A stretch of 64,000 nucleotides of DNA from Candidatus Woesearchaeota archaeon (GTDB lineage: Archaea > Nanobdellota > Nanobdellia > SCGC-AAA011-G17 > JACPIM01), in NCBI GenBank assembly GCA_016188045.1, contig JACPIM010000002.1:17198-81197 (forward strand). Direction: 5' to 3'. Shown piece by piece: positions 1 through 64,000 of the stretch. The notes under the pieces were generated by a model that saw only the letters and a program-made list of their open reading frames with translations, had not been told where the DNA came from and ran no database searches. The first letter of the stretch is position 1; each line of letters opens with the position of its first letter. The position numbers were made by a program, and so were the translations under genes.

Positions 1-206
1 ATTACCTCATCAAACAACCCAATTTCACCAACCATAACATTTTTGTTGCTCGCAATATTTACTACAGCTATGGCTTCTTTGCTACTATAAGAAATCCTTA
101 TTCTGTCCAACGCACTTAATCCACCGCTTTTAGCATCATTACTATTTATAACTACAATTAATGGACCACCACTAGAAAGACCAAGATTTTTTACTTTAAG
201 CCTCAT
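1..206 (-). CDS. AMP phosphorylase (thymidine phosphorylase family), N-terminal fragment running off the window edge
   Basis: Minus-strand translation from ATG at 206-204 gives MRLKVKNLGLSSGGPLIVVINSNDAKSGGLSALDRIRISYSSKEAIAVVNIASNKNVMVGEIGLFDEV. The pattern (VINxxDAK ... GEIGLxxEV) matches the N-terminal domain of archaeal AMP phosphorylases. The R15P isomerase and form III RuBisCO in the same window fit this call. Confidence 0.5.
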   Translation of the reverse strand, partial: MRLKVKNLGLSSGGPLIVVINSNDAKSGGLSALDRIRISYSSKEAIAVVNIASNKNVMVGEIGLFDEV

Positions 207-1215
207 ATTCTTCACTTGTGTATATATCAAAAAATACAGTTAGTATAGATAAGATTAACGGACCAATAAATATACCCATAAGTCCAAATACCTTTAATCC
301 ACCAAAAACTCCTATCAAAGCCAAAGCAGGATGTATTTTTGCTTTACTACCTATTAATTTTGGCCTGATTATATTATCTATTGTGCTAACAATTAAAAGC
401 CCGTAAAAAAGCAACCCCAAACCATTAGTTATATCACCAGAGGCAATTTTAATCAATGAAATTGGGAACCAAATAAAAGCCGCTCCTACTAAAGGTATCA
501 TAGACAAAATTATCATCGCAAAACCCCATAAAAAAGGAGAGTCTACTTTGAATATTAGTAATCCAATAGTGCCTATAATCCCCTGTATTATTCCAGTCAA
601 AACCACCCCATATAAGGTAGCATAAATACTATCTTTAAATTTCTTAGCGATGTCTTCTTTATACCTCCTTTTTAAAGGCAAGGCTTCTTTTATGGCATTA
701 GTTAGTTTTTCTCCGTCAACTAAGAAATAAAACATTAAGAAAAATATGATAAATAAAGAAAGTAATTTGTTTGGTATGTCAATTATAAAGTCATGTGCTC
801 CTTGAATAAGAACAACAGAGATCTTATTCAAACCGTCTTTGATGAAAGAACTAACATCTAGATTATTGCCGAAATAAGAATTTATGTAATCTAATCTTAA
901 TCCTTCAAAATTTATATCCCTTACATTGTAAAAAAAGTTTGTAGTCTCATTCAGTAAGCTTGTTCCAAAAAAGACAAAAGGCAACAGCATTAATAATATA
1001 ACAATCAAAGAAGTAATCAAAGAACCAAGAATACGATTTTTCAAATATTTTAATATAAATTTATAAACAGGATAAACTACGAAAGATAAAACAGCAGCAC
1101 CGATAATAGAATCAAAAAAAGGCCAAATCAAGATAATCGCCGCAATTATAATTAATATGAAGCTACCAACAAAGAAATAATTCGAATGTTTTTTTAAATC
1201 CAAACCATCTTCCAT
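196..1215 (-). CDS. AI-2E family transporter (PerM/UPF0118-like polytopic membrane protein)
   Basis: 339 aa with 7-8 predicted TM helices. The N-terminal hydrophobic core and C-terminal GxxxG-rich helices are typical of the AI-2E/PerM family. Confidence 0.55.
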   Translation of the reverse strand: MEDGLDLKKHSNYFFVGSFILIIIAAIILIWPFFDSIIGAAVLSFVVYPVYKFILKYLKNRILGSLITSLIVILLMLLPFVFFGTSLLNETTNFFYNVRDINFEGLRLDYINSYFGNNLDVSSFIKDGLNKISVVLIQGAHDFIIDIPNKLLSLFIIFFLMFYFLVDGEKLTNAIKEALPLKRRYKEDIAKKFKDSIYATLYGVVLTGIIQGIIGTIGLLIFKVDSPFLWGFAMIILSMIPLVGAAFIWFPISLIKIASGDITNGLGLLFYGLLIVSTIDNIIRPKLIGSKAKIHPALALIGVFGGLKVFGLMGIFIGPLILSILTVFFDIYTSEEYEA

Positions 1216-1323
1216 ATATCAAAATATTTGTTTTTTTATTTATATTTGTTTCTATGCGTATTTTTGTGTATTTGTGATAATATTAAGCAAAACTTTAAAA
1301 GTATAAATACTATTCAATAACAA

Positions 1324-1650
1324 ATGGATAAGATTATACTTGGATTAACAGAGCAAGTTAAAATAAACGGAATACCAGTTAAAGCTAAAATAGATACAGG
1401 AGCAGATAGAAATTCTATTTGTAAATCTCTAATAAAAGAATTAAATCTGAAACCAACAGGAAAAAAAATAAGAGTAAAATCATCACATGGTATGACCTTA
1501 AGAGAAATTTATAGTGCAGAACTAGAAATAAAAGGCAAAAAAATGATTACTGATTTTAATGTTATTGATAGAAATAATCTAAGTTATTCTGTTTTAATAG
1601 GTAATAATACACTAAAACGCCATAATTTTTTAGTTGATCCAAAAAAATGA
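1324..1650 (+). CDS. retropepsin-like aspartic protease (RimK-associated zinc-protease/ATP-dependent protease family)
   Basis: 108 aa with a KIDTGADRNS motif (the D-T/S-G-A aspartyl protease signature). Its stop overlaps the start of the RimK ATP-grasp gene, matching the known Zn_protease-RimK gene pairing. Confidence 0.6.
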   Translation: MDKIILGLTEQVKINGIPVKAKIDTGADRNSICKSLIKELNLKPTGKKIRVKSSHGMTLREIYSAELEIKGKKMITDFNVIDRNNLSYSVLIGNNTLKRHNFLVDPKK

Positions 1651-2741
1651 AATTTGCTTTAATAAGTTTGGGTGGTAAAAGTAGTCTAAGAGTAGTTGAA
1701 GAAGCAAAAAATTTTTTTGAAGTAGCAGATCACTTGGATTTAAGCGAGATAGAAGTGCGAGCAGATTCAAAAGAATCAAAAGTTATATATAAAGACAAAC
1801 CAATAGGTCCCTATGATTGTATCTATGTTAGGGGTTCTTTTAGATATGCTTTATTACAGCAATCAATAACGCGGGCGTTGCATAACGAGGTTTATATGCC
1901 CCTAAAACCAAATTCATTTACCTTAGGCCATAATAAATTTTTAACCTTATTAGAGTTGCAAAAAAATAAAGTCCCACTACCAACAACATATTTTGTAAAC
2001 AATGTTAACACCGCTAAAAAAATTCTAGAAAAGGTTAATTTTCCAATAATCATGAAAATACCTTCAGGTACACAAGGCAAGGGAGTCATGTTCGCAGATT
2101 CAATGGGTTCTGCAAGATCAATGTTAGATGCTTTGGATGTATTTAACCAACCATATATAATACAAGAATTTATTGACACGGATTCCACAGATATTAGGGC
2201 CATTGTTTTAGGAAAAAAAGTTGTAGCCTCTATGAAAAGAAAGGGAACTAGGGGAGAACTAAGAGCTAACATACATGCTGGCGGAGAAGGAATGAACTTT
2301 GAATTAGGCTACGATATAGAACAGACCGCAATAAAAGCAGCAGAAGCAGTCGGAGCAGAGATAGCAGGAGTAGATATATTAGAGTATGGCAATAAACCAC
2401 TAGTTATAGAAGTAAATCTCTCTCCAGCACTAGAAGGTGGAATAAGTAAAGCTACTAAAAAAAATGTAGCTTATGAAACTGCAAAATTTCTTTTTGAAAA
2501 GACAAAAGAATTCAAAGAAAAAAACAGCAAAAGTCACGCAGAAAGCTTGTTAAGAGAGATTGGATCAACTAATTCAGATAAAAAAGAGTTTCTTACTAAT
2601 CTCAATATAAAAGCGGGCATAATCAAATTGCCAGATATTATAACAGAGATAAGCAAATTACACCCAGATGATGAGGTTTTAATAGAATCAAAAGAAGGAG
2701 AAATAAAAATAAAAAAACAGGAAATTAAAAAAAGCGATTAG
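1647..2741 (+). CDS. RimK-family ATP-grasp ligase (alpha-L-glutamate/LysX-like ligase) with a C-terminal extension
   Basis: ATP-grasp motifs are present (IMKIPSGTQGKGV, IIQEFID, RAIVLG, GVDILEYGNKPLVIEVNLSP). It is translationally coupled to the upstream aspartic protease. Confidence 0.75.
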   Translation: MKFALISLGGKSSLRVVEEAKNFFEVADHLDLSEIEVRADSKESKVIYKDKPIGPYDCIYVRGSFRYALLQQSITRALHNEVYMPLKPNSFTLGHNKFLTLLELQKNKVPLPTTYFVNNVNTAKKILEKVNFPIIMKIPSGTQGKGVMFADSMGSARSMLDALDVFNQPYIIQEFIDTDSTDIRAIVLGKKVVASMKRKGTRGELRANIHAGGEGMNFELGYDIEQTAIKAAEAVGAEIAGVDILEYGNKPLVIEVNLSPALEGGISKATKKNVAYETAKFLFEKTKEFKEKNSKSHAESLLREIGSTNSDKKEFLTNLNIKAGIIKLPDIITEISKLHPDDEVLIESKEGEIKIKKQEIKKSD

Positions 2742-3208
2742 CGATGTAAATCATAAGTTACTTTATCTTTGTTTATAATAGTAAAATATGCCCTCACTTC
2801 TTGTCCAGTTCCAACATCAAAGCCGCTTATATAATATCGCCCACTTTGTATATTTTTGTCTTTTATAATATCAGCTGGTATCTTAAGATAAGGTGTTCCT
2901 TTTTGCGCGTAGCATCTTTTTTGATCGCAGACTTTAAGTCTAACACTATTAACTCGCCCACCTAATTCCCGGTATACCTCTAAATACATTGGAGTAGTAG
3001 GTTTTATAGCAGAATTAGCAATACCCTTACTACCAGGCATTACTGTAACTTTTATTGTACCACCTTCGGTTACACTGTTTTTATCTAAAATAATCTGTGT
3101 TTTAGTATCTGATACCGCACCACCAGTAATACCTTCTCCTAAATTAAAACTAATTAAACTAATAATTAATATTAGAACAGCAAGTAATATCACCTTTTTT
3201 TCATTCAT
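2738..3208 (-). CDS. small membrane-anchored secreted protein, paralog 1 of a tandem family
   Basis: 156 aa. N-terminal basic segment then a hydrophobic helix (MNEKKVILLAVLILIISLISF), a VTVMPGSKG motif and a conserved Cys pair (VCDQKRCY). It shares architecture with the four genes downstream. Confidence 0.5.
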   Translation of the reverse strand: MNEKKVILLAVLILIISLISFNLGEGITGGAVSDTKTQIILDKNSVTEGGTIKVTVMPGSKGIANSAIKPTTPMYLEVYRELGGRVNSVRLKVCDQKRCYAQKGTPYLKIPADIIKDKNIQSGRYYISGFDVGTGQEVRAYFTIINKDKVTYDLHR

Positions 3209-3603
3209 TCACTATCACCTCTCTTTATTGTAAAATCTTCCATTATAAAACCTTTTCGGTTATAGTCATATACCTTAACGTGATAAACTCCCGGTTTCCA
3301 GTTATTTGGTACCCAGTAACTTATAGTGGTTTCTTCAGAGCATTTGTAATCCCCATCGCAAAGTTCAATTGAAGCCTTTCTCAAATCATCTTCCGCGTTA
3401 TAAAAATTAAGATTATTATTTACCCCACCTAAACCAGGATAGACCATTATTAAAATCATACTCCCAGACTTTACAACTTTAGGGCTTATTCTCATCCCAG
3501 AAAACTCTTTTACACTAAGGCCGGTTATGTCTAAGTTAAAAGAAAAAATAGCTATAAGTATTAGGATTATAGCTCCCAATATTATCTTTGACTCTCTTTC
3601 CAT
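3205..3603 (-). CDS. small membrane-anchored secreted protein, paralog 2
   Basis: 132 aa. N-terminal signal-anchor, an IMVYPGLGG motif and a Cys pair (LCDGDYKC). Overlaps its neighbour by 4 nt. Confidence 0.5.
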   Translation of the reverse strand: MERESKIILGAIILILIAIFSFNLDITGLSVKEFSGMRISPKVVKSGSMILIMVYPGLGGVNNNLNFYNAEDDLRKASIELCDGDYKCSEETTISYWVPNNWKPGVYHVKVYDYNRKGFIMEDFTIKRGDSE

Positions 3604-3623
3604 TTATCAAATAAAATAAAAAA

Positions 3624-4058
3624 TTAACCAACATGATTTATGGTAAATATGTTGGAATCAACTTTAAAATTATATGATGGGTTTGACCTTTCTACTCTTA
3701 TAATGTAATCACCAGATTGGACCCTAGCTGGGATCAAAAACTGTTTACTAACTACCCCGTTACATATGCTCTGAGTACCGCATAATGTATCAGAAATACT
3801 TACTCTCTCCTTTAATCCGCTATTAACAGAAAATAGTTCCAATTGGCTATCAACACCAACAGATCCAGTATCAACAGTTACAGTAACGAATTTTGCACTT
3901 TCATCTCCGCTAAAAGTAACTATCGAAGGAGAAACAACAACACTAACATCACTACCATCACCAACAACCCTACCGCTTATTTTATTGAAATTAAAAGCAA
4001 CCAAAGCCAATAAAATTATTAATACTGCAACCAAAAGCGTCTTATTATTCTGCTCCAT
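3624..4058 (-). CDS. small membrane-anchored secreted protein, paralog 3
   Basis: 144 aa. N-terminal signal-anchor and a Cys pair (LCGTQSIC). Beta-rich Ig-like composition. Confidence 0.45.
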   Translation of the reverse strand: MEQNNKTLLVAVLIILLALVAFNFNKISGRVVGDGSDVSVVVSPSIVTFSGDESAKFVTVTVDTGSVGVDSQLELFSVNSGLKERVSISDTLCGTQSICNGVVSKQFLIPARVQSGDYIIRVERSNPSYNFKVDSNIFTINHVG

Positions 4059-4072
4059 ATAATTAACCTCCC

Positions 4073-4528
4073 TTAAATTATATTAAAATTTGCTGTAGCA
4101 TAAACCTTCTGTCTTGTACCACCTAAAGATCTCTCTTCCACATTTTCTTCAACCTTTACTGTATAGGTTGCATCAGAAGGCCAAGTATCATCATTAGTCC
4201 CTACCAAATATTTAACCGTTGATGTGCCATAACAAACTGAAGTTTTTGTAGCTTCCTCTGTACATACTTTTTTATTAGTGCCCTGTATTCTTACGCCATT
4301 TCTCTCTATCGACATCCACTCATTTTTCACACCACCTGGTCCAGGATAAACAGTTACTTCTATAATGCCGTTCCTGTTTACAGGATTAGGCTCAATATCA
4401 ATTACAGTTCCACCGTCTTTTACCTGATATCCAGATAAAGTAGAATTGGTAAAATTACTAGCGATCATAGCCACCAATAATATTCCGACAGCAACAAATA
4501 TGGTTTTTCTTTCATTCATTTTTATCAC
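4073..4528 (-). CDS. small membrane-anchored secreted protein, paralog 4
   Basis: 151 aa. Signal-anchor, a VTVYPGPGG motif and a Cys pair (VCTEEATKTSVCYG). Confidence 0.5.
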   Translation of the reverse strand: MIKMNERKTIFVAVGILLVAMIASNFTNSTLSGYQVKDGGTVIDIEPNPVNRNGIIEVTVYPGPGGVKNEWMSIERNGVRIQGTNKKVCTEEATKTSVCYGTSTVKYLVGTNDDTWPSDATYTVKVEENVEERSLGGTRQKVYATANFNII

Positions 4529-4953
4529 CTTATCCTAAAAGGAGCTTCAATCGTAAAGTCTCCTGTGCATACATCTTTTAATTTAATAACATAATCTTGA
4601 TTACTTTCCCAAACATCACTTTGAGAATATGTTTGTATTTTAGAACTGCCGCTTTTGCATTTATACTCGCCACCACAGATATTCCTCATAGTTACACTTA
4701 TTTTTGAATCAACTGCTTTGCCATTTCTATCCAAGTTTCTTTTGTAAACTCTGGCCTCTTCATAAAAACCTTTACCGCTACCAACATTTACTGTAACCGA
4801 ATCACCAAGGTTTATCTCATTAGGAATAGCAGTAGCAATACTTTCTTTGCAATTAACAATATTACCTGTTAAATTTAGAAAACTAGAGGACAACATTGCA
4901 ACTCCAAGAACTAGAACAGCACTTAATAATATCTTATTCTCTTGTTGCATCAA
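4525..4953 (-). CDS. small membrane-anchored secreted protein, paralog 5
   Basis: 142 aa. Signal-anchor, a VTVNVGSGKG motif and a Cys pair (ICGGEYKC). Overlaps its neighbour by 4 nt. Confidence 0.5.
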   Translation of the reverse strand: MMQQENKILLSAVLVLGVAMLSSSFLNLTGNIVNCKESIATAIPNEINLGDSVTVNVGSGKGFYEEARVYKRNLDRNGKAVDSKISVTMRNICGGEYKCKSGSSKIQTYSQSDVWESNQDYVIKLKDVCTGDFTIEAPFRIR

Positions 4954-5005
4954 TACACCTCCTTTGAATATAAAAGTTATAGTTTCGTTATTTAAAAAAC
5001 TTTCG

Positions 5006-5200
5006 TTAACTTCCGATTAATCTTGAGGGTATATTTAACGCATCAATCTCATATAATGTGAAACCAATTATTAGCAATAGGACAAACAACAGGATAATTA
5101 AGGCAGTAAGTAAATTATTTGTTTTTTGTTGCAACACCTGACTGTAACTAACCTCATATCTCTTTACTTTTCCCTTCTCATCCTTAAGTTCATATTCCAT
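5006..5200 (-). CDS. hypothetical small single-pass membrane protein
   Basis: 64 aa with one strong TM helix. No recognisable domain. Confidence 0.3.
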   Translation of the reverse strand: MEYELKDEKGKVKRYEVSYSQVLQQKTNNLLTALIILLFVLLLIIGFTLYEIDALNIPSRLIGS

Positions 5201-5282
5201 AGTTACTACTTTAAAATGCTTAATATTTATAAAGATATTGATAAAACAAAATATATTTTACGTCAACGCTTTTTTATTTTTA

Positions 5283-5312
5283 TGGTCTTAGCACTTTCTT
5301 AAAGTGCTAATT
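5283..5312. repeat. palindromic motif copy A (ttttatggtcttagcactttcttaaagtgctaat) with a perfect 10-bp stem
   Basis: ttagcacttt / aaagtgctaa is a perfect inverted repeat with a 3-nt loop, immediately 3' of the GT2 gene 5312..6250. A near-identical copy occurs at 42259-42290. Confidence 0.5.
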
Positions 5313-6250
5313 TAAAACAATATTTCCTTAATATTCAAGGTATCTTCTTCATAAGTCTTAAAATAAACTCTAGTTAATATTTCACTAATAAAACCAAACA
5401 TTATTGATAAACTTCCAGTAATAATTAATAAAACAACCAATATCAGTAAAGGACCAACTGTAAATACATTAAGTATAATCGCTTTCATAATCTGCTCTAT
5501 TAAAATAAATAATGCCAAAAAATATTGTATAAATCCTAGACCACCAAAAAAATGCAATGGCCTTGTTGAATAACTTGACCAAAATTTTATGTATAATAAA
5601 TCTAAAAATCCTTTAAATAATCTCAAGCTACCATATTTGGTTTTTCCTAAAATTCTTTTTCTATGATTAACTTTAACTTCTCCAATTTTAAATCCCTTTA
5701 ATAGCAAAATAGTCGTGATATATCTATGCATTTCTCCAAACAAGTCCAAATTTTTTACAACTTCTCTTCTATAAGCTTTCAAAGAACAACCGGCATCATG
5801 TATTTTTTCCTTAACTAAGACTCTTCTAATGAAATTTGCGATTTTTGAATAAACTCTTTTACTAAATTTATCTTTCCTATTCCATCTCCACCCAGAAATT
5901 GCATCATATCCTTTCTTCAATTCATTTAATAATAAAGGTATATCTTTAGGATCATTTTGTAAATCTCCGTCCATGGTTATTGCTATCTTACCACTAAAAT
6001 ACTTAAAACCAGCCCTCCAAGCAGCAGTTTGCCCTAAATTTCTGCTAAATTTTATTACTTTAATTCTTTTATCTTCTTCATGCAATTTTTTTAATATGTT
6101 AAAAGTATTATCTTTACTGCCATCATCAACAAATATAATCTCAAAAGAATTTGTTATTTTTTCTAAAATATTCTTTAACTCCCTATATAAAAGCAATATA
6201 TTCTCCTGTTCATTATACACCGAGACTATAATAGACAAGTCAATTTCCAT
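5312..6250 (-). CDS. GT2 glycosyltransferase, dolichol-phosphate mannose/glucose synthase-like (GtrB/DPM1-like) with C-terminal TM helices
   Basis: IVSVYNEQENI, FVDDGSKDNT and TMDGDLQNDP motifs of GT-A family 2 Dol-P-hexose synthases, plus 2 C-terminal TM helices. Confidence 0.8.
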   Translation of the reverse strand: MEIDLSIIVSVYNEQENILLLYRELKNILEKITNSFEIIFVDDGSKDNTFNILKKLHEEDKRIKVIKFSRNLGQTAAWRAGFKYFSGKIAITMDGDLQNDPKDIPLLLNELKKGYDAISGWRWNRKDKFSKRVYSKIANFIRRVLVKEKIHDAGCSLKAYRREVVKNLDLFGEMHRYITTILLLKGFKIGEVKVNHRKRILGKTKYGSLRLFKGFLDLLYIKFWSSYSTRPLHFFGGLGFIQYFLALFILIEQIMKAIILNVFTVGPLLILVVLLIITGSLSIMFGFISEILTRVYFKTYEEDTLNIKEILF

Positions 6251-8170
6251 TTAAATCAACCTATCCAAGTTTAGCTTTGCTTTATTAATATTTTCATTCT
6301 CAATGAATATTCTATACCATAGCTCAAAATTAAGTATATTCCACATCTGTCTGGCGTAATACAGCTTAGATTTATCCCTAACTTTCAACATCTTTTTAAA
6401 ATATTCTTTTTTAGCTAACTTTTTCCTCACTAAAATAGAATTATCTAAAACCCGATTAGTTAGTTCTTTCAAATCTTTGTTTATCCATTCATCTATAGGA
6501 ACAAAGAATCTTTCTTTTTTAGCACTATAAATCTGCTTAGGTAGTTTATCTTTCATAGTTCTTCTTAACAAATATTTATCTTTTAATCCATTTAATTTTA
6601 AATTGCTCTTAACTTTGGACATTAATTCTACAATTCTATGATCCAAAAAAGGAACCCTTGCTTCAATAGCATGTGCCATAGTCATTTTGTCAACTTTCAT
6701 CAACAAATTATCGCATAAAGAAGCGTTTATCTCACAATCCAAGTTTTTATTCAGTAAACTATTCTTTTTACTAAAATAAAAGTTAAAGTCATTTACTAGG
6801 TCATTATAATACTTACTTAACTTTTCATCTCCAAATTCTTCTAGATCCTTCTTATCAAATACTGTTATTAAGCTCAAATAAGTCAAAGTTTCATTATTCA
6901 AATTTTCCAAGAATACTTTAAATCTCTCAATGCCCTTTTCACCTAAACTCTCGCTATATCTGAAGAGTTTATTTAATAACTGTTTCGGCAGATTATTAAC
7001 TAGATTAGGAACATTTTTTCTTAGTGGCAAAGGAATTATTTTTCCGTATTTCCCCAATTTCATTATTTTATATTGCTCATATCCACCAAAAACTTCATCG
7101 GCTCCCTCCCCTACTAAACAAACAGTTGCTTTTTTCTTTGTTTTTTCAGATAAAACATAAGTTGGAATGGCTGCGGGATCTGCCAAAGGCTCGTCAAAAT
7201 GCCAAATTATTTTAGGCAATAATTCTATTGAGTTTGGTTCAATAATAATTTCATTATGATCGGTATTAAAATAATCAGAAACCAATCTCGCATTTTCTAA
7301 ATCTCTCTCTTTACCAAAACCAACGGAAAAAGTCTTTATAGATTCGTTTTTTAATTTGCTGGCAACTTGGACAATAGTACTGGAATCTATTCCGCCAGAT
7401 AAAAACACACCAATAGGAACATCACTTGTTAACTCGCCCCTAACACCATCAGTTAATAGATTATATAGTTCTTTGCTTAATTTATTTAAATTGCCATTTT
7501 CTTCACTAAAATTAATTTCCCAATATTTATTGATTTCAATTTTTTTACTTTCATATTTTATATAACATCCAGGCTGAAGTTTATTTATATTTTTAATAAT
7601 AGTTCTAGGTCCAGGTATAAATCTTAAAGATAAATAATAACTTAGAGATTGTAAATTAATTTCTTTTTTTATTTCTTCATTTAGTAATAAAGATTTAATT
7701 TCAGAAGCAAAAAACAAAATTCCCTCTTCAAAATAATAATATAATGGTTTAATCCCTAGCCTATCTCTAACAATTAATCCTTTTTTGTTTTTAATGTCCC
7801 ATATACAGAAAGAAAACATCCCAATTAATTTGTTTAAAAACTTTTCACCATGCTCTTCATATAAATGAACCAAAACTTCCGAGTCTGAATTTGAGTAAAA
7901 TTTATGTCCTGCTTTTTCTAATTCTCCTCTTAATTCAATATAATTATATATTTCTCCATTACAAATAACTAAAATAGTTCCATCTTCATTAAATAAAGGT
8001 TGTTTTCCCTTCTTGCTTAGATCAATAATACTTAATCTTCTATGTCCAATACTAACATTTTTATCAATAAAGTAATCATAATCATCAGGTCCCCTATGAG
8101 AAAGTATACTAGTCATTTTTCTAATCAATTCTTTATCTTCTTTTCCTAATATTCCAGTAATTCCGCACAA
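6251..8170 (-). CDS. asnB: asparagine synthetase (glutamine-hydrolysing)
   Basis: N-terminal MCGITG class II amidotransferase Cys2 and an SGGIDSS PP-loop. 639 aa. Start abuts the stop of the upstream GT2. Confidence 0.85.
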   Translation of the reverse strand: MCGITGILGKEDKELIRKMTSILSHRGPDDYDYFIDKNVSIGHRRLSIIDLSKKGKQPLFNEDGTILVICNGEIYNYIELRGELEKAGHKFYSNSDSEVLVHLYEEHGEKFLNKLIGMFSFCIWDIKNKKGLIVRDRLGIKPLYYYFEEGILFFASEIKSLLLNEEIKKEINLQSLSYYLSLRFIPGPRTIIKNINKLQPGCYIKYESKKIEINKYWEINFSEENGNLNKLSKELYNLLTDGVRGELTSDVPIGVFLSGGIDSSTIVQVASKLKNESIKTFSVGFGKERDLENARLVSDYFNTDHNEIIIEPNSIELLPKIIWHFDEPLADPAAIPTYVLSEKTKKKATVCLVGEGADEVFGGYEQYKIMKLGKYGKIIPLPLRKNVPNLVNNLPKQLLNKLFRYSESLGEKGIERFKVFLENLNNETLTYLSLITVFDKKDLEEFGDEKLSKYYNDLVNDFNFYFSKKNSLLNKNLDCEINASLCDNLLMKVDKMTMAHAIEARVPFLDHRIVELMSKVKSNLKLNGLKDKYLLRRTMKDKLPKQIYSAKKERFFVPIDEWINKDLKELTNRVLDNSILVRKKLAKKEYFKKMLKVRDKSKLYYARQMWNILNFELWYRIFIENENINKAKLNLDRLI

Positions 8171-8182
8171 AGTTTAAACCCC

Positions 8183-8923
8183 CTATACTTTCTGTGCTAT
8201 AATAACCGTTTCAACACCAAAAGGATACTTAATGAATTTCATTAATATAATCTCTAGCTTAGCAATTAGTAAAAAAAAGCTATTTAAAAATTTAGGTCCA
8301 GTTCCAATTGAAACTTTCTTACTTTCTTTATAGGTCAGTCTCTGATAATATGTGAAAAAAATATCTGGTAAGAACGCAAAAAAATTGCAGTAATTTTCAT
8401 ATATTATTTTTAAACTGTTTTTTTCTAAAAGTTTCTTAATTAAATTTTTAGTATATCTTCTTTTATGATGTGAACTATAATCAATATCACCCCATAAAAA
8501 ACCAAACACCGGAACAACAATGAATAAGTATCCATTTTTATCCAATAAACCAAATAGATTTCTAACAGCGTTATCGTCATTTTCAGTATGTTCTAATATA
8601 TCAGAAGCCAAAATAAAATCAAATTTTCCTCTAGGCAAAGTTTCTTTTTTCTCAATATCTGCCTTATAGCATTCAATGCCCTTTTCTTTGCAGATCTTCA
8701 CGGCTTCTTCCATGAAATCAATCCCAACCACTTTATTTTTCTCACTTAATTCTTTTAATAAAAATGAATTCTGTCCAACATTGCAGCCAACATCTAATGG
8801 ATTTTCAAATCCAATTTTCAGTCTTTTAATCAATTTTTTAATTAAAATCATTCTAGAAACATTATACCAATTATATGAACTCCTTTCATTTAATAGTTTA
8901 TAATTATCTATATCCATAGCCAC
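8183..8923 (-). CDS. class I SAM-dependent methyltransferase
   Basis: Motif I LDVGCNVGQN and post-I/II FILASDILEHT. Confidence 0.7.
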   Translation of the reverse strand: MAMDIDNYKLLNERSSYNWYNVSRMILIKKLIKRLKIGFENPLDVGCNVGQNSFLLKELSEKNKVVGIDFMEEAVKICKEKGIECYKADIEKKETLPRGKFDFILASDILEHTENDDNAVRNLFGLLDKNGYLFIVVPVFGFLWGDIDYSSHHKRRYTKNLIKKLLEKNSLKIIYENYCNFFAFLPDIFFTYYQRLTYKESKKVSIGTGPKFLNSFFLLIAKLEIILMKFIKYPFGVETVIIAQKV

Positions 8924-8987
8924 TTATTTACCTTAAAAAACCTTTTAAACCTTCTTAAACAGTATTTTACTCATTTTCACTAATAAA

Positions 8988-10361
8988 ATGAAAAACAAAG
9001 ATATAATTCTGATTATTACTGGATTTTCCTTAGTTATTATAATATTAAATTTATTAATAAAAAACGTGCTTTACACAGACGTAGGAGACTATTTGGCTGT
9101 GGCAAAATACTTCTCAAATAATATAGTTTCTAGGATAAGAAGCACACATTCATGGGTATATGGTTTATTTTTATCTCAATTTTTAAAAATTTGGTCTTCT
9201 GTTTTTTTAGTTAAACTAGTAAACAGTTCTTTCTTAGTTTTTACTGCAGTATTATTATATAATCTTACGAAAGATAAAAAAGTGCTATTTTTGTGGATAT
9301 TATCCCCAGTAGTCTGGTATATGACACCACAAATAAGCCCAATCTTGCCTTCTGCTTTCTTATTATTGCTTTCTTACAAATTCATTAAAGAATATGAATC
9401 AAAAGAAAAATTAAAATACTTAATTTACTCAGCCTTGCCATTAGGCTTATCTTCTATATTATGGGACTCAATGATTCCAATTTCAATTTTCTTTATCTTG
9501 GTTTTTTTCTTTAACAGAAGATTAAAAGAAATCTTGTTTTTTGGTGTTTTTTATTTCATTGCCTTTTCAATAAGATTCATCCTAGACTATTATCTATTTA
9601 GTTATCCATTTTTTTCTTTATTTAGGTTCTTCGGAGGTTCTTTATTAGTTTATTTAAGACAAGGAAATTATACCCACATTTCAAATCCAGTTTTAAATTA
9701 TATATTATACTTAGTAATAATCTCACCATTTTTATTTAAAATTTACAAATTAAATTTTAAAGAATATAAAAAAGAATTAATTTTCTTGTTATTAACAGTT
9801 TTAATGTTCATCTCATCAAGCAATCAACTAAGGTATTTTCTGATTTTAGCACCAATTTCAATTTTATTAATTTCAAAAGTAATGACAAAAAAAGAATTAG
9901 TTCTAAATTCAATACTCTCGGTTTTATTAATACTGTTCCTACTTTATCCAAGTTTTGTAGATAACTCAGAAAAATTAATTCAGGAAGATTTAAATCAGAT
10001 TGCAAAAGATTTTCCGAATGAAGTTTTTTTTGCAGGCAATGAACAAGAAGGTGACGCTTACCTAGTCTACTCTTTAGTCTATTGGGGAAAAGAAATAAAA
10101 GAAATAATTAGCTGGCAAGACTTGCAACTGGTATTAAGTAATAAAACTAACTTCCAGCAATATAGGTATGAGAGTAAGGCTAAAGTGGGCGAAACAAGAA
10201 ATGTATGGCTCGAATTTGGTGTCTCTAGGGCAGATAATAGGACTTATGAATATGTTGATTATTTAATATCATCTAAAAAAGAAACCTCATTAAAAAATTT
10301 TAAGCTTGTTAAATCATATAAAACTTTAAATGTTTTTAAAAAGGATACTACTAAGAAATAG
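8988..10361 (+). CDS. polytopic membrane protein, possible GT-C-type glycosyltransferase
   Basis: 457 aa with about 10 TM helices followed by a soluble C-terminal domain. Sits in the glycosylation context. No diagnostic motif was recognised. Confidence 0.4.
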   Translation: MKNKDIILIITGFSLVIIILNLLIKNVLYTDVGDYLAVAKYFSNNIVSRIRSTHSWVYGLFLSQFLKIWSSVFLVKLVNSSFLVFTAVLLYNLTKDKKVLFLWILSPVVWYMTPQISPILPSAFLLLLSYKFIKEYESKEKLKYLIYSALPLGLSSILWDSMIPISIFFILVFFFNRRLKEILFFGVFYFIAFSIRFILDYYLFSYPFFSLFRFFGGSLLVYLRQGNYTHISNPVLNYILYLVIISPFLFKIYKLNFKEYKKELIFLLLTVLMFISSSNQLRYFLILAPISILLISKVMTKKELVLNSILSVLLILFLLYPSFVDNSEKLIQEDLNQIAKDFPNEVFFAGNEQEGDAYLVYSLVYWGKEIKEIISWQDLQLVLSNKTNFQQYRYESKAKVGETRNVWLEFGVSRADNRTYEYVDYLISSKKETSLKNFKLVKSYKTLNVFKKDTTKK

Positions 10362-10404
10362 TAAGGTTTATAAATAAAGTAAAACAAGAAAAAGACGATA
10401 AAAA

Positions 10405-10701
10405 ATGAATAGAACTAATTATATTGGTAATCTTGTTAGTAAGGTAGCATTAGGGGCTACATTATTATTTAGTGCGCCAAATGTTGGTGCTAATGGGGGC
10501 ATTGCTTTAGATCAAGGATCATCGACTATTAGTAGGGAAGAAATTTATTCCAAATTGCATGGTATAGAAAATAGACTACAAAGAATAGAAGAACAACAAA
10601 ATAGCATTGAAAATAGGCTTACTGGCCAAAGTATTAGTATCGGACTTGCATTTTCTGCTATTGGGTATTTGATCTTTAGATCATTTAAAAAAACTAAATA
10701 G
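10405..10701 (+). CDS. small secreted coiled-coil protein with C-terminal membrane anchor
   Basis: 98 aa with an N-terminal signal-like hydrophobic stretch, a heptad-like segment (LQRIEEQQNSIENRL) and a C-terminal TM plus KKTK. Confidence 0.35.
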   Translation: MNRTNYIGNLVSKVALGATLLFSAPNVGANGGIALDQGSSTISREEIYSKLHGIENRLQRIEEQQNSIENRLTGQSISIGLAFSAIGYLIFRSFKKTK

Positions 10702-11989
10702 GTTTTTCAAAACCCCACTTATCTAAAGCTCTTCTTAATTCTTTATGTGTTTTAGCATATTTATCTAAACTTATCCCTTGTTTATATGCTTCAATTGATT
10801 GAATAACCGCTCTAGCTCCAGCTTCAATTCCATCAGGATGACCTTGCGTTCCTCCTCCAACTTGTAGTACAATATCCGTAGTACCATATATATCAAAAAC
10901 CAAAGGCAAAATTCCAGGATGCAGTCCGCCAGAGGAAACAGACAAAACCGGCTTAATTCTTCCCCATTTTTGCCTTAATCTTAAATTTTCAATTTCATTA
11001 ACTTCATTTTTCATCAACATTTCCTTCATAGCAATAATCTCTTTTTCATTTCCTTCTAATTTTCCAATAACCGTTCCTGTATGTATTTGATCTACTCCAA
11101 TTAACCTTAATAGTTTAGATAAAAATAGCATACTCATCCCATGTTTTGGATTTTTTGTAAACATGGCCTGCATTGCCCGGTGTCCATGAATAGCCATTTT
11201 ATAATCATGAGCAAGCTCACAAGCAGTTCCGACAGCAGTAAAACCAGAAACAACAACATCCAACATGAAATACTTAAAATCATGATTATGAATTATCTTT
11301 ATCCTTCTCTCAAGTTCTTTTAAGTTTGGAGAAGTTACATTAATAAAAGCATCTTTCACATTACCAGTTTCTTTTTCAGCTTTATCTCTAAACTTTGAAA
11401 GAAGTTTAACTCTCTCTTCAAATCTATTAAATTTTTGATTTGTTAAATTCTCATCATCTTTAACACAGTCTATCCCGCCTTTCCAAACGGCATAAGCTAC
11501 TTTTTCTGCATGTTCTCTAGCAGTATATCCTAGTTTTGGTTTAGGAACAACAGAAGTAATGGGTCCATTTTTTCTTTTGAATATTTTTTTAATAGCCTCT
11601 CTTCCATAAACAGCACCTTTAAAATATTTAATATAATCTAAAGGCAATTCAGCATCTACTAATCTTAAATTCTTAACAGCTTTCATCCCAAAAATATTTC
11701 CACCAATTCCCGACATTAATCCAGGAACAGATCCATCTTCAACTATGATCCTAGGATAAGCAACTTTCACATATTCTTTATCACAATTAAAAGCATAAGC
11801 CTTCACTTTATTTAACAACTTAGGTTTTTGTTTTAGTGTAGTCCATGTTCCAGAAGAACTTTCAGATGCAACCCTTGCAATTGCTTCTTTCATAGAAATT
11901 CCTTTAGCAGGTTCAACTCTAAACAAACAAACTATATCATTTTTCTTAGGTTTATATTTAAAGTTAACAAAATCAAGATATTGGCTCAT
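10694..11989 (-). CDS. rbcL: ribulose-1,5-bisphosphate carboxylase/oxygenase, form III large subunit
   Basis: Near-collinear match to archaeal form III RbcL: GTWTT, GNIFGMK, VPKPKLGY, GGIDCVKDDENLT (carbamylated Lys), AIHGHRAM, SSGGLHPG, VGGGTQGHPDG. Confidence 0.93.
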   Translation of the reverse strand: MSQYLDFVNFKYKPKKNDIVCLFRVEPAKGISMKEAIARVASESSSGTWTTLKQKPKLLNKVKAYAFNCDKEYVKVAYPRIIVEDGSVPGLMSGIGGNIFGMKAVKNLRLVDAELPLDYIKYFKGAVYGREAIKKIFKRKNGPITSVVPKPKLGYTAREHAEKVAYAVWKGGIDCVKDDENLTNQKFNRFEERVKLLSKFRDKAEKETGNVKDAFINVTSPNLKELERRIKIIHNHDFKYFMLDVVVSGFTAVGTACELAHDYKMAIHGHRAMQAMFTKNPKHGMSMLFLSKLLRLIGVDQIHTGTVIGKLEGNEKEIIAMKEMLMKNEVNEIENLRLRQKWGRIKPVLSVSSGGLHPGILPLVFDIYGTTDIVLQVGGGTQGHPDGIEAGARAVIQSIEAYKQGISLDKYAKTHKELRRALDKWGFEKPI

Positions 11990-12733
11990 TTAATCCCCTT
12001 TAAAAAATATTTTTTTAAAAAAGTTGATTATTCTTCTCATAAAAGACTCTCGCTCTTTTAAAAAATTATCAACATCTTTTTCAATACCAGTTTTATTATC
12101 AACTTTGTTATTATTTTCATTTACTTTATCAACAGTAACATTAGAAACACATCCGTCTATTTTAGTATTAAAACAATCAAAATTTTTACACTCATCTTTA
12201 GTGCATTCATTTCCATCATCACAATCTTCATTTTTCTCACAAATCTTTCCACCAATATGTTTGCATTCTTTTGGAGATCCTGTACAAATATCTACTGTAC
12301 TAGAATCATTATCACTACATTCAATATCACTATTACATTTATTAATTGGTTTTTCTCTGCATCTATTATCATTGCATTCTAATCCGTTTTTACAACCGCA
12401 ATCATTGCAACAATTATCAGATGTTTCAGTTTCATCACAATTCCCATCCCCACAACTGTAAAGTGATTCAGCACTTATATCGGCTTGACTAAGAACATCA
12501 GAAAAAAATATTTCTCCAACAGTAATCTTAATGCCGTTTATATTCTTAGTCTCTTTTTCTTTTATAATACCAGAAACATCATCAACACTAACTACTACAG
12601 AATCTTCAGATACTCCTTTAAGTGTTATTTTTTTCCCACTAACTTCAATAGTGCTTCCTTTTTCTAACTGATCCGCTAAGGTAACATTAACTAAAATCAT
12701 CAATGCAAAAAGCAAGATTACTAATTTTTTCAT
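11990..12733 (-). CDS. secreted cysteine-rich protein (Asp/Asn/Cys-rich repeats), unknown function
   Basis: A cleavable-looking signal peptide (MKKLVILLFALMILVNVTLA), then a ~110-aa segment with about 24 Cys in D/N-rich repeats (CGDGNCDE, CNDNRC, CDDGNECTKDEC). Its ATG overlaps the stop of the HAD gene and its stop abuts the rbcL start. Confidence 0.5.
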   Translation of the reverse strand: MKKLVILLFALMILVNVTLADQLEKGSTIEVSGKKITLKGVSEDSVVVSVDDVSGIIKEKETKNINGIKITVGEIFFSDVLSQADISAESLYSCGDGNCDETETSDNCCNDCGCKNGLECNDNRCREKPINKCNSDIECSDNDSSTVDICTGSPKECKHIGGKICEKNEDCDDGNECTKDECKNFDCFNTKIDGCVSNVTVDKVNENNNKVDNKTGIEKDVDNFLKERESFMRRIINFFKKIFFKGD

Positions 12734-13365
12734 AATATTCTCTTTAATTCATTTAAATTTTTAACAATATAATCAGGTTTATATCTTTTTAATTCTTTTT
12801 CTTTGTAATATCCCGTAGTCACAGCTATTATCTTTACTTTTGCTTTTTTTCCTGCCGTAATATCATAAATAGAGTCGCCAACAACAAAATCAGGTTTTTT
12901 CTTAAAAAACTTCCCAACTTTCAAGATTTCATCAGGATAAGGCTTGGATCTTTTAACATCATTGTTCCCAATTAATAAATCAAAATATCTCTTACTAATG
13001 CCCGCTCCATTTAAAAGAACATATATATTGTTTCTGGAACAGTTAGAAGTAATAGCAATCTTATACTTTTTTTTCTTTAAATATTTTAAAATCTCTAAAG
13101 AAGATTTAAGTTTTTTAGCATATTTAAAATAACCGCCAGCCAAATATCTATCATGTAATTTTTTTATTTCATCTTTAACTTTTTTGCTTGATTTGGGAGC
13201 TAATAGTTTAATAAGTTCCTCTTTTGGTCTACCCAATTTACCGAACATATATTTTTCAGTTTTACTTTCTAACCCAAAAGAGTTTAATGCTCTGTTATAT
13301 GCTTTAGTATGTGCTTTTACAGAATCAACTAAAGTATTATCAAGATCAAAACAAACTATTTTCAT
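12730..13365 (-). CDS. HAD-superfamily hydrolase subfamily IA (phosphoglycolate-phosphatase-like)
   Basis: Motif I FDLDNTLVDS (DxDxT), motif II ITSN and motif IV VGDSIYDITAG. Translationally coupled between the R15P isomerase and the Cys-rich protein / rbcL. Confidence 0.7.
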   Translation of the reverse strand: MKIVCFDLDNTLVDSVKAHTKAYNRALNSFGLESKTEKYMFGKLGRPKEELIKLLAPKSSKKVKDEIKKLHDRYLAGGYFKYAKKLKSSLEILKYLKKKKYKIAITSNCSRNNIYVLLNGAGISKRYFDLLIGNNDVKRSKPYPDEILKVGKFFKKKPDFVVGDSIYDITAGKKAKVKIIAVTTGYYKEKELKRYKPDYIVKNLNELKRIL

Positions 13366-14201
13366 TTATATTCCTCTTTCGCTTTATTCATTAATTGTTT
13401 TGGAGTTAAAATCCCTAATTCAGTAATAATTGCTTTTACATGTTTCGGTTCAATAATATCAAATGCTAGATTCCTAACTTTTATTTTTTTAGGTATTTTT
13501 TCCCAAATTTCCTTTAAGTCTCTTTCTTCAATTTTTAATTTTTTAGGACTATATTTCCAGCTATTGCCTAGAATATAGACCGGAATTTTATTATCATAAG
13601 CAATCTCGGCAAACATGCTGCTCCCAACTTTATTTACAATTCCAGTAATCTTCCATTTGTTATTGGTTATTATTGCATCCATTCCAAGAAAAACACAATC
13701 TGATTTCTTGATAAAAGATTTAGCCGCAGAATCAACAAACGTAGTAACTTTTATTCCCGCTCTTGAAAGTTCTTCAGCAGTCTTTCTTCCTTGATATCTT
13801 GGCCTGGTTTCACTAACAAAAACCTCAAATTTTTTACTATGGTTTTTAGCATATTTCAAAGTATCCACCACAGTAGAAGAATGACAATGAGTAAAAACTT
13901 TTTTTCCAACTTTTTTATGTGCTAGTTTTATTATTTTTTTCTTGCTTTCTTTAATGTAATCTAAAGTTTTTTTAATCCCATTTTTCTCAGCAAATTTTAT
14001 TGCGTTATACAGCATCGGTTCTGTTGGTCTTAAGTTTAATAATTCTTTAACAGAAATATCTTTTAAAGAAAGAGCTTTAACACCATAAATAGCGATGCTT
14101 TCCGCTCCTTGTATTTCTAAACTTTTTATTTTTCTATAAACCTCTTTTGCTCCCATGTGATTTACTAAGTTTTCATCTTTATATAAATCTTTTTTATTCA
14201 A
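13362..14201 (-). CDS. ribose-1,5-bisphosphate isomerase (eIF-2B alpha/beta/delta-like, e2b2 family)
   Basis: Strong collinear similarity to archaeal R15P isomerase: THCHSS, VSETRPRYQGRKTAEEL, FVDSAA, AFDIIEPKHVKAIITELG. Sits in an operon with rbcL. Confidence 0.82.
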   Translation of the reverse strand: MNKKDLYKDENLVNHMGAKEVYRKIKSLEIQGAESIAIYGVKALSLKDISVKELLNLRPTEPMLYNAIKFAEKNGIKKTLDYIKESKKKIIKLAHKKVGKKVFTHCHSSTVVDTLKYAKNHSKKFEVFVSETRPRYQGRKTAEELSRAGIKVTTFVDSAAKSFIKKSDCVFLGMDAIITNNKWKITGIVNKVGSSMFAEIAYDNKIPVYILGNSWKYSPKKLKIEERDLKEIWEKIPKKIKVRNLAFDIIEPKHVKAIITELGILTPKQLMNKAKEEYK

Positions 14202-14275
14202 ATTAAGGAAGTGATAGGAACCTTAGGTTCTTATCAACGAAAACTATATAAACAAAAATATAATTAAATTAATTA

Positions 14276-15157
14276 ATGGTCTTAGAATCTTTATTGGGCC
14301 CAAAAAGAGCTGAGAGAAATCCAACAAGTCTTTTTTTGTTAGGTGTATTATATGCCTCAATAGCTTTATTTTTAGGATTATGGATTTTTAAAAATCAGGC
14401 AAGCCTAGTTTTAGTTTTCTTAACTGTTATGGCTGCAATTCCTTTGGTGTTTAGAACGAATATATTAGAAGAAAAAAGAGCAATGTATCTTAAAGGAGAA
14501 ATAAAACTATTAAGAGCACATTCAAGAGCATTACTTGCTTTTATTTTTTTATTCTTCGGATTTGTGATAGCGTTTTCAGCTTGGTATTTATTATTACCTG
14601 AACATCTGGTTCAATCAACATTTAATTCTCAGATAGAAACAATAAGAAGCATTAATGGAAATTTATTCGGAGCACCCATAGTAGCAAATTCTGCAATAGA
14701 CACAAATTTTGCGCAAAGCGGAGTTTTCCTGCAGATTTTTTCAAATAACATTAAAGTTCTGCTTTTTTGCATTTTTTTCTCATTCTTCTACGGAGCAGGC
14801 GCAATTTTTATTTTAACTTGGAATGCTTCTGTTATAGGGACTGCAATAGGCAATTACATTAGAACAAATCTTGCAACGATAGCAGTTGAAAGCGGATTTT
14901 CAAAAATAGGCAGTTATCTAAGCATTTATTCTTTAGGTCTATTTAGGTATGCAATTCATGGTATTCCAGAAATCTTAGCTTATTTCACAGCAGGCCTAGC
15001 TGGAGGAATAATTTCAGTCGCAATAATAAAGCATGATTTAGATTCAAAATACTTTAGAAAAATAATGCTTGATTCTTTGGACTTAATAATACTAGCGGTA
15101 CTTCTATTGTTTGCAGCAGCTTTATTAGAGGTATATATAACTCCTTTAATTTTCTAA
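14276..15157 (+). CDS. integral membrane protein (possibly SpoIIM/DUF95-like)
   Basis: 293 aa with about 6 TM helices. Family assignment is tentative. Confidence 0.4.
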   Translation: MVLESLLGPKRAERNPTSLFLLGVLYASIALFLGLWIFKNQASLVLVFLTVMAAIPLVFRTNILEEKRAMYLKGEIKLLRAHSRALLAFIFLFFGFVIAFSAWYLLLPEHLVQSTFNSQIETIRSINGNLFGAPIVANSAIDTNFAQSGVFLQIFSNNIKVLLFCIFFSFFYGAGAIFILTWNASVIGTAIGNYIRTNLATIAVESGFSKIGSYLSIYSLGLFRYAIHGIPEILAYFTAGLAGGIISVAIIKHDLDSKYFRKIMLDSLDLIILAVLLLFAAALLEVYITPLIF

Positions 15158-15191
15158 AAATTTATAAACCTGGCAATTTCAAAATTTACCA

Positions 15192-16196
15192 ATGGTATTC
15201 GCGTTTAAATTGCTGTATTTAAGTCCAATTATAAGTTTTATAGTTACTTTAATAGCCACACCAATATTAATAAGATATCTAAACAGAATAGGGCTTCAAG
15301 TAAAAGACCAAAATAAGGAGAATAAACCACTAGTCCCAATTTCTGGCGGATTAGCAGTTATATCTGGAATACTCGTAGGTTTAATGTTTTACATCTTTGT
15401 TTTAACTTTTGTTTATAATGATAAAACCCAATTTGGATTGATATTTGCATCTTTAACAACGATTTTACTAATAACTTTCATAGGTTTTATGGACGATTTA
15501 ATAATAAATAAAACAAAAGATTCTTCAGTAGGATTAAAACAATGGCAAAAACCATTCTTAACTATAATCGCGGCAGTTCCATTAGTAGTAATTAATGCCG
15601 GAGTATCAAAAATGGCAGTTCCATTTTTCGGGGTCATAGATTTTGGTCTATTATATCCATTACTATTGATTCCAATTGGCGTTGTTGGTGCTTCAAATAT
15701 GGTGAATTTACTAGCAGGAATTAACGGATTAGAAACAGGCATGGGCCTGGTTTATTTCTCAATGCTGGGGGTTTATTCTTACTATCATATAAGATTTGAA
15801 GCCGCGGCCATATCAATAATACTTGTTGGCGCATTAATTGCCTTCTATTATTTTAATAAATTTCCGGCAAAGATACTGCCGGGAGATTCATTAACATATC
15901 TTTTAGGAGCGGCTATTGCGGTAGTAGCAATAATAGGCAACATAGAAAGAGCAGCACTGATAGTATCTATTCCCTTTATATTCGAATTTTTGCTTAAAGC
16001 AAGAAGTAAATTCAAGGCACAAAGTTATGGCACTTACATTAACGGAAAAATACAGTCACTATATCCAAATAAGATTTATTCACTAATACATTTAATGACC
16101 ATAAAGCCAAAATTTACAGAAAAACAAATTACTTATGTCTTTATCATAATCATGCTAATAATTTCAAGTTTGATCTGGTTGATTCAAAATGTTTAA
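15192..16196 (+). CDS. UDP-GlcNAc:dolichyl-phosphate GlcNAc-1-phosphate transferase (AglH/Alg7/WecA-MraY superfamily)
   Basis: FIGFMDDLII (D-D-x-x-D) and NMVNLLAGINGLETG (the eukaryote/archaeal GPT version of NxxNxxDGxDGL), with about 10 TM helices. Confidence 0.85.
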   Translation: MVFAFKLLYLSPIISFIVTLIATPILIRYLNRIGLQVKDQNKENKPLVPISGGLAVISGILVGLMFYIFVLTFVYNDKTQFGLIFASLTTILLITFIGFMDDLIINKTKDSSVGLKQWQKPFLTIIAAVPLVVINAGVSKMAVPFFGVIDFGLLYPLLLIPIGVVGASNMVNLLAGINGLETGMGLVYFSMLGVYSYYHIRFEAAAISIILVGALIAFYYFNKFPAKILPGDSLTYLLGAAIAVVAIIGNIERAALIVSIPFIFEFLLKARSKFKAQSYGTYINGKIQSLYPNKIYSLIHLMTIKPKFTEKQITYVFIIIMLIISSLIWLIQNV

Positions 16197-17463
16197 AGAA
16201 TTTTTTAGTAGAAGGGATAGTTTAATTAGAGATAATTTCATACTAGTAACCGCGTCTATGTTTGGGAATGTAGCCGCTTTTTTGTTTCACGTTTTCATGG
16301 TCAGATTTCTAGGTTCAGTAGACTACGGAATACTCGGTGTTCTTTTATCTATAATCTACCTAATTAGCGTTCCGCTTTTAGTTATCCAAACAGTAATAGC
16401 AAAATTTATTTCTCAATATAAAGCAAAAGGAGAGCATAATAAGATTAATCTTCTATTAAGAAAGAGTTCATTTAAATTCGTAAAATATAGTGCAATCTTT
16501 CTCGCAATAAACATTTTATTAATTCCCGCTCTATCAAAATTTCTTCATATTCCAAAATTAAATTTCCTTGTCCTTTCACCAATAATATTTTTAGCAACAC
16601 TTATTCCAATAGGCAGAGGAGCATTACAAGGATTACAAGAATTCAAAGTATTAGGCTATAATGTAATTACAGAAGCATTCTTAAAACTAATTTTTGGAGT
16701 TTTACTAGTTGTTTTAGGCTTGGCAGTCAATGGAGCAATATTGGCAATAATTTTATCTTTTATATTTCCATTAATCTTGTTACATCATAAATTAAAAAAA
16801 TATCTAGAAACTAAAGAAAACACAAGCCTAAATATTAAAGAGATATACGCTGACTCATATGCAATCTTGCTTACATTAATAACATTAACCTTATTTTATA
16901 CAATTGACTTATTCTTAGTCAAACATTATTTTTCAGGTACAGAAGCCGGATTATATGCTACTGCCTCATTATTGGGTAAAATAATTTACTTCGCTTCTTT
17001 AGCCATAGTATTAGTAATGTTTCCAAAAACAACAGAACTTTTTACAGTAAACAAACCAAGTTCAACGATACTTATCAAGTCGTTAATTTTCATAATATTA
17101 ATAGCAATACCGGTTTTATTGGTTTATTTTTTACTGCCAGAATATGCCATTTTAATCTTAGGAGGAAAAGAATATTTGCCAATCTCTAATCTTTTGGGTT
17201 TTTTTGGTTTAGCAATGACTTTTTTCACTATATCTTACACTTTGGCCTTCTATAATCTGTCGATAAACAAAACTTCATTTATTTATGGTTTGGCTATATT
17301 AAATATAGTTGAAACTATTGCTATCTATTTGTTCCATTCTACTATAAAAGAAGTAGTAATCATTTTAAATATAATCACCTTAGTTTCTCTGTTATATCTG
17401 GGGGGGTATACTATAAAAAACATAAATGGTAAAGCTATCAATAATAATACCCGCACACAATGA
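16189..17463 (+). CDS. oligosaccharide/polysaccharide flippase (Wzx-like, MOP superfamily)
   Basis: 424 aa with 12-14 TM helices. The N-terminal region is typical of polysaccharide biosynthesis protein family members. Overlaps the AglH-like gene by 8 nt. Confidence 0.7.
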   Translation: MFKEFFSRRDSLIRDNFILVTASMFGNVAAFLFHVFMVRFLGSVDYGILGVLLSIIYLISVPLLVIQTVIAKFISQYKAKGEHNKINLLLRKSSFKFVKYSAIFLAINILLIPALSKFLHIPKLNFLVLSPIIFLATLIPIGRGALQGLQEFKVLGYNVITEAFLKLIFGVLLVVLGLAVNGAILAIILSFIFPLILLHHKLKKYLETKENTSLNIKEIYADSYAILLTLITLTLFYTIDLFLVKHYFSGTEAGLYATASLLGKIIYFASLAIVLVMFPKTTELFTVNKPSSTILIKSLIFIILIAIPVLLVYFLLPEYAILILGGKEYLPISNLLGFFGLAMTFFTISYTLAFYNLSINKTSFIYGLAILNIVETIAIYLFHSTIKEVVIILNIITLVSLLYLGGYTIKNINGKAINNNTRTQ

Positions 17464-18196
17464 AGAAAAAAGAATTAAAGAAACATTAATATCTTATACC
17501 AAATTTTTTAATTTAAAACTTAAGAACGATTATGAACTAATTGTTATTCCAAATGCATGTAAAGATAAAACTGTAGAACTCGTTAAAGAATTTTCAAAAA
17601 AACACAGCACACTAAAATACAAAGAATTAATCCCGGGAGGAAAGGGCCTGGCTTTAGTTGAAGGGTTTAAAATAGCTAAGGGCAATTTTATTGGTTTTAT
17701 TGATGCAGACAATAGCACAAGCTCAGATGAATTTCATAAACTAATGCAAATAATAAATGGTTATGACGGAGCAATAGCCTCAAGATGGATGAAAGAATCT
17801 ATCGTTGATGTAAAACAACCCGTTCTTAGATTGATTGCGGGAAGAGTATTTAACTTTATAGTTAGATTTTTATTAGGCATGAGATTCCAGGATACACAAT
17901 GTGGCGCGAAATTATTCAAAAATGAGGCAATTAAAAACATATACCCTAAATTAGGTATAACAAAATGGGCCTTTGATATTGATCTTATTTATTTAATGAA
18001 GCGCAATAACTATAAAATTAAAGAAATCCCAATTAGGTGGCGCGACACAATAGGTTCTCAATTAAACATACCAAGGGCTTCTTTTGAAATGTTCCTGGCT
18101 TTAATAAGGTTAAGATTAATATACTCACCATTTAGTTTTATAGTAAAAGCCTATGATCTATTGCCAGAATTTATAAAGATTCACCACAAACTATGA
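17426..18196 (+). CDS. GT2 glycosyltransferase (Dol-P-glucose/mannose transferase-like)
   Basis: LSIIIPAHNEEKRI, IDADNSTS (DxD) and QCGAKLF motifs. Confidence 0.8.
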   Translation: MVKLSIIIPAHNEEKRIKETLISYTKFFNLKLKNDYELIVIPNACKDKTVELVKEFSKKHSTLKYKELIPGGKGLALVEGFKIAKGNFIGFIDADNSTSSDEFHKLMQIINGYDGAIASRWMKESIVDVKQPVLRLIAGRVFNFIVRFLLGMRFQDTQCGAKLFKNEAIKNIYPKLGITKWAFDIDLIYLMKRNNYKIKEIPIRWRDTIGSQLNIPRASFEMFLALIRLRLIYSPFSFIVKAYDLLPEFIKIHHKL

Positions 18197-19998
18197 AAAA
18201 GTCAATACTAGATAGGATTTTGGATTTATTGTTTGATAAAGATAAGACTAAAATTTTACTCATATTGGCTTTAATTTTGGCTTTTTTATTAAGACTATGG
18301 GCTGCAGCAACAACACAACCATTTGCAGATGACTTAGTCTATGGCACTCATGCAATCAACTGGCTATCATCTGGTGCTACTAGCAACCAAAATCAAAGTC
18401 CGTTGTGGTTTGCATTAGCAGATATATTCTATAGAATATTCGGAGTTTCATTAATTTCCGGCAGGCTAACTTCAATAATCTTCGGTTCTTTAACAGTACT
18501 AATCACATTCCTAATAGCCAACTTAATTTTTAATAAAAAAGTAGCAATAATATCATCATTCTTGTTAGCAATATCATCATTCCACATAAAACACCAAGTT
18601 ATGGAAATGGATATGACTTTTGCTTTTTTTACATTATTTGCGGCATATCTATTTTTAGAGAAACTAAAAAATGAAAATAAGATCTCACTTCTTGCTTTTC
18701 TATTTCTAGGATTAGCAATATTATCAAAATCAATACCAATAACTACCATACCGGGTTTTATTTTGGCCTTCGTGCTGTATTATTTGTATAAAAAAGAAGA
18801 TAGAAAACAATTATTAAATAATCAAAACAAGAAGAACATTTTGTTAGGCTTAATAATATTATTTGTATTACTGCTTCCTTTAATTAGTTATAATTATTTA
18901 TTGTATAAAGAAAAAGGTTTGATAGATGTAATGTTCGCAAGATTTTTTGATGTTGGTATGGAAAACTTTGCTTCAATACAGGAAACTTTGCCGTCTTTTT
19001 CATTTGAAAGATTTTTTGAAGGATTAAAAACTACCATCTTTTATTTCTTTATAAAATTTGATTCAATAATATTTTTATTAGGGATAATAGGTTTTTTTAT
19101 TTCCTTTAGAAAAAAATATCCTTTTAATGTAATGTTTGTTTCAATATTCATCTTCACTTACATTTTTTTAACAGGTACTTCAGTTCTTTCAAATCATTAT
19201 GTATTCATGCCGCCAGTTTATGCCATCTTTGCTGCAATTCCTCTCTCATGGCTAACAAAAAAGATAAAATTAAAATATTTTTTGTCAATTATGGTATTGC
19301 TTATACTATTAATAAACCTCTACACAATTTCAGATTCAATTTTTAGCAAATCTCCAACAGGGCAATTAAGAAAATTTGCAAATTCCGAGATAGATGGTAA
19401 TTCTCTAGCAATAATGGATTCTAGAATATATATTGGATTAACTTCTTGGACTATGAATGACAAACATTACATAGATGCATCCTTATTGCCAACAATAATT
19501 GAAGAAACCAAGAAGTTAAACACAAAAGAAGAGCAAATAAACATCTTTTTTATTGAATGCGCGCCAGATAATTGCGGCGGTGTCAATGTAAATAAAAATT
19601 TAAATGAATCTATGGAGAATTTAATTTCGCAGTTTGGTAATCCGCTTAAGGTAATCTATGGTGGCGGAGGAGATGGAGATTCTGCAATACCTTATTTTAA
19701 GATTTATCAGGCAACCTTATCACAAAAACCCCAAATATTGAACTTTGTAGACCAAACACATATGTTTTTTTTCTATCCAGTAAGATGGGCTTTAAAAGAT
19801 CAGATCTATGATAGTTATACTCCTAAAGGCGTAATAGATAATTCAATAGACTTAACAGCACATTTAATACTATATTTGACTATTATGCTCTCCTTATTCT
19901 CGCCTATGTTTTTAACATATAAGGTATACGAAACATTTAAAAAATCCAATCAAAGTGAAAGCACTAATGAAGACAACAGTAATAATTCCGGTTTTTAA
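18193..19998 (+). CDS. GT-C membrane glycosyltransferase (ArnT/PMT, GT39/GT83-like)
   Basis: 601 aa with about 11 N-terminal TM helices, an acidic FADDLVYG motif in the first loop and a C-terminal soluble domain. No WWDYG motif, so it is not called AglB. Confidence 0.6.
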   Translation: MKKSILDRILDLLFDKDKTKILLILALILAFLLRLWAAATTQPFADDLVYGTHAINWLSSGATSNQNQSPLWFALADIFYRIFGVSLISGRLTSIIFGSLTVLITFLIANLIFNKKVAIISSFLLAISSFHIKHQVMEMDMTFAFFTLFAAYLFLEKLKNENKISLLAFLFLGLAILSKSIPITTIPGFILAFVLYYLYKKEDRKQLLNNQNKKNILLGLIILFVLLLPLISYNYLLYKEKGLIDVMFARFFDVGMENFASIQETLPSFSFERFFEGLKTTIFYFFIKFDSIIFLLGIIGFFISFRKKYPFNVMFVSIFIFTYIFLTGTSVLSNHYVFMPPVYAIFAAIPLSWLTKKIKLKYFLSIMVLLILLINLYTISDSIFSKSPTGQLRKFANSEIDGNSLAIMDSRIYIGLTSWTMNDKHYIDASLLPTIIEETKKLNTKEEQINIFFIECAPDNCGGVNVNKNLNESMENLISQFGNPLKVIYGGGGDGDSAIPYFKIYQATLSQKPQILNFVDQTHMFFFYPVRWALKDQIYDSYTPKGVIDNSIDLTAHLILYLTIMLSLFSPMFLTYKVYETFKKSNQSESTNEDNSNNSGF

Positions 19999-20650
19999 TG
20001 AAGAGAAAACAATTAAACAAATTTTAACTAAGGTTTTGGCTTCAAAAATAGAAAAAGACATAATTGTGGTCGATGATTGTTCAACAGATAGGTCTAGAAA
20101 GATTCTTAAGAAATATGCAGATGAGAATATCATAACTTTATTATTGCACGATAAAAATCAAGGAAAAGGAGCGGCAATTAGAACAGGTTTAAAGGGAGCA
20201 GATAGCGACATAATCCTAATACAGGATGCTGATTTGGAATATGATCCAGAAGATTATCCAAAACTTATAAAACCAATTTTAGAAGAAAAAACACATGTAG
20301 TTTATGGAACAAGAATGCATTCTCTATCAAATAGAGATATGCATACTTTGCACTTTTTTGGAAATAAGCTGCTAACTTTCACTACCAATTTGTTGTTTGG
20401 TTCTAAAATATCAGATATGGAAACCTGTTATAAGGTGTTTAGGTCAGACGTAATCAAAGATATGAAACTAAGGGCAAGAAGATTTGATTTTGAGCCAGAA
20501 ATAACAGCAAAAATATTAAAAAAAGGGTATAATATACATGAGATTCCAATAAAATTTACACCCAGATCATTTAAAGAAGGAAAAAAAATAACTTGGAGAG
20601 ATGGCGTAAAAGCAACTTATTATCTTTTCAAATATAGGTTTGTAAATTAA
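19955..20650 (+). CDS. GT2 glycosyltransferase (dolichol-phosphate mannosyltransferase-like, soluble)
   Basis: VIIPVFNEEKTI, VDDCSTDRS and IQDADLEYDPED motifs. Confidence 0.8.
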   Translation: MKALMKTTVIIPVFNEEKTIKQILTKVLASKIEKDIIVVDDCSTDRSRKILKKYADENIITLLLHDKNQGKGAAIRTGLKGADSDIILIQDADLEYDPEDYPKLIKPILEEKTHVVYGTRMHSLSNRDMHTLHFFGNKLLTFTTNLLFGSKISDMETCYKVFRSDVIKDMKLRARRFDFEPEITAKILKKGYNIHEIPIKFTPRSFKEGKKITWRDGVKATYYLFKYRFVN

Positions 20651-21322
20651 ATGGATAAATGGACAGGATTAAGCAGAACAGCAGAAAGCATAAGAAATCC
20701 AAAAATAACTAGCAATATCTATCTTCATTTTTCTACTCTATCAGAAGATATTAAGAAGTATTCTCATCTGGCATCAGGAATTTTATTGGATATTGGCTCT
20801 GGTACCTCACCATATAAGCCTTTTTTTCACCATGTAAAAAAATATATCACTTTGGATTTTTTTTATAATAAGCAAAAACCAGATATAATCGCAGATGCTT
20901 TAAAATTGCCGATTAAAAGTGATTCAATAAGTACAGTTTTATGTACTCAAGTACTAGAACATATACCTTATCCGCAGATATTAGTTGATGAAATATATAG
21001 AATTCTAAAAAAAGACGGTATTTGTATATTAACAACACATATGGCAACTCCTTTGCACGGCCTGCCTCATGATTACTTCAGATTTACAAATATGGGCTTA
21101 AAAAATGTGATATTTAAAAATTTTAGAGAGGCATTTATTAAAGAAAACGGCGGTTCTTTGTTGGCAATATTTCAATATATAAACTGGTCCGTAAGTTCAA
21201 GATTACCAAGATTTTTATCTTTGCCATTAATAATTTTAATTAACTTAATGATAAAACCACTAGATAAATTATTCCACGATACCAATCTTACAATAAATTA
21301 TATAGTTGTAGCAAAAAAATAA
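20651..21322 (+). CDS. class I SAM-dependent methyltransferase
   Basis: LLDIGSGTSPY (motif I) and LCTQVLEHIPYP. Confidence 0.7.
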   Translation: MDKWTGLSRTAESIRNPKITSNIYLHFSTLSEDIKKYSHLASGILLDIGSGTSPYKPFFHHVKKYITLDFFYNKQKPDIIADALKLPIKSDSISTVLCTQVLEHIPYPQILVDEIYRILKKDGICILTTHMATPLHGLPHDYFRFTNMGLKNVIFKNFREAFIKENGGSLLAIFQYINWSVSSRLPRFLSLPLIILINLMIKPLDKLFHDTNLTINYIVVAKK

Positions 21323-21355
21323 TATTATCTATTTTAAAGTAGTAACAAAATAGAA

Positions 21356-21370
21356 ATATTTATAAATAAG
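21356..21370 (+). promoter_or_regulatory. archaeal TATA-box-like element (atatttataaataag) about 27 nt upstream of the ATG, implying a leaderless transcript
   Basis: AT-rich TATA-like octamer centred about 26-27 nt before ATG 21389. A similar arrangement (aactatataaacaaa) lies ahead of ATG 14276. Confidence 0.35.
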
Positions 21371-21388
21371 CTAACTATACGAAAATTC

Positions 21389-22129
21389 ATGGAAACTCAG
21401 ACTAAAAAATATGAACCAAGAATCATTAGGGGAAGAATAGAATTATGGGTTCCCCATCAATATGGAGAAATAGCCTTTGCTCCATTAACAAATCTGGGTG
21501 ATTATCAACAGATCAGAACAGAAATTCTTGGTGATAGTGAAAGAGAAACTAACCAAAGGCTTCCAACAGGAGACGAAACTGCCTCTCAAATTCATGTTGC
21601 TTACTGTACTCCAAAGCCAGAAATTAAAAATGCGCAGGAATATAAAACAATTAGAGATATAATTAGAACAAATCGGATTCATGTTTTTAACAGAATTGGC
21701 TGGACTTTTGCAGGAAAGTATGTTCTACAAGATACAACAGCAAACGCCACAAGTGAACGATTAGATATAGATATGCTTAATGAAATGCTTAAAAACGGAA
21801 CAGAAATTAATGGTGTTAAATTCAGCACAGATGGAAGAGTTAGATTTGCTCCAAGAGAAACTTATAAATTAGGCAAACATACGCCAGAGTCATTATCATT
21901 AGACGGAGGTGTTATTGCTGAATATGGTATAGACGGTGCGAGAAAGCTTGCAGAAGTTTCTAAAAATTTTAGATATAATACAGTTACTTATGGAATTGAA
22001 GTTAAAAAAAGAAAGGATTTAGAGCAAAGAGTGTCCGCGTTTATTGGCGACGTCGGCAACTGGCTTTTTCTTAACGGCGGCTACCATGGTGACAGCGTGG
22101 GCGGTTGTGCTTCCGGGGTATGGAAGTAG
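21389..22129 (+). CDS. hypothetical protein, candidate DGR variable (target) protein with the VR at its extreme C-terminus
   Basis: 246 aa with no recognised domain and visibly GC-richer than its neighbours. The last 29 codons (..VSAFIGDVGNWLFLNGGYHGDSVGGCASGVWK*) are the variable copy of a repeat whose template copy lies 330 nt downstream. Confidence 0.5.
   Translation: METQTKKYEPRIIRGRIELWVPHQYGEIAFAPLTNLGDYQQIRTEILGDSERETNQRLPTGDETASQIHVAYCTPKPEIKNAQEYKTIRDIIRTNRIHVFNRIGWTFAGKYVLQDTTANATSERLDIDMLNEMLKNGTEINGVKFSTDGRVRFAPRETYKLGKHTPESLSLDGGVIAEYGIDGARKLAEVSKNFRYNTVTYGIEVKKRKDLEQRVSAFIGDVGNWLFLNGGYHGDSVGGCASGVWK
22032..22117 (+). repeat. DGR-like variable repeat (VR), in-frame at the 3' end of CDS 21389..22129
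   Basis: An 86-nt copy of 22359..22444 with 20 mismatches, 16 of them at positions that are adenine in the downstream copy. The 3' 14 nt (ggttgtgcttccgg) are identical in both copies. Confidence 0.6.
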
Positions 22130-22358
22130 TGGCGAAGCCACCGAAAATTTTTTAGTAAATTTTATTAACAAGTAGTCTTATTATTTTTTCTGTCTTAGTG
22201 AAGCATAAATCTTATAATTCCAATTTGGAAAGGTTTTTGTTTTACTAGGGCTGCATGTCAATTTACTAGTGCATGGACGATTGAGTCTAAATGCCATGAA
22301 ATTCAGAAATTCCTTACGAGGGATTTTGGTGATTAATCGGTAAATTGGCTACACAATT

Positions 22359-22444
22359 GGTCCGCGCTTAATGACGACAACGGCAACAGGCTTAACCTTA
22401 ACGGCAACTACCATGATAACAACAGGAACGGTTGTGCTTCCGGA
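22359..22444 (+). repeat. DGR-like template repeat (TR), AAC-codon rich, non-coding
   Basis: In the VR reading frame it reads ..DDNGNRLNLNGNYHDNNRNGCASG, with 7 AAC codons in 19. Every AAC except two is replaced in the VR by G/T changes at the A positions. No ORF of the VR frame continues through it. Confidence 0.55.
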
Positions 22445-22515
22445 ATAGCTCTATTCACTAAGACATTATATTTAATATGGAAGCTAATAAATTTTATTCT
22501 TGTTGGTTTCTATTT

Positions 22516-23115
22516 TTATCTAATTTTTAATAAAGCAATATTCCAAACACCAGAAGGTTTAAATTTGATAATCTTTCCATATTTCACACATAAATCCATA
22601 AATTCTTTTTTTGTCCAGTTATTAACATGTCCTGGAGTATTTCCAAATTTTTTCAAGTATTTTAATCTTAAAACATTGGCTATTCTAAACCAGGGTTCAT
22701 TAGGTACAGATAATAACAAATATTTTTTACTTAACTTGCTCATAATCTCAATTGCTTTTTCATAATTCTCTAAATGTTCTAATACTTCTAGGCTCATCAC
22801 CAAATCAAAACTTTTATCTTTAAAATAATCTAATTTGAATATATCCCTAGTACCATACTCTATATTTTCCAGTTTATTATTAGAGATAGCATATTTAATT
22901 GCGTCCTTTTCTTTATCGATCCCAACTATTTTGGCCTTTATTTTTTTAGCTACTTCTATCGTAACAAATCCCTCACCGCACCCAATATCAAGTACGGATT
23001 TAGGATTAACAAGCGAAATACTTTCTATGATATCATTGTTAAACTTCTTAAGTATTAATTTCATTAAAGGATTCTTATTAATATGCTTTTTCTGCACTTG
23101 CCAGGTTTGTTCCAT
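22516..23115 (-). CDS. class I SAM-dependent methyltransferase
   Basis: VLDIGCGEGFV (motif I) and LVMSLEVLEHL. Confidence 0.7.
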   Translation of the reverse strand: MEQTWQVQKKHINKNPLMKLILKKFNNDIIESISLVNPKSVLDIGCGEGFVTIEVAKKIKAKIVGIDKEKDAIKYAISNNKLENIEYGTRDIFKLDYFKDKSFDLVMSLEVLEHLENYEKAIEIMSKLSKKYLLLSVPNEPWFRIANVLRLKYLKKFGNTPGHVNNWTKKEFMDLCVKYGKIIKFKPSGVWNIALLKIR

Positions 23116-23170
23116 TCAAAATAGCCCAGGTAGAAAAGATTTAAAAGATTAACTGTTATTCTAAGCAAAA

Positions 23171-24118
23171 ATGAAGCTTTCCTTTTTAATACCAGCCCAC
23201 AATGAAGAAAAAATAATAGCCAAGACCCTGTCTAGTCTGATAAACTTGCCTTATGATAATTATGAAGTATTGATTGGGTTGGATGGTTGTACTGATAACA
23301 CCTTAAATATCGTGAAAGAATTTCAAAAAAAATCAAAAAAAATCAAATATTTTGAATTAAAATCTAGAAACGGCAAACCAGAAGTAATAGATACAATTGT
23401 TAAAAAAGCCACGGGAGATATACTAATCATAAACGATGCAGATTGGAAATTTAAAGTTAACAAAAGTGAAGATCTGAAAAAAATGATTTTATTGTTTAAT
23501 GATCCAAAACTGGGCGGCATTTCTGAGTCTTTTCCTATAGAATTTGATCAAGAGTTATTATCATCAAGCAACTCACTTGCTTTTAAAAGTGCAGCCTTTG
23601 CCAATTCATTTTGGTTTGATTACCAGAGGGAAAAATTCACAAAAGAAAAAAATAATTTGCTTTATATTGATAAAGAAAAAATGATGTTTCCTTTTTTGAT
23701 TAATATATTCAGAAAAGAATTATATAAAAAAAATATCACGCTAGGAGATGATTTCGAAAGAACATTAGACATTTTAAATAATGATTATGAGATTATGGTT
23801 CCTAAAGATATTAATATGCCAAGAATGGTTGCTTTATTTGATAAAACCACCTTTAAGGATATTTATAAACAAAAAGTTAGAACTTCTTTAGCCAGAGAGC
23901 AATTACACTCTAAATACAAGCTAAAAGCAAACTTATTCAACTTCTATTTACCTCTGCTGTTTTATACAATTAGAAGTATAAAAAAAACAAAGAGCCTAAA
24001 AATTACTTTTGGTGTTTTTATATGGCTTTTTATCGTTTTTTTATCATCTATTCATAATAAGTTTTTTAAAAGAAAGAAAGATACAAAATCTGGTTGGCTA
24101 ATGAGGGCAAATAGATAA
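23171..24118 (+). CDS. GT2 glycosyltransferase with C-terminal TM helix
   Basis: LSFLIPAHNEEKII, GLDGCTDNT and IINDADW motifs, plus a C-terminal hydrophobic helix. Confidence 0.7.
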   Translation: MKLSFLIPAHNEEKIIAKTLSSLINLPYDNYEVLIGLDGCTDNTLNIVKEFQKKSKKIKYFELKSRNGKPEVIDTIVKKATGDILIINDADWKFKVNKSEDLKKMILLFNDPKLGGISESFPIEFDQELLSSSNSLAFKSAAFANSFWFDYQREKFTKEKNNLLYIDKEKMMFPFLINIFRKELYKKNITLGDDFERTLDILNNDYEIMVPKDINMPRMVALFDKTTFKDIYKQKVRTSLAREQLHSKYKLKANLFNFYLPLLFYTIRSIKKTKSLKITFGVFIWLFIVFLSSIHNKFFKRKKDTKSGWLMRANR

Positions 24119-24121
24119 GGG

Positions 24122-24373
24122 TCATTTATCAATTTCTCTCAAAAAAGCAAGTAAGCATTTTTCAGAACAAAAAGCCCTGTTGATCTTGTCAGTATAATAT
24201 GTAATCTTGTTTTTCCTTTTTATTTTATTACCACAAATATAGCAAAAATCTAATAAATCTCTAGTCAAACATTCATTATTGCAATATGATCTAGTCTCCC
24301 TAAGCCTCCAAATTTTAATCCTATTTTTAGGATATTTTCCGCATACCTTGCAAAATTCTTGTTTTGGAATCAT
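24122..24373 (-). CDS. small zinc-ribbon protein (two C-x2-C ... C-x3-C units)
   Basis: 83 aa with CKVCG..CNNEC and CYICG..CSEKC. Stop overlaps the start of the HprK-like gene by 4 nt. Confidence 0.4.
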   Translation of the reverse strand: MIPKQEFCKVCGKYPKNRIKIWRLRETRSYCNNECLTRDLLDFCYICGNKIKRKNKITYYTDKINRAFCSEKCLLAFLREIDK

Positions 24374-25407
24374 TGTAATAACCCCCGTATCTTTTCATAA
24401 ACCTTTTCAGGATTTATATGCCTTGGTATATAAAGTTTATAGGTTTCGGCTTCTGAAAAGCAGTCTAGCATAATTTTACCATCTTTTTCCACTCTCTTTT
24501 CTATTTTATCAACTATACCGTTATCATAAGCATATTCAAAATAATTTCTGTAAAAATGATTTGCTTCATTTAACCAAATGTATTTCATTTTGGTTACAAT
24601 TTCACTAGCCTTTATCTTTTCTAAGAATATTTCACCATTTTTATTATTATTTTCTAATAAAAAAACCCGATTTATCTTGCTTATTTTTCCTAATCTTCCA
24701 GGAAACATATCCTCAACGTCAACAGAAAAAACAGGCTTAAATCTCTCAACAGCAATTTTAACAAATCTGTGTCTTAGAATAAAAGCCAAAATATCCATAA
24801 GTCTTATTAAGTTTCTGTAATAAAACCTTTTAAAACCTAGGGCCTTTTTTGCAAGCTTCTTATCTTTTAGATTATAGTCATAAATATGAAAAGTCTTAAA
24901 AAAAGGATAAGCTTTTTTATTGCCTACGATCAACCAGTCATCTGCTAGGTAGTTATAACCTCTGCTTATTAAATGCGTGGCTAAAGAAGTTTTTCCAACT
25001 CCTGATTTGGCAGGAAATAAATAGGCATTTCCATCTTTTTCTACAGCACCACAATGCAAAAAACATTTATCCTCCCATTCTATCAATGGTTCTATAGTAT
25101 ACAACAACCAGTCACCCCAAACACCATTTTCAAAATAAACAGTATTGCCATTAAAAGGAATTGATATGCCCTTATTATCCTTTGGCAGAGTAATCGGCAA
25201 TTTTTTATTTGATTTTTTTATATAAAGATCAATTTTGCCAGGTTTCTCTTTTTTTAAAAACCGGTTATATTCCCTAAAAAAAGCACTATTAACTTCATTA
25301 TCTACGGCAATCACAAAACCATGTATATCATAATACGAATATGCTCTATTTCTATCTATGTCGCTAGAAATTTCATCCAAATTATCATAATATTTCATAT
25401 TAATCAC
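24370..25407 (-). CDS. HPr kinase/phosphorylase C-terminal-domain-like P-loop kinase
   Basis: HCGAVEKDGNAYLFPAKSGVGKTSLATHLISRGYNYLADDWLIV aligns with the HprK kinase core (H..G.G.L.G.SG.GKSE.A..L..RGH.L.ADD). 345 aa with a long N-terminal extension. Confidence 0.6.
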   Translation of the reverse strand: MINMKYYDNLDEISSDIDRNRAYSYYDIHGFVIAVDNEVNSAFFREYNRFLKKEKPGKIDLYIKKSNKKLPITLPKDNKGISIPFNGNTVYFENGVWGDWLLYTIEPLIEWEDKCFLHCGAVEKDGNAYLFPAKSGVGKTSLATHLISRGYNYLADDWLIVGNKKAYPFFKTFHIYDYNLKDKKLAKKALGFKRFYYRNLIRLMDILAFILRHRFVKIAVERFKPVFSVDVEDMFPGRLGKISKINRVFLLENNNKNGEIFLEKIKASEIVTKMKYIWLNEANHFYRNYFEYAYDNGIVDKIEKRVEKDGKIMLDCFSEAETYKLYIPRHINPEKVYEKIRGLLQ

Positions 25408-26519
25408 TTTTTAAAATTATCATAAATCTCAATAAATTTTTCAGTCAAATTCTCCCAATCATAATTTTCCTTTATAGTTTTAATACAATTATTTGAAATT
25501 AGATCTAAATCCTCTTTTTCAGCTATTCTTAACGTATTTATAATATCTTCTGGCTTGTTATTTTCCATCAAAAAACCAGTTACTCCCTGTTTTATAACAC
25601 TGCCTGACTCTCCAACATCGGTTGTTATAGGTATGCACCCGCAAGCCATAGATTCCAGTAATGATATTGGTAACCCTTCAAATTCTGAAGGCATAACATG
25701 AAATCTCACTTTGTTAAACAAGACCGCTATCTCTTCTTGATTTTTAATCCCCAGATATTCTATATTTTTTTTATTCTTTATTATTTCTAATATCTTTTCT
25801 TTTAAATCGCCATCACCAACTAATATTAATTTTTTATCTCCTAAATGCTCCATTGCATTAACTAAATTTAGAATTCCTTTCTGCTCTGTAAATCTTCCAA
25901 CAAAAATTAAATCTTCAGATCTTTTTAGTTTTTTATCATGAAACATATTAGTATTTATCCCATTTGGAATAATAAAGCAGTTTTTATTATAATTTTTATA
26001 ATAATCAAAAGCATTTTTACCTAAACATATTACCGCTCTGCACTTTTTTACATTATATTTTTCTATAAATTCATATAAGAATGAAAATCTGCTTATAGTT
26101 TTTTTATTTTTTAATTCCCATATTTTTCTAAAACCTTGTTTAAAGATACCATGAACTGTTGCAACAAAAGGAATATTAAATAAAGAACATGGTAGTGATG
26201 TGGTAATCAAGCTTTGTGTATTCACTATATCCGGTTTTATTTTTTTTAACTTTATTCCAGCACCAGTAACAAAAAATATTTCAAAAATTATTCTGTATAA
26301 ATAAGATAATAAACTTCCTTTAAATTTTCTATGGCTTAATCCAACATTTACCACATCAATACCACCAGGATAATCTAACATCTTTTCTTTGCTTTTAGAG
26401 GATATAACATATACTTGATATCCTTTTTTAATCAAGTGACTAGCTAAATTGTCAATATGTGTTTTTCCGCCACCTATAAAATAAGGATACGGCATTATTT
26501 CCAAAAAAACGATTTTCAT
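25404..26519 (-). CDS. GT4 glycosyltransferase (GT-B fold)
   Basis: C-terminal EGLPISLLESMACGCIPI (E-x7-E) motif with GT-B architecture. Confidence 0.8.
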   Translation of the reverse strand: MKIVFLEIMPYPYFIGGGKTHIDNLASHLIKKGYQVYVISSKSKEKMLDYPGGIDVVNVGLSHRKFKGSLLSYLYRIIFEIFFVTGAGIKLKKIKPDIVNTQSLITTSLPCSLFNIPFVATVHGIFKQGFRKIWELKNKKTISRFSFLYEFIEKYNVKKCRAVICLGKNAFDYYKNYNKNCFIIPNGINTNMFHDKKLKRSEDLIFVGRFTEQKGILNLVNAMEHLGDKKLILVGDGDLKEKILEIIKNKKNIEYLGIKNQEEIAVLFNKVRFHVMPSEFEGLPISLLESMACGCIPITTDVGESGSVIKQGVTGFLMENNKPEDIINTLRIAEKEDLDLISNNCIKTIKENYDWENLTEKFIEIYDNFKK

Positions 26520-26575
26520 ACCTAAAAAGCACTAGAAAAAGCCTTTTAAACCTTTTCTCATAGCATTTTCTTTTG

Positions 26576-28099
26576 CTAAGGTTTCTTTTCTAAAGAAAAG
26601 TTATTATAATTAACTTCATAAATTATCAATAATGGTTTGTTATCTTGTGTAAAATAACCTTGTACTGGCTTAAACATATTTTTATGCTCATCTATGTAAG
26701 GCACAATCCATGGCGGTAAATACTCAAAAATAGATACGGTCAAATATCTTGGTTTTTCTTCAAATAAAAATTCTTCAAAATGACTAATATTACTGATAAA
26801 ATCGTGTTCTTTATCTTCTGTATAAGACCAAGTTTCTCTTTGAGAATAATAAAAAGTCTGCGGTAATGAAACTGAAAATATCTTATCACCAGGATTAGAA
26901 TTCTCTTTCATCCATAAAGCAGCATCTTTTACTTGTAGATAAGTATCTTTTTTATTCTTAATTATAGAATCAGCTTGTTTTATTTGTTCATAACTTCCAA
27001 TTACTATTAAGATAATAATTATTCCTAGGGCGATGTATTTATTATGTTTTTTTATAAAATCATATATGATAGAAAATCCATTTCCAACAATTAAAAATAA
27101 AGATAAGGCTATTGGTAAAACCCATCTATCTTCTCCTCCTCTCATTATAAATGCAAAATAAAAAGTAAACATAATGATGAATAATAGATTAAAGGAGTCG
27201 CTTTCTAATGTTTTATTTTCTTTTTTAAATAAAAGATCAAAACCTAAAAAAAGTTTTGTCAATAATACAATCAACCCGATTAAAAAAACAATTAAAAAAA
27301 CAAACCCCAAAAAGAAAGGTACATATCCAAAGATTTCTTTAGAAGATTCAACTAGTGATCTACCAACATCACCCCTGCCGCCAGCCTTTAAAAAAGGAAA
27401 AGTAGTATTAAAAGAAAAATAAGCCCACGTAAAATAGGGAATTAAAATAATTAAGAACAGTAAAACAGAAATCCACAAATCTTTATTTTTTAGAAACTTA
27501 AATCTTTCAGTTATCAATAAAAATAAAAATAATACTAATCCAAAAAGGAAAATAGTATATTTAGTTAAAAAAGCAAAAGCTAAAAACACGCCAAATAACC
27601 AAGTGTAACTTCTTTTCTCTTTTTTTATATATCCTTTCCAGAAAAAGAGAAGACTAAGGTACGTAAAGAATAATAAAGGAACCTCAACATGCAATCTTGT
27701 TGTGTTGAATAAGGCTTCCCAAAAAACCGCCATAATAACACTAGCGATTAAACCTATTTTTTTATTATACATCTCTTTTCCGATTAAATAAGTTAATATT
27801 ACAACACCAATGGAAAATAATATCAAAATAAGTTTAATGGTAATTTCACCTAAACCAAATTTAAAAACTAAAAATTCTAAAAAAGGTAATAATGGTGGTC
27901 TTTGTGGGTTTATATAATAGGGGATATTAGAGGCCCAGTGTAAAGCCATACTAATATAGTCACTCTCGTCATACCACAATGGTTGTGTTTTCGTGAGGAA
28001 AAAATAATAAACCCTGATAATAATTGAACCAAGTAAAACTAACAAGAAACTTAGATTATATTTATCTTTTAGCCATTCTCTTGTTTTTTCTTCATTCAT
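26576..28099 (-). CDS. GT-C membrane glycosyltransferase (ArnT/PMT-like)
   Basis: 507 aa with about 11 TM helices, a WYDESDYISMALHW acidic first-loop motif typical of GT-C lipid-linked sugar transferases, and a C-terminal soluble domain. Confidence 0.65.
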   Translation of the reverse strand: MNEEKTREWLKDKYNLSFLLVLLGSIIIRVYYFFLTKTQPLWYDESDYISMALHWASNIPYYINPQRPPLLPFLEFLVFKFGLGEITIKLILILFSIGVVILTYLIGKEMYNKKIGLIASVIMAVFWEALFNTTRLHVEVPLLFFTYLSLLFFWKGYIKKEKRSYTWLFGVFLAFAFLTKYTIFLFGLVLFLFLLITERFKFLKNKDLWISVLLFLIILIPYFTWAYFSFNTTFPFLKAGGRGDVGRSLVESSKEIFGYVPFFLGFVFLIVFLIGLIVLLTKLFLGFDLLFKKENKTLESDSFNLLFIIMFTFYFAFIMRGGEDRWVLPIALSLFLIVGNGFSIIYDFIKKHNKYIALGIIIILIVIGSYEQIKQADSIIKNKKDTYLQVKDAALWMKENSNPGDKIFSVSLPQTFYYSQRETWSYTEDKEHDFISNISHFEEFLFEEKPRYLTVSIFEYLPPWIVPYIDEHKNMFKPVQGYFTQDNKPLLIIYEVNYNNFSLEKKP

Positions 28100-29007
28100 T
28101 TCGTGCTCTCCACCCTAACCCATATCTCTTTCAAATTCTTTCTCTTTAAATTAATATCTCTAAAAATTAAAAACCACAAATACAATCTATAAAAGATTAA
28201 TTCAACTGTCCATATAAACTCTTTTATATTTCTAGGATATCTAAAAATTCTAAACAACCCCTTTGTTTCTTTACCAAAAGACCTCATTCTTTCTTTTTCT
28301 TTTACAAAATATTTCAACTGGTTATACCCGCCAGCGCTTCTTCTTTTCTGTTTTATCCAATCTTTAAAATTATCAGGATACTTTACATAAACCAAAGCAT
28401 TTTCAGCGTAATCTGTTTTATATCCTTTTTCATATATTAAATGCGAAATCAAGGCATCTTCTGACAAAGCATTTTCAGCAATTTTATTAATCAACCCAAT
28501 TCTAAAAGCATACAAATATCCAGAACAAACAATCATTTTTCCTTCTTTTATTCTTTTTAACCTAGTTTCATGAGCTCCAACATCAGTTAATAAATGGCTA
28601 TAATATCCCCATTTATCCTCTCTTAAATTTAAAGAAATCGGTCTTCCGCTTACAACACCAATTTCAGGATCATTAAACTTCTCTAATATGCAGCCTATAG
28701 CATTCTCACCAATATGAACATCACCATCAGTTAAAACAAAAATGTCTCTTTCTTTATTTGATGGGAAATTATTTTTAATCCAATTAAAGACCTTATTCAA
28801 GGCAGCAGGCTTTCCCTTACCTTCATCTTTAACATATCTTACTCTATTATTTTCTTTTTCATAAATTTTAGCAATTTTCCCTGTTTCTTCATCAGGGGCA
28901 GTTATAATTATCCTAAAATCTTTATTATTTGTTTGTTTTAATATAGCTTCAATAGCTTTTCCAATAGTTCTTTCTTCTCTATAAGCCGTTATTATAATGA
29001 AAATCAT
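28096..29007 (-). CDS. GT2 glycosyltransferase
   Basis: FIIITAYREERTI and VLTDGDVHIG (DxD) motifs. 4-nt overlap with the GT-C gene. Confidence 0.7.
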   Translation of the reverse strand: MIFIIITAYREERTIGKAIEAILKQTNNKDFRIIITAPDEETGKIAKIYEKENNRVRYVKDEGKGKPAALNKVFNWIKNNFPSNKERDIFVLTDGDVHIGENAIGCILEKFNDPEIGVVSGRPISLNLREDKWGYYSHLLTDVGAHETRLKRIKEGKMIVCSGYLYAFRIGLINKIAENALSEDALISHLIYEKGYKTDYAENALVYVKYPDNFKDWIKQKRRSAGGYNQLKYFVKEKERMRSFGKETKGLFRIFRYPRNIKEFIWTVELIFYRLYLWFLIFRDINLKRKNLKEIWVRVESTK

Positions 29008-29129
29008 AATTAGAAGTATAAGGTAAAATTTAATAAGCTTTTCAAATTTGATAGCTCGATTAGCTCTGCCGAACTTACATTTTTCAGTAAATATAAGCTT
29101 AAAAACGGCAAATTTTCATTATCGTATAA

Positions 29130-29861
29130 ATGAAAGGAGTTATTTTGGCCGGAGGGACAGGGGCAAGATTATCGCCCTTGACTAATGTAACAAACAAACA
29201 CCTATTGCCCATTTACAACAAACCCATGATTTATTATCCAATAGAAACACTACAATCAATGGGACTAACAGAGGTCATTATTATTTCAGGTAGAGAACAT
29301 TGTGGACATATATTAAGTTTACTTGGTAGTGGAAAGGGGTTTGGTATGAAGTTTGCTTACGAAATACAAGAAGAAGCAGGCGGTATTGCTCAGGCTCTTG
29401 GTTTATCTGAAGATTTTACAGATAAAGATAATATTGCTGTAATACTCGGAGACAACATTTTTGAGAGGCCATTTGATGTTTCTAGCTTCAATCATGGTGC
29501 TAAAATATTCCTCAAAAGGGTTACAGACCCACAAAGATTTGGTGTAGCAGAAATTAAAGGCGATACAGTAATTGGAATAGAGGAAAAACCAGTCGCACCA
29601 AAGACAGATTATGCAGTTACAGGACTATATTTATATGACCAAACGGTTTTTAGTATTATAAAATCACTCAAACCATCTAAAAGAAAGGAACTAGAAATAA
29701 CAGACGTAAACAACGCATATGTTACTAGAGGAGAAATGCAGTTTGATTTCGTAGACGGATACTGGACAGATGCAGGAACATTTGAAAGTTTATTAAGAGC
29801 AAATATGCTGGCGGCAGGACAAACCTTAGAGAAAATCTTAAGGGATTTACAAAGACCCTAA
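29130..29861 (+). CDS. sugar-1-phosphate nucleotidyltransferase (glucose-1-phosphate thymidylyltransferase RmlA-like, short form)
   Basis: MKGVILAGGTGARLSPLTNVTNKHLLPIYNKPMIYYPIE is the canonical G-x-G-T-R-L NTP-transferase N-terminus. 243 aa. Confidence 0.8.
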   Translation: MKGVILAGGTGARLSPLTNVTNKHLLPIYNKPMIYYPIETLQSMGLTEVIIISGREHCGHILSLLGSGKGFGMKFAYEIQEEAGGIAQALGLSEDFTDKDNIAVILGDNIFERPFDVSSFNHGAKIFLKRVTDPQRFGVAEIKGDTVIGIEEKPVAPKTDYAVTGLYLYDQTVFSIIKSLKPSKRKELEITDVNNAYVTRGEMQFDFVDGYWTDAGTFESLLRANMLAAGQTLEKILRDLQRP

Positions 29862-30874
29862 TTTAAAACCCTAACAATTTCTTTCCTGGCAGTAAATAAC
29901 TTTGCAGAGCCAAAATAAAGTTTTCTATATAGCTCAAAATCAGAAACTTTTCTTATTTTTCTAATCTGCGCTCTTTTTTTTAGGATTTTATCTAAATTCT
30001 TAATATTCCATAACCAAGCTTTAATATATGCTAATGAAACCAAAGGTTTTCCTTGTGCTAAAAAGAAAATCATTTCAGCTAAACTAGAACAGAAATAAAA
30101 AGGCAAATTTAACATCAAAGTATAAACTTGAAAATTCTTTAACATGTTATGAAATAAATTTTTTTCCGTCCAGTATCTCTTTCTTATAACATTATAAGTT
30201 AGTTTTTCTTTTTCATTCCCAACTTTAGCTCCGCCTTTATGATAAAAATCCGCATCTTTTACAAGTTTAAATTTATAGCCTGCTATTTGTGCTCTCCAGC
30301 AAAAATCTAAATCTTCAGCGAACATAAAAATATCCCTATCAAATAAACCAATTTCTTCAATTACTTTTCTTCTGATAAATAAAGAAGAGCCAGAAAAATA
30401 AAATATTTTTTCATCTTTTATGTTTTCTGAGTCAATCTTATGGTGCATAGGATAAGGATAGCCTAAAAAATCTATAGACATACCTAAAAGCTGTATTGTT
30501 TTCCTGTCTTCTTTATTATATTCTACAGGGGCAAATATGCTGATTTCTTTATTTTTTTCAGCAGCTTCAACTAATTTTTTAAAACAATCTTTTCCAACTT
30601 CAACATCACTATCGCAGGTAAAAATAAAATCACCTTTACTGTGTTTATAACCAAGATTTATTCCATTACCCCAACCAAGATTAGCACCTGCCTGTACAGT
30701 CTTAACATTTTTAATTTTAGAAATTTCCTCAAAGCTTCCATCTTCAGAATTCATGTCAACAAAAATTACTTCAATATTTTTATAAGAACTATTCAAAAAA
30801 GAAGTTATAGCTCTGATAGTATCTTCTTTTCCATTCCAGTTGTTTATTATTACAGATATTAAAGGATTATTCAT
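29858..30874 (-). CDS. GT2 glycosyltransferase
   Basis: ISVIINNWNGKEDT and FTCDSDVEV motifs. Confidence 0.8.
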   Translation of the reverse strand: MNNPLISVIINNWNGKEDTIRAITSFLNSSYKNIEVIFVDMNSEDGSFEEISKIKNVKTVQAGANLGWGNGINLGYKHSKGDFIFTCDSDVEVGKDCFKKLVEAAEKNKEISIFAPVEYNKEDRKTIQLLGMSIDFLGYPYPMHHKIDSENIKDEKIFYFSGSSLFIRRKVIEEIGLFDRDIFMFAEDLDFCWRAQIAGYKFKLVKDADFYHKGGAKVGNEKEKLTYNVIRKRYWTEKNLFHNMLKNFQVYTLMLNLPFYFCSSLAEMIFFLAQGKPLVSLAYIKAWLWNIKNLDKILKKRAQIRKIRKVSDFELYRKLYFGSAKLFTARKEIVRVLN

Positions 30875-30877
30875 TTA

Positions 30878-31933
30878 CTATAATCTCAATAGTGCGTCCA
30901 TATTGTACAAAAGTTTGGCATTTGGATCCAAATAAGAAACTCTTCTAACAAGACCACTATCTATCACTCTGTTTTTTAAATCCCCCTCCGCAGAGTCCGT
31001 AGATCTAAATCTTGTATAATTTAATACACTACCAATTCCCTCTCCAAACTGTTGATAAGGTTTTCCAATAGTTTCTTTAGGACCAGAAATAAAAAGACCG
31101 TCTTCAAAAGCAATAGGTACAAAAGGATTTAATACCCCGGTATACCTCCCAGATATAAAGTGCTTCCATGGCTCAAATGGAACATAGATTAAATGATCAT
31201 GCTCTATCCTTCTACCATTTCTTTTAAGTTTTCTATTTAATCTCTGAAATGCCCTTTCAACTTCTTCACTAGTGTGATTTAGTTTAACATAAGTTACTAT
31301 AGCTACACTTCTAGTTTCAACACCACCAACAAAACCAAGATATTGTTTTCTTAAGCTGCTCGTGTTGATACCAATTTCCTCTCTAATCTCTTTATCAGTT
31401 GATCTATCAAAAAAATCTTCGCTAACAGGTCCTTTATTAGGATCAGTATCTTTTCTATAATCTGTAAACCCTGCAGGAGGCAAATACATACCGCCAAAGT
31501 CTTCACTACCGCCAGATCTGTAGCCAAAAACTAATTTTCCGTCTGAAGTTTCAACAACAGCTACAACATTTCCAGTTCTAATAAGTCTTGTTCTTAAATC
31601 AGATCCAGTATCTCTTGTAGTTAAAGTTTGTTCTAATGTTTTATGGATGCTATACAAAGTATCTCTCATATACATAACCCTATTTCCATTTCTATCTATT
31701 GTTAAACAATCAAAAAATAAGTTAACACCATCATAATAAACAGGATGTTCTGCAATTTGTTTTCTCCTTTCCAAAAGCCGTTTTCTGTATTCTTCATCAT
31801 TCCATAATCCAAAAGATTGTTCTTCTTCACTTGGGAAAGAGTTGGAATGTATTACTCTAAGATTAACATTTTCTCCTTGACCTACTGAATCAAAAATAAT
31901 CACTTCTTCAATTCTTTGTCTTTGTTCTATCAT
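30878..31933 (-). CDS. hypothetical protein, possibly divergent Nudix-fold (start moved to the internal Met MIEQRQR)
   Basis: GC-richer than its surroundings. KEIREEIGI preceded by GGMYLPPAG resembles a degenerate Nudix box. The table start at 31987 would overlap the DUF218 gene by 53 nt; the Met at 31933 removes that overlap. Confidence 0.4.
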   Translation of the reverse strand: MIEQRQRIEEVIIFDSVGQGENVNLRVIHSNSFPSEEEQSFGLWNDEEYRKRLLERRKQIAEHPVYYDGVNLFFDCLTIDRNGNRVMYMRDTLYSIHKTLEQTLTTRDTGSDLRTRLIRTGNVVAVVETSDGKLVFGYRSGGSEDFGGMYLPPAGFTDYRKDTDPNKGPVSEDFFDRSTDKEIREEIGINTSSLRKQYLGFVGGVETRSVAIVTYVKLNHTSEEVERAFQRLNRKLKRNGRRIEHDHLIYVPFEPWKHFISGRYTGVLNPFVPIAFEDGLFISGPKETIGKPYQQFGEGIGSVLNYTRFRSTDSAEGDLKNRVIDSGLVRRVSYLDPNAKLLYNMDALLRL

Positions 31934-31934
31934 A

Positions 31935-32516
31935 TTAATTACCCACAAATTCTTCTCTTTTTCCAATATACAACGGATGTCTTTCAAATAACCTTTCTTT
32001 TATTGCTTCTAGATTTCCTCTTTCCACTCCTTCAAAAGTTTTTAAAAAAGCACAAAGGCTTTTTTCTTGAGCTGATCTTATTTCAGTATTTTTAATTAAG
32101 TCAGTTGCAACAGAAGCATATAACTTTCTAATTTCATCTCCATAAACAAAATCAAATATAGTGGCAACTCTAGTTAGATGATAGTCAGATGTAACAACGA
32201 TTACCCCCTGAATGCTATTAGGCAGAATAATATCTCTCAGAGTAAATACCGCTTGGCCGACAGTATCAACAGAATTAGGTTCTACAAAAATATGGCCTAT
32301 TGGAACTCCGTTTTTTAAAGCATAATCTCTCATATCTTCTCCTTGACTGGTTTTTAGGTGTTCATCTCCTCTGCCGTGATTTCCACTCATAGTTAAACTT
32401 GAAACCAACCCAGAAAAATATTCATTAATTCCATAATCAAGTCTATCTCTAAACTCTTTTCCCAAAGACCCATCATGTTCCCTATTTCTTGATAATATTA
32501 CTGCTGTATCATACAT
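31935..32516 (-). CDS. DUF218 (YdcF/ElyC/SanA-like) domain protein
   Basis: GVIVVTSDYHLTRV motif of DUF218. Start placed at MYDTAVILSRN; the table ORF extends to 32567. Confidence 0.55.
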   Translation of the reverse strand: MYDTAVILSRNREHDGSLGKEFRDRLDYGINEYFSGLVSSLTMSGNHGRGDEHLKTSQGEDMRDYALKNGVPIGHIFVEPNSVDTVGQAVFTLRDIILPNSIQGVIVVTSDYHLTRVATIFDFVYGDEIRKLYASVATDLIKNTEIRSAQEKSLCAFLKTFEGVERGNLEAIKERLFERHPLYIGKREEFVGN

Positions 32517-32605
32517 ATTATTTCCCCACAAAACCACCCATAAATTCCATTTATAAACCTTTTCCAATAACTTTTTAAATTACCCAATAAAGTTTTTTAA
32601 ACACT

Positions 32606-33352
32606 ATGGGCTTTAAATCATGGTTTTACAACAATTATAAGTATTTGAATTATCCATTATCCTTTTATTTTATATCAAAGAGACTAACAAGACCAATAAA
32701 GGGGTTTATAGAATTATCAAAAATATTCTTGTTTAAATCTAATTTAATGAAATATGATATGAACGAAAGAATAATAGAAAGGCCCTTTGCTATCAATCAT
32801 CTACCAAATGTAAAATCTAGAGTATTAGAAATAGGGTGTGCAGATAGTATTTTACCATTAGAAATGGCTTCTTTAGGTCATTCTGTTACCGGTTTAGACA
32901 TAAAAAAATATCCATTTACTCACCCAAATTTTACTCTCCAAAGAGGGGATATAACAAAAATACCAATTCCAAAAAATTATTATGACGTAGTTACTTGTAT
33001 TTCAACTTTAGAGCACATAGGTTTGGAATATGCCTTGGATGAAAAACCAAAAGAAAAAGACAATAGAAAAGATAAGGAATGTATAAAAATAATCTTTGAT
33101 TGTTTAAAAGATGACGGCAAATTAATATTAACAACACCATTTGGGAAAAGCCAGGTTAAACCAGAAGGACGCGTCTATAGCCAGGAAGACGTAGAAGATT
33201 TATTCAAAAATTTTGTTATAGAAGAACAAAAATATTATGTAAAAGAAGGTAAAAACTGGATTAAAAAAGAAAAACATGAAGTTATTAAAGAAGGAGTAAC
33301 TTTGATAGTTGCAACAAAAAGGCCAAGAATCATAGTGCCTTCCTTAGACTAA
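32606..33352 (+). CDS. class I SAM-dependent methyltransferase
   Basis: VLEIGCADSILPL (motif I) and VVTCISTLEHIG. Confidence 0.7.
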   Translation: MGFKSWFYNNYKYLNYPLSFYFISKRLTRPIKGFIELSKIFLFKSNLMKYDMNERIIERPFAINHLPNVKSRVLEIGCADSILPLEMASLGHSVTGLDIKKYPFTHPNFTLQRGDITKIPIPKNYYDVVTCISTLEHIGLEYALDEKPKEKDNRKDKECIKIIFDCLKDDGKLILTTPFGKSQVKPEGRVYSQEDVEDLFKNFVIEEQKYYVKEGKNWIKKEKHEVIKEGVTLIVATKRPRIIVPSLD

Positions 33353-33405
33353 TTTTTAAGCCTTTCCCAATATCTTTATAAACCTTGAACCTATAGCCCA
33401 AAAGC

Positions 33406-34467
33406 ATGTTCAATAACTCTACAATATTTATAACCGGGGGTACGGGCTCTTGGGGCCAGGAACTAGTTAAACAGCTACTTGAAAAATATAATGCAAAAGA
33501 GATTAGGATTTTTAGTAGAGGAGAAAATAAACAAGTCTTAATGCAAAGACAATACGAAAATAATAAGATCTTAAAATTTATTATAGGAGACGTTAGAGAT
33601 AAATACAGATTAGATCACGCCTTAAAAAATGTTGATTACGTAGTTCATCTTGCAGCTTTAAAACACGTTCCTGTTTGTGAAGATCATCCAATAGAAGCAG
33701 TTCACACAAATGTTCTTGGAACACAAAATCTTATTGAAGCGTGCATAAACAATAATATAAAAAAAGTAATATTGGTCTCGTCAGATAAAGCTTGTGAACC
33801 ATTTAATCTATATGGCATAACAAAGGCCTGTGCAGAAAAATTGATTCTAGCATCGAATAAAGTTAATCACAACACAAGTTTCTCCTGTATACGTGGTGGT
33901 AATGTCATAGGCTCTAGCGAATCAGTCATACCATTATTCAGAAGACAAGTTATTGAAAACAACGAAATTACAATAACAGACACAAGAATGACAAGATTTA
34001 TTTTTACACTATCAGATGCCGTTTCATTAATATTCAAGGCATTTGAAAAATCAAAAGGCGGTGAATTATTCGTAATGAAGATGCCAGGAATGAAATTAAT
34101 GGATTTAGCTCAGGCAATGATAGACGAGCTTGGAAATAAAGATACAAAAACAAAAATAATAGGAATTAGACCAGGTGAAAAAATCCATGAAGTATTATTA
34201 TCAAAACATGAAAAAGATAATATTATAGATGATGAGCACTATTTTATAATTTTGCCAAAAAATAAAAAACCAGAAATTGAGGAGTATTATAAAAATTACA
34301 AAAAAACAAGCTTACCCGATGAATTTAGCTCATTAAACACAAGAATGTTAAACAAAGAAGAAATAAAAATCTTATTAAGAAAAGGAGGATGGTTGGATAA
34401 ACCTTTAGCCAAAGGAGAAGATACAGTTAAACATTTAGGACCGCAAGAATTTAGGGCACCTTTGTAA
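33406..34467 (+). CDS. UDP-N-acetylglucosamine 4,6-dehydratase (PseB/CapD/FlaA1 family extended SDR)
   Basis: IFITGGTGSWGQELVKQLL (the NAD-binding glycine motif: G-G-x-G-S-x-G), YGITKACAEKL (YxxxK) and overall PseB-like length and order. Confidence 0.8.
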   Translation: MFNNSTIFITGGTGSWGQELVKQLLEKYNAKEIRIFSRGENKQVLMQRQYENNKILKFIIGDVRDKYRLDHALKNVDYVVHLAALKHVPVCEDHPIEAVHTNVLGTQNLIEACINNNIKKVILVSSDKACEPFNLYGITKACAEKLILASNKVNHNTSFSCIRGGNVIGSSESVIPLFRRQVIENNEITITDTRMTRFIFTLSDAVSLIFKAFEKSKGGELFVMKMPGMKLMDLAQAMIDELGNKDTKTKIIGIRPGEKIHEVLLSKHEKDNIIDDEHYFIILPKNKKPEIEEYYKNYKKTSLPDEFSSLNTRMLNKEEIKILLRKGGWLDKPLAKGEDTVKHLGPQEFRAPL

Positions 34468-34468
34468 A

Positions 34469-35212
34469 ATGAATGAAAAAATATTGCTTCTGGGTTCAAA
34501 TGGAAGATTAGCCTTTTTTATAAGAAAAATTCACCCCGAAGTTCTGGGATATGATAAAGATAGAGTAGATATTTCTGACAAAGAACAAATCACAAATTTA
34601 ATAGAAAAAGAAAACCCTTTTTTGATAATAAATTGCGCCGCATTAACAGATTTGGAATATTGCGAAGATAATCCGGAAGAATGTTGGAAAGTTAATGCCC
34701 TAGCAGTAAAGTATATTGCTGAAGCAGCCAAAAAAATAAATTCAAAATTAATCCATTTTTCATCAAATGCAGCAACAAATCCAGTAAATGAATATGGTAA
34801 AGCTAAATTAGCAAGCGAATCTTTTGTAAAAGAGAAAGGTTTAGTAATTAGAACCGATATATATGATGCAAAGACCTTCATAATAAACAAATTACTATTC
34901 ACAGAAGAAAAGATTAATGCCTATAATGATGTATTTTTTAATCCGATATATATGGGGACAATGGCAGAATTAATCTTCAAATTAAAAGATAAAACCGGAA
35001 TTTTAAATATAGTAACTAAAGAAAAAATAAGTTTTTACGAATTCGCTTTAAAGATTTGTGAAATTTTTGACATTGACCAATCAAGAGTTATTCCTGTAAA
35101 ATATAATGAAAACCAAAAAGTTAAAAGACAAAAAGAGTTATATTTAAAACCAGATATAAACATTTCAATAGATGAAGATTTAAGGAGATTTAAAGATGAT
35201 TTTAAAAGATAA
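34469..35212 (+). CDS. RmlD-like NAD(P)-dependent sugar reductase/epimerase (short SDR)
   Basis: ILLLGSNGRLA glycine motif, YGKAKLASE (YxxxK) and the RmlD substrate-binding region. Confidence 0.5.
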   Translation: MNEKILLLGSNGRLAFFIRKIHPEVLGYDKDRVDISDKEQITNLIEKENPFLIINCAALTDLEYCEDNPEECWKVNALAVKYIAEAAKKINSKLIHFSSNAATNPVNEYGKAKLASESFVKEKGLVIRTDIYDAKTFIINKLLFTEEKINAYNDVFFNPIYMGTMAELIFKLKDKTGILNIVTKEKISFYEFALKICEIFDIDQSRVIPVKYNENQKVKRQKELYLKPDINISIDEDLRRFKDDFKR

Positions 35213-35882
35213 AAAAATACTGATAATATCACCGCATCCAGATGATGAAATAATTTGTTGTGGTGGTTTAATAGAAAAAGCCAAACGAGAAGGAGCAGAG
35301 GTTTTCGTTTTCTATATTTGTTTTGGCAAATTCAGACAACTAGTTACTGGGAGCACAGATCCGGAAACAAGACTAAAAGAAACAGAACAAGTTGCTCAAG
35401 CAGGAAATTTTAAATATAAAATTTTATTTAAAGGAGATGGAAATGAATGGCTAAGGTTGGATACAATAGCACAAGTAGAGCTAATCAACCCAATAGAGGA
35501 CGTAATAGAGGAGATTAAACCAGATATTGTATGTATTCCTCCAGGCAATAGTTACGACCAAGACCACAGGGCAGTTCATAAAGCCTGTATTACAGCATTA
35601 AGGCCAATACCCCAAAATATAAGGCATTTTGTTCCAATAGTTTTAATGTACGAAGAGCCATATAGTTGGGTAGTTGGTGATTTAGAAAAGAAGAATTTTT
35701 ACGTTGATACCTCAGAATTTGAGGAAAAAAAAGCAGAGCTTATGAAATTACATGCCTCTCAAAACAGAGAAGATCCCTTTCCAAGATCAGGAGAAAATTT
35801 GATTAGACATATGAGGATAAGGGGCCCAGAGATAGGAGTCAGATCTGCCGAAGCTTACACATTATTAAGAGGAGTATTTTAA
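35196..35882 (+). CDS. PIG-L/LmbE family N-acetylglucosaminyl deacetylase
   Basis: ILIISPHPDDEIICCGG, the diagnostic HPDDE motif. Confidence 0.8.
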   Translation: MILKDKKILIISPHPDDEIICCGGLIEKAKREGAEVFVFYICFGKFRQLVTGSTDPETRLKETEQVAQAGNFKYKILFKGDGNEWLRLDTIAQVELINPIEDVIEEIKPDIVCIPPGNSYDQDHRAVHKACITALRPIPQNIRHFVPIVLMYEEPYSWVVGDLEKKNFYVDTSEFEEKKAELMKLHASQNREDPFPRSGENLIRHMRIRGPEIGVRSAEAYTLLRGVF

Positions 35883-37142
35883 TTAAGGTAAAATTTCAAT
35901 TTTCGGTAGTGGCATAATAAATTTACCACCCTTCTCAATAAAATCTTTCTCTTTGCTTAATATTTCGTCTTTGTAAGTATATGCTAGGATCAAGGCACAA
36001 TCTGGATATTTTTCTTTCATCTTATCAGGGTGGAATATCTCAATATGTTTACCAGGTATTACTCTGCCATATCTCTCAGGTGATACATCAACAACATAAT
36101 CTAATATTTCTTTTCCGATATCACAATAGTTTAATAAGATAATGCTACTTCCGGGAGCCCCATATCCAATAATCCTTTTGCCTTGTTTTTTTAAGTTCCT
36201 CAATAAACCAATTAACTCAATTTTATTTTTATTTATCAAATCACCAAAAGTTATATAGCTCTTTTCGTCAAGTATTCCTGTTTTATTTTCTAATTCTAAT
36301 AATTCTTTTACTTTTTTACTTATACTTTCATTTTTTCCTTTATTTCTTACAAATACCCTAATAGACCCAGAATGTATAGGTATCCTATCAACATCAAATA
36401 TTTCAATTCCAAATCGGTTCATTAAATGTGATAAGGCATGTAATGAATAGTAGCATAGATGTTCATGATACATAGTGTCATATTTTGTATTTTCTAAAAG
36501 GTCTATTATATACTGAACTTCAAAAATATAAACGCCATCTTCTTTAAGCAAAATCTTTATCCCATCCATAACTTCATCTAAATTATCTATGTGTGCAAAA
36601 ACATTATTTGCAATAATTAAATCCGCTTTTCCATATTTATTGACAATTTCTTTTGCTACTTTTTTTGTAAAATAATCCATTATTATGTTTAATCCTTTGG
36701 ATCTAGCAATTTTAGAAACATTTTCAGAAGGATCAACACCAATAGCACTAATTCTTAAGTCACTAAGTGGTTTTAATAAAACCCCATCATTAGATCCAAT
36801 TTCAACAACAAAACCATCTTTATTTTTCAAAAATCTCTCTTTATAATAAGTTGCTGCTTTTCTAAAATGTTCAGAAAGAGTTTTAGTCGAAGATGATAAG
36901 TATCTATAATCTTTAAATAACATATCTGGAGGTATGACATCTAAAACCTGAACTAATGAACATTTTTTGCAAAAATAAACATTTAAAGGATATTTTTTTT
37001 CACTAGGAATATCTTCTTTTTTCAAAAATCCTCCTGCTAAGGGCATATTTCCAAGACTGAGAAATTTAACTACAGAATTACTTTTACAAATTCTACAAGT
37101 CTTTATTTTTTTCATAGCCGCAGTATTTTCTAAAATTATCAA
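35883..37142 (-). CDS. NDP-hexose C-methyltransferase (TylC3/NovU-like: zinc-binding N-domain + class I MTase + C-methyltransferase C-domain)
   Basis: N-terminal CRICKS..CKKCSLVQ zinc ribbon, VVEIGSNDG motif I and a C-terminal C-MTase-like domain. The true start is possibly the internal MKKIKTCRIC at about 37115. Confidence 0.65.
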   Translation of the reverse strand: MIILENTAAMKKIKTCRICKSNSVVKFLSLGNMPLAGGFLKKEDIPSEKKYPLNVYFCKKCSLVQVLDVIPPDMLFKDYRYLSSSTKTLSEHFRKAATYYKERFLKNKDGFVVEIGSNDGVLLKPLSDLRISAIGVDPSENVSKIARSKGLNIIMDYFTKKVAKEIVNKYGKADLIIANNVFAHIDNLDEVMDGIKILLKEDGVYIFEVQYIIDLLENTKYDTMYHEHLCYYSLHALSHLMNRFGIEIFDVDRIPIHSGSIRVFVRNKGKNESISKKVKELLELENKTGILDEKSYITFGDLINKNKIELIGLLRNLKKQGKRIIGYGAPGSSIILLNYCDIGKEILDYVVDVSPERYGRVIPGKHIEIFHPDKMKEKYPDCALILAYTYKDEILSKEKDFIEKGGKFIMPLPKIEILP

Positions 37143-37219
37143 TATTAATAAATATTATCAATAATGTTTAATTTTTAAAGAAAAGGTTTATAAATATTAT
37201 GTAGCATAAATCTTCTGTA

Positions 37220-38311
37220 ATGGTAAAGATCTCTGGCTATATTACTAATCTTAATGTTCTAAAAAAAGGGGTAGACTACTTTTTTAAGTTTATGTTCAGC
37301 CCAAATTCAACTATGAAAAGGAAAATCAATCTTCTTTCCGCCTTAATACAATGGAAAGTACTAGAGAGAGATAGATTAACCAGCTATCCCATAAAAGTAA
37401 ACATAGATCCAGGAAACGTATGTAATCTGCATTGTAAGGCCTGCCCGACAGGTATTGGTTTAGAAGGCAGAGCAAAAGGTTTAATGAATTGGAAAACCTA
37501 CAAAAAAATAATAGATGAAATAGGGGATTACTTGTTTGAAGTTGATTTATACAGTTGGGGAGAGCCTTTTTTACATAGGCAGATTTTTGATATGGTGGAC
37601 TATGCTAATCAAAAAAAAATAACTACCATAATCAGCTCTAATTTTATGGTGTTTAATGATGAAATCTGCGAGAAGATAATTAAGTCACAATTAAGTTTAT
37701 TGATAGTTTCCCTGCATGGGGGAAGTCAGGAATCAATAGACTCATATCAAGTAGGTACCGATTTCAATAAAGTAGTAAATAACATGAGAAAAATAGTAGA
37801 AATGAAAAAGAAATTAAATAGCGACAAGCCATTTGTCCAATGGAGAATGGTTGTTACCAAATATAATGAACACGAAATAGAAAAAGTACAGAAAATGGCC
37901 AAGGAACTTGGAGTAAACAGGCTGGAATTGGCCCCATATAGATGTGATATGGCCACTGAGGTTTTGATGAATAATGAAAGACAATTTGAAACTGCCAAAA
38001 CCTTTTTGCCTAAAGACGAAGGTTACTCTATGTATAATTATTCCAATAAGGAAAAGAAAAATATAAAGAATGATGATTGTATCTGGTTGTTTATGCAAGC
38101 AGCAGTAAACTGGAATGGTTCTGTTTCGCCATGTTGTGCCATATGGCATGAAAAATTTGATTTTGGAAATGTGAATGAACTTCCATTTAAAGAAGTATGG
38201 AATAATGAGAAGTATGTGGCAGCAAGAAGACTTAATAAAAAAAATTATAAACCAGACCCAAAACTGGGTTTAGTATGTGCAACTTGTTATAAAAATCAAG
38301 CTCAAATCTAG
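37220..38311 (+). CDS. radical SAM enzyme with C-terminal SPASM/twitch Cys cluster
   Basis: VNIDPGNVCNLHCKACP (C-x3-C-x2-C) and a C-terminal CIWLFMQAAVNWNGSVSPCCAIW...CATC auxiliary cluster. Confidence 0.75.
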   Translation: MVKISGYITNLNVLKKGVDYFFKFMFSPNSTMKRKINLLSALIQWKVLERDRLTSYPIKVNIDPGNVCNLHCKACPTGIGLEGRAKGLMNWKTYKKIIDEIGDYLFEVDLYSWGEPFLHRQIFDMVDYANQKKITTIISSNFMVFNDEICEKIIKSQLSLLIVSLHGGSQESIDSYQVGTDFNKVVNNMRKIVEMKKKLNSDKPFVQWRMVVTKYNEHEIEKVQKMAKELGVNRLELAPYRCDMATEVLMNNERQFETAKTFLPKDEGYSMYNYSNKEKKNIKNDDCIWLFMQAAVNWNGSVSPCCAIWHEKFDFGNVNELPFKEVWNNEKYVAARRLNKKNYKPDPKLGLVCATCYKNQAQI

Positions 38312-39411
38312 ATTCCAGTATACAAGTTTAGAAGTTTTTCTCCAATAACATCTTCTCTAAATTGTTTGGCAAATTCTTGTGCATTTTTTATAACAGAATC
38401 ATTACTTTTATAATTATTTAATAATTTTCTTAATTCATTATGATCATTTATTTCAAACAAATAGCCATTTTCACCATTTTTTATTAATTCTTTTCCACCA
38501 TCAGTTTTAGAACCCATTACAATTAAACCAGCAGCCATAGCCTCAATTAATACCTGTGGCATGGCTTCTCTTAAGCTAGGCAAAACTAAAACATCATGTT
38601 CATTGAATAATTTAATCTTATCTTCCTTTTTAAAAATCGGACCAATAAACCTTATTCTATGGCTAGCACCATAAGACACAATAAGTTTTCTTAATTTATT
38701 GTAATATTCTTCATCATAAGGTCCAACAAGATCTACCTTTATATTTTCAAGTTCACTAACCGCATTAATCAAACAGTCTATATTTTTTATAGGGCTAATC
38801 CTGCCTAAAAATAAAATTCTTGGAACTTCTCTCTGTGACCATTGTCTTTCTATAAACAATTCACCTGGAATGCTATTCGGCATATAAACAATTTTATCCT
38901 TGCTTACTCCAAGATCAAACAAACAAGGTTCTTCCCATTTAGTTATAGTAATTATTTTTTTAAAATTATTTAATTCTTTTTTATATCTTAGATCATATGT
39001 TGCTGCTAAGATACTCAGAATATTGCCTCTAATTTCTCTACTAACAAAGGGGGCATGTGTTGTTAAAAAACAAGGTTTATTTGATTTCTGAGCGTATTTT
39101 AATGCAAAATGCGTACAAGGATGTCTATAAACATGTGCGTGAACTACATCAGGATTTAGTTTAAAAAATTCTTTTTTAAATTTCCAAACTAAAACATTTT
39201 CACTTAACCTAGTAGCATTAAACCTGTGTATCTTAATTCCTTCATATTCCTCATAGTTAGATGATTTCTCATTAGTTCCTTTTATAATGTTGCTAGAAAA
39301 AACACGAACTTCATTTCCCTTGCTAATTAAGTACCTGGCGTCATTATAAACTCTGTTCCAAACGCCACATACACTAGGGTAAGAAAAATCAGTTACTAAA
39401 AGTATTTTCAT
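38308..39411 (-). CDS. GT4 glycosyltransferase (GT-B)
   Basis: MKILLVTDFSYPSVCGVWNRV N-terminus and a LPSLREAMPQVLIEAMAAG E-x7-E motif. Confidence 0.8.
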   Translation of the reverse strand: MKILLVTDFSYPSVCGVWNRVYNDARYLISKGNEVRVFSSNIIKGTNEKSSNYEEYEGIKIHRFNATRLSENVLVWKFKKEFFKLNPDVVHAHVYRHPCTHFALKYAQKSNKPCFLTTHAPFVSREIRGNILSILAATYDLRYKKELNNFKKIITITKWEEPCLFDLGVSKDKIVYMPNSIPGELFIERQWSQREVPRILFLGRISPIKNIDCLINAVSELENIKVDLVGPYDEEYYNKLRKLIVSYGASHRIRFIGPIFKKEDKIKLFNEHDVLVLPSLREAMPQVLIEAMAAGLIVMGSKTDGGKELIKNGENGYLFEINDHNELRKLLNNYKSNDSVIKNAQEFAKQFREDVIGEKLLNLYTGI

Positions 39412-39776
39412 TTTTTAGGTTGTTTAGCTTGATTATCTATTAAATCTCTATATGGCTCGTAATATTTACATTGAAATTTACCATCCCACCATTCTAGCAT
39501 AACAGTATCAGTTATTGATCGGAATAAATGTGGCGTTTCAGGTGGTATAGAAATAAAATCATTTGGACCCTTTCTTATTATAACATCTTTATCATCTTGT
39601 CTTAATGTTATTTCCATTTCCCCACTTAATATCGCATCATATTGAGTATTAGGATGATAATCTCCGCTTCTTAATACACCGGCTTTAGTAACAAGAACAT
39701 TAAATTTTACACCACCAATGTCTAATCTATGTATCTCCCCTCTATGATCCTTATAAACCGGTTCATCTAATCCCAT
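39408..39776 (-). CDS. cupin-fold protein, RmlC/FdtA-like putative NDP-sugar epimerase/isomerase
   Basis: 122 aa with DHRGEIHRL and cupin beta-strand periodicity. 4-nt overlap with the GT4 gene. Confidence 0.45.
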   Translation of the reverse strand: MGLDEPVYKDHRGEIHRLDIGGVKFNVLVTKAGVLRSGDYHPNTQYDAILSGEMEITLRQDDKDVIIRKGPNDFISIPPETPHLFRSITDTVMLEWWDGKFQCKYYEPYRDLIDNQAKQPKK

Positions 39777-39788
39777 TATAACCCCCCA

Positions 39789-40559
39789 TCAAATGTTCTC
39801 TAGTTTTACAAACTCACTTCTTTCAGATATGAAGTAGAGTATCTTATCTAACTTATTTAAAAATCTATCTAATTTACATATTTTATAAGTTAAACTATCA
39901 TTAATCTCTATAAAGTCCCATGAATGACAATAAAAAACAATAACTTTTCTTCTTTTCAATAATAAAAATAAAAACTTCATTAAAAACAAAGGCAATATCC
40001 TTAAAGAATATCCAACAAAAGGAATAACTAAAGCAGAAGTTGGAATTTCTAAAACTCCATTTTTTTTATAAGGATTACTTTTAGAAAAAAACTGCCTTAA
40101 AAAACCAAATATGCTTTTATTAGATCCTCTAATCAAATGAACTAGTTGTAAAATATCTTTGGAAGCATTTGATGAATCATACTTAAATCCATTTTCTTTC
40201 AATAATTTAAAAGTATTTTCATCAATACTATGTTGCGGTGCCCTAAAACCATTAACTTTTAATCCATATTTTCTAAAAATTTTTAAACCTTTTTTTATAT
40301 CGTTATTCTTTTCTTCATTATCCATCTTGTCAAATCTTTTATGATCATAAGAATGAAATCCTACTTCCCATCTATTATTTTGTAATCTCTTAAATATCTC
40401 ACCATATTTTTCAATAACCTCTCCGGTAACAAACAAAGTAGGTTTAATTTTGTATTTTTCAACTATTTTCTCAAAAATTTTTAATCCTTCAGTAACACCC
40501 AAATAATCTCCGCTATGTAAATCTCTCTCAACATCAACAGATATATTAACAAAAGTCAT
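39789..40559 (-). CDS. polysaccharide deacetylase (CE4/NodB family)
   Basis: VDVERD (Asp motif) and GFHSYDHKRF (H-S/T-x-x-H) motifs. Confidence 0.55.
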   Translation of the reverse strand: MTFVNISVDVERDLHSGDYLGVTEGLKIFEKIVEKYKIKPTLFVTGEVIEKYGEIFKRLQNNRWEVGFHSYDHKRFDKMDNEEKNNDIKKGLKIFRKYGLKVNGFRAPQHSIDENTFKLLKENGFKYDSSNASKDILQLVHLIRGSNKSIFGFLRQFFSKSNPYKKNGVLEIPTSALVIPFVGYSLRILPLFLMKFLFLLLKRRKVIVFYCHSWDFIEINDSLTYKICKLDRFLNKLDKILYFISERSEFVKLENI

Positions 40560-41251
40560 TTCTCAGCAATAAAATGTAAAAAAAATCCGAAATATTTTCC
40601 TTTAATTTTATTTAATTTATTATCCATATAATTAAAAATATTAGCAACCCTTAAATGTGGCGATATAAAATACTTAGAATTCTTGAATCCAGCCATATGC
40701 AAAAGTTTTCTAAATTCCATTGGAGTAAAAGATTTCTCATACCCAATATCCCATTTTCCAATCAGCATTTTAAATCTTTTAGTTAAATGAAAAAAAGATA
40801 GTTTATTTGGAACTGTTAAATATATCTTACCGTTTTTTTTCAAAACCCTATAAATCTCTCTTAACACTTGTTCAGTTTCAGGAACATGCTCTACTGTGCC
40901 TAAAGAAAATATTTTATCAAAACTTTCATTTTGAAAAGGCATTTTTCTCATGTCTCCCAGCTTTATATCTAGCTCTTTTGACAATTTCTTCTTAATGGCA
41001 GTCTCAGATATTTCAATTCCAGTACATTTTACATCTTTAATTTTTCTTCTAATATCTTCTAAATGCGCTCCAGGGCCAGCACCAATATCCAACACAACAT
41101 CCTCTTTCTTTATATCCAAAATATTCATTATAAAAGAAGCATCGCTAACAGTTTCACCAAAATAATGTGTTTTCCTTTCAGAATAGTATTTTTCCCAAGC
41201 GTTTACCATTTCTCCAAGACCACTGAAACTTTTTTTGCGATAATATCCCAA
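40556..41251 (-). CDS. class I SAM-dependent methyltransferase
   Basis: VLDIGAGPGAH (motif I) and IFSLGTVEHVP. Confidence 0.7.
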   Translation of the reverse strand: MGYYRKKSFSGLGEMVNAWEKYYSERKTHYFGETVSDASFIMNILDIKKEDVVLDIGAGPGAHLEDIRRKIKDVKCTGIEISETAIKKKLSKELDIKLGDMRKMPFQNESFDKIFSLGTVEHVPETEQVLREIYRVLKKNGKIYLTVPNKLSFFHLTKRFKMLIGKWDIGYEKSFTPMEFRKLLHMAGFKNSKYFISPHLRVANIFNYMDNKLNKIKGKYFGFFLHFIAEK

Positions 41252-42243
41252 TCATATTCTTTGGCTTTATTTTTACCGTTCATACCTATAAAATTAGCAA
41301 AATTCTCATCATTAACTAATTTTAATAATTTTTTTCCAAGTTCATTGTAACTTCCAGGTTCAAATAATAAAAGATCTTCTTTATCAGAAAAAATATTCCT
41401 CATCCCATTTAGATTAGAAGAAATAACCGGTCTTCCAGAAGCCAATCCTTCTAACAAAGCCGGCCAAGGCAAGGCCTCCCATAATGAAGGATAAACTAAA
41501 ATATATGAAGACACAAGTTCTTGAAATAATTCTTTTCTATCTAAGATAAATCCCCTCCAAAGAATCTTGCTATCAGAAAACTCATTCATAAGTTCTTTTG
41601 CATAATCATTAATATTCCCGATTATCTCTAGCCTAAAATTAGGAATTTTATCTTTTATTTCATAAAATGCTTTAAGTAAATAGATTATTCCTTTTTGTTC
41701 ATGTATCCTACCAACAAAAGTTATCTTATTACTAACTCTAACTTTTATTTCTTTGTAAATTTTAGTATCAACGCCATTTGGTATGTAAGTCATATTATTA
41801 AACTCCTTTTTCAAAATTTCTCTATCAGCTAAACTGACAACTATAATCTTATCTGAGAATTTTAGAAAATTCTTGAATATAAACCATAAAAACTTATTAT
41901 CATAAAACTTGAATCCTTTAATTCCATGTATAGTTGCAACAGTTTTAAATTTAATTTTAAAAATTGGTAAAAATAAAAACAGGTAATTCTCATGTATATG
42001 CACCACTTTGAATTTAGATAAAAAGATCCTAGGAATTTTTAAAAAAATACTAATAAAAAAAAACAAGCTCTTTAAATAACTAATTTTAGTTTTAATTAAA
42101 TTAATTTCAATCTTATCCTCGCATAAACTCCATCTTTGGGTTAAAACAGTTACATTTTTTAATCTAGAAGAAACCTCAAATATATGCCTTTCACTCCCTC
42201 CTTCTAACGGAGGAGTCAATCCAATCATTAATGTTTTAAGCAT
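41203..42243 (-). CDS. GT4 glycosyltransferase (GT-B)
   Basis: EALPWPALLEGLASGRPVI E-x7-E motif. Start moved to ATG 42243 (MLKTLMIG) because the table start at 42273 is a GTG. Confidence 0.75.
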   Translation of the reverse strand: MLKTLMIGLTPPLEGGSERHIFEVSSRLKNVTVLTQRWSLCEDKIEINLIKTKISYLKSLFFFISIFLKIPRIFLSKFKVVHIHENYLFLFLPIFKIKFKTVATIHGIKGFKFYDNKFLWFIFKNFLKFSDKIIVVSLADREILKKEFNNMTYIPNGVDTKIYKEIKVRVSNKITFVGRIHEQKGIIYLLKAFYEIKDKIPNFRLEIIGNINDYAKELMNEFSDSKILWRGFILDRKELFQELVSSYILVYPSLWEALPWPALLEGLASGRPVISSNLNGMRNIFSDKEDLLLFEPGSYNELGKKLLKLVNDENFANFIGMNGKNKAKEYDWDIIAKKVSVVLEKW

Positions 42244-42258
42244 TTTTCTTTCCTTATT

Positions 42259-42290
42259 TTGGGGTCTTAGCACTTTTTAAAAGGGCTAAT
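42259..42290. repeat. palindromic motif copy B (ttttggggtcttagcactttttaaaagggctaat)
   Basis: About 26/31 identity to copy A, with a 10-bp stem carrying one mismatch. It overlaps the 5' end and start region of the GT4 gene 41203..42243. Confidence 0.5.
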
Positions 42291-42415
42291 AAAGAAACCT
42301 ATAAAAAACTACCGTTAATAAGGATTTACTACCGCAGCGAACACCATTTAAAGATAAAGTTTATTAATATTAAAATCAAAATCATTAAAAACAGGAGTTT
42401 TGTTAAAATTTTAAA

Positions 42416-43849
42416 ATGAGATTTAAAAGAGTTATGTTTGTAATACCTGCACAACAATTTTACTATCCAGACTTCCCGCAAGCAGGAATCGGCTACTTGT
42501 CAGAACTTCTATTAAAACACAGTATAGATAATTCTGTTATTGATATGCGTCTAGGCTACACCATAGAACAAGCACTAGAAAAAATAAAGAAATTTAATCC
42601 AGACTTGGTTTGCGTATCTTTAACAACGTATAACAGAGATATTGGATATGAAGTAGTTAATAAATTAAAGGAAAATAATTACGTTGTGTTTGCCGGTGGT
42701 CCTCATGTTTCAACTTTAAAAACAGCAGTTCTAAAAGAATGTAAGGCAAATTTTGCAGTAAAGTTAGAAGGAGAATATCCATTGTTAGAATTATGCCAGG
42801 GTAAAGAGCTAAGCGAAATAAAAAACCTAATTTTCAGAAACGGCAATGAAATAATTGAAAATGAAAACAGGCCGTTTATTTATAATTTGGATGAACTCCC
42901 CTTCCCCAAATATGAGAAATTTGAGTTTGATAAATATAAAAACTCAAGTATTTCTTTAGTAACATCTCGTGGTTGCCCATATCAATGCACCTTTTGTTCA
43001 GTAAGATTTGCATCAGGCATGCCTTTCAGGGCGAGATCACCAGAACATGTCTTAGAAGAAATAAAGTATTGGCACGATAAAGGTTTCAAATATTTCCACA
43101 TAATAGATGATAATTTCACTTTGCATAAAAGCAGAGTTAAAGCGATTTCAGATAAAATAATAGAATCAGGATTAAAAATTACTATTGCCTGTGATGGTGT
43201 TAGAGCAGATATGGTAGATAGGGAAGTATTAACTTCAATGAAGCAGGCAGGATTCAAATATGTTTCATTTGGAGTTGAAGGTGGAAATAATAAAATTATG
43301 AAAGCAATTAAAAAGGGAGAAACAATAGAACAAATTGAAGAAGCGATTAAACTTTCAACAGAACTTGGCTTTGATGTGTTCTTATTTTTCCAAGTGGGTT
43401 CTCAATCAGAAACTTTGGAGGATGTAAAGGATTCAATAAACTTAGCATTAAAATATCCAATAGTTGGAGCAAACTTTTATAACGTTGTTCCTTACCCAGG
43501 AACAGAACTGTTTGATTATGTAAAGAAAAATAATTTATTCATAATACAACCAGAAGAGTATATTAAAGAAATTCCTTATTTTGGAGATGATCCTGTTTTT
43601 GAAACTCCAGAATTTCCAGTAGAGGAAAGAAGACAAGCCTTGAAAATGGCTAGAGCAGCAGCAACAAAAATAAAAAGAAAGGCATTAAAAAGAAGACTTC
43701 AAAAATTAGGAACTTTTGGAAACTTTGCTTATCTATTTTTAAGATACGAATTTGTAAAAGAAAAAGTTGTAAATCAAACTTTGATGAAATCTGGTTTTTT
43801 AAGAAAAATAATCTCACCCCAAATATCAAAAATGTTTATAGAGAACTAA
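42416..43849 (+). CDS. B12-binding-domain radical SAM protein (class B radical SAM methyltransferase-like)
   Basis: N-terminal B12-binding-like domain (VMFVIPAQQ..., VCVSLTTYN) and SRGCPYQCTFCS (C-x3-C-x2-C). Confidence 0.8.
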   Translation: MRFKRVMFVIPAQQFYYPDFPQAGIGYLSELLLKHSIDNSVIDMRLGYTIEQALEKIKKFNPDLVCVSLTTYNRDIGYEVVNKLKENNYVVFAGGPHVSTLKTAVLKECKANFAVKLEGEYPLLELCQGKELSEIKNLIFRNGNEIIENENRPFIYNLDELPFPKYEKFEFDKYKNSSISLVTSRGCPYQCTFCSVRFASGMPFRARSPEHVLEEIKYWHDKGFKYFHIIDDNFTLHKSRVKAISDKIIESGLKITIACDGVRADMVDREVLTSMKQAGFKYVSFGVEGGNNKIMKAIKKGETIEQIEEAIKLSTELGFDVFLFFQVGSQSETLEDVKDSINLALKYPIVGANFYNVVPYPGTELFDYVKKNNLFIIQPEEYIKEIPYFGDDPVFETPEFPVEERRQALKMARAAATKIKRKALKRRLQKLGTFGNFAYLFLRYEFVKEKVVNQTLMKSGFLRKIISPQISKMFIEN

Positions 43850-43994
43850 TCCTTAAAACAAATTTTATCTAAACAATAGTTTTATAAAGTATATTTTATA
43901 ATGGTATTGTCTTAATTTAGGGTGATGAATTTACTGTCTTATTTGGGTGATTTAGTCCTCAAATTCCTTATCTTCTTCTCCGTTAGACAAGGCT

Positions 43995-44045
43995 TTGTGT
44001 ATTAAGTAGCTCTTGTGTATAAAGTCTAATTTTTGTGTAAAAAGT
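43995..44045. promoter_or_regulatory. three ~13-nt direct repeats TTGTGTAttAAGT / TTGTGTAtaAAGT / TTGTGTAaaAAGT upstream of the RM gene
   Basis: The units sit at a regular spacing of about 16 nt in the divergent intergenic region. They overlap a possible 54-aa minus-strand membrane ORF (44026..44190). Confidence 0.3.
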
Positions 44046-44240
44046 CCCTGAATAGTAAAATGATGTTTCCAACAATAAAAACACCAGCTAAGATAAGCCA
44101 GGTAAGATTATCTGTGACCACAGTTATAAACATAAACAAGATTGCTAAAATACTAAGTCCTGTTTTTATAATATCATTAGCTATTGTCATTTTTTAATCA
44201 CCATATAACTTTAAATATTAAAGATTTGCCTTATTTAAAG

Positions 44241-46955
44241 ATGATGGGGACAACATCTAAGGAAAAGGCTAAAGAAGAACTTAAAAAACTTATTGAAGAC
44301 TTTAAGATTAATTATCAAGACTACAAGAAGTTAGCAGAAGCAGATATAGAAACAAAGCTAGTTGAAGAATTATTTATTAAAGTATTAGGGTGGACTAAAA
44401 ATGACTTTTTTAAACAAACAAAGACAAGAAGAGAAAGTAAAGGTGGAAGAGCTGATTACGAGTTTAGAATTAATGATAGAATAGTCTTTTTTTTAGAAGT
44501 TAAAAAAGTAGATGTTAATTTAGATAAAGAGGCTAATAAACAAGTAATATCTTATGCTCTTTCAAGAAGAATCCCTTTTGCGATTTCTACCAATTTTAGA
44601 CAATTAAATATTTTCTGTGTTGAACAAGAAAACGCAGTTAATAATGTATTTAGAACTTTTAAAAGTCCAGATGATTACCTCAACAGTTTTGAGGATTTGA
44701 TGTTTCTATCTAAAAAATATTTTGAAAATGGTTTAACCCTAAAAAAAGCAGAAGATGAAAGAAGATTAAAAAAGAGGATAACTATTGACAAAACCTTACT
44801 GAATGATTTTATGCATATAAGAAGCTTGATAGCTAATGATATAGAAAAAAATTATTATGGAACATATGGTATTAATGATAAAGACGAGATAGTACAAAGA
44901 ATTTTAGATAGATTAATTTTTATTAGAAAATGTGAAGATACGGGGATTAATCCAGAAAATATCGTCTTAAGAGAAGTACAATCATTACCACATAACAAAG
45001 CATATCCCAAATTAAAGGAAATTTTTAAGAAATATAATGATATTTACAATAGTGGGCTTTTCGCTATTACGAGAGATAATGATTGTGATACTATAGACGT
45101 TAATGGATTAATAATAAAAGAATTAATTGATTATTTATACGAATCCAAAGATAAACAATATGTCTATAATTTTGATTGGATTGATGCCGATATTTTAGGA
45201 CAAGTTTATGAGCAGTATTTAGGAAAGATATTGGCTCAAACAAAATCAGGTAAGGCTAAACTTAAGGATGGACAATATCATAGAAAAGAACAAGGAATAT
45301 ATTATACTCCAACTTATGTGGTAGATTATATTGTTAAGAGTACGTTAGGGGAATTATTAAAGGATAAAAAAATTGAAGTTAAGAAGTTAAAAATATTAGA
45401 CCCCGCCTCTGGTTCTGGGAGTTTCTTGATTAAAGCATTTGATTACCTAAATGAAGATATATCCAAAACAGATGAATCTAAACAAAGAAAATTCGATAGT
45501 CAGGGGCTTTATTCTATTAAAACAGAAATTTTAAAGAATAACTTATATGGTGTAGATTTGGATAACAAAGCTGTGGAAATAACTAAATTAAACTTACTCC
45601 TTAAGGCTTCTGAAAAGGATAGAAAATTACCTGAAGAACTTGATAGACATATAAAACATGGAAACAGTCTAGTTGATGATGAAAATATTGATAAAAATGC
45701 ATTTAATTGGGAGGATGATTTTAAAGAAGGTAGTTTTGATGTAGTTATAGGTAATCCGCCTTATGTTTTTACAAGAGATGTTGAATTTCAGGATTTATTC
45801 AAAAATTATGTAGCAAAACATTACTTAAATGCTTCAGAATCAATTTCAAAAAGCCATGCGAGACAATCAGGGAAAGTTAATCTATATGCTTTATTTTTAA
45901 TTAAAGGAATTAGGTTGCTTAAAAATCACGGCTTATTTGGATTTATTATACCAAATAATATCTTGAGAACTACTACTTATGACATAATAAGAAAATTTAT
46001 CTTAGATAATTGTAAAATTCTAAAAATCGTTGATTTGGGAGTGGGTGTTTTTGAAGGCGTTACTGCTTCAACTATAATCTTAATCCTAGAAAAAGAGAAT
46101 GAAAAAACAAAAAGGGACAAAAATAAAGCTAGTATTTATTCAGATGTTAACAATTCATCAGATAAAAAGGAAGTTGAACAAAAAGAATTTTTAGGTAATA
46201 CTAGCTATGCCTTTAATATAACTTTGGGAAAAGAAGATAGAACCCTTTTTGATAAAATAGAAAAAAACACGATTCCTTTAGGTGGAATAACCACTATCCA
46301 TGCAGGAGGGATAGCGACAGGAAAAAATAAAAAAGAGATGATAGAAAACTATCCTAAAAATTCTAAATATAAAAAGATGTTAGAAGGCAAAGACATAAAC
46401 CCCTACTATCCTCAATTCTCAAATAGGTATATTTTATATGAAAAGAAACTGTTGTATAGGGCAAGAGAAGAATCTATATTCCTAAACCCAGAGAAATTGG
46501 TTACGCAAAGAATAGGCGGGGGGAATAAGGTTTTGGTTGTAAGCTATGATAACCAACAATTCTATACTTTCAATTCTACAAACACCATTCTTCCTAAGGA
46601 CAAAAATTATCCTTTGAAATATCTTGTTGCAGTATTAAACTCAAAGTTAATAAATTGGTATTATGTAAATAAATTTACTAATAAATCTGAATTAACAGTT
46701 AATATATCAAAAACATTCTTAGAACAACTTCCCATAAAAGATACTTCTGAATCCCGAAAACGAGTAATTATAGAAATGGTAGATAAAATTATAAGTTATA
46801 ACAAAGACTTGGCAAGATTGGGTGATAAAACTACATCTGAAACTAAAGAACTGAATGATAAGATAGAAAAGTTAGATAAAGAAATTAATAAAACTGTTTA
46901 TGATTTATATGGGATTACTGAAAAAGAAAAGGAAATAATTGAAAAACTGGAATAG
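44241..46955 (+). CDS. Type IIG/IIL restriction-modification enzyme (MmeI-like: N-terminal endonuclease + N6-adenine methyltransferase + TRD in one chain)
   Basis: About 905 aa. LDPASGSGSFLI (motif I), VVIGNPPYVFTRD (NPPY motif IV, N6-A MTase) and an N-terminal PD-(D/E)xK-like ADYEF..FLEVKK. Size and order match MmeI. Start taken at ATG 44241 rather than the table TTG at 44184. Confidence 0.75.
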   Translation: MMGTTSKEKAKEELKKLIEDFKINYQDYKKLAEADIETKLVEELFIKVLGWTKNDFFKQTKTRRESKGGRADYEFRINDRIVFFLEVKKVDVNLDKEANKQVISYALSRRIPFAISTNFRQLNIFCVEQENAVNNVFRTFKSPDDYLNSFEDLMFLSKKYFENGLTLKKAEDERRLKKRITIDKTLLNDFMHIRSLIANDIEKNYYGTYGINDKDEIVQRILDRLIFIRKCEDTGINPENIVLREVQSLPHNKAYPKLKEIFKKYNDIYNSGLFAITRDNDCDTIDVNGLIIKELIDYLYESKDKQYVYNFDWIDADILGQVYEQYLGKILAQTKSGKAKLKDGQYHRKEQGIYYTPTYVVDYIVKSTLGELLKDKKIEVKKLKILDPASGSGSFLIKAFDYLNEDISKTDESKQRKFDSQGLYSIKTEILKNNLYGVDLDNKAVEITKLNLLLKASEKDRKLPEELDRHIKHGNSLVDDENIDKNAFNWEDDFKEGSFDVVIGNPPYVFTRDVEFQDLFKNYVAKHYLNASESISKSHARQSGKVNLYALFLIKGIRLLKNHGLFGFIIPNNILRTTTYDIIRKFILDNCKILKIVDLGVGVFEGVTASTIILILEKENEKTKRDKNKASIYSDVNNSSDKKEVEQKEFLGNTSYAFNITLGKEDRTLFDKIEKNTIPLGGITTIHAGGIATGKNKKEMIENYPKNSKYKKMLEGKDINPYYPQFSNRYILYEKKLLYRAREESIFLNPEKLVTQRIGGGNKVLVVSYDNQQFYTFNSTNTILPKDKNYPLKYLVAVLNSKLINWYYVNKFTNKSELTVNISKTFLEQLPIKDTSESRKRVIIEMVDKIISYNKDLARLGDKTTSETKELNDKIEKLDKEINKTVYDLYGITEKEKEIIEKLE

Positions 46956-47072
46956 GGTAAAATAATATCACTTTTAAAGAATAATAAAAATTTATAAAGT
47001 TCCAAAATTATATAATTTTACTATGGAGTGTTGGAAGTGGTGAACCCAACATATGAAATGATAAAAGATAGG

Positions 47073-47194
47073 AGGGGCGATTTCTAAACTTGCCGTTTAA
47101 GGAAATCCCCTTCTTTATCACCATTTTTAAGTGTAAAATTAACTTTTTATAGTTCTTAGTTGTTGTATTATTAACCTTAGACGGCAATTTAAGG
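47073..47194. other. structured GC-richer spacer: extended hairpin (47073-47112) plus a 13-nt inverted repeat (ttgccgtttaagg at 47090 / ccttagacggcaa at 47175)
   Basis: ggggcgatttc..gaaatcccc stem enclosing a taaac/gttta inner stem. A second arm, ccttagacggcaa, is the reverse complement (12/13) of ttgccgtttaagg 85 nt away. Confidence 0.35.
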
Positions 47195-47283
47195 TAATGT
47201 ATTAATGCTGAAGAATTAACTGCTATTGATTACATAAATATATTCATAGTATGCCTAATTCTGAAGTATTAGCATAGCTATTA

Positions 47284-48354
47284 ATGGAGGATTTAATTAA
47301 AATGGATAGACAAATAAAAGTTGAAATAAAATCAAAAGATGGATTGAGGTATGGGGATTTAGAATATGAAGATTGTATTGAAAAATTCCCAAAACAAATA
47401 ATCACTTCTACAAATGAAGGGCATATAAGGAATTTTGATGAAGACATAGATTTAGATACGAAAGCTTTTCAAGTTTTTCTTAATTTATCCTTAGAAGAGT
47501 TAAATGATAATTTTAATTCCAAATCTAAATTGAATAAGATAAGGATAGCCAAGAATTTCATTAATATACCAAAACGCATAAATTGGATTTTGACTAAAAG
47601 TTTTTTCAATACCCCCAGAGTAAGTATAAAAGATTTGGAAAATTCCTTAAAGTTACAAGAACAGATTGGTTGTAAATTAAAGGCTTTGTATATCCCAAAA
47701 AATATTAAACCTAAATTAGCTATTCCAATCCTAAATGAAAATATAGACTCAGTAATTTATTTAGATATGAATGATTTGCCTACTGAATTTAAAGAATTAT
47801 ATTTACACTATTTGAAAATCGGAATTAAAATTATTTGTTTTATTATTAGACAACCTTCTGAAAAGAATGTTGAAAATTATAATTTTATTGCTGGTAGACC
47901 AGAAGATAATATCTTAAGATTGGCTACTCAGTTAACTAAACGAAGTATTATTGCTCAAGATAAAGCCCTGTCTATCTTTTACTATATATTAGGCTTTGAT
48001 GGTTTTGCTTTTAGGGGTGGTCAAAGACCATCTTATAACACAGCAGTTGAAAATCTGGCGATTTATAGAAGAGGAGCATATAAATTTGAAAGTATAGAGT
48101 CTTTTGATAGTTGTTCCTGTAAATCTCATAAAGGCAGTATCCCTTATGACAAGGCTATCGAATATCACGAACAAAAGAAATCTTCAATACCTTCTTCTTT
48201 ACATGACCATATAGAATTAAATGAAGATTTTGCTGAGATAAGAAGAAAAATTATTGAAGGTGAGATTAAAATAGAGGGATTAAAAGAAAAAATAGATTTT
48301 GATTCAACAATGAAGTTGCTTCTTGAGAGAAAGAGAACGAAGAAAAAGAATTGA
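47284..48354 (+). CDS. hypothetical protein downstream of the RM enzyme
   Basis: 356 aa, charged, no recognisable motifs. Separated from the RM gene by a 328-nt structured GC-richer spacer. Confidence 0.4.
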   Translation: MEDLIKMDRQIKVEIKSKDGLRYGDLEYEDCIEKFPKQIITSTNEGHIRNFDEDIDLDTKAFQVFLNLSLEELNDNFNSKSKLNKIRIAKNFINIPKRINWILTKSFFNTPRVSIKDLENSLKLQEQIGCKLKALYIPKNIKPKLAIPILNENIDSVIYLDMNDLPTEFKELYLHYLKIGIKIICFIIRQPSEKNVENYNFIAGRPEDNILRLATQLTKRSIIAQDKALSIFYYILGFDGFAFRGGQRPSYNTAVENLAIYRRGAYKFESIESFDSCSCKSHKGSIPYDKAIEYHEQKKSSIPSSLHDHIELNEDFAEIRRKIIEGEIKIEGLKEKIDFDSTMKLLLERKRTKKKN

Positions 48355-48564
48355 TTTGAACTGTTGGATATTCCTCTCTCCAAATTTTTTTATTTTTTTC
48401 TGTTCTATGTGGTTACATTCTAAAGGTTTATCTCCTATTTTCCAATTTTTACAACAAGAACACATATGGTTACTATTCCATTCTAAAATGAAATCTAAAA
48501 TTTCCCTTTCTAATTGGTCTTGTTTAAATCTCCATACTGCCTCTAAGTGAATAAAAGAAGTCAT
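48304..48564 (-). CDS. questionable small Cys/His-rich ORF (HNH-like C-x2-C ... C-x-H spacing)
   Basis: 86 aa with HMCSCCKNWKIGDKPLECNH. It overlaps the 3' end of 47284..48354 convergently by 51 nt, so it may be shorter or spurious. Confidence 0.2.
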   Translation of the reverse strand: MTSFIHLEAVWRFKQDQLEREILDFILEWNSNHMCSCCKNWKIGDKPLECNHIEQKKIKKFGERNIQQFKSILFLRSLSLKKQLHC

Positions 48565-48824
48565 CTACGTTTCACCTCTATCTTAACTAATACAAGACTT
48601 CCTTTTTTAATCCCTAAAACTTCACATTCTGGCTTTGGAATATTTATACTAAGACTACTCCCATTATTAGAAATATACTGACTGAAACACCTCTCTTTTT
48701 CTTTCATCTGATTTAATCTGATTTAATCAGATATATAAACATACCGATTCCACTACCGAAACCTTTATATATAAGTTATACTATCTATATTATATAGATA
48801 ATATGAATAAGTGAGGTAATAAAC

Positions 48825-48947
48825 ATGGGAAAATTCATAATAGATTTACCAGAAGAGCTACACGATAAACTACGACATAGAAGCATAGACGAAAAAAAAG
48901 ATATTCAGCAACTCATATTAGAAGCCTTAAAGAAAAATATTAAATAA
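48825..48947 (+). CDS. ribbon-helix-helix (CopG/Arc-like) DNA-binding protein, 40 aa, absent from the supplied ORF table
   Basis: MGKFIIDLPEELHDKLRHRSIDEKKDIQQLILEALKKNIK shows a beta-strand (KFIIDLP) followed by a two-helix pattern typical of RHH antitoxin/repressor proteins. It lies immediately upstream of the transposase. Confidence 0.45.
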   Translation: MGKFIIDLPEELHDKLRHRSIDEKKDIQQLILEALKKNIK

Positions 48948-48954
48948 AAATTAA

Positions 48955-48971
48955 GCGGGGACAAGCCCCGC
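48955..48971 (+). other. GC hairpin gcggggacaagccccgc between the RHH gene and the transposase start
   Basis: Perfect 6-bp GC stem with a 5-nt loop in an otherwise AT-rich region, 12 nt before the AGGAG-ATG of the transposase. Confidence 0.4.
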
Positions 48972-48982
48972 AGGAGTCCAAA

Positions 48983-50185
48983 ATGTCGCAAAACAAAATG
49001 AACAACCTAGAAAATAACAAGGTCTTAAACCTTAAAAAACTATCGCAGGATAGAACAGAAAGGGCTTATGCTATTCTAAGAAATGGCAACCCAGAAATAG
49101 TAAATGAACAGGAATTTTTAGTTCCAGCTTCTAATCCAAAATATAAATATAAAGTTACTCATGTAGATAGCTGGACTTGTGAATGCCCAGATTTTCAAGA
49201 AAGATGTAAAAATAATGGAATGTATTGTAAACATATTAAAGCAATACAGTTTTTCTTAAAACTACAGAATAAAGTAGAAGTTGATGAATTAAATTTTAAC
49301 ATTGAAGAAAGACAAAGTAGAAAGTGTCCTAATTGTAAAAGCAGTAAAATAGTAAGAAATGCCAAAAGAAAAACCAAATCTGGAATTAAACAAAGATATT
49401 TATGCAAAAATTGTAAGAAAAGATTTGTTTTAGAGCCAATTAGATATATTCAAGTTAATGCTAAAATATTATGCTTGATTATGAATGAGTATTTTAAAGG
49501 ACATTCTTTAAGGGATATACAAGACACTTTAGACCAATTCTTTCAAGTTAAATTATCGCCCGAAACTGTTAGAAGGTATATCAGTAAGTTTACTAAGCTA
49601 ATGGATAGCTATGTAAAAACAAAGGCTAATCCTGAAACTTTGAAATTAGGCGGAACTTGGCAATGTGATGAGCAGACAATTAAAGTAGGAAAAGAACTAT
49701 TATGGGATTGGAATGCGATTGATACTGAAACTAAGTATCTTTTAGCTAACAATATAACTAAGTCAAGGTATTATGAAGATATGGTTAAGATAGCAAGTAA
49801 ATCCAAAGAAGAAGGCGGTAGACCTGATGAATTTAGAACTGATGGATTACAAGGCTATAATAATGCAGTAAAAGAAGCTTTTGAATTAGATAAATTACAA
49901 TTTCCCTATACTGTCCATATTAAATCTAAAGGCTTTAGGAATGAAATTAATACTAATTTAATTGAGAGATACCACTCTGAATTTAGGGAGTTTGATAAAA
50001 TAAGAAGAGGGTTTGGTAATATGGATACAGCACAAGGTTGGAATGATGGCTATAGATTATTTCATAATGTAATTAGAAAGAATATGGCTTTGAATGGCTT
50101 AACTCCTCTAGAGATGGCTAAGGTTGATTTAGAACTCGGTAGGAATAGATGGTATGGGCTATTATTGAAAAGTTTAAATTGCTAA
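48983..50185 (+). mobile_element. IS6-family DDE transposase with N-terminal SWIM-type zinc finger and zinc ribbon (IS boundaries not resolved)
   Basis: The catalytic core aligns with IS26-type Tnp: WQCDEQTIKV (D), WNAIDTETK (D), FRTDGLQGYNNA, NLIERYHSEFRE (E). N-terminal CECPDF..CKHIKA and CPNCKS..CKNCKK zinc fingers occur in archaeal IS6 members. Confidence 0.8.
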
Positions 50186-50193
50186 AAATTTTT

Positions 50194-50475
50194 TTATTCT
50201 TTTAGTTTGTTAAGTTTTATTTCTAATTCTTTAAATTTGGAATCAAAAACTAATTTCATTATAAACACTAAAATTATGAATACCATTACTGCTTCAAATT
50301 TTATAAGCAATACTAAGTCTGCATCTATGGTATTAGATAAATCTGTGAATAGAAATGTAATTATGATAGTGGCTAAAATTATATGCAGGATATTTGAGGA
50401 GTTTATTAATTTTTGATGCTGTAAGTCATATATATTTTTTTCTAGTGTTTTTAATTCCATTTTATGAGTATACAT
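50194..50475 (-). CDS. hypothetical membrane protein
   Basis: 93 aa with 2 TM helices and a C-terminal coiled-coil-like tail. Confidence 0.3.
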   Translation of the reverse strand: MYTHKMELKTLEKNIYDLQHQKLINSSNILHIILATIIITFLFTDLSNTIDADLVLLIKFEAVMVFIILVFIMKLVFDSKFKELEIKLNKLKE

Positions 50476-50656
50476 CTATAAAATAAATTAGGGCGATAAT
50501 AAAAAATACCCCCCCGAGAATAGTGCTACCTATAGTGTAACCACCGAATTTTACAGAAAAGGGTGCTGATACCATAACTATTAATAGACTTATAATTATA
50601 GTGAATATAGAGAATGTTCTTTGATTATCCCTTCTACTAAATGGACTCAAAACCAT
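50462..50656 (-). CDS. hypothetical small membrane protein
   Basis: 64 aa with 2 TM helices. Overlaps the downstream gene by 14 nt. Confidence 0.3.
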   Translation of the reverse strand: MVLSPFSRRDNQRTFSIFTIIISLLIVMVSAPFSVKFGGYTIGSTILGGVFFIIALIYFIDVYS

Positions 50657-50797
50657 ATATAAGACTAGATTTATCTTATTTAAATAATTGATGTTTTACT
50701 AGTGGTAGTAAATAAATCACCCGAATTGGACAGAAAGGGGAAATAATAAAAAATGACCCGACTTTGAGACAATACCTTTATAATATATATTTTTAAA

Positions 50798-51526
50798 ATG
50801 ACATATTTAGAAGAGCAAGTAAGAGAAGCCCTTGCTTGCAAAATAGCTAATGAGTTATTTGCATATATAATTGGAGATAAAGAATGTCAAGCCAAGATAA
50901 CTCAAGCTATTAGACAAGCCACAGATTACGTTACTGAAACATATCTAAGTAGGGTCGAGAAAAAGATTAAGCCAATTAAAAAGTTTTTATTTCTATCAGA
51001 ATATGAAAATGAACTCAAACAAGGATTTTATAGGGAATTAATTCAAAGAGCATTATTACAATCAATGAATCTACTAATTTCATCTGAGGAGTTATCTGCC
51101 AGGTTAAACCGCTTTAAAAGAGACGAACCGATCCCAATTGGAGGTGGGGAATATATTCCACATGATAAACATGAAGTTAAAACAAAAAAAGAACTAATAA
51201 GGATATGCGAAGAGTTAAGTGAAGTAGGAAAAACAAATGATGAGATAATAAGAAGATTAGTAGACAGGACAAAAGTAGTAGGACTAGAAAGAGCCCTCCA
51301 AGAAGAAAAAGCCGCTATAAGAGAGATATTCCCCATATCAGACCAATATAAGGCATTTGTAACAGCACTGTGGAAAACCATACCAAATATAGGAAAAATT
51401 CCAACAGGCAAAAAACCCATGGGAAAAATGTTGGATCAATTAATGATTAAATTATTTGATGAGAGTAAAGACGGTTTCTTAGATCAAAGAGTTAAGCAAA
51501 TTTACAGAGACTACAACAAAAGATAA
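50798..51526 (+). CDS. hypothetical protein
   Basis: 242 aa, charged and helical. No recognisable motif. Confidence 0.4.
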   Translation: MTYLEEQVREALACKIANELFAYIIGDKECQAKITQAIRQATDYVTETYLSRVEKKIKPIKKFLFLSEYENELKQGFYRELIQRALLQSMNLLISSEELSARLNRFKRDEPIPIGGGEYIPHDKHEVKTKKELIRICEELSEVGKTNDEIIRRLVDRTKVVGLERALQEEKAAIREIFPISDQYKAFVTALWKTIPNIGKIPTGKKPMGKMLDQLMIKLFDESKDGFLDQRVKQIYRDYNKR

Positions 51527-51533
51527 AATAAAA

Positions 51534-51851
51534 TTAAGCCCCCTCTTGAATATATTTTTTTCCAGTTTCTAAACAGTTCTTAGCATTAGCTAATTCTCTT
51601 CCTAAATATGCAGAATGATCCAATCTGGTAATCCATTTATCTTCTATTATTCTTTTGGCTAGAGCAACAGAATCTTTGCTTCTATATGCTTTAATCAGTT
51701 CATATTTATAATTGCAAATACCAACTTCAATTTTTTTGTTTCTTAGTCTAATCAAAAGAAAACACTTTTTATCAATAACTACATGTTTTTTAAATTCTCT
51801 AACTTCTACAAATTTCAATTTTTTTGGTTTTTTTATTGGGTGCAATTTCAT
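51534..51851 (-). CDS. hypothetical protein
   Basis: 105 aa, basic. No recognisable motif. Confidence 0.3.
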   Translation of the reverse strand: MKLHPIKKPKKLKFVEVREFKKHVVIDKKCFLLIRLRNKKIEVGICNYKYELIKAYRSKDSVALAKRIIEDKWITRLDHSAYLGRELANAKNCLETGKKYIQEGA

Positions 51852-51905
51852 AAATCATAAACTCATGCGTTAAACTTATAAACTTTATCATTAAATGATT
51901 TCGCA

Positions 51906-52892
51906 ATGGAAAAAGACCCAAGAGTAACAATAGTTATTCCAGTATATAATGAAGAAGAATTAGTTTCCAATGCAATTCAATCTTTATTAAATCAAACTTA
52001 CAAAGATATAGAAATTATAATAATAGATGACGGTTCAACAGACAAAACAGTAGAAAAAGTAAAACAATTCCCTTCTGTAAGACTAATACAAAAAGAACAC
52101 GGTGGCACCGGAAAAGCATGGAATATGGGTGCTGAATTAGCAACAGGCAAAATAATGGTTTTATTTGCAGGAGACATGCAAGCCCCTAAAGACTATATTG
52201 AAAAGTTAGTAAGGCCAATTATAAAAGGAGAAGCAAAAGGCACATTGCACGATATGGAATATATATTAAATGCAGATAATATATGGGCAAGATGCTGGGC
52301 TGCTCGTTGGGGTAAACGTGATGGCAAATATGTTTCATTTATTTCTGGCACCCCATCAGGTTGGACTCCTAATTTTGAAGCGATTTTAATTGATGAATAC
52401 CTAAAACGTGGCGGCATGGATCCAAAAAGAGGATATGCTGACGACCAGTCAATAGGAGAAAGAAATTTTGTAAAATTTAAAATAGTCTATGATTGTTTCT
52501 TGCACCATAATTATCCATCTTCTTTAAAAGAAACTTTTTTTCAAGCAAGATGGATTGGTAGCTCAATGAAATTAAAAAACATGTGGAAAAAATTAGTTTT
52601 AGGTTTAGCTGGCACATTCTTATATTTTACATTAACCATTAATCCATTTCTACAAGTTACAGGCAGTGTAATAGGCCCTACAGCAAAGATAAGTTCTATA
52701 TCTTTCACAAATTCCATTTTAATATTATTAGGAATAGTAATCTTAGCAATTTTACTTAATTCATTAAGAGTAGCAATCAAAGTTAAAGATCAAAAATTGT
52801 TCTTGCCTTATAATTTATTTTTCATTACAAAAATTACCGGTAATATAATAGGTTATTTTAGAAAATTAATATTTAAAAAATATGCAAGATAG
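51906..52892 (+). CDS. GT2 glycosyltransferase with C-terminal TM helices
   Basis: VTIVIPVYNEEELV and IIDDGSTDKT motifs. C-terminal 3 TM helices. Confidence 0.8.
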   Translation: MEKDPRVTIVIPVYNEEELVSNAIQSLLNQTYKDIEIIIIDDGSTDKTVEKVKQFPSVRLIQKEHGGTGKAWNMGAELATGKIMVLFAGDMQAPKDYIEKLVRPIIKGEAKGTLHDMEYILNADNIWARCWAARWGKRDGKYVSFISGTPSGWTPNFEAILIDEYLKRGGMDPKRGYADDQSIGERNFVKFKIVYDCFLHHNYPSSLKETFFQARWIGSSMKLKNMWKKLVLGLAGTFLYFTLTINPFLQVTGSVIGPTAKISSISFTNSILILLGIVILAILLNSLRVAIKVKDQKLFLPYNLFFITKITGNIIGYFRKLIFKKYAR

Positions 52893-53415
52893 AGAGAAAA
52901 TAGTTAATACAGAAACTAAAAAAGGAAGATTGCATAGATGGTTAACTAAAACACCGGGCCAAAGAAAAATAAAAAGTTGGTTAGTAGATAGTGTAGCTAT
53001 AAATCTTTTTTACACACCAACATTAGCATTTAATGAGTTAGTTATTGCTGGAATGGGTTCTTATGAAACCTTAAAAGCAAGATCAATTAGTATCCCATTA
53101 GGATTTTTATTAGGGAGACCATTTGGAAGATTTAGAGAATTTTATGCAAAGCACATATTTAAAGCAGATGAAAACAGCAGCAAAACAAGAAAATTTTTAG
53201 TAGATACAACCGCTAGTCTGGTTTTTAATGCTCCAGTCTACGCTTCTATACTAACTGTCTCTGGTGCCTCATTAAGAGAGATTGCAATCGGGCTTCCTTC
53301 TTATGCCATCCTTAATACCGTCTTAGCAAGGCCTTATGGTTGGTTCTTAGACCAGTTTAGAAAGCCATTCGGAATAAAACCAACACTAGATAAAATCTAC
53401 CATCACAACAAATAG
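52882..53415 (+). CDS. AlaE-like (DUF1144) putative small-molecule exporter
   Basis: VDTTASLVFNAPVYASILTVSGASL...ARPYGWFLDQFRKPFG aligns with the E. coli L-alanine exporter AlaE pattern F.sPVY.aIL.V.GA ... YG.FLD..R..F. Confidence 0.5.
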   Translation: MQDREKIVNTETKKGRLHRWLTKTPGQRKIKSWLVDSVAINLFYTPTLAFNELVIAGMGSYETLKARSISIPLGFLLGRPFGRFREFYAKHIFKADENSSKTRKFLVDTTASLVFNAPVYASILTVSGASLREIAIGLPSYAILNTVLARPYGWFLDQFRKPFGIKPTLDKIYHHNK

Positions 53416-53459
53416 AAATCTTTATTAATATTATATTTACCAAACTTCTGGGGTATGGT

Positions 53460-54479
53460 ATGAAATTTGCAGTTATAGGTTGCGGAAGCTGGGGAAGAAA
53501 TTATGTTCGAGTTTTAAATGAATTAGAAAATTCTAATCTGCTTTATGTTTGTGATAAAGATGAGTCAAAACTAAAAGAGGTTTCAAGGGTTTTTAAAGTT
53601 AGGACTACAACAAAACTTAATGAGGTTTTAGAAGATAATGAAGTCCAGGCAGTTATAATAGCAACAGACGTAAAAAGTCATTTCCCAATTGCAAAAGAAT
53701 GCTTGGCTCACGATAAGCATGTTTTAATGGAAAAACCACTAACAGACTCTGTAAAAACTTCAGAAGAATTAGTTAAACTAGCAAAAGAAAAAGATAAAAT
53801 ATTGATGGTTGGGCATACTTTTATTTATAATCATGCAATCAGAAAATTAAAAGAATACATTAACAATAAAGATATAGGAGAATTGCTTTATTTAACAGCA
53901 AAAAGAAATAATCTAGGCCCGATTAGGACCGATGTAAACGCATTATATGATCTAGCAACACACGATATTTCTATATTTCTTTATTTAGTAGGTTCCTTGC
54001 CAAAATACCTGATTGCAAATGGTGGTTCATTTTTGCAAAAAGAAAAAGACATAGAAGATTTTGTTAATTTATTTTTAGAATTTGAAAATGGAATTAAAGC
54101 AACAATAGAAGCTTCCTGGCTAAGTCCAAAAAAAGTTCGTGAATTAACTTTGGTTGGAAGCAAAAAAATGGTTGTATTTGATGACATAGCTCCAGATAAA
54201 ATAACAATTTTCTCAAAAGGAGCAGAAGCCGCCAAAACAGTGGATTATTCTAATTTAGAATTAAAAGATTACCATATAACCTTGATGGACGGAGATATAT
54301 TGTTGCCAAAAATTAAAATTCCAGAGCCATTAAAAGAGCAGGTAATGCATTTTATTGAAAGTGTAAAATCAAATAAAGAGCCAATAACTAATGGTGAAAA
54401 GGCTATAGATGTTTTAAAAGTTTTGGAAGCAGCTCAAAAATCATTAAAAAATAATGGAGAAAAAGTAGAAATTACTTGA
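53460..54479 (+). CDS. Gfo/Idh/MocA family NAD(P)-dependent oxidoreductase
   Basis: MKFAVIGCGSWGRNY Rossmann N-terminus and an EKPL motif (MEKPLTDS). Confidence 0.8.
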   Translation: MKFAVIGCGSWGRNYVRVLNELENSNLLYVCDKDESKLKEVSRVFKVRTTTKLNEVLEDNEVQAVIIATDVKSHFPIAKECLAHDKHVLMEKPLTDSVKTSEELVKLAKEKDKILMVGHTFIYNHAIRKLKEYINNKDIGELLYLTAKRNNLGPIRTDVNALYDLATHDISIFLYLVGSLPKYLIANGGSFLQKEKDIEDFVNLFLEFENGIKATIEASWLSPKKVRELTLVGSKKMVVFDDIAPDKITIFSKGAEAAKTVDYSNLELKDYHITLMDGDILLPKIKIPEPLKEQVMHFIESVKSNKEPITNGEKAIDVLKVLEAAQKSLKNNGEKVEIT

Positions 54480-54529
54480 GTCCAAAAGAGTAGAAAAGTT
54501 TATATAGTATAATTATACTGTTTATACAT

Positions 54530-54754
54530 ATGATAGAAATAAAATCTAAACTAAGAAGATGGGGTAATTCATTTGGTATAGTAGTACCACAAAGCGCTTT
54601 AAAAGAAGATACCAGAATACGAGAAAATGAAGAAGTAGTTGTTATGATAATTAAAAACAAACCAAATCTAAGGAAATTTTTTGGTGCTCATAAATTTAAA
54701 AAGCCAGTAGAGCAAATGATGAGAGAGATTGATAAGGAATTATATAATGAATGA
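54530..54754 (+). CDS. AbrB/MazE-family (SpoVT-AbrB fold) antitoxin, VapB-like
   Basis: KLRRWGNSFGIVVPQS is the swapped-hairpin motif of AbrB/MazE antitoxins. 74 aa, upstream of and overlapping the PIN gene. Confidence 0.65.
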   Translation: MIEIKSKLRRWGNSFGIVVPQSALKEDTRIRENEEVVVMIIKNKPNLRKFFGAHKFKKPVEQMMREIDKELYNE

Positions 54755-55115
54755 AGATACTTTCCTTTATGATACTTATGCCCTAATAGAGATTTTAAAT
54801 AAGAATATAAACTATGAAAAATTTACAGAAACAGGTTTAGTTATTAATGATTTTATCTTCGCCGAACTTTGTTTTAAATTGTTTCGAGAAGGAGTTAATG
54901 TAAATGAATATATTGCAGAAGTTTCACCAGCAATTATCCATGCCACTCCTAAAATTATTATAAGAGCAATGTTATTTATAATAGATAATAAAGACAAAAA
55001 TCTATCTATGACAGATTGTATTTCTTATATCCAATCAAAAGAACTAGGAATCAAATTTCTAACAGGGGATAAACAATTTGAAAATTTAGAAAACGTTGAG
55101 TTTGTAAAAAAATAG
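54747..55115 (+). CDS. PIN-domain ribonuclease toxin, VapC-like
   Basis: N-terminal FLYDTYALIEIL (first catalytic Asp) and C-terminal FLTGDKQF. Start taken at MNEDTF rather than the table start at 54729. Confidence 0.6.
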   Translation: MNEDTFLYDTYALIEILNKNINYEKFTETGLVINDFIFAELCFKLFREGVNVNEYIAEVSPAIIHATPKIIIRAMLFIIDNKDKNLSMTDCISYIQSKELGIKFLTGDKQFENLENVEFVKK

Positions 55116-55143
55116 AAATAAAATAAAAAAAGAAATTAGTCGG

Positions 55144-55773
55144 CTATTTAGTTGCCTTTGGTTTTGGATAACCAGCATATACAAACTCATCCAATAATGC
55201 GAGCTTGTCTGATGGTACCATTACTAAAGAATTGCCGCTGTCTGCAGGAAGCCATATAGGGCTTCTTGAACCCTCTTCAAATCTAATTTTTTTTGAGACA
55301 TCTGAGCTAATATCGGCCACCCAGAGATGATACTCATCCTCACCACTTAACCAATCCTTATATGTAAGTTTTTTACCTCTCCACTTACCTGCTGCTTCTT
55401 CTGGAATTAATTCATCCAACTTAAAACCCAAAAACGCAGGCAGATTTCCGTGATAAGCTTCATTTATTCTTCCAAAAACATCATCAAGCTGTTTACTGAA
55501 ATCATAAAGTCTATAGTCTAGTCTGCTAGGTAAGGTAAATCTATCCAACTTTTCACTACCCTCTCTTTCAAGTCCTAACTCTTCCTCAACTTCTCTTTCA
55601 AGTCCTTCCACAGGCGTTTTATCGGTTTCTTCAATTCCACCACCCACTAAAGAACAAGCACCAGGAAATAAAAAAGGATACTTTCCAGGCTCAAATTTCG
55701 GTACAAAAACATCCCTTCTTTGTACTAAATATAATCCATCTTCATTTCTTATAATGAGGTTAACAGTTCTCAT
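55144..55773 (-). CDS. Nudix hydrolase
   Basis: GGGIEETDKTPVEGLEREVEEELGL matches the Nudix box G-x5-E-x7-REUxEExGU. Confidence 0.7.
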   Translation of the reverse strand: MRTVNLIIRNEDGLYLVQRRDVFVPKFEPGKYPFLFPGACSLVGGGIEETDKTPVEGLEREVEEELGLEREGSEKLDRFTLPSRLDYRLYDFSKQLDDVFGRINEAYHGNLPAFLGFKLDELIPEEAAGKWRGKKLTYKDWLSGEDEYHLWVADISSDVSKKIRFEEGSRSPIWLPADSGNSLVMVPSDKLALLDEFVYAGYPKPKATK

Positions 55774-55774
55774 T

Positions 55775-56428
55775 TTAACATCTAACTCCCAGACTCATTA
55801 AGTCTTGTTTTAATTTATTAGCATCTAAATCATTTTTAGTATCATACACAATACCATGCATTCCTAATTCATTTGCAACAGCAGCATATTTTGCCTTATC
55901 ATCAATATACGCACAATTCCCAGCTTTAGAACCAGATCTCCGCAAAGCTTCTCTGTAGATCAAATGGTTTGGTTTCATTACACCGACCCCATAGGAAGTA
56001 ACAATTCCACCTTGTTCAAATTTACTTAATGTTTTTGGCATTAATCTCCATGCTTGTTGCATGTTTAAGGGATCTGTATTCGATACTGCCAGCAATTTAT
56101 ACCTACCATATAAACTATTAATTAAATCACAAACTGGTTTATTTGGTCCTAATATTAAACTATTCCATAAATTTGCAAATTCAAAAAAAGACAAGGCATT
56201 TTGACTTATGCCTAAAGCTTCACAACTTCTTTCATAATACCCCAAAGAACTTATCTTACCAGTATTATGTAATCTGTCTGGTCCAAGACTTTCTGGTGTG
56301 TCATCAAAAATTTTTGCTACTCCTTCTTTACTTCTCGAACTTAACTTAGCAAACCATTCATAAACAGGATCCATACTAAAAAAATAACAAACATCTCCAA
56401 GATCAAACATAATTGTTTCTATTGCCAT
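55775..56428 (-). CDS. HAD-superfamily phosphatase, YihX-like (subfamily IA variant)
   Basis: N-terminal IMFDLGDVCYFF (compare E. coli YihX IFDLGNVIVDID) and a C-terminal YIDDK motif. Paralog of 57446..58120; both end ..LGVRC. Confidence 0.6.
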   Translation of the reverse strand: MAIETIMFDLGDVCYFFSMDPVYEWFAKLSSRSKEGVAKIFDDTPESLGPDRLHNTGKISSLGYYERSCEALGISQNALSFFEFANLWNSLILGPNKPVCDLINSLYGRYKLLAVSNTDPLNMQQAWRLMPKTLSKFEQGGIVTSYGVGVMKPNHLIYREALRRSGSKAGNCAYIDDKAKYAAVANELGMHGIVYDTKNDLDANKLKQDLMSLGVRC

Positions 56429-56484
56429 TATATTTAACTCTAACTTTGATATCTTTGCGGCATAGTTTCTTTAATAACTTCTAT

Positions 56485-57444
56485 TTATTCTACTAATTCT
56501 GGATGCCTTATAGCATAAGACCACAACAAGTGTCTTGAGATTGGCATTAAATTGTTTCCTTGCACTTCAACAAAACCTGCTAAATCTTCTAATCTAACAG
56601 TGCTTGAACCTGTGTATTTGCTACCCTTATGGAACTGTCCAAAATCTTCCACTTTACATGGCAACTTAATGTGTATAGTATGGCCAACACCGGCACCAAA
56701 ATGAGGTGCTGATATAAAGAACGCCCCAAGTGATTCTAGTTTTGCACTTTCTATTATATCATCAGGCAAATTTGATTGTTCTGCGAGTTGTTTTTTGATT
56801 AAGGTTTCTAAAGGTGATCTATTTGCCATATCATCACCAGATAGTTCACTTAAACCTTCTGTATAAAAATATCCTTTAGGATAGAATTCTCTTTCAATCT
56901 CTTGGTCTGTATGCTGAATACCCTTGCTTCTGTCTCCCAATAAAACATACCTTTTTGATTCATCATCAGTCAATATTACAAAAGAAGAGGGTCCAAAAGA
57001 CCAAACAACAGTTACCGGATTAATTTTGTGTACTGTAGTCTGCTCTACAAAATTTGTTTGTCCCAAATATATTATGGCTTGGTATTTTCTAGAATCCATG
57101 AAACTAACACTATGGCTTTCGTACTTCATCATAGGTCTGCTGAATCTTACCGGTTTGCTAGTCTCTACATTGTACAATGCAAGAGATGGGCTACTTCCAT
57201 CATGAGGTCTAATTTCTGTTTTAATACCTTTTTCTGCAAGTTCTGCTTTTGCTTTTTCCAAATCAAGATTCCATTGAGCTTCAACTTTTTTAGAAATTTC
57301 TTCATTTATTCTGGATTTGGGATCATACCTGAGGCTTATTGATCCTGTGAACACAGGAGGCACCATGGTATGAACTAAATAAGGCTCATCTGCCATCTGC
57401 ATACTACAAAGAGCCACTAACTTATCATAATCTGCCTTTCTCAT
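56485..57444 (-). CDS. hypothetical protein (GC-richer block)
   Basis: 319 aa with no recognisable motif. Its start abuts the stop of the upstream HAD paralog by 1 nt. Confidence 0.4.
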   Translation of the reverse strand: MRKADYDKLVALCSMQMADEPYLVHTMVPPVFTGSISLRYDPKSRINEEISKKVEAQWNLDLEKAKAELAEKGIKTEIRPHDGSSPSLALYNVETSKPVRFSRPMMKYESHSVSFMDSRKYQAIIYLGQTNFVEQTTVHKINPVTVVWSFGPSSFVILTDDESKRYVLLGDRSKGIQHTDQEIEREFYPKGYFYTEGLSELSGDDMANRSPLETLIKKQLAEQSNLPDDIIESAKLESLGAFFISAPHFGAGVGHTIHIKLPCKVEDFGQFHKGSKYTGSSTVRLEDLAGFVEVQGNNLMPISRHLLWSYAIRHPELVE

Positions 57445-57445
57445 T

Positions 57446-58120
57446 TTAACATCTAACTCCCAATTTTCTTAAATCATTTATCAATAATTCATCTCTTTTA
57501 TCTTCATTATCCCAATCATAATGTACACCACGCATTCCTAATATTATGGCTGGTTTAACATACTTTAGTCTATCATCTACATAAACACATTCATCAGATT
57601 GAGCATTTGCAACTGCTATTGCTTCCAAATAATTTTTTTCATTTGGTTTCATACTGCCAACTTTATATGATGTAACAATTCTACCTTTAAATAATCTCAT
57701 AGTAGCAGGAATAATATTCATAATCTGCTTCATTTGTATTGGGTTAGTATCACTTAATGAAACCAACTGATAACCCCTGCTATCTAATCGTTGTGCTAAA
57801 CCACATACCGGTTTATTTTCAGTAAAAATATCACCCCAAGCCCTAGCAAATTCATCAAAACTCATATTTTTTAATTTTAATCTTTCACACATCCACTTAT
57901 AAAATTCTTCATCACTAATAACATTAGTATTATACCTAGCTAATGTATCCGTTTTTTTAGAAGTACCGTATTTTAACACTTCTTTATCAGAAGTTTCATA
58001 AACAATTCCTTCCATTTGAGAAGCAGGAACATCAGTAAACCTAGCAAATCCATTCCAAGCCCTATTAAGGTCAAAATCAACCAAGACTTTGCCTAAATCA
58101 AAAATAACTGTTTTTATCAT
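57446..58120 (-). CDS. HAD-superfamily phosphatase, YihX-like (paralog 2)
   Basis: MIKTVIFDLGKVLVDFD and YVDDR motifs. The C-terminal LRKLGVRC tail is shared with 55775..56428. Confidence 0.6.
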   Translation of the reverse strand: MIKTVIFDLGKVLVDFDLNRAWNGFARFTDVPASQMEGIVYETSDKEVLKYGTSKKTDTLARYNTNVISDEEFYKWMCERLKLKNMSFDEFARAWGDIFTENKPVCGLAQRLDSRGYQLVSLSDTNPIQMKQIMNIIPATMRLFKGRIVTSYKVGSMKPNEKNYLEAIAVANAQSDECVYVDDRLKYVKPAIILGMRGVHYDWDNEDKRDELLINDLRKLGVRC

Positions 58121-58155
58121 GACAAAACCAATAAGAAAGCCATTTTTAAATGTTT

Positions 58156-59232
58156 CTACTGTCTAAAAGTAAATTTTTCACTACCTTCAGTAATATCAAC
58201 CATTTCAACAACTAAACCTCTTTTTTCTAAAGCAGTTTTAGCTTCTTCAAAAATACCGTGATTATTATTTCTCAAGTAGGAAAGTATACCCCCAATAGTG
58301 TCATCAACAAGACCAGTTTTACTGTAATCATCTTCACTTATCAGAGGAGCAAACTTAACTCCTCTTTTATCCACAAGTGGTTTTCCATCAAATAACAAAT
58401 GGATTCTATCTAAAGGTAAGAAGAAAACAGAATCGTGCTCTAAGTGAACACGATCATATTTTTTAGCTCTTTTCATAGTTGCTAATAATTCATCTCGCGT
58501 TAAATCACCAAACCTATATACCCAAGTTAAACTAGGCAGATAAGAATTATATAAACCTCTAACTAATCCAGTAAGTTGCAATCTTTTAACATCAATCTCA
58601 GAAGGGTTTAATCCGCTTTCTTCACTTAATTCAGCAATTGCTTGTTTAGTAAAATCAGTAATCTCAACTTTTCTTCCATCAATCTCATTAACACTAGAAA
58701 TAAAACCAGAAAAAACATTATATCTTCCAGGACCCTCACTTAATTGCCTGGATCTTCTCAATAAAACAATTTCATCATCTTTAGTTACTCCTAAAATATT
58801 CTGTGTTAGCCCAAAATAAAAATTAGCCAAATATAATGTTCTATTTTGTTCTATCACCTTTCTAAGGCCAGTAAATTTACCATCATTTAAAATCTTTAAT
58901 GAGTTAGCTCTATTTCTAACTAGAGATAAAAAAGCCAGTGCCTCTATTGAATTACTATCCCCAACTTCATAAACTACTTTTCCATCAACTATATTAAGGG
59001 AATGCAAAGTTGGTATGCTAGAACTATACCAATGAAAATTTAATTCATTATTTCTCTTTGCAAATTCTCTAAATTCTTCAGCTAATTTTTTATCATCAAA
59101 TATTCTTGTTTCTACTTTTCTAACAGAAATATCATCTTTTCCTTTGATACCATGACTTAAAATCTGAATTTTTCTTTCCATATTATGTGTAAATTCATTA
59201 ACCAATAACATAATAAGCGCTTTGTTTTCCAT
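58156..59232 (-). CDS. hypothetical protein, possibly degenerate Nudix-fold
   Basis: 358 aa. GFISSVNE...QAIAELSEESGL resembles a Nudix box with altered spacing and R-to-A substitution. Confidence 0.4.
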   Translation of the reverse strand: MENKALIMLLVNEFTHNMERKIQILSHGIKGKDDISVRKVETRIFDDKKLAEEFREFAKRNNELNFHWYSSSIPTLHSLNIVDGKVVYEVGDSNSIEALAFLSLVRNRANSLKILNDGKFTGLRKVIEQNRTLYLANFYFGLTQNILGVTKDDEIVLLRRSRQLSEGPGRYNVFSGFISSVNEIDGRKVEITDFTKQAIAELSEESGLNPSEIDVKRLQLTGLVRGLYNSYLPSLTWVYRFGDLTRDELLATMKRAKKYDRVHLEHDSVFFLPLDRIHLLFDGKPLVDKRGVKFAPLISEDDYSKTGLVDDTIGGILSYLRNNNHGIFEEAKTALEKRGLVVEMVDITEGSEKFTFRQ

Positions 59233-59309
59233 TCAAAATATTAATACTATCTCTTGGTGGTAAAAATAGTAAACTTTATAAACCATTTTTAAACATATTT
59301 CCCTATAAA

Positions 59310-60887
59310 ATGGCAAATAACAGAACAATAAGAGAAGAAACCTTAGTAAATTGGCAATCTATTTTTAATGGCGATTATTCACAAGTATTAAGGGGAAGAA
59401 TAGAAGAAACTGGTTCAGCCAGACAAGAAACTAATGATAAAGAAGATTTCGATGACGATCTGGACTTGGCCATAGTTTCAACTAGACAAAAAACAAGAGA
59501 TAATGGCTACGACTTAAAAAAAGAACAAGAAGGTAGGAAAAGCGATCTTAATCTTTCTGATATAACTTGGGAATTGCAAAAAGCATCAAGAGAACTAAAA
59601 GGCATTCATGAATATTTCAGTGGTGTTTTTGCCAGAGACATATTTATGTTTCCATTTGTAGATTTAAAATGGATAGCTCAGATGCATGATTCAGTAGAAG
59701 AGTTAAAAATCAGACCACAATTAGTGCATAAGATAGATAGTGGACTTAATGGTCTATCAGATAGACTTAATTATTTAAAAGAATTGTATCATCAACACGA
59801 AATAGATTTTTTAGAGTTTGAAAGAGAAGGCTTAGAGGCTTTTTCAATTTTAGGTAAGCCATTAGATAGAGCAAGAACTAGGTTGCTAAGAGATTTAGGA
59901 GACATTTTACAATCTCAACATTGGCCAGAATCCCCAATAGGAGATTATCTAAAAATAGTCACATCTAAATCTGCGAAAGTAAGGGCAAATAGCCGAGGAT
60001 TTGAATTGTTTTCAGAGAATGATGAAATAAAACCAGAAATAGCAAATAGTAGATTTTTTACCCCAACAACAGCACTAGTTCAAAACTGTATGGAACAAAG
60101 TTCTCAAAGAGGAAGGGCATATTTATTGTTGAATACAGCACTTAATCTTGTAACGTATTTATCCTCATTGGCTTTATGGGCCAGAGAACGCGGGTTTACA
60201 AGACCCCAATTTAATGATAATGATTCGGTAGATATAAAAAATGGTTATCATCCACTATTAAAATCAGAAGACAGAAAGGTTAAAAGAGAACCAGTAACAC
60301 ACGATACTCGTTTAAACAGCGGAAATAACTTGCTAATTGTAACAGGACCAAATGCAGCAGGCAAAACAACATATTTAAAAGAATTAGCTCTAATTTCAAT
60401 TTTAGCTCAAGCAGGCGGTTTTGTTCCAGCAGATTATGCAAACTTACCTATATATAGAAGATTTTTAACTCACTTTTCTGCAAGCGAGGATTTAATGTCT
60501 GATCTATCATTATTCCAAGCAGAAATTACTCAATTAAATGGTAGATTGAACAGATTAGAAGAAAGAACCTTGTTTATTTGTGATGAGTTATTTAGAGGAA
60601 CAGAATCTGGTGAAAATGGCGGCGCAAAGCTACATTCAGCCCTAGTAGAGGCTTTATCTTATGATTTCCCAGGACGAACACTATTGTCTACACATTATCA
60701 TGAAGCCCTAGCAAAACAGAGAAATTTACGAAATGCAGTATTTGTTAAAGTTAATACTGATAAAGCAGGAACGCCATCATATACCATTAGTAGGGGAATA
60801 GACAGTGGTGGCTATGCAGTTCAAGCAGCAATAAGAATGGGCTTATCGGATAAAATTTCAAAAAGATTAACAAATGGTGGAGAATAA
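59310..60887 (+). CDS. MutS-family ATPase lacking the mismatch-binding domain (MutS core + domain V only)
   Basis: LIVTGPNAAGKTTYLKELALISILAQAGGFVPA (Walker A of MutS domain V), LFICDELFRGTES (Walker B/DE), TLLSTHYHEAL (ST-H motif), preceded by SLALWARERGFTRPQF...GYHPLL (MutS lever/clamp junction). No N-terminal mismatch-recognition domain and no Smr domain. Confidence 0.7.
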   Translation: MANNRTIREETLVNWQSIFNGDYSQVLRGRIEETGSARQETNDKEDFDDDLDLAIVSTRQKTRDNGYDLKKEQEGRKSDLNLSDITWELQKASRELKGIHEYFSGVFARDIFMFPFVDLKWIAQMHDSVEELKIRPQLVHKIDSGLNGLSDRLNYLKELYHQHEIDFLEFEREGLEAFSILGKPLDRARTRLLRDLGDILQSQHWPESPIGDYLKIVTSKSAKVRANSRGFELFSENDEIKPEIANSRFFTPTTALVQNCMEQSSQRGRAYLLLNTALNLVTYLSSLALWARERGFTRPQFNDNDSVDIKNGYHPLLKSEDRKVKREPVTHDTRLNSGNNLLIVTGPNAAGKTTYLKELALISILAQAGGFVPADYANLPIYRRFLTHFSASEDLMSDLSLFQAEITQLNGRLNRLEERTLFICDELFRGTESGENGGAKLHSALVEALSYDFPGRTLLSTHYHEALAKQRNLRNAVFVKVNTDKAGTPSYTISRGIDSGGYAVQAAIRMGLSDKISKRLTNGGE

Positions 60888-60889
60888 AA

Positions 60890-61423
60890 ATGGAAAAACC
60901 GCATGATTGTGAAATGTGTCAAGGAGATGGTTACTTTGATGATTTTCAAGCTGGTTTGTATCCCATGCCTTGTCCAAATTGCGCCGGAATAGGCATTAGT
61001 GGGGCAGTTTCAGAAGATGTAAAATTAAAAATAGCGCAATTAAAAGAAAAAGCTTACAACAACATATCTGCTCAAACACAAAGATTAGAAATTGCTGGAC
61101 AACTTCTAAGGGCGGGCGTCCTATCTGGTATATATCTCTTAGAAGGCAATGCCTCTAAAGCAAGAGATAGTAAAAAATTAGCAGATAACTTAGTAAAAAG
61201 ATTGCAATCATTTCCACAGGACTATATATCGGTGGAATCTGAAGTTATAAAAGAAACATGGGAGCAAGTTGTTGATTTAGTTGATGATAAATATAAATCA
61301 AGAGCAGAACAAAACAAAAAAAGGATAGTTGATAAAACATTAAGAGAAATTGTAGCAATAGAATTACAAAGTAAAAAAGCCAGAAGTATGGGCTTTGGAT
61401 ATCCCGCATTTAAAATAAATTAA
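60890..61423 (+). CDS. DnaJ-type (CR) zinc-finger protein
   Basis: CEMCQGDGY and CPNCAGIGI are two C-x2-C-x-G-x-G units, followed by a helical charged domain. Starts 3 nt after the MutS-like stop. Confidence 0.5.
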   Translation: MEKPHDCEMCQGDGYFDDFQAGLYPMPCPNCAGIGISGAVSEDVKLKIAQLKEKAYNNISAQTQRLEIAGQLLRAGVLSGIYLLEGNASKARDSKKLADNLVKRLQSFPQDYISVESEVIKETWEQVVDLVDDKYKSRAEQNKKRIVDKTLREIVAIELQSKKARSMGFGYPAFKIN

Positions 61424-61445
61424 AATATTCTTTTTAAAATAAAAA

Positions 61446-62339
61446 ATGGCTCTATTTTATCAAGGACCAAAAACATTAGAAAGACCGATTATAGCAGTTT
61501 ATGAGGTCTCTAGCAAACACCTCTCAAGAGATACAGATTTAGAAGTGATAGTTGGAGAAATTGAAAAAATTGAAATCATCCAAGGAAAACTAAGTATTAA
61601 AGGAGACCAAGAAGCAAATTCTTTAATAGATAAGGCCCATAGAAAAGCAATTCAACCAAACGGGGTAATCTCTAGTTTAGAAGATTTTAAGGAATTACAA
61701 AGAATTTGTCAAGAACTAACCTTACAAGCATTTAATAGAACGGGAGCAGGAGGCGGGCATAATCCACCAATGGATTTTGTATACATACCACCAAGTGAAG
61801 CTTTAAATTGTGAAGTTTTCTTTCCAATGAACACTCAAAACCTTATAGCGCGCGCTAATCCACACTTACTTGAAAACCATTATAAAGCATTAAAATTTCC
61901 ATTTATCTTTGCACATGAATTAGTTCACTGGGATCTAGCAGGAACAAGATTTTATGCTGCTGCAAGAAAAGCTTTCTTGGAATTAGAACCAGTTTACGAT
62001 AAAAAAGTACACGGAAAATATCCAGCACCAACCGAAGATGCCTCTCATTTGTTTAAAAGACCAGGATCAGAAAGTATTGGAAGATTGCAAATACAAGAAT
62101 TACAATTAGGACTTAGGGAATTTGGAGAAGCAATAGCGGATTTAATCTCAAAAAAAGTATTTCCCCCGTCACCATTTGTAGAATTAATAGACTCTCAATT
62201 ATCAACAAGACCTAAAAGAATCGAAGAAATACAAAAAAGATTAAATTCATTTCAAAGTCCTAAAGAACTTTTAGTATATGCAAAACAGAAAATTGATGAA
62301 TCATATGATAGAAATAAACCAATCACAGAATTAATTTAA
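61446..62339 (+). CDS. putative HExxH zinc-metallopeptidase-like protein
   Basis: FIFAHELVHWDLAG contains HExxH. 297 aa with no other recognisable motif. Confidence 0.4.
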   Translation: MALFYQGPKTLERPIIAVYEVSSKHLSRDTDLEVIVGEIEKIEIIQGKLSIKGDQEANSLIDKAHRKAIQPNGVISSLEDFKELQRICQELTLQAFNRTGAGGGHNPPMDFVYIPPSEALNCEVFFPMNTQNLIARANPHLLENHYKALKFPFIFAHELVHWDLAGTRFYAAARKAFLELEPVYDKKVHGKYPAPTEDASHLFKRPGSESIGRLQIQELQLGLREFGEAIADLISKKVFPPSPFVELIDSQLSTRPKRIEEIQKRLNSFQSPKELLVYAKQKIDESYDRNKPITELI

Positions 62340-63196
62340 TTCTTCTTATAAATCTCTAACCACTTACCAGAATTATCTTTAGGCCCCCACATATGAACTT
62401 TCTCAACTACTTGAAATCCTCTATTTTTAACAACATCTTCAAATATTTCCTCATATTTCTCATTTTTTTTCAAAGCTAGAGAATAATTTCCTATAAATCT
62501 TCTAGTAATCAACAATAAACCATTTTTATTTAAGCTTTCATGGAAATGCTCCAAAGTTTTTTCAATATCAGGAACATGCTGTAAAACTTCAAAACAAGTT
62601 ATAGCATCATATTTGTCTTTTAAGGGAGTTTCATTTTTTATTTCAATAGTTTTAACATTTAAACCATATTTCTTAAATTTCCATTTAGTGAACTCAAACG
62701 TTTTCCCTTCTATATCGACAGCAGTCATATTTAATCCATTCAAAGCACCAACAATACTAACTGGTCCCACACCGCAACCATAATCAACAACAGTTTTAAC
62801 ATTATTCTTCAAGCAATATCCAATAACAAATCTGCTTAACCACTGTTTATCTTCACTAGATGCAACTATTGTTAATTCAGGCATGTAATTCTCAGTTTGA
62901 GCATAAAATCCCATAACTTCATTAATATCCTCTTGATCAATTTTCATGCAATTCCATTCATCTTCTGTTACTTTAACATATTTTCCAAAGCCGCCAAATT
63001 TACTAGAAACTTTTTCTAAATATTCTTTAAATTCATTATAGGGTTTTCCTAGATATTCAGCTAATTCTTTTAAGCTACCATCTAAATCTAATTTAGGTGC
63101 TTTTACATTAATCTCTTTACCACTTATATTAACCTTAAAATCAGTGACCATACCCATACCAAAAGTCCAATAAGTTATATTTATAAAGGTTTTCAA
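62336..63196 (-). CDS. class I SAM-dependent methyltransferase
   Basis: VVDYGCGVGPVSI (motif I) and AITCFEVLQHVPD. Confidence 0.7.
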   Translation of the reverse strand: MKTFINITYWTFGMGMVTDFKVNISGKEINVKAPKLDLDGSLKELAEYLGKPYNEFKEYLEKVSSKFGGFGKYVKVTEDEWNCMKIDQEDINEVMGFYAQTENYMPELTIVASSEDKQWLSRFVIGYCLKNNVKTVVDYGCGVGPVSIVGALNGLNMTAVDIEGKTFEFTKWKFKKYGLNVKTIEIKNETPLKDKYDAITCFEVLQHVPDIEKTLEHFHESLNKNGLLLITRRFIGNYSLALKKNEKYEEIFEDVVKNRGFQVVEKVHMWGPKDNSGKWLEIYKKN

Positions 63197-63244
63197 ATAA
63201 ATCTAGATATATTTGTTAAGAAATTAAAAAGTTAGGAGTTGTCT

Positions 63245-64000
63245 ATGGAAGAAAAAAAACCCAAATTAATAACTTCCGTAAGTAACGAGCAAAGGAAAAT
63301 ACCACCAAAAGAAAATTTTAGTAGTAAAGCACATATTAAAAGTGAAGAAGAATACAATAAGATTTATCAAGAATCAATAAAAACTCCTGAAAAATTCTGG
63401 GCTGAAAAAGCAAAACAACTTCACTGGTTTAAAAAATGGGACACAATTTTTACATGGGATCCTAAAAATATAAAGGCAACTTGGTTTAAAGGCGGTAAAA
63501 TAAATGTTTCTTACAATTGTCTTGATGCAAATTTAAAAAAAATAGGAAATAAAATAGCATTGATATGGCAAGGCGAGCCAGAAAACGATGTCATAAAAAT
63601 TACTTACAAAGAATTATATAATGAAGTTTGCAAATTCTCAAATGTTCTCAAGAAAAAAGGAATAAAAAAAGGAGATAGGGTTTGTATCTATATGCCAATG
63701 ATACCAGAGCTAGCAATAGCTATGTTAGCATGTACAAGAATAGGAGCAATCCATAATATTGTTTTTGGTGGTTTTAGTGCTACTTCTCTTAAAGACAGAA
63801 TTTTAGACTCACAATGTAAATTATTGATTACAGCAGATGGTGGTTTTAGAAATGGAAAAATAATTCCTTTAAAATCAATAGCAGACGAAGCAATTAGTCA
63901 ATGTGATTGTATAGAATCAGTTATCGTTGCAAAAAGAACAAAACAAGAAATTAAAATGGAAAAAGGAAGAGATACATATTGGGATGAAGAAATGAACTTA
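63245..64000 (+). CDS. acs: acetyl-CoA synthetase (AMP-forming), N-terminal 252 codons, truncated by the window end
   Basis: FWAEKAKQLHWFKKW, WFKGGKINVSYNCLD and ITYKELYNEVCKF...RVCIYMPMIPELAIAMLACTRIGAIHNIVFGGFS are collinear with Acs N-terminal regions. No stop within the window, so it is absent from the ORF table. Confidence 0.88.
   Translation, partial: MEEKKPKLITSVSNEQRKIPPKENFSSKAHIKSEEEYNKIYQESIKTPEKFWAEKAKQLHWFKKWDTIFTWDPKNIKATWFKGGKINVSYNCLDANLKKIGNKIALIWQGEPENDVIKITYKELYNEVCKFSNVLKKKGIKKGDRVCIYMPMIPELAIAMLACTRIGAIHNIVFGGFSATSLKDRILDSQCKLLITADGGFRNGKIIPLKSIADEAISQCDCIESVIVAKRTKQEIKMEKGRDTYWDEEMNL

Follow-up and report, generated by a model that had tools for sequence, protein, structure and literature searches.

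The locus described here raises the question of whether a coding end that recurs in nearby non-coding DNA, with mismatches concentrated at adenines, is the variable repeat and template repeat (VR and TR) of a diversity-generating retroelement (DGR), and of what becomes of such an element when no reverse transcriptase (RT) gene accompanies it. The DNA comes from a Candidatus Woesearchaeota MAG, a DPANN archaeon, which agrees with the type of host that a sequence-only reading of the same stretch had supposed. The window, by which we mean the whole stretch of 64,000 nucleotides that was analysed, is 64 kb of a 233.5-kb contig.

The repeat pair and its target gene

The target gene, the two repeats and the elements at their ends are as follows.

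21389..22129, + strand: target gene MBI2498652.1 / HYV88_00245, encoding a 246-aa AvpA-like variable protein with a C-type-lectin fold
22033..22120, + strand: VR, the last ~28-29 codons of the target ORF; the mutagenised part ends at ~22102
Last 18 nt of the VR, + strand: IMH-like end, GGTTGTGCTTCCGG (22103-22116) followed by GGTA where the TR has AATA
22129-22141, + strand: GC hairpin GTGGC-GAA-GCCAC, overlapping the stop codon and followed by T6 (22148-22153)
22360..22447, + strand: TR, non-coding, with 25 mutable adenines; its final 4 nt, AATA, are an IMH*-like end

Positions 22032-22117 and 22359-22444 align without gaps over 86 nt and differ at 20 positions, which read from TR to VR are 11 A>G, 5 A>T, 2 G>T and 2 C>T. 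Sixteen of the 20 mismatches therefore lie at template adenines, as the sequence-only reading had claimed, and the tabulation by template base that it had proposed is adenine-specific, with 16 of 26 TR adenines mismatched compared to 4 of 60 other bases (Fisher p=1.5e-7, 86-nt frame). Its mismatch counts of 16 and 4 stand, its totals of about 28 adenines and about 58 other bases do not, and the offset from VR to TR is 327 nt instead of the 330 nt given. A repeat search placed the core repeat at 22033-22116 and 22360-22443 (84 nt, 15 A and 3 non-A mismatches), and the two outermost columns of the 86-nt frame lie at or past the ends of this core. The pair was the sole long repeat of its kind that the search found in the window, and no VR for this TR other than the known one was found in the 64 kb. 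The repeat has a G+C content of 51-59% compared to 30% for the window. In the core, each of the three non-A changes arose in the VR and produced a T (22040 C>T, 22069 C>T and 22098 G>T). Non-A-to-N differences occur in 23% of DGRs and are frequent in the CPR/DPANN set (Wu et al., PMC5758913), and three in the 84-nt core fall inside the published DGR range (PMC5758913).

Read in the frame of the VR, the TR translates as SALNDDNGNRLNLNGNYHDNNRNGCASGI, the reading that had been given for it. Codon positions 1 or 2 hold all of the mutable TR adenines (25/25), and changing them never yields a stop codon; the 16 variable codons allow ~3.5e14 possible protein variants. The GC-rich 14 nt at the 3' end, GGTTGTGCTTCCGG, are the same in VR and TR, so the invariance noted earlier for this segment holds.

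We considered whether the pair could be an ordinary short duplication whose non-coding copy drifted to A/T, the adenine bias then being a by-product of AT mutation pressure. The genome indeed has a G+C content of 30%, and of the two copies the non-coding one is richer in A. However, the bias is strand-specific: a TR A faces a VR G or T 16 times and a TR T faces a VR C or G 0 times, a pattern that simple AT-driven decay of a duplicated copy cannot produce, and at the 4 non-A mismatches it is the VR that has T. Moreover, conservation lies with the TR and divergence with the VR. A larger ordinary duplication, which the sequence-only reading had named as an outcome that would speak against a DGR, was looked for; the similarity breaks off abruptly on either flank and the repeat is thus not part of a larger duplication. 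With the AvpA-like fold of the target and the identical architecture, RT included, of other cassettes (both below) also against it, this explanation is effectively refuted and we give it almost no credence.

The target ORF (21389-22129) has no Pfam match and no paralog in the 64-kb window. A PDB sequence search with a profile of the target family gave no significant match and only a fold search succeeded, predicting a C-type-lectin fold with the archaeal DGR variable protein AvpA as the best structural match. This is the kind of fold that the earlier reading had suggested looking for, and, as in proteins of the AvpA type, the VR supplies its C-terminal strands at the binding site. That reading had also considered a surface or ligand-binding protein plausible. 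A surface location is not borne out: neither a signal peptide nor a transmembrane segment was found, and the protein appears soluble and cytoplasmic-looking. The glycosylation surroundings it described are present, with glycosyltransferases, a PMT_2 protein and methyltransferases as neighbours of the target.

AvpA reportedly belongs to a Nanoarchaeota DGR presented by Paul and colleagues in 2015. Both it and the window cassette are archaeal (DPANN) DGRs whose target is a small, single-domain, non-FGE protein with a C-type-lectin fold and a ~27-residue VR rich in AAY codons. In both the IMH encodes a non-variant beta5 strand (RFxGV in AvpA, xAFGV or CASGV in the window family) and a hairpin lies past the VR. 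The two proteins differ in that they share 12% sequence identity with no detectable sequence homology, in that the VR of the window protein is at the extreme C-terminus whereas AvpA has 46 residues more, and in that the window cassette is without an RT. The AvpA structure is that of Handa et al. 2016 (PMC5006420, PDB 5IOO). Most other members of the window's target family have no TR or RT nearby, and AvpA homologs are likewise partly outside DGRs (Handa et al., PMC5006420).

Related cassettes and the RT-16 RNA

Homologs of the target, 22 of them, were found in DPANN metagenomes. A body of ~215 residues is conserved and the ~30 residues between EQRVSAL and G.AFGVL are hypervariable family-wide. 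Gene-context look-ups and one metagenome scan yielded ~100 loci, among which 22 cassettes including the window have a VR/TR pair, and the other 21 show the same A-only signature. Most cleanly aligned pairs have 0-2 non-A mismatches, with 3 in the window and L027 and 4 in L041. In every 3'-aligned pair the VR ends in GGGGTA/G and the TR in GGAATA, GAAATA or similar, and this fixed GG versus AA contrast is of the IMH/IMH* type. A short GC hairpin, most often with a GAA triloop, was present 8-10 nt past the VR in 14/20 related cassettes; the sequence of its stems varies between loci and their complementarity is kept. The window's own hairpin and T tract (22129-22153) are either a hairpin/cruciform-type DGR target element or else a terminator.

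Where enough downstream sequence was available, almost all relatives encode an RT of 340-400 aa that begins ~10-30 nt past a conserved motif following the TR (confirmed next to the TR in, for example, L011, L034, L041, L045 and L053). The exceptions, with no RT right after the TR, are the window lineage, L010 and L047. The relatives' RT carries the DGR-type motifs GNLTSQFFANIYL and YVDD. It has thousands of relatives, and those with named sources come from Pace-, Woese- and Nanoarchaeota. An accessory protein (of the Avd or HRDC type) is not universal among DGRs. The interval from VR to TR is filled by an RNA motif, RT-16, and an ORF listing found no conserved ORF after the RT in 10 related loci; thus no Avd was seen by this approach. 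Cys-rich membrane proteins of 588 aa and 422 aa past the RT in L011 and L016 were considered as accessory factors and set aside since they are not conserved across cassettes. The adenine-specific mismatches, the predicted AvpA-like fold, RT-16 beside the TR and the DGR-type RT after the TR in relatives all support the DGR identity first proposed from the repeat pair, and we conclude that the locus is almost certainly a DGR target/template module, of a type frequent among DPANN archaea.

The RNA and the elements around it map to the window as follows.

22161..22168, + strand: TATA-box-like TTTATTAA, ~30 nt upstream of the RNA 5' end
22193..22357, + strand: RT-16 RNA (Rfam RF03019), full length (1-158/158), 54.1 bits against a gathering score of 50
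22352..22358, + strand: CACAATT, 7 nt directly 5' of the TR, forming helix D with the TR 3' end GGTTGTG (22430-22436)
22446..22464, + strand: conserved segment 3' of the TR, TAGCTCT...CACTAAGAC, pairing with RT-16 in helices A and B

RT-16 is the single Rfam match in the whole window and its 3' end adjoins the TR, stopping 2 nt before it. It was found between VR and TR in 22/22 cassettes, scoring 55-104 bits in the 21 others; most scored 70-104 bits, and the window lineage and L010 scored 54-58 bits. The window lineage has a shorter inner RT-16 hairpin, which is present too in the RT-bearing loci L028 and L085. The invariant G|TCTTAG at which RT-16 begins is preceded in 18/22 cassettes by an element of the TTTATTAA type, which starts 29-32 nt upstream. 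This element is a probable archaeal promoter of the RT-16/TR transcript, and if it acts as a TATA box then RT-16, the TR and, where present, the RT would form one transcript.

An alignment of 21 full RNAs, starting at the 5' GTCTTAG and ending 6 nt beyond the CTAAGAC that follows the TR, was analysed with RNAalifold, which predicted four long-range helices. Helix A joins 22192-22200 to 22456-22464, and its core, GUCUUAG with CUAAGAC, is complementary and invariant. Helix B joins 22247-22253 to 22446-22452, with G-C replaced by A-U in 7 sequences and U-A by C-G in 3. The stem already known from RT-16 is helix C (22257-22266 with 22340-22349). In helix D (22352-22358 with 22430-22436), 5/7 pairs show compensatory changes and 97% of cells are paired. 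Overall 96.2% of cells were paired compared to 88.0% in shuffles, none of which reached this value (0/500; the sequences are related), double-change cells numbered 79 compared to 27 in shuffles, and slid registers were only 24-48% paired. The core of helix A is without variation, and helices A and B compete with the P1 hairpin of the Rfam model. The covariation supports an extended fold that appears to join RT-16, the TR 3' end and the downstream flank. A start of cDNA synthesis just 5' of helix D was also considered and dropped, as this segment carries an A>G change in L053.

RT-16 belongs to the set of 'RT' motifs discovered in the vicinity of reverse transcriptase genes (Weinberg et al. 2017, PMC5737381). 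Of these, RT-10 alone was tied to a DGR, and a DGR connection was put forward as a speculation for some of the others (PMC5737381). The window match is like the family in being full length and over the gathering score for a motif that was defined by proximity to RT genes. It differs in not lying beside an RT gene, the RT having been deleted here; an adjoining RT gene is present in almost all relatives whose sequence reaches far enough. Weinberg et al. left the function of the family open, whereas the window places RT-16 between a probable transcript start and the 5' boundary of the TR, and RT-16 appears to be one component of a more extensive fold, to which the TR 3' end and the flank also belong.

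A comparison with the prototype DGR, that of Bordetella phage BPP-1 (mtd-avd-TR-brt), gives a similar mix. Shared features are the adenine-specific transfer from TR to VR, a GC-rich IMH with an IMH* that differs at its 3' end, a hairpin downstream of the VR and pairing across the TR, which in BPP-1 is the avd:Sp 'cPRT Stop' duplex (10.1101/2023.10.23.563531) and in the window would be helices A and B. The avd:Sp duplex has been predicted for 207 Avd-containing DGRs (Handa et al., 10.1101/2023.10.23.563531). In contrast to BPP-1, no Avd gene was seen in the window cassette, the structured RNA lies mainly 5' of the TR (RT-16) and not 3' of it (Sp, the counterpart of Rfam RT-10), the TR and the RT are set only ~30 nt apart in the window family, the host is an archaeon and the window copy is RT-less.

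Loss of the reverse transcriptase

No RT was detected in the 64-kb window by motif scan, by tblastn with a cognate RT or by a profile HMM of 58 related RTs, whose score on the six-frame translation stayed at <=9.8 bits. ORFs of the window with a Y.DD motif were rejected as RTs and are GT2 glycosyltransferases or HAD-like proteins. At the position where relatives have the RT start, one remnant was recognised.

22477..22500, + strand: stub of the deleted RT gene, ATGGAAGCTAATAAATTTTATTCT (MEANKFYS), 8 codons

The stub shares 20/24 nt with the RT start of L010 (METSNLYS...) by hand count on the alignment, and its distance from CTAAGAC is that of intact RT starts. Past the stub the similarity to L010 ceases, ~15 nt before the end of a convergent methyltransferase gene. 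A sister lineage (P0002, loci L003-L009) is syntenic with the window, and its representative L003 has a deletion junction identical to that of the window. Elsewhere L010 retains RT residues 1-43, L016 retains ~73-100 C-terminal residues, L047 has no RT remnant and in five further loci the RT is split over two frames, which together indicate that loss or erosion of the RT is recurrent in this cassette family.

An RT encoded elsewhere was sought in several ways. No HYV88-tagged RT was among the best 120 of ~8000 RT matches (homologs of the L011 RT), and a search of viral contigs with the single L011 RT gave no match. A scan of genome contigs with the post-TR motif returned only an own-species contig, the L011 MAG and one random GC-rich match, and the own-species contig (JACPBN010000066.1) stops inside RT-16. 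For the RT stub of L010, no especially close RT was present among the collected proteins.

DGR targets that are incomplete or remote from their RT have been described in Thiohalocapsa PB-PSB1 (PMC10907252) and in Treponema and Legionella (PMC5758913). The window resembles these in having no working local RT, a VR with an A-only signature and components proposed to lie elsewhere. It differs in that the TR is usually supplied in trans there, whereas the window keeps its own TR and RNA scaffold and is without the RT alone. For the window cassette, trans activity is inferred from evolutionary comparison.

Constraint and probable homing after the loss

Loss of the RT could have left a dead relic, that is a non-functional cassette whose VR would be one frozen allele of an ordinary protein, with the RT-16/TR region kept for another reason (a promoter or terminator, an unrelated RNA role or concerted evolution). 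The lack of an RT in the 64 kb and the frequency of RT erosion in the family fit this explanation, as do the 3 non-A mismatches of the window VR, which being VR-side and all to T are what AT-biased decay would give. The divergence between the two RT-less lineages argues against it. Genes flanking the cassette are 92-93% identical in nucleotides to those of L003, with pS of 0.23-0.30 and pN of 0.02-0.04, and the non-coding cassette (22117-22515) has 11 differences in ~400 columns (~2.75%), making it ~8-10x more conserved than synonymous sites. Against L010 the cassette has diverged by 10.7% and the target has a pS of 0.31. With L010 as the outgroup, the changes derived in the window amount to 6 mutational events in 8 alignment columns; 2/6 are in helix B and both turn pairs into G-U, so that pairing is kept. 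The slow divergence of promoter, RT-16, TR and 3' segment points to purifying selection after the RT was lost, and a promoter or terminator would not account for a conserved stretch of such length and uniformity.

The two repeats have behaved very differently over the same interval. Between the window and L003 the TR is 97.6% identical and the VR 77.4%, and the VR differences fall at 15/26 TR-A sites compared to 4/58 other sites (p=1e-6). The VR/TR pair of L003 has 21 A mismatches and 0 non-A mismatches. One of the two TR differences is a T>C derived in L003, at the equivalent of window position 22414, and the L003 VR shares this base. A VR carrying the derived base of its own TR implies that the sister lineage underwent homing at least once after the deletion that both lineages share, and homing after the deletion presumably involved an RT acting in trans. 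Neither the derived base nor the lack of non-A mismatches is expected of a dead relic.

A less likely alternative to an RT in trans is that the VR-TR segment was imported. The VR differences would then have come by homologous recombination from strains with an intact, RT-bearing cassette and no homing would have taken place in an RT-less genome. The pS of the target gene against L003, 0.137, is below the 0.23-0.30 of the flanking genes and hints at gene flow, and the same aquifer metagenomes also contain cassettes of this family that have an RT. However, an RT-bearing allele of this lineage was found in 0/11 contigs and import leaves the purifying selection on the cassette unexplained, and we regard it as quite improbable.

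Homing, if it continues, is infrequent. The sister lineage has a single VR sequence across 7 contigs, whose strains are 0.1-1% apart genome-wide, and L007 has two TR SNPs, neither of which is present in its VR. TR SNPs in L009 were discounted as they are at a contig end. Clusters of the target protein at 90% identity contain one sequence each, and no VR polymorphism was visible among the available assembled strains. A VR fixed across strains together with the 3 non-A changes in the window VR suggests that homing is rare at best. These 3 changes are about the number expected by neutral decay since the lineages split; the window VR may not have been rewritten since roughly that time, and it is for the sister lineage that homing after the deletion is supported. 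The invariant sister VR and the TR SNPs that did not propagate are also what a dead relic would show. Given the constraint and the rewritten sister VR, we consider a dead relic unlikely, although far from negligible, and clearly less so than import.

An RT supplied in trans remains the reading that we prefer, since constraint on the cassette after RT loss and a rewritten sister VR together make it the most likely source. We think it somewhat probable that the module is, or recently was, serviced in this way. Under the mechanism we propose, RT-16 would clamp the 3' end of the TR and the flank beyond it in the folded RT-16/TR RNA. A DGR RT would copy the TR into cDNA with random misincorporation opposite adenines, and the GC-rich IMH-like end together with the hairpin past the stop codon would guide this cDNA in replacing the VR. 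The RT would most likely be supplied by another DGR locus of the same genome. Several DGR loci are common in DPANN genomes and incomplete bacterial DGR loci diversified in trans have been described (PMC10907252), and experiments have established that avd, TR and brt function when supplied in trans (PMC5758913). Taken as a whole, the best explanation of the locus, and a probable one, is the target and template half of a DGR whose cis RT was deleted, likely served by an RT in trans and with rare homing. A more specific version is plausible but in our judgement falls a little short of probable. It describes an RT-less 'satellite' cassette of target, promoter and RT-16/TR RNA that is under purifying selection and rarely rewritten by the RT of another locus, with RT-16 as the 5' half of an archaeal, Avd-less DGR RNA that clamps the TR.

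DGRs in DPANN archaea and AvpA-type lectin-fold targets have already been described, and the window is an AvpA-type DPANN cassette that has lost its cis RT. For RT-16, an orphan Rfam motif, the cassettes suggest a role in an Avd-less archaeal DGR together with exact boundaries, from the probable transcript start to the 5' edge of the TR. The extended RT-16/TR fold would be a second, compact DGR RNA architecture to set beside the BPP-1 ribonucleoprotein, and if the RT-16 clamp is correct this architecture is unlike the Sp-centred one of BPP-1. The target, a hypervariable protein with a predicted lectin fold that looks cytoplasmic, is encoded in a glycosylation island of an archaeon of the episymbiont type, a setting that gives a hint at its binding partner. 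The comparison of the two RT-less lineages provides evolutionary evidence that a template cassette can outlast its own RT and stay in use, and such cassettes bear on the number of DGR targets missed by surveys that are anchored on RT genes. If the satellite reading is true, DPANN genomes would harbour distributed DGRs, with a single RT working on several autonomous template RNAs.

Divergence of the target gene and an upstream insertion

The body of the target gene without its VR (window 21389-22030) was compared with L003, the sister lineage that shares the RT deletion. pN/pS was ~0.44 (0.060/0.137) for this body and 0.07-0.16 for the flanking enzymes, and pS of the target-gene body was below that of its neighbours. 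This suggests that relaxed or diversifying selection acts on the target gene beyond the VR as well. Relative to the window, L003 also carries a two-gene insertion immediately upstream of the target gene:

L003 7003-9725, flanked by the counterparts of window 21322 and 21389: 2',5' RNA ligase family protein and AAA_14/DUF4143 ATPase

Alternative RNA folds and assembly breaks within RT-16

The 5' end of the DGR RNA, GUCUUAG, was invariant in the alignment (A4 columns 1-70, corresponding to window 22192-22253) and has two possible partners. Pairing with CUAGGG within RT-16 forms the Rfam P1 hairpin, while pairing with the post-TR CUAAGAC forms helix A, and these two folds are mutually exclusive. 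The alternatives could act as a conformational switch. The same heptamer, as GTCTTAG, opens a near-palindromic element, GTCTTAGCACTTTCTTAAAGTGCTAA. This element lies at a gene boundary, and a second boundary holds a related copy (window 5285-5310 and 42264-42290). That the heptamer occurs in both the element and the DGR RNA is probably a coincidence.

In two assemblies produced independently for one strain, contigs broke at most 10 nt apart inside RT-16 (window 22315-22324):

Logan contig L002: ends at window ~22315, inside RT-16
GenBank contig JACPBN010000066.1 (L023): starts at window 22324, 100% identity

A further RT-16/TR copy of similar sequence at another place in the genome could account for these paired breaks, as could a local polymorphism.

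Other features of the window

Two further features were annotated:

44184-46955: fused restriction-modification enzyme of 923 aa, Type IIG/Eco57I-MmeI type, with HSDR_N, N6_Mtase/Eco57I and TaqI_C domains
55775-56428 and 57446-58120: pair of paralogous genes of ~220 aa each, whose DNA repeats D5/D6 lie 1.67 kb apart

Both paralogs contain Y[IV]DD motifs, located near the C-terminus of short ORFs, and no RT-profile similarity was found for either.

Gene neighbours and apparent RT erosion in related cassettes

HicA/HicB toxin-antitoxin pairs adjoin the target gene in two unrelated family members (L011 9494-9918 and L014 7015-7487). Recurring Cys-rich proteins with a signal peptide and a C-terminal anchor (588 aa and 422 aa) were seen near some cassettes but lack family-wide conservation:

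L011 12182-15732, L016 7266-11110 and L053 958-1980: Cys-rich signal-peptide/C-terminal-anchor proteins

The RT match was split into two pieces in different frames in five related cassettes (L035, L059, L084, L085 and L100), and two more loci retained N- or C-terminal RT remnants alone (outgroup L010, 5609-5749; L016, 6823-7131). Assembly errors are a possible alternative source of such matches; RT erosion seems to be frequent in this DGR family.

Follow-up and report, generated by a model that had tools for sequence, protein, structure and literature searches.

The DGRs of Nanoarchaeota (DUSEL4; Paul et al. 2015, PMC4372165) are the described systems closest to the cassette presented here, with which they share a compact target / TR / RT layout without Avd, an IMH of the GGGGT type, an IMH* of the GGAAT type and a GRA-loop hairpin. 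Nanoarchaeal genomes carry four or more DGRs each, with the IMH/IMH* signature TGGGGT/TGGAAT (PMC4372165). Cassettes devoid of a reverse transcriptase (RT) gene were already reported in that study, together with the same two hypotheses that are weighed below (fossil or remote diversification); the two partial DGRs described there comprise no more than the target gene, its VR and the cis elements, whereas the locus analysed here has also kept TR and its RT-16 leader. The DGR of Bordetella phage BPP-1 (mtd / avd / TR / brt) likewise combines adenine-specific transfer from TR to VR with IMH/IMH*, a hairpin downstream and a C-type-lectin target. In contrast to BPP-1, our cassette has an archaeal host, no Avd and no RT gene, and its structured RNA is found 5' of TR (RT-16) and not in a 3' spacer (RT-10 region, PMC5737381). 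The avd, TR and brt components of BPP-1 have been shown experimentally to work in trans, from a plasmid (PMC5758913). In the remote-target DGRs of Treponema, Legionella and cyanobacteria (PMC5758913, PMC7517822), the RT acts on an unlinked locus, as is proposed here, but the TR stays with the RT and the VRs are remote, whereas in our case TR and leader stay with the VR and the RT alone is missing. Nostoc all3226 retains TR-VR homology with no RT nearby (PMC5758913, PMC7517822). Finally, proximity to RT genes is what defined the RT-16 family (RF03019; Weinberg et al. 2017, PMC5737381), and only RT-10 was tied to a DGR in that work.

Here, we describe a nanoarchaeal-type DGR whose cis RT gene has been deleted down to eight codons and whose remaining parts are intact. 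It lies in a 64-kb stretch of DNA (hereafter the window) from a tiny groundwater archaeon of the Candidatus Woesearchaeota (DPANN). Cassettes of this sort, devoid of an RT, are common in DPANN, and partial DGRs have previously been reported for Nanoarchaeota (PMC4372165). The C-type-lectin target gene, VR, IMH/IMH*, GAA-loop hairpin, TATA-like box, RT-16 RNA and TR have been kept; all cis-acting RNA and DNA elements are thus retained despite the missing RT, as in a non-autonomous retroelement. The preliminary description of this DNA, in which a DGR cassette without a cis RT had been recognized, was correct in that the VR/TR pair is genuine and that no RT is present across the 64 kb. The methyltransferase genes which it had placed on either side of the TR are indeed there, and glycosyltransferase genes also flank the cassette.

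Elements of the cassette

The target (variable protein) gene extends from 21389 to 22129 on the + strand (NCBI tag HYV88_00245) and encodes a 246 aa protein, the VR corresponding to its C-terminal 30 codons. Neither a Pfam search nor a PDB sequence-profile search gave a match for this protein, and its fold was identified by the fold search alone. The best PDB match of its AlphaFold2 model (pLDDT 92.7) in Foldseek is 5ioo_A (E = 4.6e-5, TM-score 0.43-0.50), the C-type-lectin DGR variable protein AvpA of Nanoarchaeota. The predicted fold of the target is that of a C-type lectin, in keeping with a DGR.

VR (22033-22120, + strand) and TR (22360-22447, + strand) are direct repeats offset by 327 nt, and include the IMH at 22103-22120 (GGTTGTGCTTCCGGGGTA) and the IMH* at 22430-22447 (GGTTGTGCTTCCGGAATA), respectively. 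The CGGGGT of the VR and the CGGAAT of the TR fit the nanoarchaeal signature, and the arrangement of IMH at the 3' end of VR, IMH* in TR and hairpin downstream is that of a DGR. The two repeats differ at 20 positions, 17 of which are TR adenines (12 A>G, 5 A>T); with adenines making up 28 of the 88 TR bases, the probability of at least 17 such mismatches out of 20 is 1.4e-6. In the frame of the target ORF, TR adenines occupy codon positions 1-2 of AAC/AAT/GAC-type codons, and the TR read in the VR frame contains many AAC, AAT, GAC and AGG codons. When every A of the TR was replaced by N, the resulting pattern matched only the VR and TR sites within the window, and none of 100 shuffles. Relatives of the cassette are coded L001, L005 and so on, L001 being a syntenic sister lineage and L005 the outgroup of the same subfamily. 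The three non-adenine changes (C>T at 22040, C>T at 22069, G>T at 22098) all lead to T, in a genome of 30% GC, and are specific to the window's VR when compared to L001 and L005; drift since the last homing event, as proposed previously, is a reasonable reading of them. The earlier count of four such mismatches out of 20 is reached only by adding the boundary base 22032. All mismatch counts given here refer to the ungapped cores of the repeats.

A hairpin, GTGGC-GAA-GCCAC (22129-22141, + strand), overlaps the last base of the stop codon and would fold at the DNA level as a cruciform/hairpin target-recognition element. It is kept in L001 and L005, and relatives have equivalents with GRA-type loops. 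Such loops are known in nanoarchaeal DGRs, where the hairpin is located inside the gene and not, as here, at or after its stop codon (PMC4372165). Further downstream, a TATA-like box (TTTTATTAA, 22160-22168, + strand) precedes RT-16 by ~30 nt. A TTTATTAA box is found at the same place in the cassettes of alignment A1 which cover this position, and in others, and the element is probably an archaeal promoter.

The RT-16 RNA motif (Rfam RF03019; 22193-22357, + strand) constitutes a structured leader directly 5' of TR. In a local cmscan search, it was recognized over the full length of the covariance model (positions 1-158) with 54.1 bits, above the gathering score of 50 (E = 2e-7), although in the window it does not lie beside an RT gene as is usual for the family. 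In all related cassettes that were examined, RT-16 is found at this position (54-109 bits), and it adjoins an RT in L006, L094, L095, L097, L099, L103, L105-L108, L110, L114, L116 and L117. The subfamily of the window scores only 54-58 bits; at 54 bits, the window's copy ranks below most relatives (88-109 bits), and it has a shortened inner hairpin and no adjoining RT gene. The 3' half of the motif is nearly invariant between cassettes whose TRs are unrelated, and an A>G change at 22253, within the conserved GGCUACA, is derived in the window lineage; like the low scores of the subfamily, this change counts against the trans-servicing proposed below. Between TR and the former RT gene, the spacer GCTCTATTCACTAAGACATTATATTTAAT (22448-22476, + strand) is kept in the intact relatives (alignment A1), GGAATAGCnnTAnTCnCTAAGACATT being common to the window, L001, L005 and the RT-bearing L006, L097 and L099.

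The reverse transcriptase gene and its remnant

No RT was found in the 64-kb window by motif scan, by tblastn with the RT of an intact relative or by a six-frame search with a profile HMM of 80 clade RTs (best E = 0.14), which bears out the initial statement that none of its ORFs has RT motifs. In particular, no DGR-clade RT with the [I/L]GxxxSQ and YxDD motifs stands beside the TR. Intact relatives display the order target / RT-16 / TR / RT, with the ATG of the RT ~25-30 nt past the TR and, in L006, the motifs LGNLTSQ and YVDD. They have no accessory gene in this arrangement, and the Avd whose absence had been pointed out is therefore not to be expected here.

At the corresponding place, the window harbors a remnant of an RT gene (22477-22499, + strand), namely a start codon and about eight codons (MEANKFYS). 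It aligns with ATGGAAACTAGTAATCTTTATTC of L005, which encodes METSNLYS and continues with QIYEINNLFLAWKKASKGKTKK, the RT N-terminus, and also with the beginning of the RT genes in L006, L097 and L099. The window keeps the spacer and ATGGAAGCTAATAAATTTTATTC and then diverges from the intact relatives, homology to intact RTs stopping between TATTC and TTGTTGG, at the junction after 22499/22500. The DNA from there to the stop codon of a convergent methyltransferase gene (22516-23115, - strand) is non-homologous (22500-22515, + strand). Because only the first eight RT codons survive, fused to unrelated DNA, where intact relatives have a complete gene, we conclude from these alignments that the window's RT once stood directly downstream of TR and was later deleted. 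The comparison of orthologous loci that had been advised for 22130-22515 revealed an RT after TR in the intact relatives and a remnant in the window. The suggestion that the RT sits elsewhere holds only in part, as the original enzyme was encoded immediately downstream of TR, whereas an RT acting in trans is favoured by the comparative data presented below. The start remnant marks the loss as a deletion, unlike in the nanoarchaeal cases (PMC4372165).

The search for contigs encoding the target retrieved Logan contigs of 12 kb and 1.3 kb. Wherever they overlap with the window, two independent Logan assemblies, L012 and L013, are identical to it: L012 spans TR and the RT junction, while L013 stops ~185 nt past the target stop codon and covers the target gene and VR only. 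Six contigs of the sister lineage, which stem from other samples and were built by other assemblers, have the RT-less structure as well. A metagenome scan with the TR/RT junction motif returned four loci, two being copies from the sister lineage and two intact relatives, and no new carrier of the deletion junction.

Comparison with the sister lineage

The syntenic relative is 92% identical to the window at the nucleotide level, with flanking genes at 92-94% and third codon positions at 83-87%. As the deletion junction is identical in the syntenic L001, L098 and L100 despite this flank identity of 92-94%, the sequences indicate that the loss of the RT is old and predates the split between the window and L001. 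The presence of such a sister lineage allows a test of homing after RT loss, a point left open in the 2015 study (PMC4372165), and its outcome speaks for such homing.

Between the window and L001, the non-coding cassette is 98% identical, as against ~83% for other intergenic DNA. The tract 22099-22534 contains 8 substitutions in 436 nt where ~33 are expected at a divergence of 7.6% (P = 2e-7). The cassette accounts for 8 differences in 386 nt and other intergenic DNA in the same alignment for 19 in 111, which makes the cassette ~8x more conserved over the same divergence. When polarised by L005, five of the 8 substitutions fall on the window branch and three on the L001 branch; constraint therefore acts on both branches.

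While the TRs of the two lineages are identical at 86 of 88 positions, the orthologous VRs agree at only 69 of 88, and differ at 15 of the 28 TR-adenine sites versus 4 of the 60 others (Fisher P = 2e-6). Had the VR been frozen since the deletion, ~2 differences at adenine sites would be expected, and the 15 observed are far in excess of this number (P = 2e-10). Within L001, all 21 VR/TR mismatches are at adenines. Moreover, a derived T>C is present in the L001 TR at the equivalent of 22414 and the same C is found in the L001 VR, whereas the window and L005 have T in both repeats. Because the cassette is conserved, the VRs differ at adenines and the L001 VR has copied the T>C of its TR, the comparison is better read as retrohoming that took place, with an RT supplied in trans, when the cis gene was already gone, than as a pure fossil, at least in the sister lineage. 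As judged from two lineages, the clade sharing the deletion would then have kept its cis elements under purifying selection and have continued to retrohome after the loss. Only in the case of L001 is the direct evidence that homing followed the deletion strong, and a single covarying site provides part of it.

Our best explanation, with a probability of roughly 0.55, is thus an RT-deleted and otherwise intact nanoarchaeal-type DGR which is serviced in trans as a non-autonomous element. The RT-16-TR RNA would still be made from its own promoter, a closely related DGR RT from another locus of the genome would copy it as template, and the adenine-mutagenised cDNA would home into VR via IMH and hairpin. 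DPANN genomes often hold several such DGRs, with highly conserved RTs and RT-16 leaders. ORF-less group II introns are mobilised by the intron-encoded protein of another copy. By analogy, our cassette would be a non-autonomous DGR, like those introns served by another copy's maturase: a non-autonomous RNA whose cis structure is kept and whose RT comes in trans from a related autonomous copy. The two belong to different element classes with different chemistry, the DGR having neither splicing nor self-mobility, and trans-servicing is a proposal in our case. The activity of the cassette may be infrequent. As the window's VR carries three non-adenine drift changes and is identical in the MAG and the two Logan assemblies, it has perhaps not been rewritten recently; likewise, 11 contigs encode one and the same sister-lineage protein, P0002, and no ongoing diversification is therefore visible.

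The same observations are what a fossil would leave, that is, a DGR without any reverse transcription since the RT deletion, its VR frozen and the locus slowly decaying towards a stand-alone target gene. This reading, the less probable of the two though to be taken seriously, agrees with the lack of an RT in the 64 kb, with the three changes to T and with the VR shared by three assemblies, as well as with the later stages of decay seen in L005, L010, L008 and L118-L120 and with the published proposal that the diversification machinery is lost once a good variant has been fixed (PMC7517822, PMC4372165). It does not sit well with the VRs of the window and L001, which should be near-identical and differ at more than half of the adenine sites, nor with an L001 VR that followed a derived change of its own TR or with the eightfold conservation of non-coding DNA. 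The fossil reading could still apply to the window's own branch in recent time. Of the two possibilities raised in the preliminary description, a fossil frozen in one VR state or an RT in trans, the comparative evidence favours the latter, at least for the sister lineage after the shared deletion; for the window genome, either may hold.

Alternatively, homologous recombination may recently have carried the deletion allele between lineages that had already diverged, the identity of the cassettes reflecting recent shared ancestry and the VR differences dating from the time when each had its own RT. The tract 22099-22534 does have sharp edges against the 92% identical flanks. We nonetheless consider this scenario improbable: both crossovers must have occurred within ~20-60 nt of where the functional unit begins and ends, the derived C common to TR and VR of L001 and missing from the putative donor-type TR is left unexplained, and the cassettes of the window, L001 and L005 are highly conserved over the same unit in unrelated genomic contexts. 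Lastly, although repeats can break or collapse metagenome assemblies and L013 ends ~185 nt past the target stop codon, an assembly error in which the RT was lost, or else a tandem-duplication remnant mimicking TR/VR (named earlier as an outcome that would refute the proposal), is hardly credible, given the same junction in the MAG contig, L012 and the six sister-lineage contigs, the adenine bias, and the presence of RT-16, IMH/IMH*, hairpin and RT start remnant, which exclude a simple duplication.

Recurrence of RT-less cassettes and possible sources of an RT

A scan for the RT-16 pattern in the contigs of representative genomes, a collection which does not include this MAG, yielded 17 loci. 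Among the 13 evaluable RT-16 cassettes, three are RT-less and another 3-4 are frameshifted. The independent RT-less cassettes L109, L111 and L115 have RT-16 at 74-108 bits and A-biased VR/TR mismatches, and L111 still contains an RT remnant of 20 codons. L005 has also lost its RT independently of the window. With these cases added to the partial DGRs already known in Nanoarchaeota (PMC4372165), an RT-less TR beside its VR is not rare in this clade, although it had first been termed unusual. Decay has gone further in other loci of the target family: L005 has a VR indel and 3-4 non-adenine mismatches, L010 just a remnant of the RT C-terminus, L008 a stop codon within VR, and L118, L119 and L120 the target alone. 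Decay may therefore set in with the loss of the RT.

Tentatively, and with odds a little below even, we extend our explanation to DPANN at large: natural RT-less RT-16-TR/target cassettes would be kept with their own promoter and under purifying selection, and be rewritten by shared, near-identical RTs encoded elsewhere, such that RTs are expendable in cis and one enzyme serves several template/target pairs. Since DGR surveys begin at the RT gene, they miss template/target pairs that have no RT. Should these still be serviced in trans, DGR activity and target repertoires would be under-counted in DPANN and perhaps more widely; the RT-16 leader would be the likely recognition handle by which one RT attends to many templates, and promoter, leader RNA, TR, VR, IMH and hairpin would form a minimal cis module, useful for engineering. 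If the cassette is a fossil, the locus represents an ordinary stage of DGR decay, known already for Nanoarchaeota and Nostoc.

Two genes located upstream of the target in L001 (a 411-aa 2H-phosphoesterase-like protein and an AAA ATPase) were considered as accessories and rejected, since neither the window nor other cassettes contain them. There is likewise no support for a viral source of this type of element: RT relatives on viral contigs are phage-type DGR RTs with only 34-40% identity, and the RT-16 pattern had no match in viral contigs. Among the best 120 of 7,998 RT protein matches, none has an HYV88 tag, which is uninformative for this genome. The conservation of the clade RTs, which are 61-72% identical across DPANN, makes use in trans plausible, as do the location of two RTs on a single 565-kb contig and the occurrence of two RT-16 cassettes within one MAG.

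A DGR cassette of nanoarchaeal type without its reverse transcriptase

The 88-nt direct near-repeat at 22033-22120 and 22360-22447 (327 nt offset) is a genuine DGR pair of variable repeat (VR) and template repeat (TR). The VR forms the final 30 codons of the target ORF 21389-22129, in whose frame the TR reads as a run of AAC, AAT, GAC and AGG codons. Seventeen of the 20 VR/TR mismatches fall on TR adenines (12 A>G, 5 A>T; P = 1.4e-6, adenine making up 28 of the 88 TR bases), and an adenine-masked TR pattern matched only the two repeat sites in the window, with 0 matches in shuffles. The preliminary description had counted four non-adenine mismatches; its total of 20 stands, but we find three (C>T at 22040, C>T at 22069 and G>T at 22098), a fourth requiring the boundary base 22032.

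The cassette comprises the IMH GGTTGTGCTTCCGGGGTA (22103-22120; the TR counterpart ends in GGAATA), the stop codon of the target ORF (22127-22129), a hairpin GTGGC-GAA-GCCAC (22129-22141), a conserved TTTTATTAA box (22160-22168), a full-length match to the Rfam RNA motif RT-16 (RF03019; 22193-22357, 54.1 bits against a gathering score of 50), the TR and, as aligned with its relatives (alignment A1), a conserved spacer (22448-22476) and a remnant of the reverse transcriptase (RT) start, ATGGAAGCTAATAAATTTTATTC (22477-22499); unrelated bases follow (22500-22515) as far as the stop codon of a methyltransferase gene in convergent orientation. Both the GGGGT/GGAAT IMH pair and a GRA-loop hairpin are signatures of nanoarchaeal DGRs according to Paul et al. 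(PMC4372165), and the locus is a nanoarchaeal-type DGR that departs from the type only in having no RT in cis.

The published description of RT-16 places it only "near RT genes" (PMC5737381). In every DPANN cassette examined (~15), RT-16 lies immediately 5' of the DGR TR and ends in GGCUACA 0-6 nt before it (window 22193-22357; L006 10805-10959; L094 4748-4888; L095 4728-4887; also L103-L117), and thus looks like the leader of the template RNA; in phage BPP-1, by contrast, priming uses the spacer on the opposite, 3' side of the TR. The window lineage belongs to a low-scoring RT-16 subfamily (54-58 bits) and has a derived change at 22253, in the conserved GGCUACA; both points count against servicing by an RT in trans. 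A TTTATTAA box, conserved despite unrelated TRs ~25-33 nt 5' of the first RT-16 hairpin (window 22160-22168, the sister lineage L001, the outgroup L005, L006, L097, L103, L109, L112 and L114), likely serves the template RNA as its archaeal TATA box.

The absence of an RT from the 64 kb, as first reported, is borne out: none was found in the window by motif scan, by tblastn with a relative's RT as query, or by a profile HMM made from 80 RTs of the clade and searched unfiltered on all six frames (best E = 0.14). When relatives were compared for an RT where the window has 22130-22515, the intact ones proved to carry it directly 3' of the TR spacer, with its start codon ~25-30 nt past the TR, in the compact order target(VR), RT-16, TR, RT and with no accessory protein Avd (L006/L007, L094, L095/L096, L097, L099 and ten cassettes from representative genomes); LGNLTSQ and YVDD, both DGR hallmarks, are present in the RT of L006. 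The window is collinear with them across RT-16, TR, spacer and the first eight RT codons (A1), which read MEANKFYS, against METSNLYS followed by QIYEINNLFLAWKKASKGKTKK in L005 and MKTYTNLYPQIYDLKNL in L006, and homology to the RT-bearing relatives ends between TATTC and TTGTTGG. Because collinearity runs into eight RT codons and homology then stops, an RT formerly stood in cis, and the start remnant, as aligned, proves its deletion. L005, whose target is 73% identical and which adjoins a ribosomal-protein operon, lost its RT independently and kept 33 codons, and in L010 an RT C-terminal fragment alone remains (last ~73 codons). RT-less partial DGRs are known in Nanoarchaeota, where the question of fossil or remote RT was left open (PMC4372165), and a TR-VR remnant without RT has been reported in Nostoc (PMC7517822). 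New here are an RT start remnant showing deletion, an old deletion junction common to two lineages, and conservation with adenine-specific VR turnover, which favour a trans-serviced cassette over a pure fossil.

Conservation and probable VR rewriting after RT loss

The syntenic L001, whose lineage was also recovered from other samples and assemblers (L002-L004, L098, L100), has the identical deletion junction; the RT loss therefore predates the window/L001 split. Between the two, flanking genes and the target outside the VR show 92-94% nucleotide identity (83-87% at third codon positions of flanking genes), and two other intergenic spacers have 19 differences in 111 nt, whereas the non-coding cassette (22130-22515) has 8 substitutions in 386 nt. 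The tract 22099-22534 has 8 in 436 nt, where a divergence of 7.6% would give ~33 (P = 2e-7), dense differences restarting 19 nt inside the methyltransferase gene. Polarised with L005, five cassette substitutions fall on the window branch and three on the L001 branch, and the cassette appears to be constrained on both.

The two VRs are identical at only 69 of 88 positions, with 15 of the 28 TR-adenine sites but 4 of the 60 others differing (Fisher P = 2e-6); had the VR stayed frozen after the shared deletion, ~2 adenine-site differences would be expected (P = 2e-10). All 21 VR/TR mismatches of L001 lie at adenines. Its TR has a derived T>C at the equivalent of 22414, where the window and L005 have T in both repeats, and its VR has the same C; VR-to-TR gene conversion was excluded as the source, adenine-site mismatches being preserved on both sides. 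Together, the constraint, the adenine-specific VR turnover and the copied TR change indicate, as far as sequence comparison goes, that TR-to-VR retrohoming took place after RT loss, which would require an RT acting in trans.

The preliminary description had offered an RT in trans or a fossil; the sister lineage favours the former, and we put at roughly 55% the probability that the cassette is non-autonomous and trans-serviced rather than a pure fossil. That no RT has served it since the deletion is a distinctly less probable, though still serious, reading: it accommodates the three non-adenine changes of the window VR (all to T, all VR-specific relative to L001 and L005), the identity of this VR across three assemblies and the clearly decayed or target-only members of the target family (L008, L010, L118-L120), but it conflicts with the excess of adenine-site differences, the TR change copied into the L001 VR and the conservation of the cassette beyond other intergenic DNA. 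A recombination tract could mimic that conservation, but both crossovers would have to hug the functional unit and the TR/VR covariation would be left unexplained.

Servicing in trans is plausible because the RTs of the clade share 61-72% identity between Pace-, Woese- and Nanoarchaeota, the 3' half of RT-16 hardly varies among cassettes whose TRs are unrelated (A1), genomes can hold several DGRs (a 565-kb contig bears two RTs, one MAG two RT-16 cassettes, and nanoarchaeal genomes at least four DGRs each in Paul et al., PMC4372165), and avd, TR and brt work in trans by experiment (PMC5758913). No RT acting in trans was found among the listed best 120 of 7,998 RT matches. Since the window VR is identical in three assemblies and has three non-adenine changes, and the sister-lineage protein P0002 is identical on 11 contigs, rewriting would be rare, and in the window branch it may have stopped.

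Recurrent RT loss and decayed relatives

Among the 13 evaluable RT-16 cassettes of GTDB representative genomes, six have an intact RT ORF, three or four a frameshift-split RT (L103, L105, L110, L117) and three no RT (L109, L111 with a 20-codon remnant, L115); these last three keep RT-16 at 74-108 bits and adenine-biased VR/TR mismatches. The split genes, 3-4 of 10 beside RT-16 (L103 4629-5682; L105 5403-6402; L110 4348-5446; L117 2247-3301), may be genuine pseudogenes or may reflect homopolymer errors in assembly; near the RT N-terminus of L103, a 19-nt stretch is duplicated in tandem (AGCTAGAAAAGGAAAAACA twice).

Stand-alone target homologues (L118 4001-4800; L120 575-1330; L008 8605-9400, with a stop codon within the VR; L010 8962-10095) retain G-rich VR-like ends, IMH-like GGGGT/GGAGT, hairpin remnants and the TTTTATTAA box, without RT-16, TR or complete RT, and together represent successive decay stages of one element. 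As the target family holds such decayed or target-only loci, RT loss can be the first step of decay. Two unannotated proteins (~588 and ~422 aa) follow the DGR in L006 (12182-15732) and L010 (10227-14071); in L010 the 5' ends of their genes share a 60-nt stretch, 87% identical (10232-10291, 12811-12870).

Target protein and genome setting

In NCBI the identical target protein is HYV88_00245, encoded on a 233,513-bp contig of a Candidatus Woesearchaeota (DPANN) MAG. A Pfam domain search of it found none; its AlphaFold2 model (22 homologues as input, pLDDT 92.7) has a predicted fold whose sole significant PDB match is 5ioo_A (E = 4.6e-5), a Nanoarchaeota C-type-lectin DGR variable protein. Without the VR, the target gene (window 21389-22032 versus L001 10001-10644) diverges by 9.3%, 4.2% and 9.3% at codon positions 1, 2 and 3, and neighbouring genes by 3-6%, 2-4% and 13-17%; since positions 1 and 3 diverge about equally, unlike in the neighbours, the scaffold may be under relaxed or diversifying selection.

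The neighbouring genes encode methyltransferases and glycosyltransferases and belong to a surface-glycosylation cluster, which occupies much of 14-32 kb around the cassette (GT2, GT4, PMT_2, Polysacc_synt). The TR had been described as flanked by methyltransferase genes; one of them converges on it, with its stop codon directly past 22515. No tRNA genes were found in the 64-kb window, and GC is uniformly ~30%. Directly upstream of its target gene, L001 has a two-gene insertion (7003-9725) that the window lacks, between the equivalents of 21322 and 21389, encoding a 411-aa 2_5_RNA_ligase2 (2H phosphoesterase-like) protein and a 494-aa AAA_14/DUF4143 ATPase.

Follow-up and report, generated by a model that had tools for sequence, protein, structure and literature searches.

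Five minus-strand genes at 55144-59232 in a stretch of Candidatus Woesearchaeota DNA (64,000 nucleotides, here called the window) raise the question of what a set of two HAD phosphatases, a Nudix hydrolase and two orphan proteins would act on together. The host is a tiny symbiotic archaeon of the Woesearchaeota (DPANN), represented by a MAG, and the operon lies inside its glycan-biosynthesis island. On our reading, to which we give a probability of about 0.5, the operon alternates three predicted Nudix-fold proteins and two HAD phosphatases of the YihX type and would dismantle nucleotide-sugars.

Organization of the operon

All five open reading frames named in the initial annotation were found. 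They are given here in transcription order, followed by the flanking elements and one related gene elsewhere in the window.

58156..59232, minus strand: protein X, 358-aa ORF, likely 341 aa (58156..59181)
57446..58120, minus strand: HAD-A, 224 aa, YihX-like HAD-IA phosphatase, PF00702
56485..57444, minus strand: protein Y, 319-aa orphan protein, Nudix-like segment at residues 166-242
55775..56428, minus strand: HAD-B, 217 aa, YihX-like HAD-IA phosphatase, paralog of HAD-A
55144..55773, minus strand: Nudix-209, 209 aa, PF00293, intact Nudix box
59182..59309, no strand assigned: divergent intergenic region that separates X from a MutS-like gene, rich in AT and carrying a TTTATAAA element; presumably the promoter region
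55105..55143, minus strand: oligo-T-rich tract right behind the Nudix-209 stop (coding strand: TTTCTTTTTTTATTTTATTTCTATTTTTTT); presumably an archaeal-type terminator that closes the operon
30878..31987, minus strand: 369-aa NUDT22-like protein, box KEIREEIGI intact, PAGF motif

The genes, which we predict to be co-transcribed, are separated in transcription order by 35, 1, 56 and 1 nt. Y starts 1 nt past the HAD-A stop and Nudix-209 starts 1 nt past the HAD-B stop, so that the 1-nt gaps couple HAD-A to Y and HAD-B to Nudix-209 and not the orphan proteins to the HADs that follow them. The intergenic sequence at 59182..59309 shows no conservation in the relatives of this locus.

The cluster had been described as richer in GC than the DNA around it, and this holds: at 33.1% GC (30.0% in the window as a whole) it exceeds every other segment of the same size (+2.1 sd). 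GC at third codon positions is ordinary (0.164-0.259 vs 0.216±0.031), so the excess, which is real and reflects amino-acid composition, sits in codon positions 1 and 2. With GC3 average, the excess does not support a foreign origin.

Two YihX-like HAD phosphatases

HAD-A and HAD-B are 37% identical over their full length (E=9e-43), and both begin with FDLGxV and end with LGVRC. The similarity is therefore not limited to generic HAD motifs, and the two genes are paralogs as first proposed. Both score above the PF00702 cut-off of 26.4 bits (HAD-A 37.9, HAD-B 27.2), and all four HAD motifs are found in each (FDLGKV, LSDTN, MKPN and YVDDR in HAD-A; FDLGDV, VSNTD, MKPN and YIDDK in HAD-B), including the YihX-type DLG motif I.

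E. coli YihX (2b0c/8pno) is the best PDB match of both proteins, at E=8.5e-13 over the full length for HAD-A and at E=1.8e-7 for HAD-B, and the best NCBIfam match is the glucose-1-phosphatase family PRK09456 (HAD-A E=1.7e-20), in agreement with their earlier description as YihX-like. The alignments to YihX are full length, covering both the core and cap regions, and the proteins share with it the FDLGxV motif I (Gly at D+2) and motifs II-IV; the relationship is distant, at roughly 25% identity as estimated by eye from the alignments. Each of the two paralogs here is translationally coupled to a predicted Nudix-fold gene, unlike E. coli yihX, which to our knowledge is not paired with a Nudix gene. 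Predicting which substrates a HAD enzyme accepts is notoriously difficult.

YihX has been described as a hydrolase selective for glucose-1-phosphate (PMC8943214). The equivalog cut-off of NF006991 is 295 bits, and HAD-A and HAD-B come nowhere near it with 73.6 and 49.8 bits, so the substrate identity of YihX cannot be transferred to them, and we infer the broader activity of sugar-1-phosphate phosphatases. Weaker matches to the pyrimidine 5'-nucleotidase families TIGR01993 and YjjG fit a different role, generic nucleotide house-cleaning or salvage, in which the Nudix enzymes would act on (d)NTPs or other NDP-X and the HADs, as 5'-nucleotidases, would yield nucleosides; YihX outscores these families by a wide margin, which argues against it.

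Protein X as a divergent NUDT22-like protein

Sequence conservation between X and three relatives begins at an internal ATG, M18 of the 358-aa ORF, and the real start is therefore probably M18, giving a protein of 341 aa. X consists of an N-terminal domain, a Nudix-like core at about residues 126-260 with the motif RRS...PGRYNVFSGF...AELSEESGL, and a C-terminal extension of ~80 aa. Its close relatives form only 7 clusters, every one from Woese/Nanoarchaeota, and an exhaustive search with a profile added 8 distant ones. X had no match to Pfam NUDIX (PF00293) at E<=0.1, and two of the distant relatives were borderline for it (P0016 at 17.6 and P0018 at 19.0 bits vs a cut-off of 21.1).

Searched against the PDB, the X-family profile matched human NUDT22 at E=2.7e-9 (A3 profile) and E=1.8e-10 (A4 profile), and HHalign aligned the X profile to the NUDT22 fragment with a probability of 96.5% (E=9.8e-10). 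The link depends on a profile that includes the distant relatives: the X family alone gave a probability of 67% and E=5e-5, and the X sequence by itself only E=0.8. By these profile comparisons NUDT22 is the closest relative of X with a solved structure, and no other reached significance.

Human NUDT22, a UDP-glucose/UDP-galactose pyrophosphatase (PDB 5LF9/5LOR), hydrolyzes UDP-glucose to UMP and glucose-1-phosphate (PMC10101856). Its Nudix box is not of the conventional kind (PMC5688067). The profile similarity spans ~180 residues: it sets in late in the NUDT22 N-terminal domain (start residue 78-105) and runs through the Nudix domain. Both proteins are about 300-340 aa in overall size, and both carry an RRSRQ-x-[AS]E-x-PG strand-loop and a non-canonical Nudix box without the Arg in which three acidic residues are kept. 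In X these are E184, E187 and E188, aligned to E, D and E of NUDT22, and E188 is invariant (16/16 family members). The two differ in that identity is very low, X has AGF/SGF where NUDT22 has PGG, and the C-terminal extension of X, common to P0011-P0017, lies beyond the NUDT22-aligned region (the profile alignment stops near 246/311); X is also archaeal, shares its operon with HAD phosphatases, and has an activity that is predicted only. An AF2 model of X had a pLDDT of 47, and Foldseek on this low-confidence model gave noise. X is thus predicted to be a divergent NUDT22-like Nudix-fold protein with an intact acidic triad, and the profile match strengthens the earlier observation of a Nudix-box-like segment in this ORF.

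NUDT22 has also been put forward, as a proposal only, as a putative decapping enzyme for UDP-Glc/UDP-GlcNAc-capped RNA (PMC11253889), and NUDT22-like proteins at this locus might by extension strip UDP-sugar caps from RNA 5' ends. This purely speculative role strikes us as extremely improbable, as the locus has no RNA-metabolism neighbours and a pairing with sugar-1-phosphatases fits small-molecule products better.

Y and the remaining Nudix-like proteins

Protein Y is known from only 2 sequence clusters and had no Pfam or PDB matches. HHalign of Y against the X-family profile gave a weak match over the Nudix segment (E=0.0096, 0.003 and 0.02 in three comparisons). Its score of 25.8 compares with 14.8±2.7 for shuffled sequences, none of which reached it (0/150, z about 4), and was the third best among the 56 window proteins, exceeding all 53 unrelated ones (background <=18.5). 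The residues R172, S173, P189, Y192 and G197 of the family are kept in Y. At the positions of the catalytic acidic triad, its Nudix box (KQLAEQSNL) has Q219, E222 and Q223, that is, Gln at two of the three, and these residues are conserved in both known Y sequences. An AF2 model (pLDDT 35) was of low confidence and Foldseek on it gave noise. The Nudix-box-like segment noted earlier in this 319-aa protein thus stays weak; the homology to the X family is only suggestive, Y is probably a degenerate NUDT22-like paralog given the two Gln substitutions, and it should not be classed as an active Nudix hydrolase.

Nudix-209, originally described as the Nudix hydrolase that caps the cluster, matches PF00293 over residues 2-79 with 39.7 bits (cut-off 21.1). 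Its box, GGGIEE...REVEEELGL (GGGIEETDKTPVEGLEREVEEELGL), is intact by the consensus GX5EX7REUXEEXGU, except that the spacing from its Gly-Glu to its RE element is longer by one residue; the C-terminal 130 aa are uncharacterised. HHalign against the X profile gave E values of 1.6e-4 to 8e-5. Matches in the PDB were weak (NudI E=0.04), and the best matches of Nudix-209 overall, NudI, MutT and RppH, all of them weak, agree with nucleotide house-cleaning; the sole significant solved relative of X, a UDP-hexose enzyme, does not.

The best match to the X-family profile among the 56 window proteins was the product of the 30878 gene (HHalign probability 96.3%, E=1.8e-9, 171 columns), which is by this match a further NUDT22-like paralog, and the Nudix-like segment previously seen in it is placed on firmer ground. 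This gene lies in a GT2-paralog-DUF218 gene string and adjoins an RmlA-like nucleotidyltransferase. With X and, probably, Y being Nudix-like, the five-gene order reads Nudix-HAD-Nudix-HAD-Nudix.

Related loci and the origin of the gene order

The initial annotation implied that an [unknown protein + HAD] module had been duplicated en bloc. HAD-A orthologs, 63-77% identical, are present in all four related loci, and one of these, from the close relative L004, also has orthologs of HAD-B (49% identical) and Nudix-209 (208 aa, 54% identical). HAD-A and HAD-B are reciprocally monophyletic (bootstrap 199/200 for the HAD-B clade), so their split predates the lineages compared. The gene order in L004 is X, Y, HAD-A, HAD-B, Nudix, and in L001 and L005 a third NUDT22-like protein (Z) stands in place of Y. 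No gene lies between X and HAD-A in the window or in L005; they are parted by an IS alone in L001 and by Y in L004. X and Y have no BLASTP similarity and share only the remote Nudix core, whereas the HADs are 37% identical. Together with the 1-nt couplings, which do not join orphan protein to HAD, the differing order in L004 and the age of the HAD split argue against en bloc duplication.

Beside X lie genes for a MutS domain-V ATPase, which is transcribed divergently, and for a zinc-ribbon protein, and a PIN toxin-antitoxin pair lies downstream. Nudix enzymes can act on ADP-ribose. The five genes had been suggested to be tied to the MutS-like operon, and might then form a defence or ADP-ribose/NAD-linked system with it. 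None of L001, L004 and L005 has the MutS-like gene or a 177-aa gene at this position, which makes the two a strain-specific insertion. In L005 a 297-aa gene is directly beside X; in L004 an unrelated 224-aa gene lies between the two, and in L001 the 297-aa gene is absent and a methyltransferase abuts X. The five operon proteins had no significant match in PADLOC; the one weak match was that of Nudix-209 to PDC-S07 (E=0.004, 14.8 bits). With GC3 ordinary as well, we regard the link to MutS as very unlikely.

Nucleotide-sugar context

The window encodes an RmlA-like transferase, a PseB/CapD-type dehydratase, an RmlD-like reductase, a sugar C-methyltransferase and PIG-L, as well as many glycosyltransferases. 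The distant X relatives P0012 and P0019 lie within archaeal NDP-sugar/N-glycosylation operons (SDR, DegT, NTP_transferase, 4,6-dehydratase) adjoining AglB/STT3. Neither these two nor the P0013-17 subfamily has a HAD neighbour; the pairing of HADs with the X family is lineage-specific, which counts against our reading. The P0013-17 subfamily has no sugar context at all, as house-cleaning would allow, but the setting here and in P0012/P0019 is nucleotide-sugar metabolism, and we consider house-cleaning unlikely. Of the substrates first suggested, nucleotide-sugars thus remain the best functional reading, and the findings speak neither for nor against ADP-ribose.

The same chemistry could serve a different purpose, with Nudix and HAD enzymes freeing a modified sugar from its NDP form for a later step in surface-glycan synthesis. 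There the sugar could be condensed, activated again on a different nucleotide, or methylated by the methyltransferase that is conserved next to the operon. In this role the Nudix-HAD pair would replace single-enzyme NDP-sugar hydrolases such as those of PseG/LegG-type steps in nonulosonic-acid pathways. The operon is embedded in a conserved block (methyltransferase, GFO/IDH/MocA oxidoreductase, GT2, acyl-CoA-synthetase-like, hexapeptide acyltransferase and DegT), and P0012 and P0019 occupy internal and not marginal positions in operons for NDP-sugar modification, both of which favour a biosynthetic purpose. Against it, a Pfam scan that covered about 40 of the 57 ORFs with 150 aa or more, mostly outside 1-16 kb, gave no match to a sugar-condensing (NeuB-type) or CMP-transferase family. 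The findings fit either purpose, and we consider this one rather unlikely.

Proposed function

For the dismantling of nucleotide-sugars, we propose that a Nudix enzyme would split the pyrophosphate to give NMP and sugar-1-phosphate, and that a YihX-like HAD would then remove the phosphate from the anomeric position, releasing free sugar and Pi (net: NDP-sugar + 2 H2O -> NMP + sugar + Pi). X, NUDT22-like and with its acidic triad intact, is the candidate for the first step, and Nudix-209, with its canonical box, may take a different NDP-X substrate. Y, which keeps the fold signature and has lost two metal-ligand glutamates, is probably non-catalytic or altered in function, for example a substrate-binding partner. 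The purpose would be to trim or recycle the nucleotide-sugar pools of the surrounding island with salvage of the NMP, which would suit an organism with reduced nucleotide biosynthesis.

In its gene setting the operon can be likened to E. coli GDP-mannose mannosyl hydrolase (NudD/WcaH), a Nudix enzyme of the colanic acid cluster: in both, a Nudix-fold enzyme is encoded within a surface-polysaccharide gene cluster and presumably acts on its nucleotide-sugar. NudD/WcaH is a small single-domain Nudix protein that attacks its substrate at the sugar C1, yielding GDP and mannose, and has no partner phosphatase, whereas the Nudix-fold genes here are paired with HADs. The enzyme types are already known, and the arrangement is sensible and modestly novel.

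A more far-reaching and doubtful extension is a nucleotide-sugar "disassembly line" of the DPANN lineage, in which NUDT22-like paralogs of differing NDP-sugar specificity, including the pseudo-enzyme Y for binding or regulation, would each be paired with a sugar-1-phosphatase, and a nucleotide-auxotrophic symbiont would obtain NMPs and sugars from nucleotide-sugars that it scavenges or has in surplus. If this were true, the "unique" fold of human NUDT22 would trace back to an archaeal family with its roots in nucleotide-sugar metabolism.

Operon structure and the start of X

The initial annotation had placed five minus-strand genes at this locus, and the ORFs were found exactly there. They are listed in transcription order.

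58156..59232, minus strand: X, 358-aa ORF
57446..58120, minus strand: HAD-A, 224 aa
56485..57444, minus strand: Y, 319 aa
55775..56428, minus strand: HAD-B, 217 aa
55144..55773, minus strand: Nudix-209, 209 aa

The successive intergenic gaps are 35, 1, 56 and 1 nt and a long oligo-T tract follows the stop codon of Nudix-209, the last gene; together these fit a single operon. The window belongs to a Candidatus Woesearchaeota MAG, and the 358-aa X ORF is 100% identical to NCBI HYV88_00445. Because all six homologs (6/6) start at residue 18 of X, and DNA conservation with three related loci sets in exactly at the internal ATG (M18), X is most likely a 341-aa protein encoded by 58156..59181. The deposited, longest-ORF start adds 17 codons (59182..59232, MENKALIMLLVNEFTHN) that are conserved in no relative, and is probably a start-codon mis-call.

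The cluster is indeed GC-richer than its surroundings, at 33.1% against 30.0% for the window and top among all same-size windows. The meaning first attached to this excess did not survive: the cluster has an average GC3, which puts the excess down to amino-acid composition and offers no hint of foreign origin. Horizontal transfer, which we considered from the GC content, was rejected on this GC3 value.

Relationship of X to human NUDT22

Neither X nor Y has a match in Pfam, NCBIfam or PADLOC, and single-sequence searches of the PDB with both proteins returned nothing except a sub-threshold NUDT22 match for X. Close X clusters number only seven, all from Woese/Nanoarchaeota. When 1.8 billion representatives were searched exhaustively with an HMM, only eight distant relatives came up, two of which are borderline Pfam NUDIX matches, one carrying the same R-to-A box variant as X (AELEEELGV). 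A profile of X and its distant relatives (A3) matched human NUDT22 with E=2.7e-9. The deeper A4 profile, to which the 30878 protein (an X paralog elsewhere in the window) and Z (a protein that replaces Y at two related loci) were added, matched it with E=1.8e-10.

Starting at the end of the NUDT22 N-terminal domain and running through the Nudix domain, the match takes in about 180 positions, and HHalign gave it a probability of 96.5%. A strand-loop segment, RRSRQ[LV][SA]E[GA]PG, is nearly identical in the two, and X residues E184, E187 and E188 align with E, D and E of NUDT22, E188 being invariant in 16/16 family members. NUDT22 hydrolyzes UDP-glucose to UMP and glucose-1-phosphate (PMC10101856) and is an outlier of the human Nudix family that has no conventional Nudix box (PMC5688067). 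None of the NUDT22-like proteins scanned reached the Pfam NUDIX gathering score. A word-indexed protein search with A3 added only two distant relatives, P0012 and P0019, and a profile search of genome contigs (A1) found no loci beyond those known. AlphaFold2 models had pLDDT values of 47 for X (7-sequence alignment) and 35 for Y (2 sequences), and when these low-pLDDT models were searched with Foldseek the hits were no better than noise (best E 0.34 and 1.4, respectively).

Other NUDT22-like proteins

As a control, the X-family profile was compared by HHalign with each of the 56 remaining window ORFs that reach 150 aa.

HHalign scores of window ORFs against the X-family profile
30878 protein (369 aa, 30878..31987): 70.7, Prob 96.3%, E=1.8e-9, 171 columns
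Nudix-209: 35.5
Y: 28.8, E=0.003
Other 53 ORFs: at most 18.5 (median over all 56, 14.4)

Weak Nudix-box segments had been noted initially in X, Y and the 30878 gene; the observation stands for X and the 30878 gene, and Y stays weak. The 30878 protein has an intact Nudix box (KEIREEIGI), and its gene is flanked by a GT2 gene and a DUF218 gene with an RmlA-like nucleotidyltransferase alongside. At related loci L001 and L005 the slot after HAD-A holds Z (352 aa), whose alignment with the X family (Prob 64%, E=6.6e-5; box REFFEEV) is co-linear from the N-terminal domain on, marking Z as a predicted NUDT22-like protein.

Only two Y sequences are known. Pairwise alignment, proposed at the outset as a test of homology between X and Y, detected no similarity by BLASTP; shallow family profiles of X, Y, Z and Nudix-209 compared with one another gave nothing significant, and neither did direct comparison of Y with a NUDT22 fragment. 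The link of Y to the X family comes through profiles, with E values of 0.003-0.02 and always between X 137-207 and Y 166-242, at a score above 150/150 column shuffles (z ~4). Y retains the family-signature residues R172, S173, P189, Y192 and G197 (X-family alignment), while glutamine (Q219 and Q223) takes the place of two of the three acidic residues, a feature kept in both Y sequences. We lean slightly towards Y being a catalytically degenerate NUDT22-like paralog.

The HAD paralogs

HAD-A and HAD-B are clear paralogs, as first proposed, with 37% identity over their full length (E=9e-43) rather than a likeness confined to generic motifs. Both pass Pfam PF00702, contain all four HAD motifs and, in the window, end in LGVRC. 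The description of both as YihX-like was likewise borne out, YihX being their best NCBIfam family and its unusual motif I, FDLGxV, being common to the two. Their scores are far under the YihX equivalog cut-off, so we infer, rather than transfer by function, that they are sugar-1-phosphate phosphatases; nucleotide house-cleaning, in which the HADs would act as nucleotidases, is less well supported.

In a distance tree rooted on YihX, HAD-A orthologs from four loci and HAD-B orthologs from two were reciprocally monophyletic (200/200 and 199/200), which indicates that the HAD duplication is real and predates the lineages compared. No further HAD paralogs were found in the window.

Variation among related loci

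We compared gene order by fold type (N, Nudix-fold; H, HAD) across the related loci that carry X.

Gene order at the X loci, with identity of X to the window
Window (reference): N-H-N-H-N
L004 (81%): X, Y, HAD-A, HAD-B, Nudix (N-N-H-H-N)
L001/L002 (63%): X, IS element, HAD-A, Z; no HAD-B or Nudix
L005 (83%): X, HAD-A, Z, then contig end

The locus is thus a variable array of two gene kinds. The initial annotation had explained the window order by local duplication of an [unknown+HAD] module. A clean duplication of this kind is not supported because X and Y have diverged far more than the two HADs, the 1-nt gaps tie HAD-A to the Y gene after it and HAD-B to Nudix-209 rather than an unknown to a HAD, and the L004 order fits independent tandem duplications with a later rearrangement at least as well.

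The IS element between X and HAD-A (L001 11016..11873, L002 6771..7628) carries a DDE_Tnp_1 transposase on the opposite strand and overlaps the final 35 nt of X, giving an altered C-terminal tail (…REGALVQPSK).

Flanking genes and insertions

The conserved flank on one side comprises a methyltransferase and a 297-aa HExxH protein (gene absent from L001), and on the other a PIN toxin-antitoxin pair (absent from L004), a GFO/IDH/MocA oxidoreductase, AlaE and a GT2. The 297-aa gene is a neighbour of X in the window as well as in L004 and L005.

59310..60887, plus strand: MutS domain-V-only ATPase, 525 aa, between X and the 297-aa gene
60890..61423, plus strand: 177-aa protein, N-terminal CxxC...CxxC zinc ribbon
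61446..62339, plus strand: 297-aa protein, HExxH motif FAHELVHWD, no Pfam match

L001, L004 and L005 lack the MutS ATPase and 177-aa genes at this site; in the window the two have been inserted between X and the 297-aa gene. PADLOC gave no meaningful match on the cluster. The suggested tie to a MutS-like operon is not sustained by these results, and a MutS-linked defence role for the operon, less well supported than sugar-nucleotide breakdown, was rejected on the synteny and PADLOC results.

In the window the MutS, 177-aa and 297-aa genes follow one another on the same strand, 2 and 22 nt apart. X and the 297-aa gene are separated in L004 by an unrelated 224-aa gene (4196..4870), which also has an HExxH motif (HEAGHAD); both HExxH products may be uncharacterised metallopeptidase-like proteins. 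Converging on the operon 3' end, 54530..55115 (plus strand) encodes a 74-aa antitoxin-like protein (weak AF2212-like match) and a 128-aa PIN-domain toxin, and a PIN pair occupies the equivalent position in L001/L002.

Relative to L001 synteny the window has an insertion of about 8 kb (~43850..51900), holding a 923-aa type IIG Eco57I/MmeI-like restriction-modification enzyme (44184..46955), an IS240-type DDE transposase (48983..50185) and two unannotated ORFs; at the L001 counterpart a radical-SAM/B12 gene is followed directly by GT2-AlaE-GFO/IDH. An Rfam RT-16 RNA match at 22193..22357 (plus strand; 54.1 bits against a gathering score of 50) has no reverse transcriptase nearby, its neighbours being an unannotated 246-aa ORF (37.5% GC, the second most GC-rich window gene), a methyltransferase and a GT2.

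Predicted function and glycan context

The best-supported mechanism for the operon, judged from sequence, is a two-step breakdown of NDP-sugars. X would cleave NDP-sugar to NMP and sugar-1-phosphate, Nudix-209 perhaps running this step on another NDP-X, and HAD-A/B would then release free sugar and Pi. What a NUDT22-type enzyme produces is exactly what a YihX-type one acts on. RNA decapping, with sugar caps as substrate (PMC11253889), is less well supported. NDP-sugar breakdown may serve pool trimming and NMP salvage, or may free a modified sugar for a later biosynthetic step.

By predicted gene content the window is a large surface-glycan island, encoding an RmlA-like nucleotidyltransferase, a PseB/CapD-type dehydratase, an RmlD-like reductase, a PIG-L deacetylase and an NDP-hexose C-methyltransferase, together with radical-SAM enzymes, PMT-type and GT2/GT4 transferases, and flippases. 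P0012 and P0019, from marine and other archaea (L009 7001..7978; L011 4149..5168), occupy a fixed slot in an NDP-sugar operon, with an SDR epimerase/dehydratase on one side and a DegT aminotransferase on the other; a sugar-1-phosphate nucleotidyltransferase and a 4,6-dehydratase are operon neighbours and AglB/STT3 adjoins, a placement suggestive of a step in archaeal N-glycan sugar synthesis or processing that has gone unrecognised. The early proposal of nucleotide-sugar processing with Nudix-like unknowns holds up on the NUDT22 profile match and this NDP-sugar gene context. In a metagenome scan the P0013-17 subfamily had a housekeeping context and no HAD neighbour, so sugar context and HAD pairing are not universal, and a general Nudix-HAD pairing across the wider X family was rejected.

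Significance

The literature searched contained no account of archaeal NUDT22-like proteins or Nudix/YihX operons. The operon arrangement is undescribed; the enzyme classes and chemistry are already known, making the advance incremental. The physiological role of NUDT22 itself is still debated, and our results suggest that it has archaeal relatives, some of them encoded within gene clusters for nucleotide sugars and N-glycosylation. The analysis makes testable enzymes of four 'hypothetical proteins' from an uncultured archaeon, and the pairing with YihX-type phosphatases predicts a simple route of two steps that takes NDP-sugar to free sugar and NMP. DPANN archaea have reduced biosynthetic capacity; the predicted route bears on their nucleotide salvage, and could serve as a biocatalytic pair.
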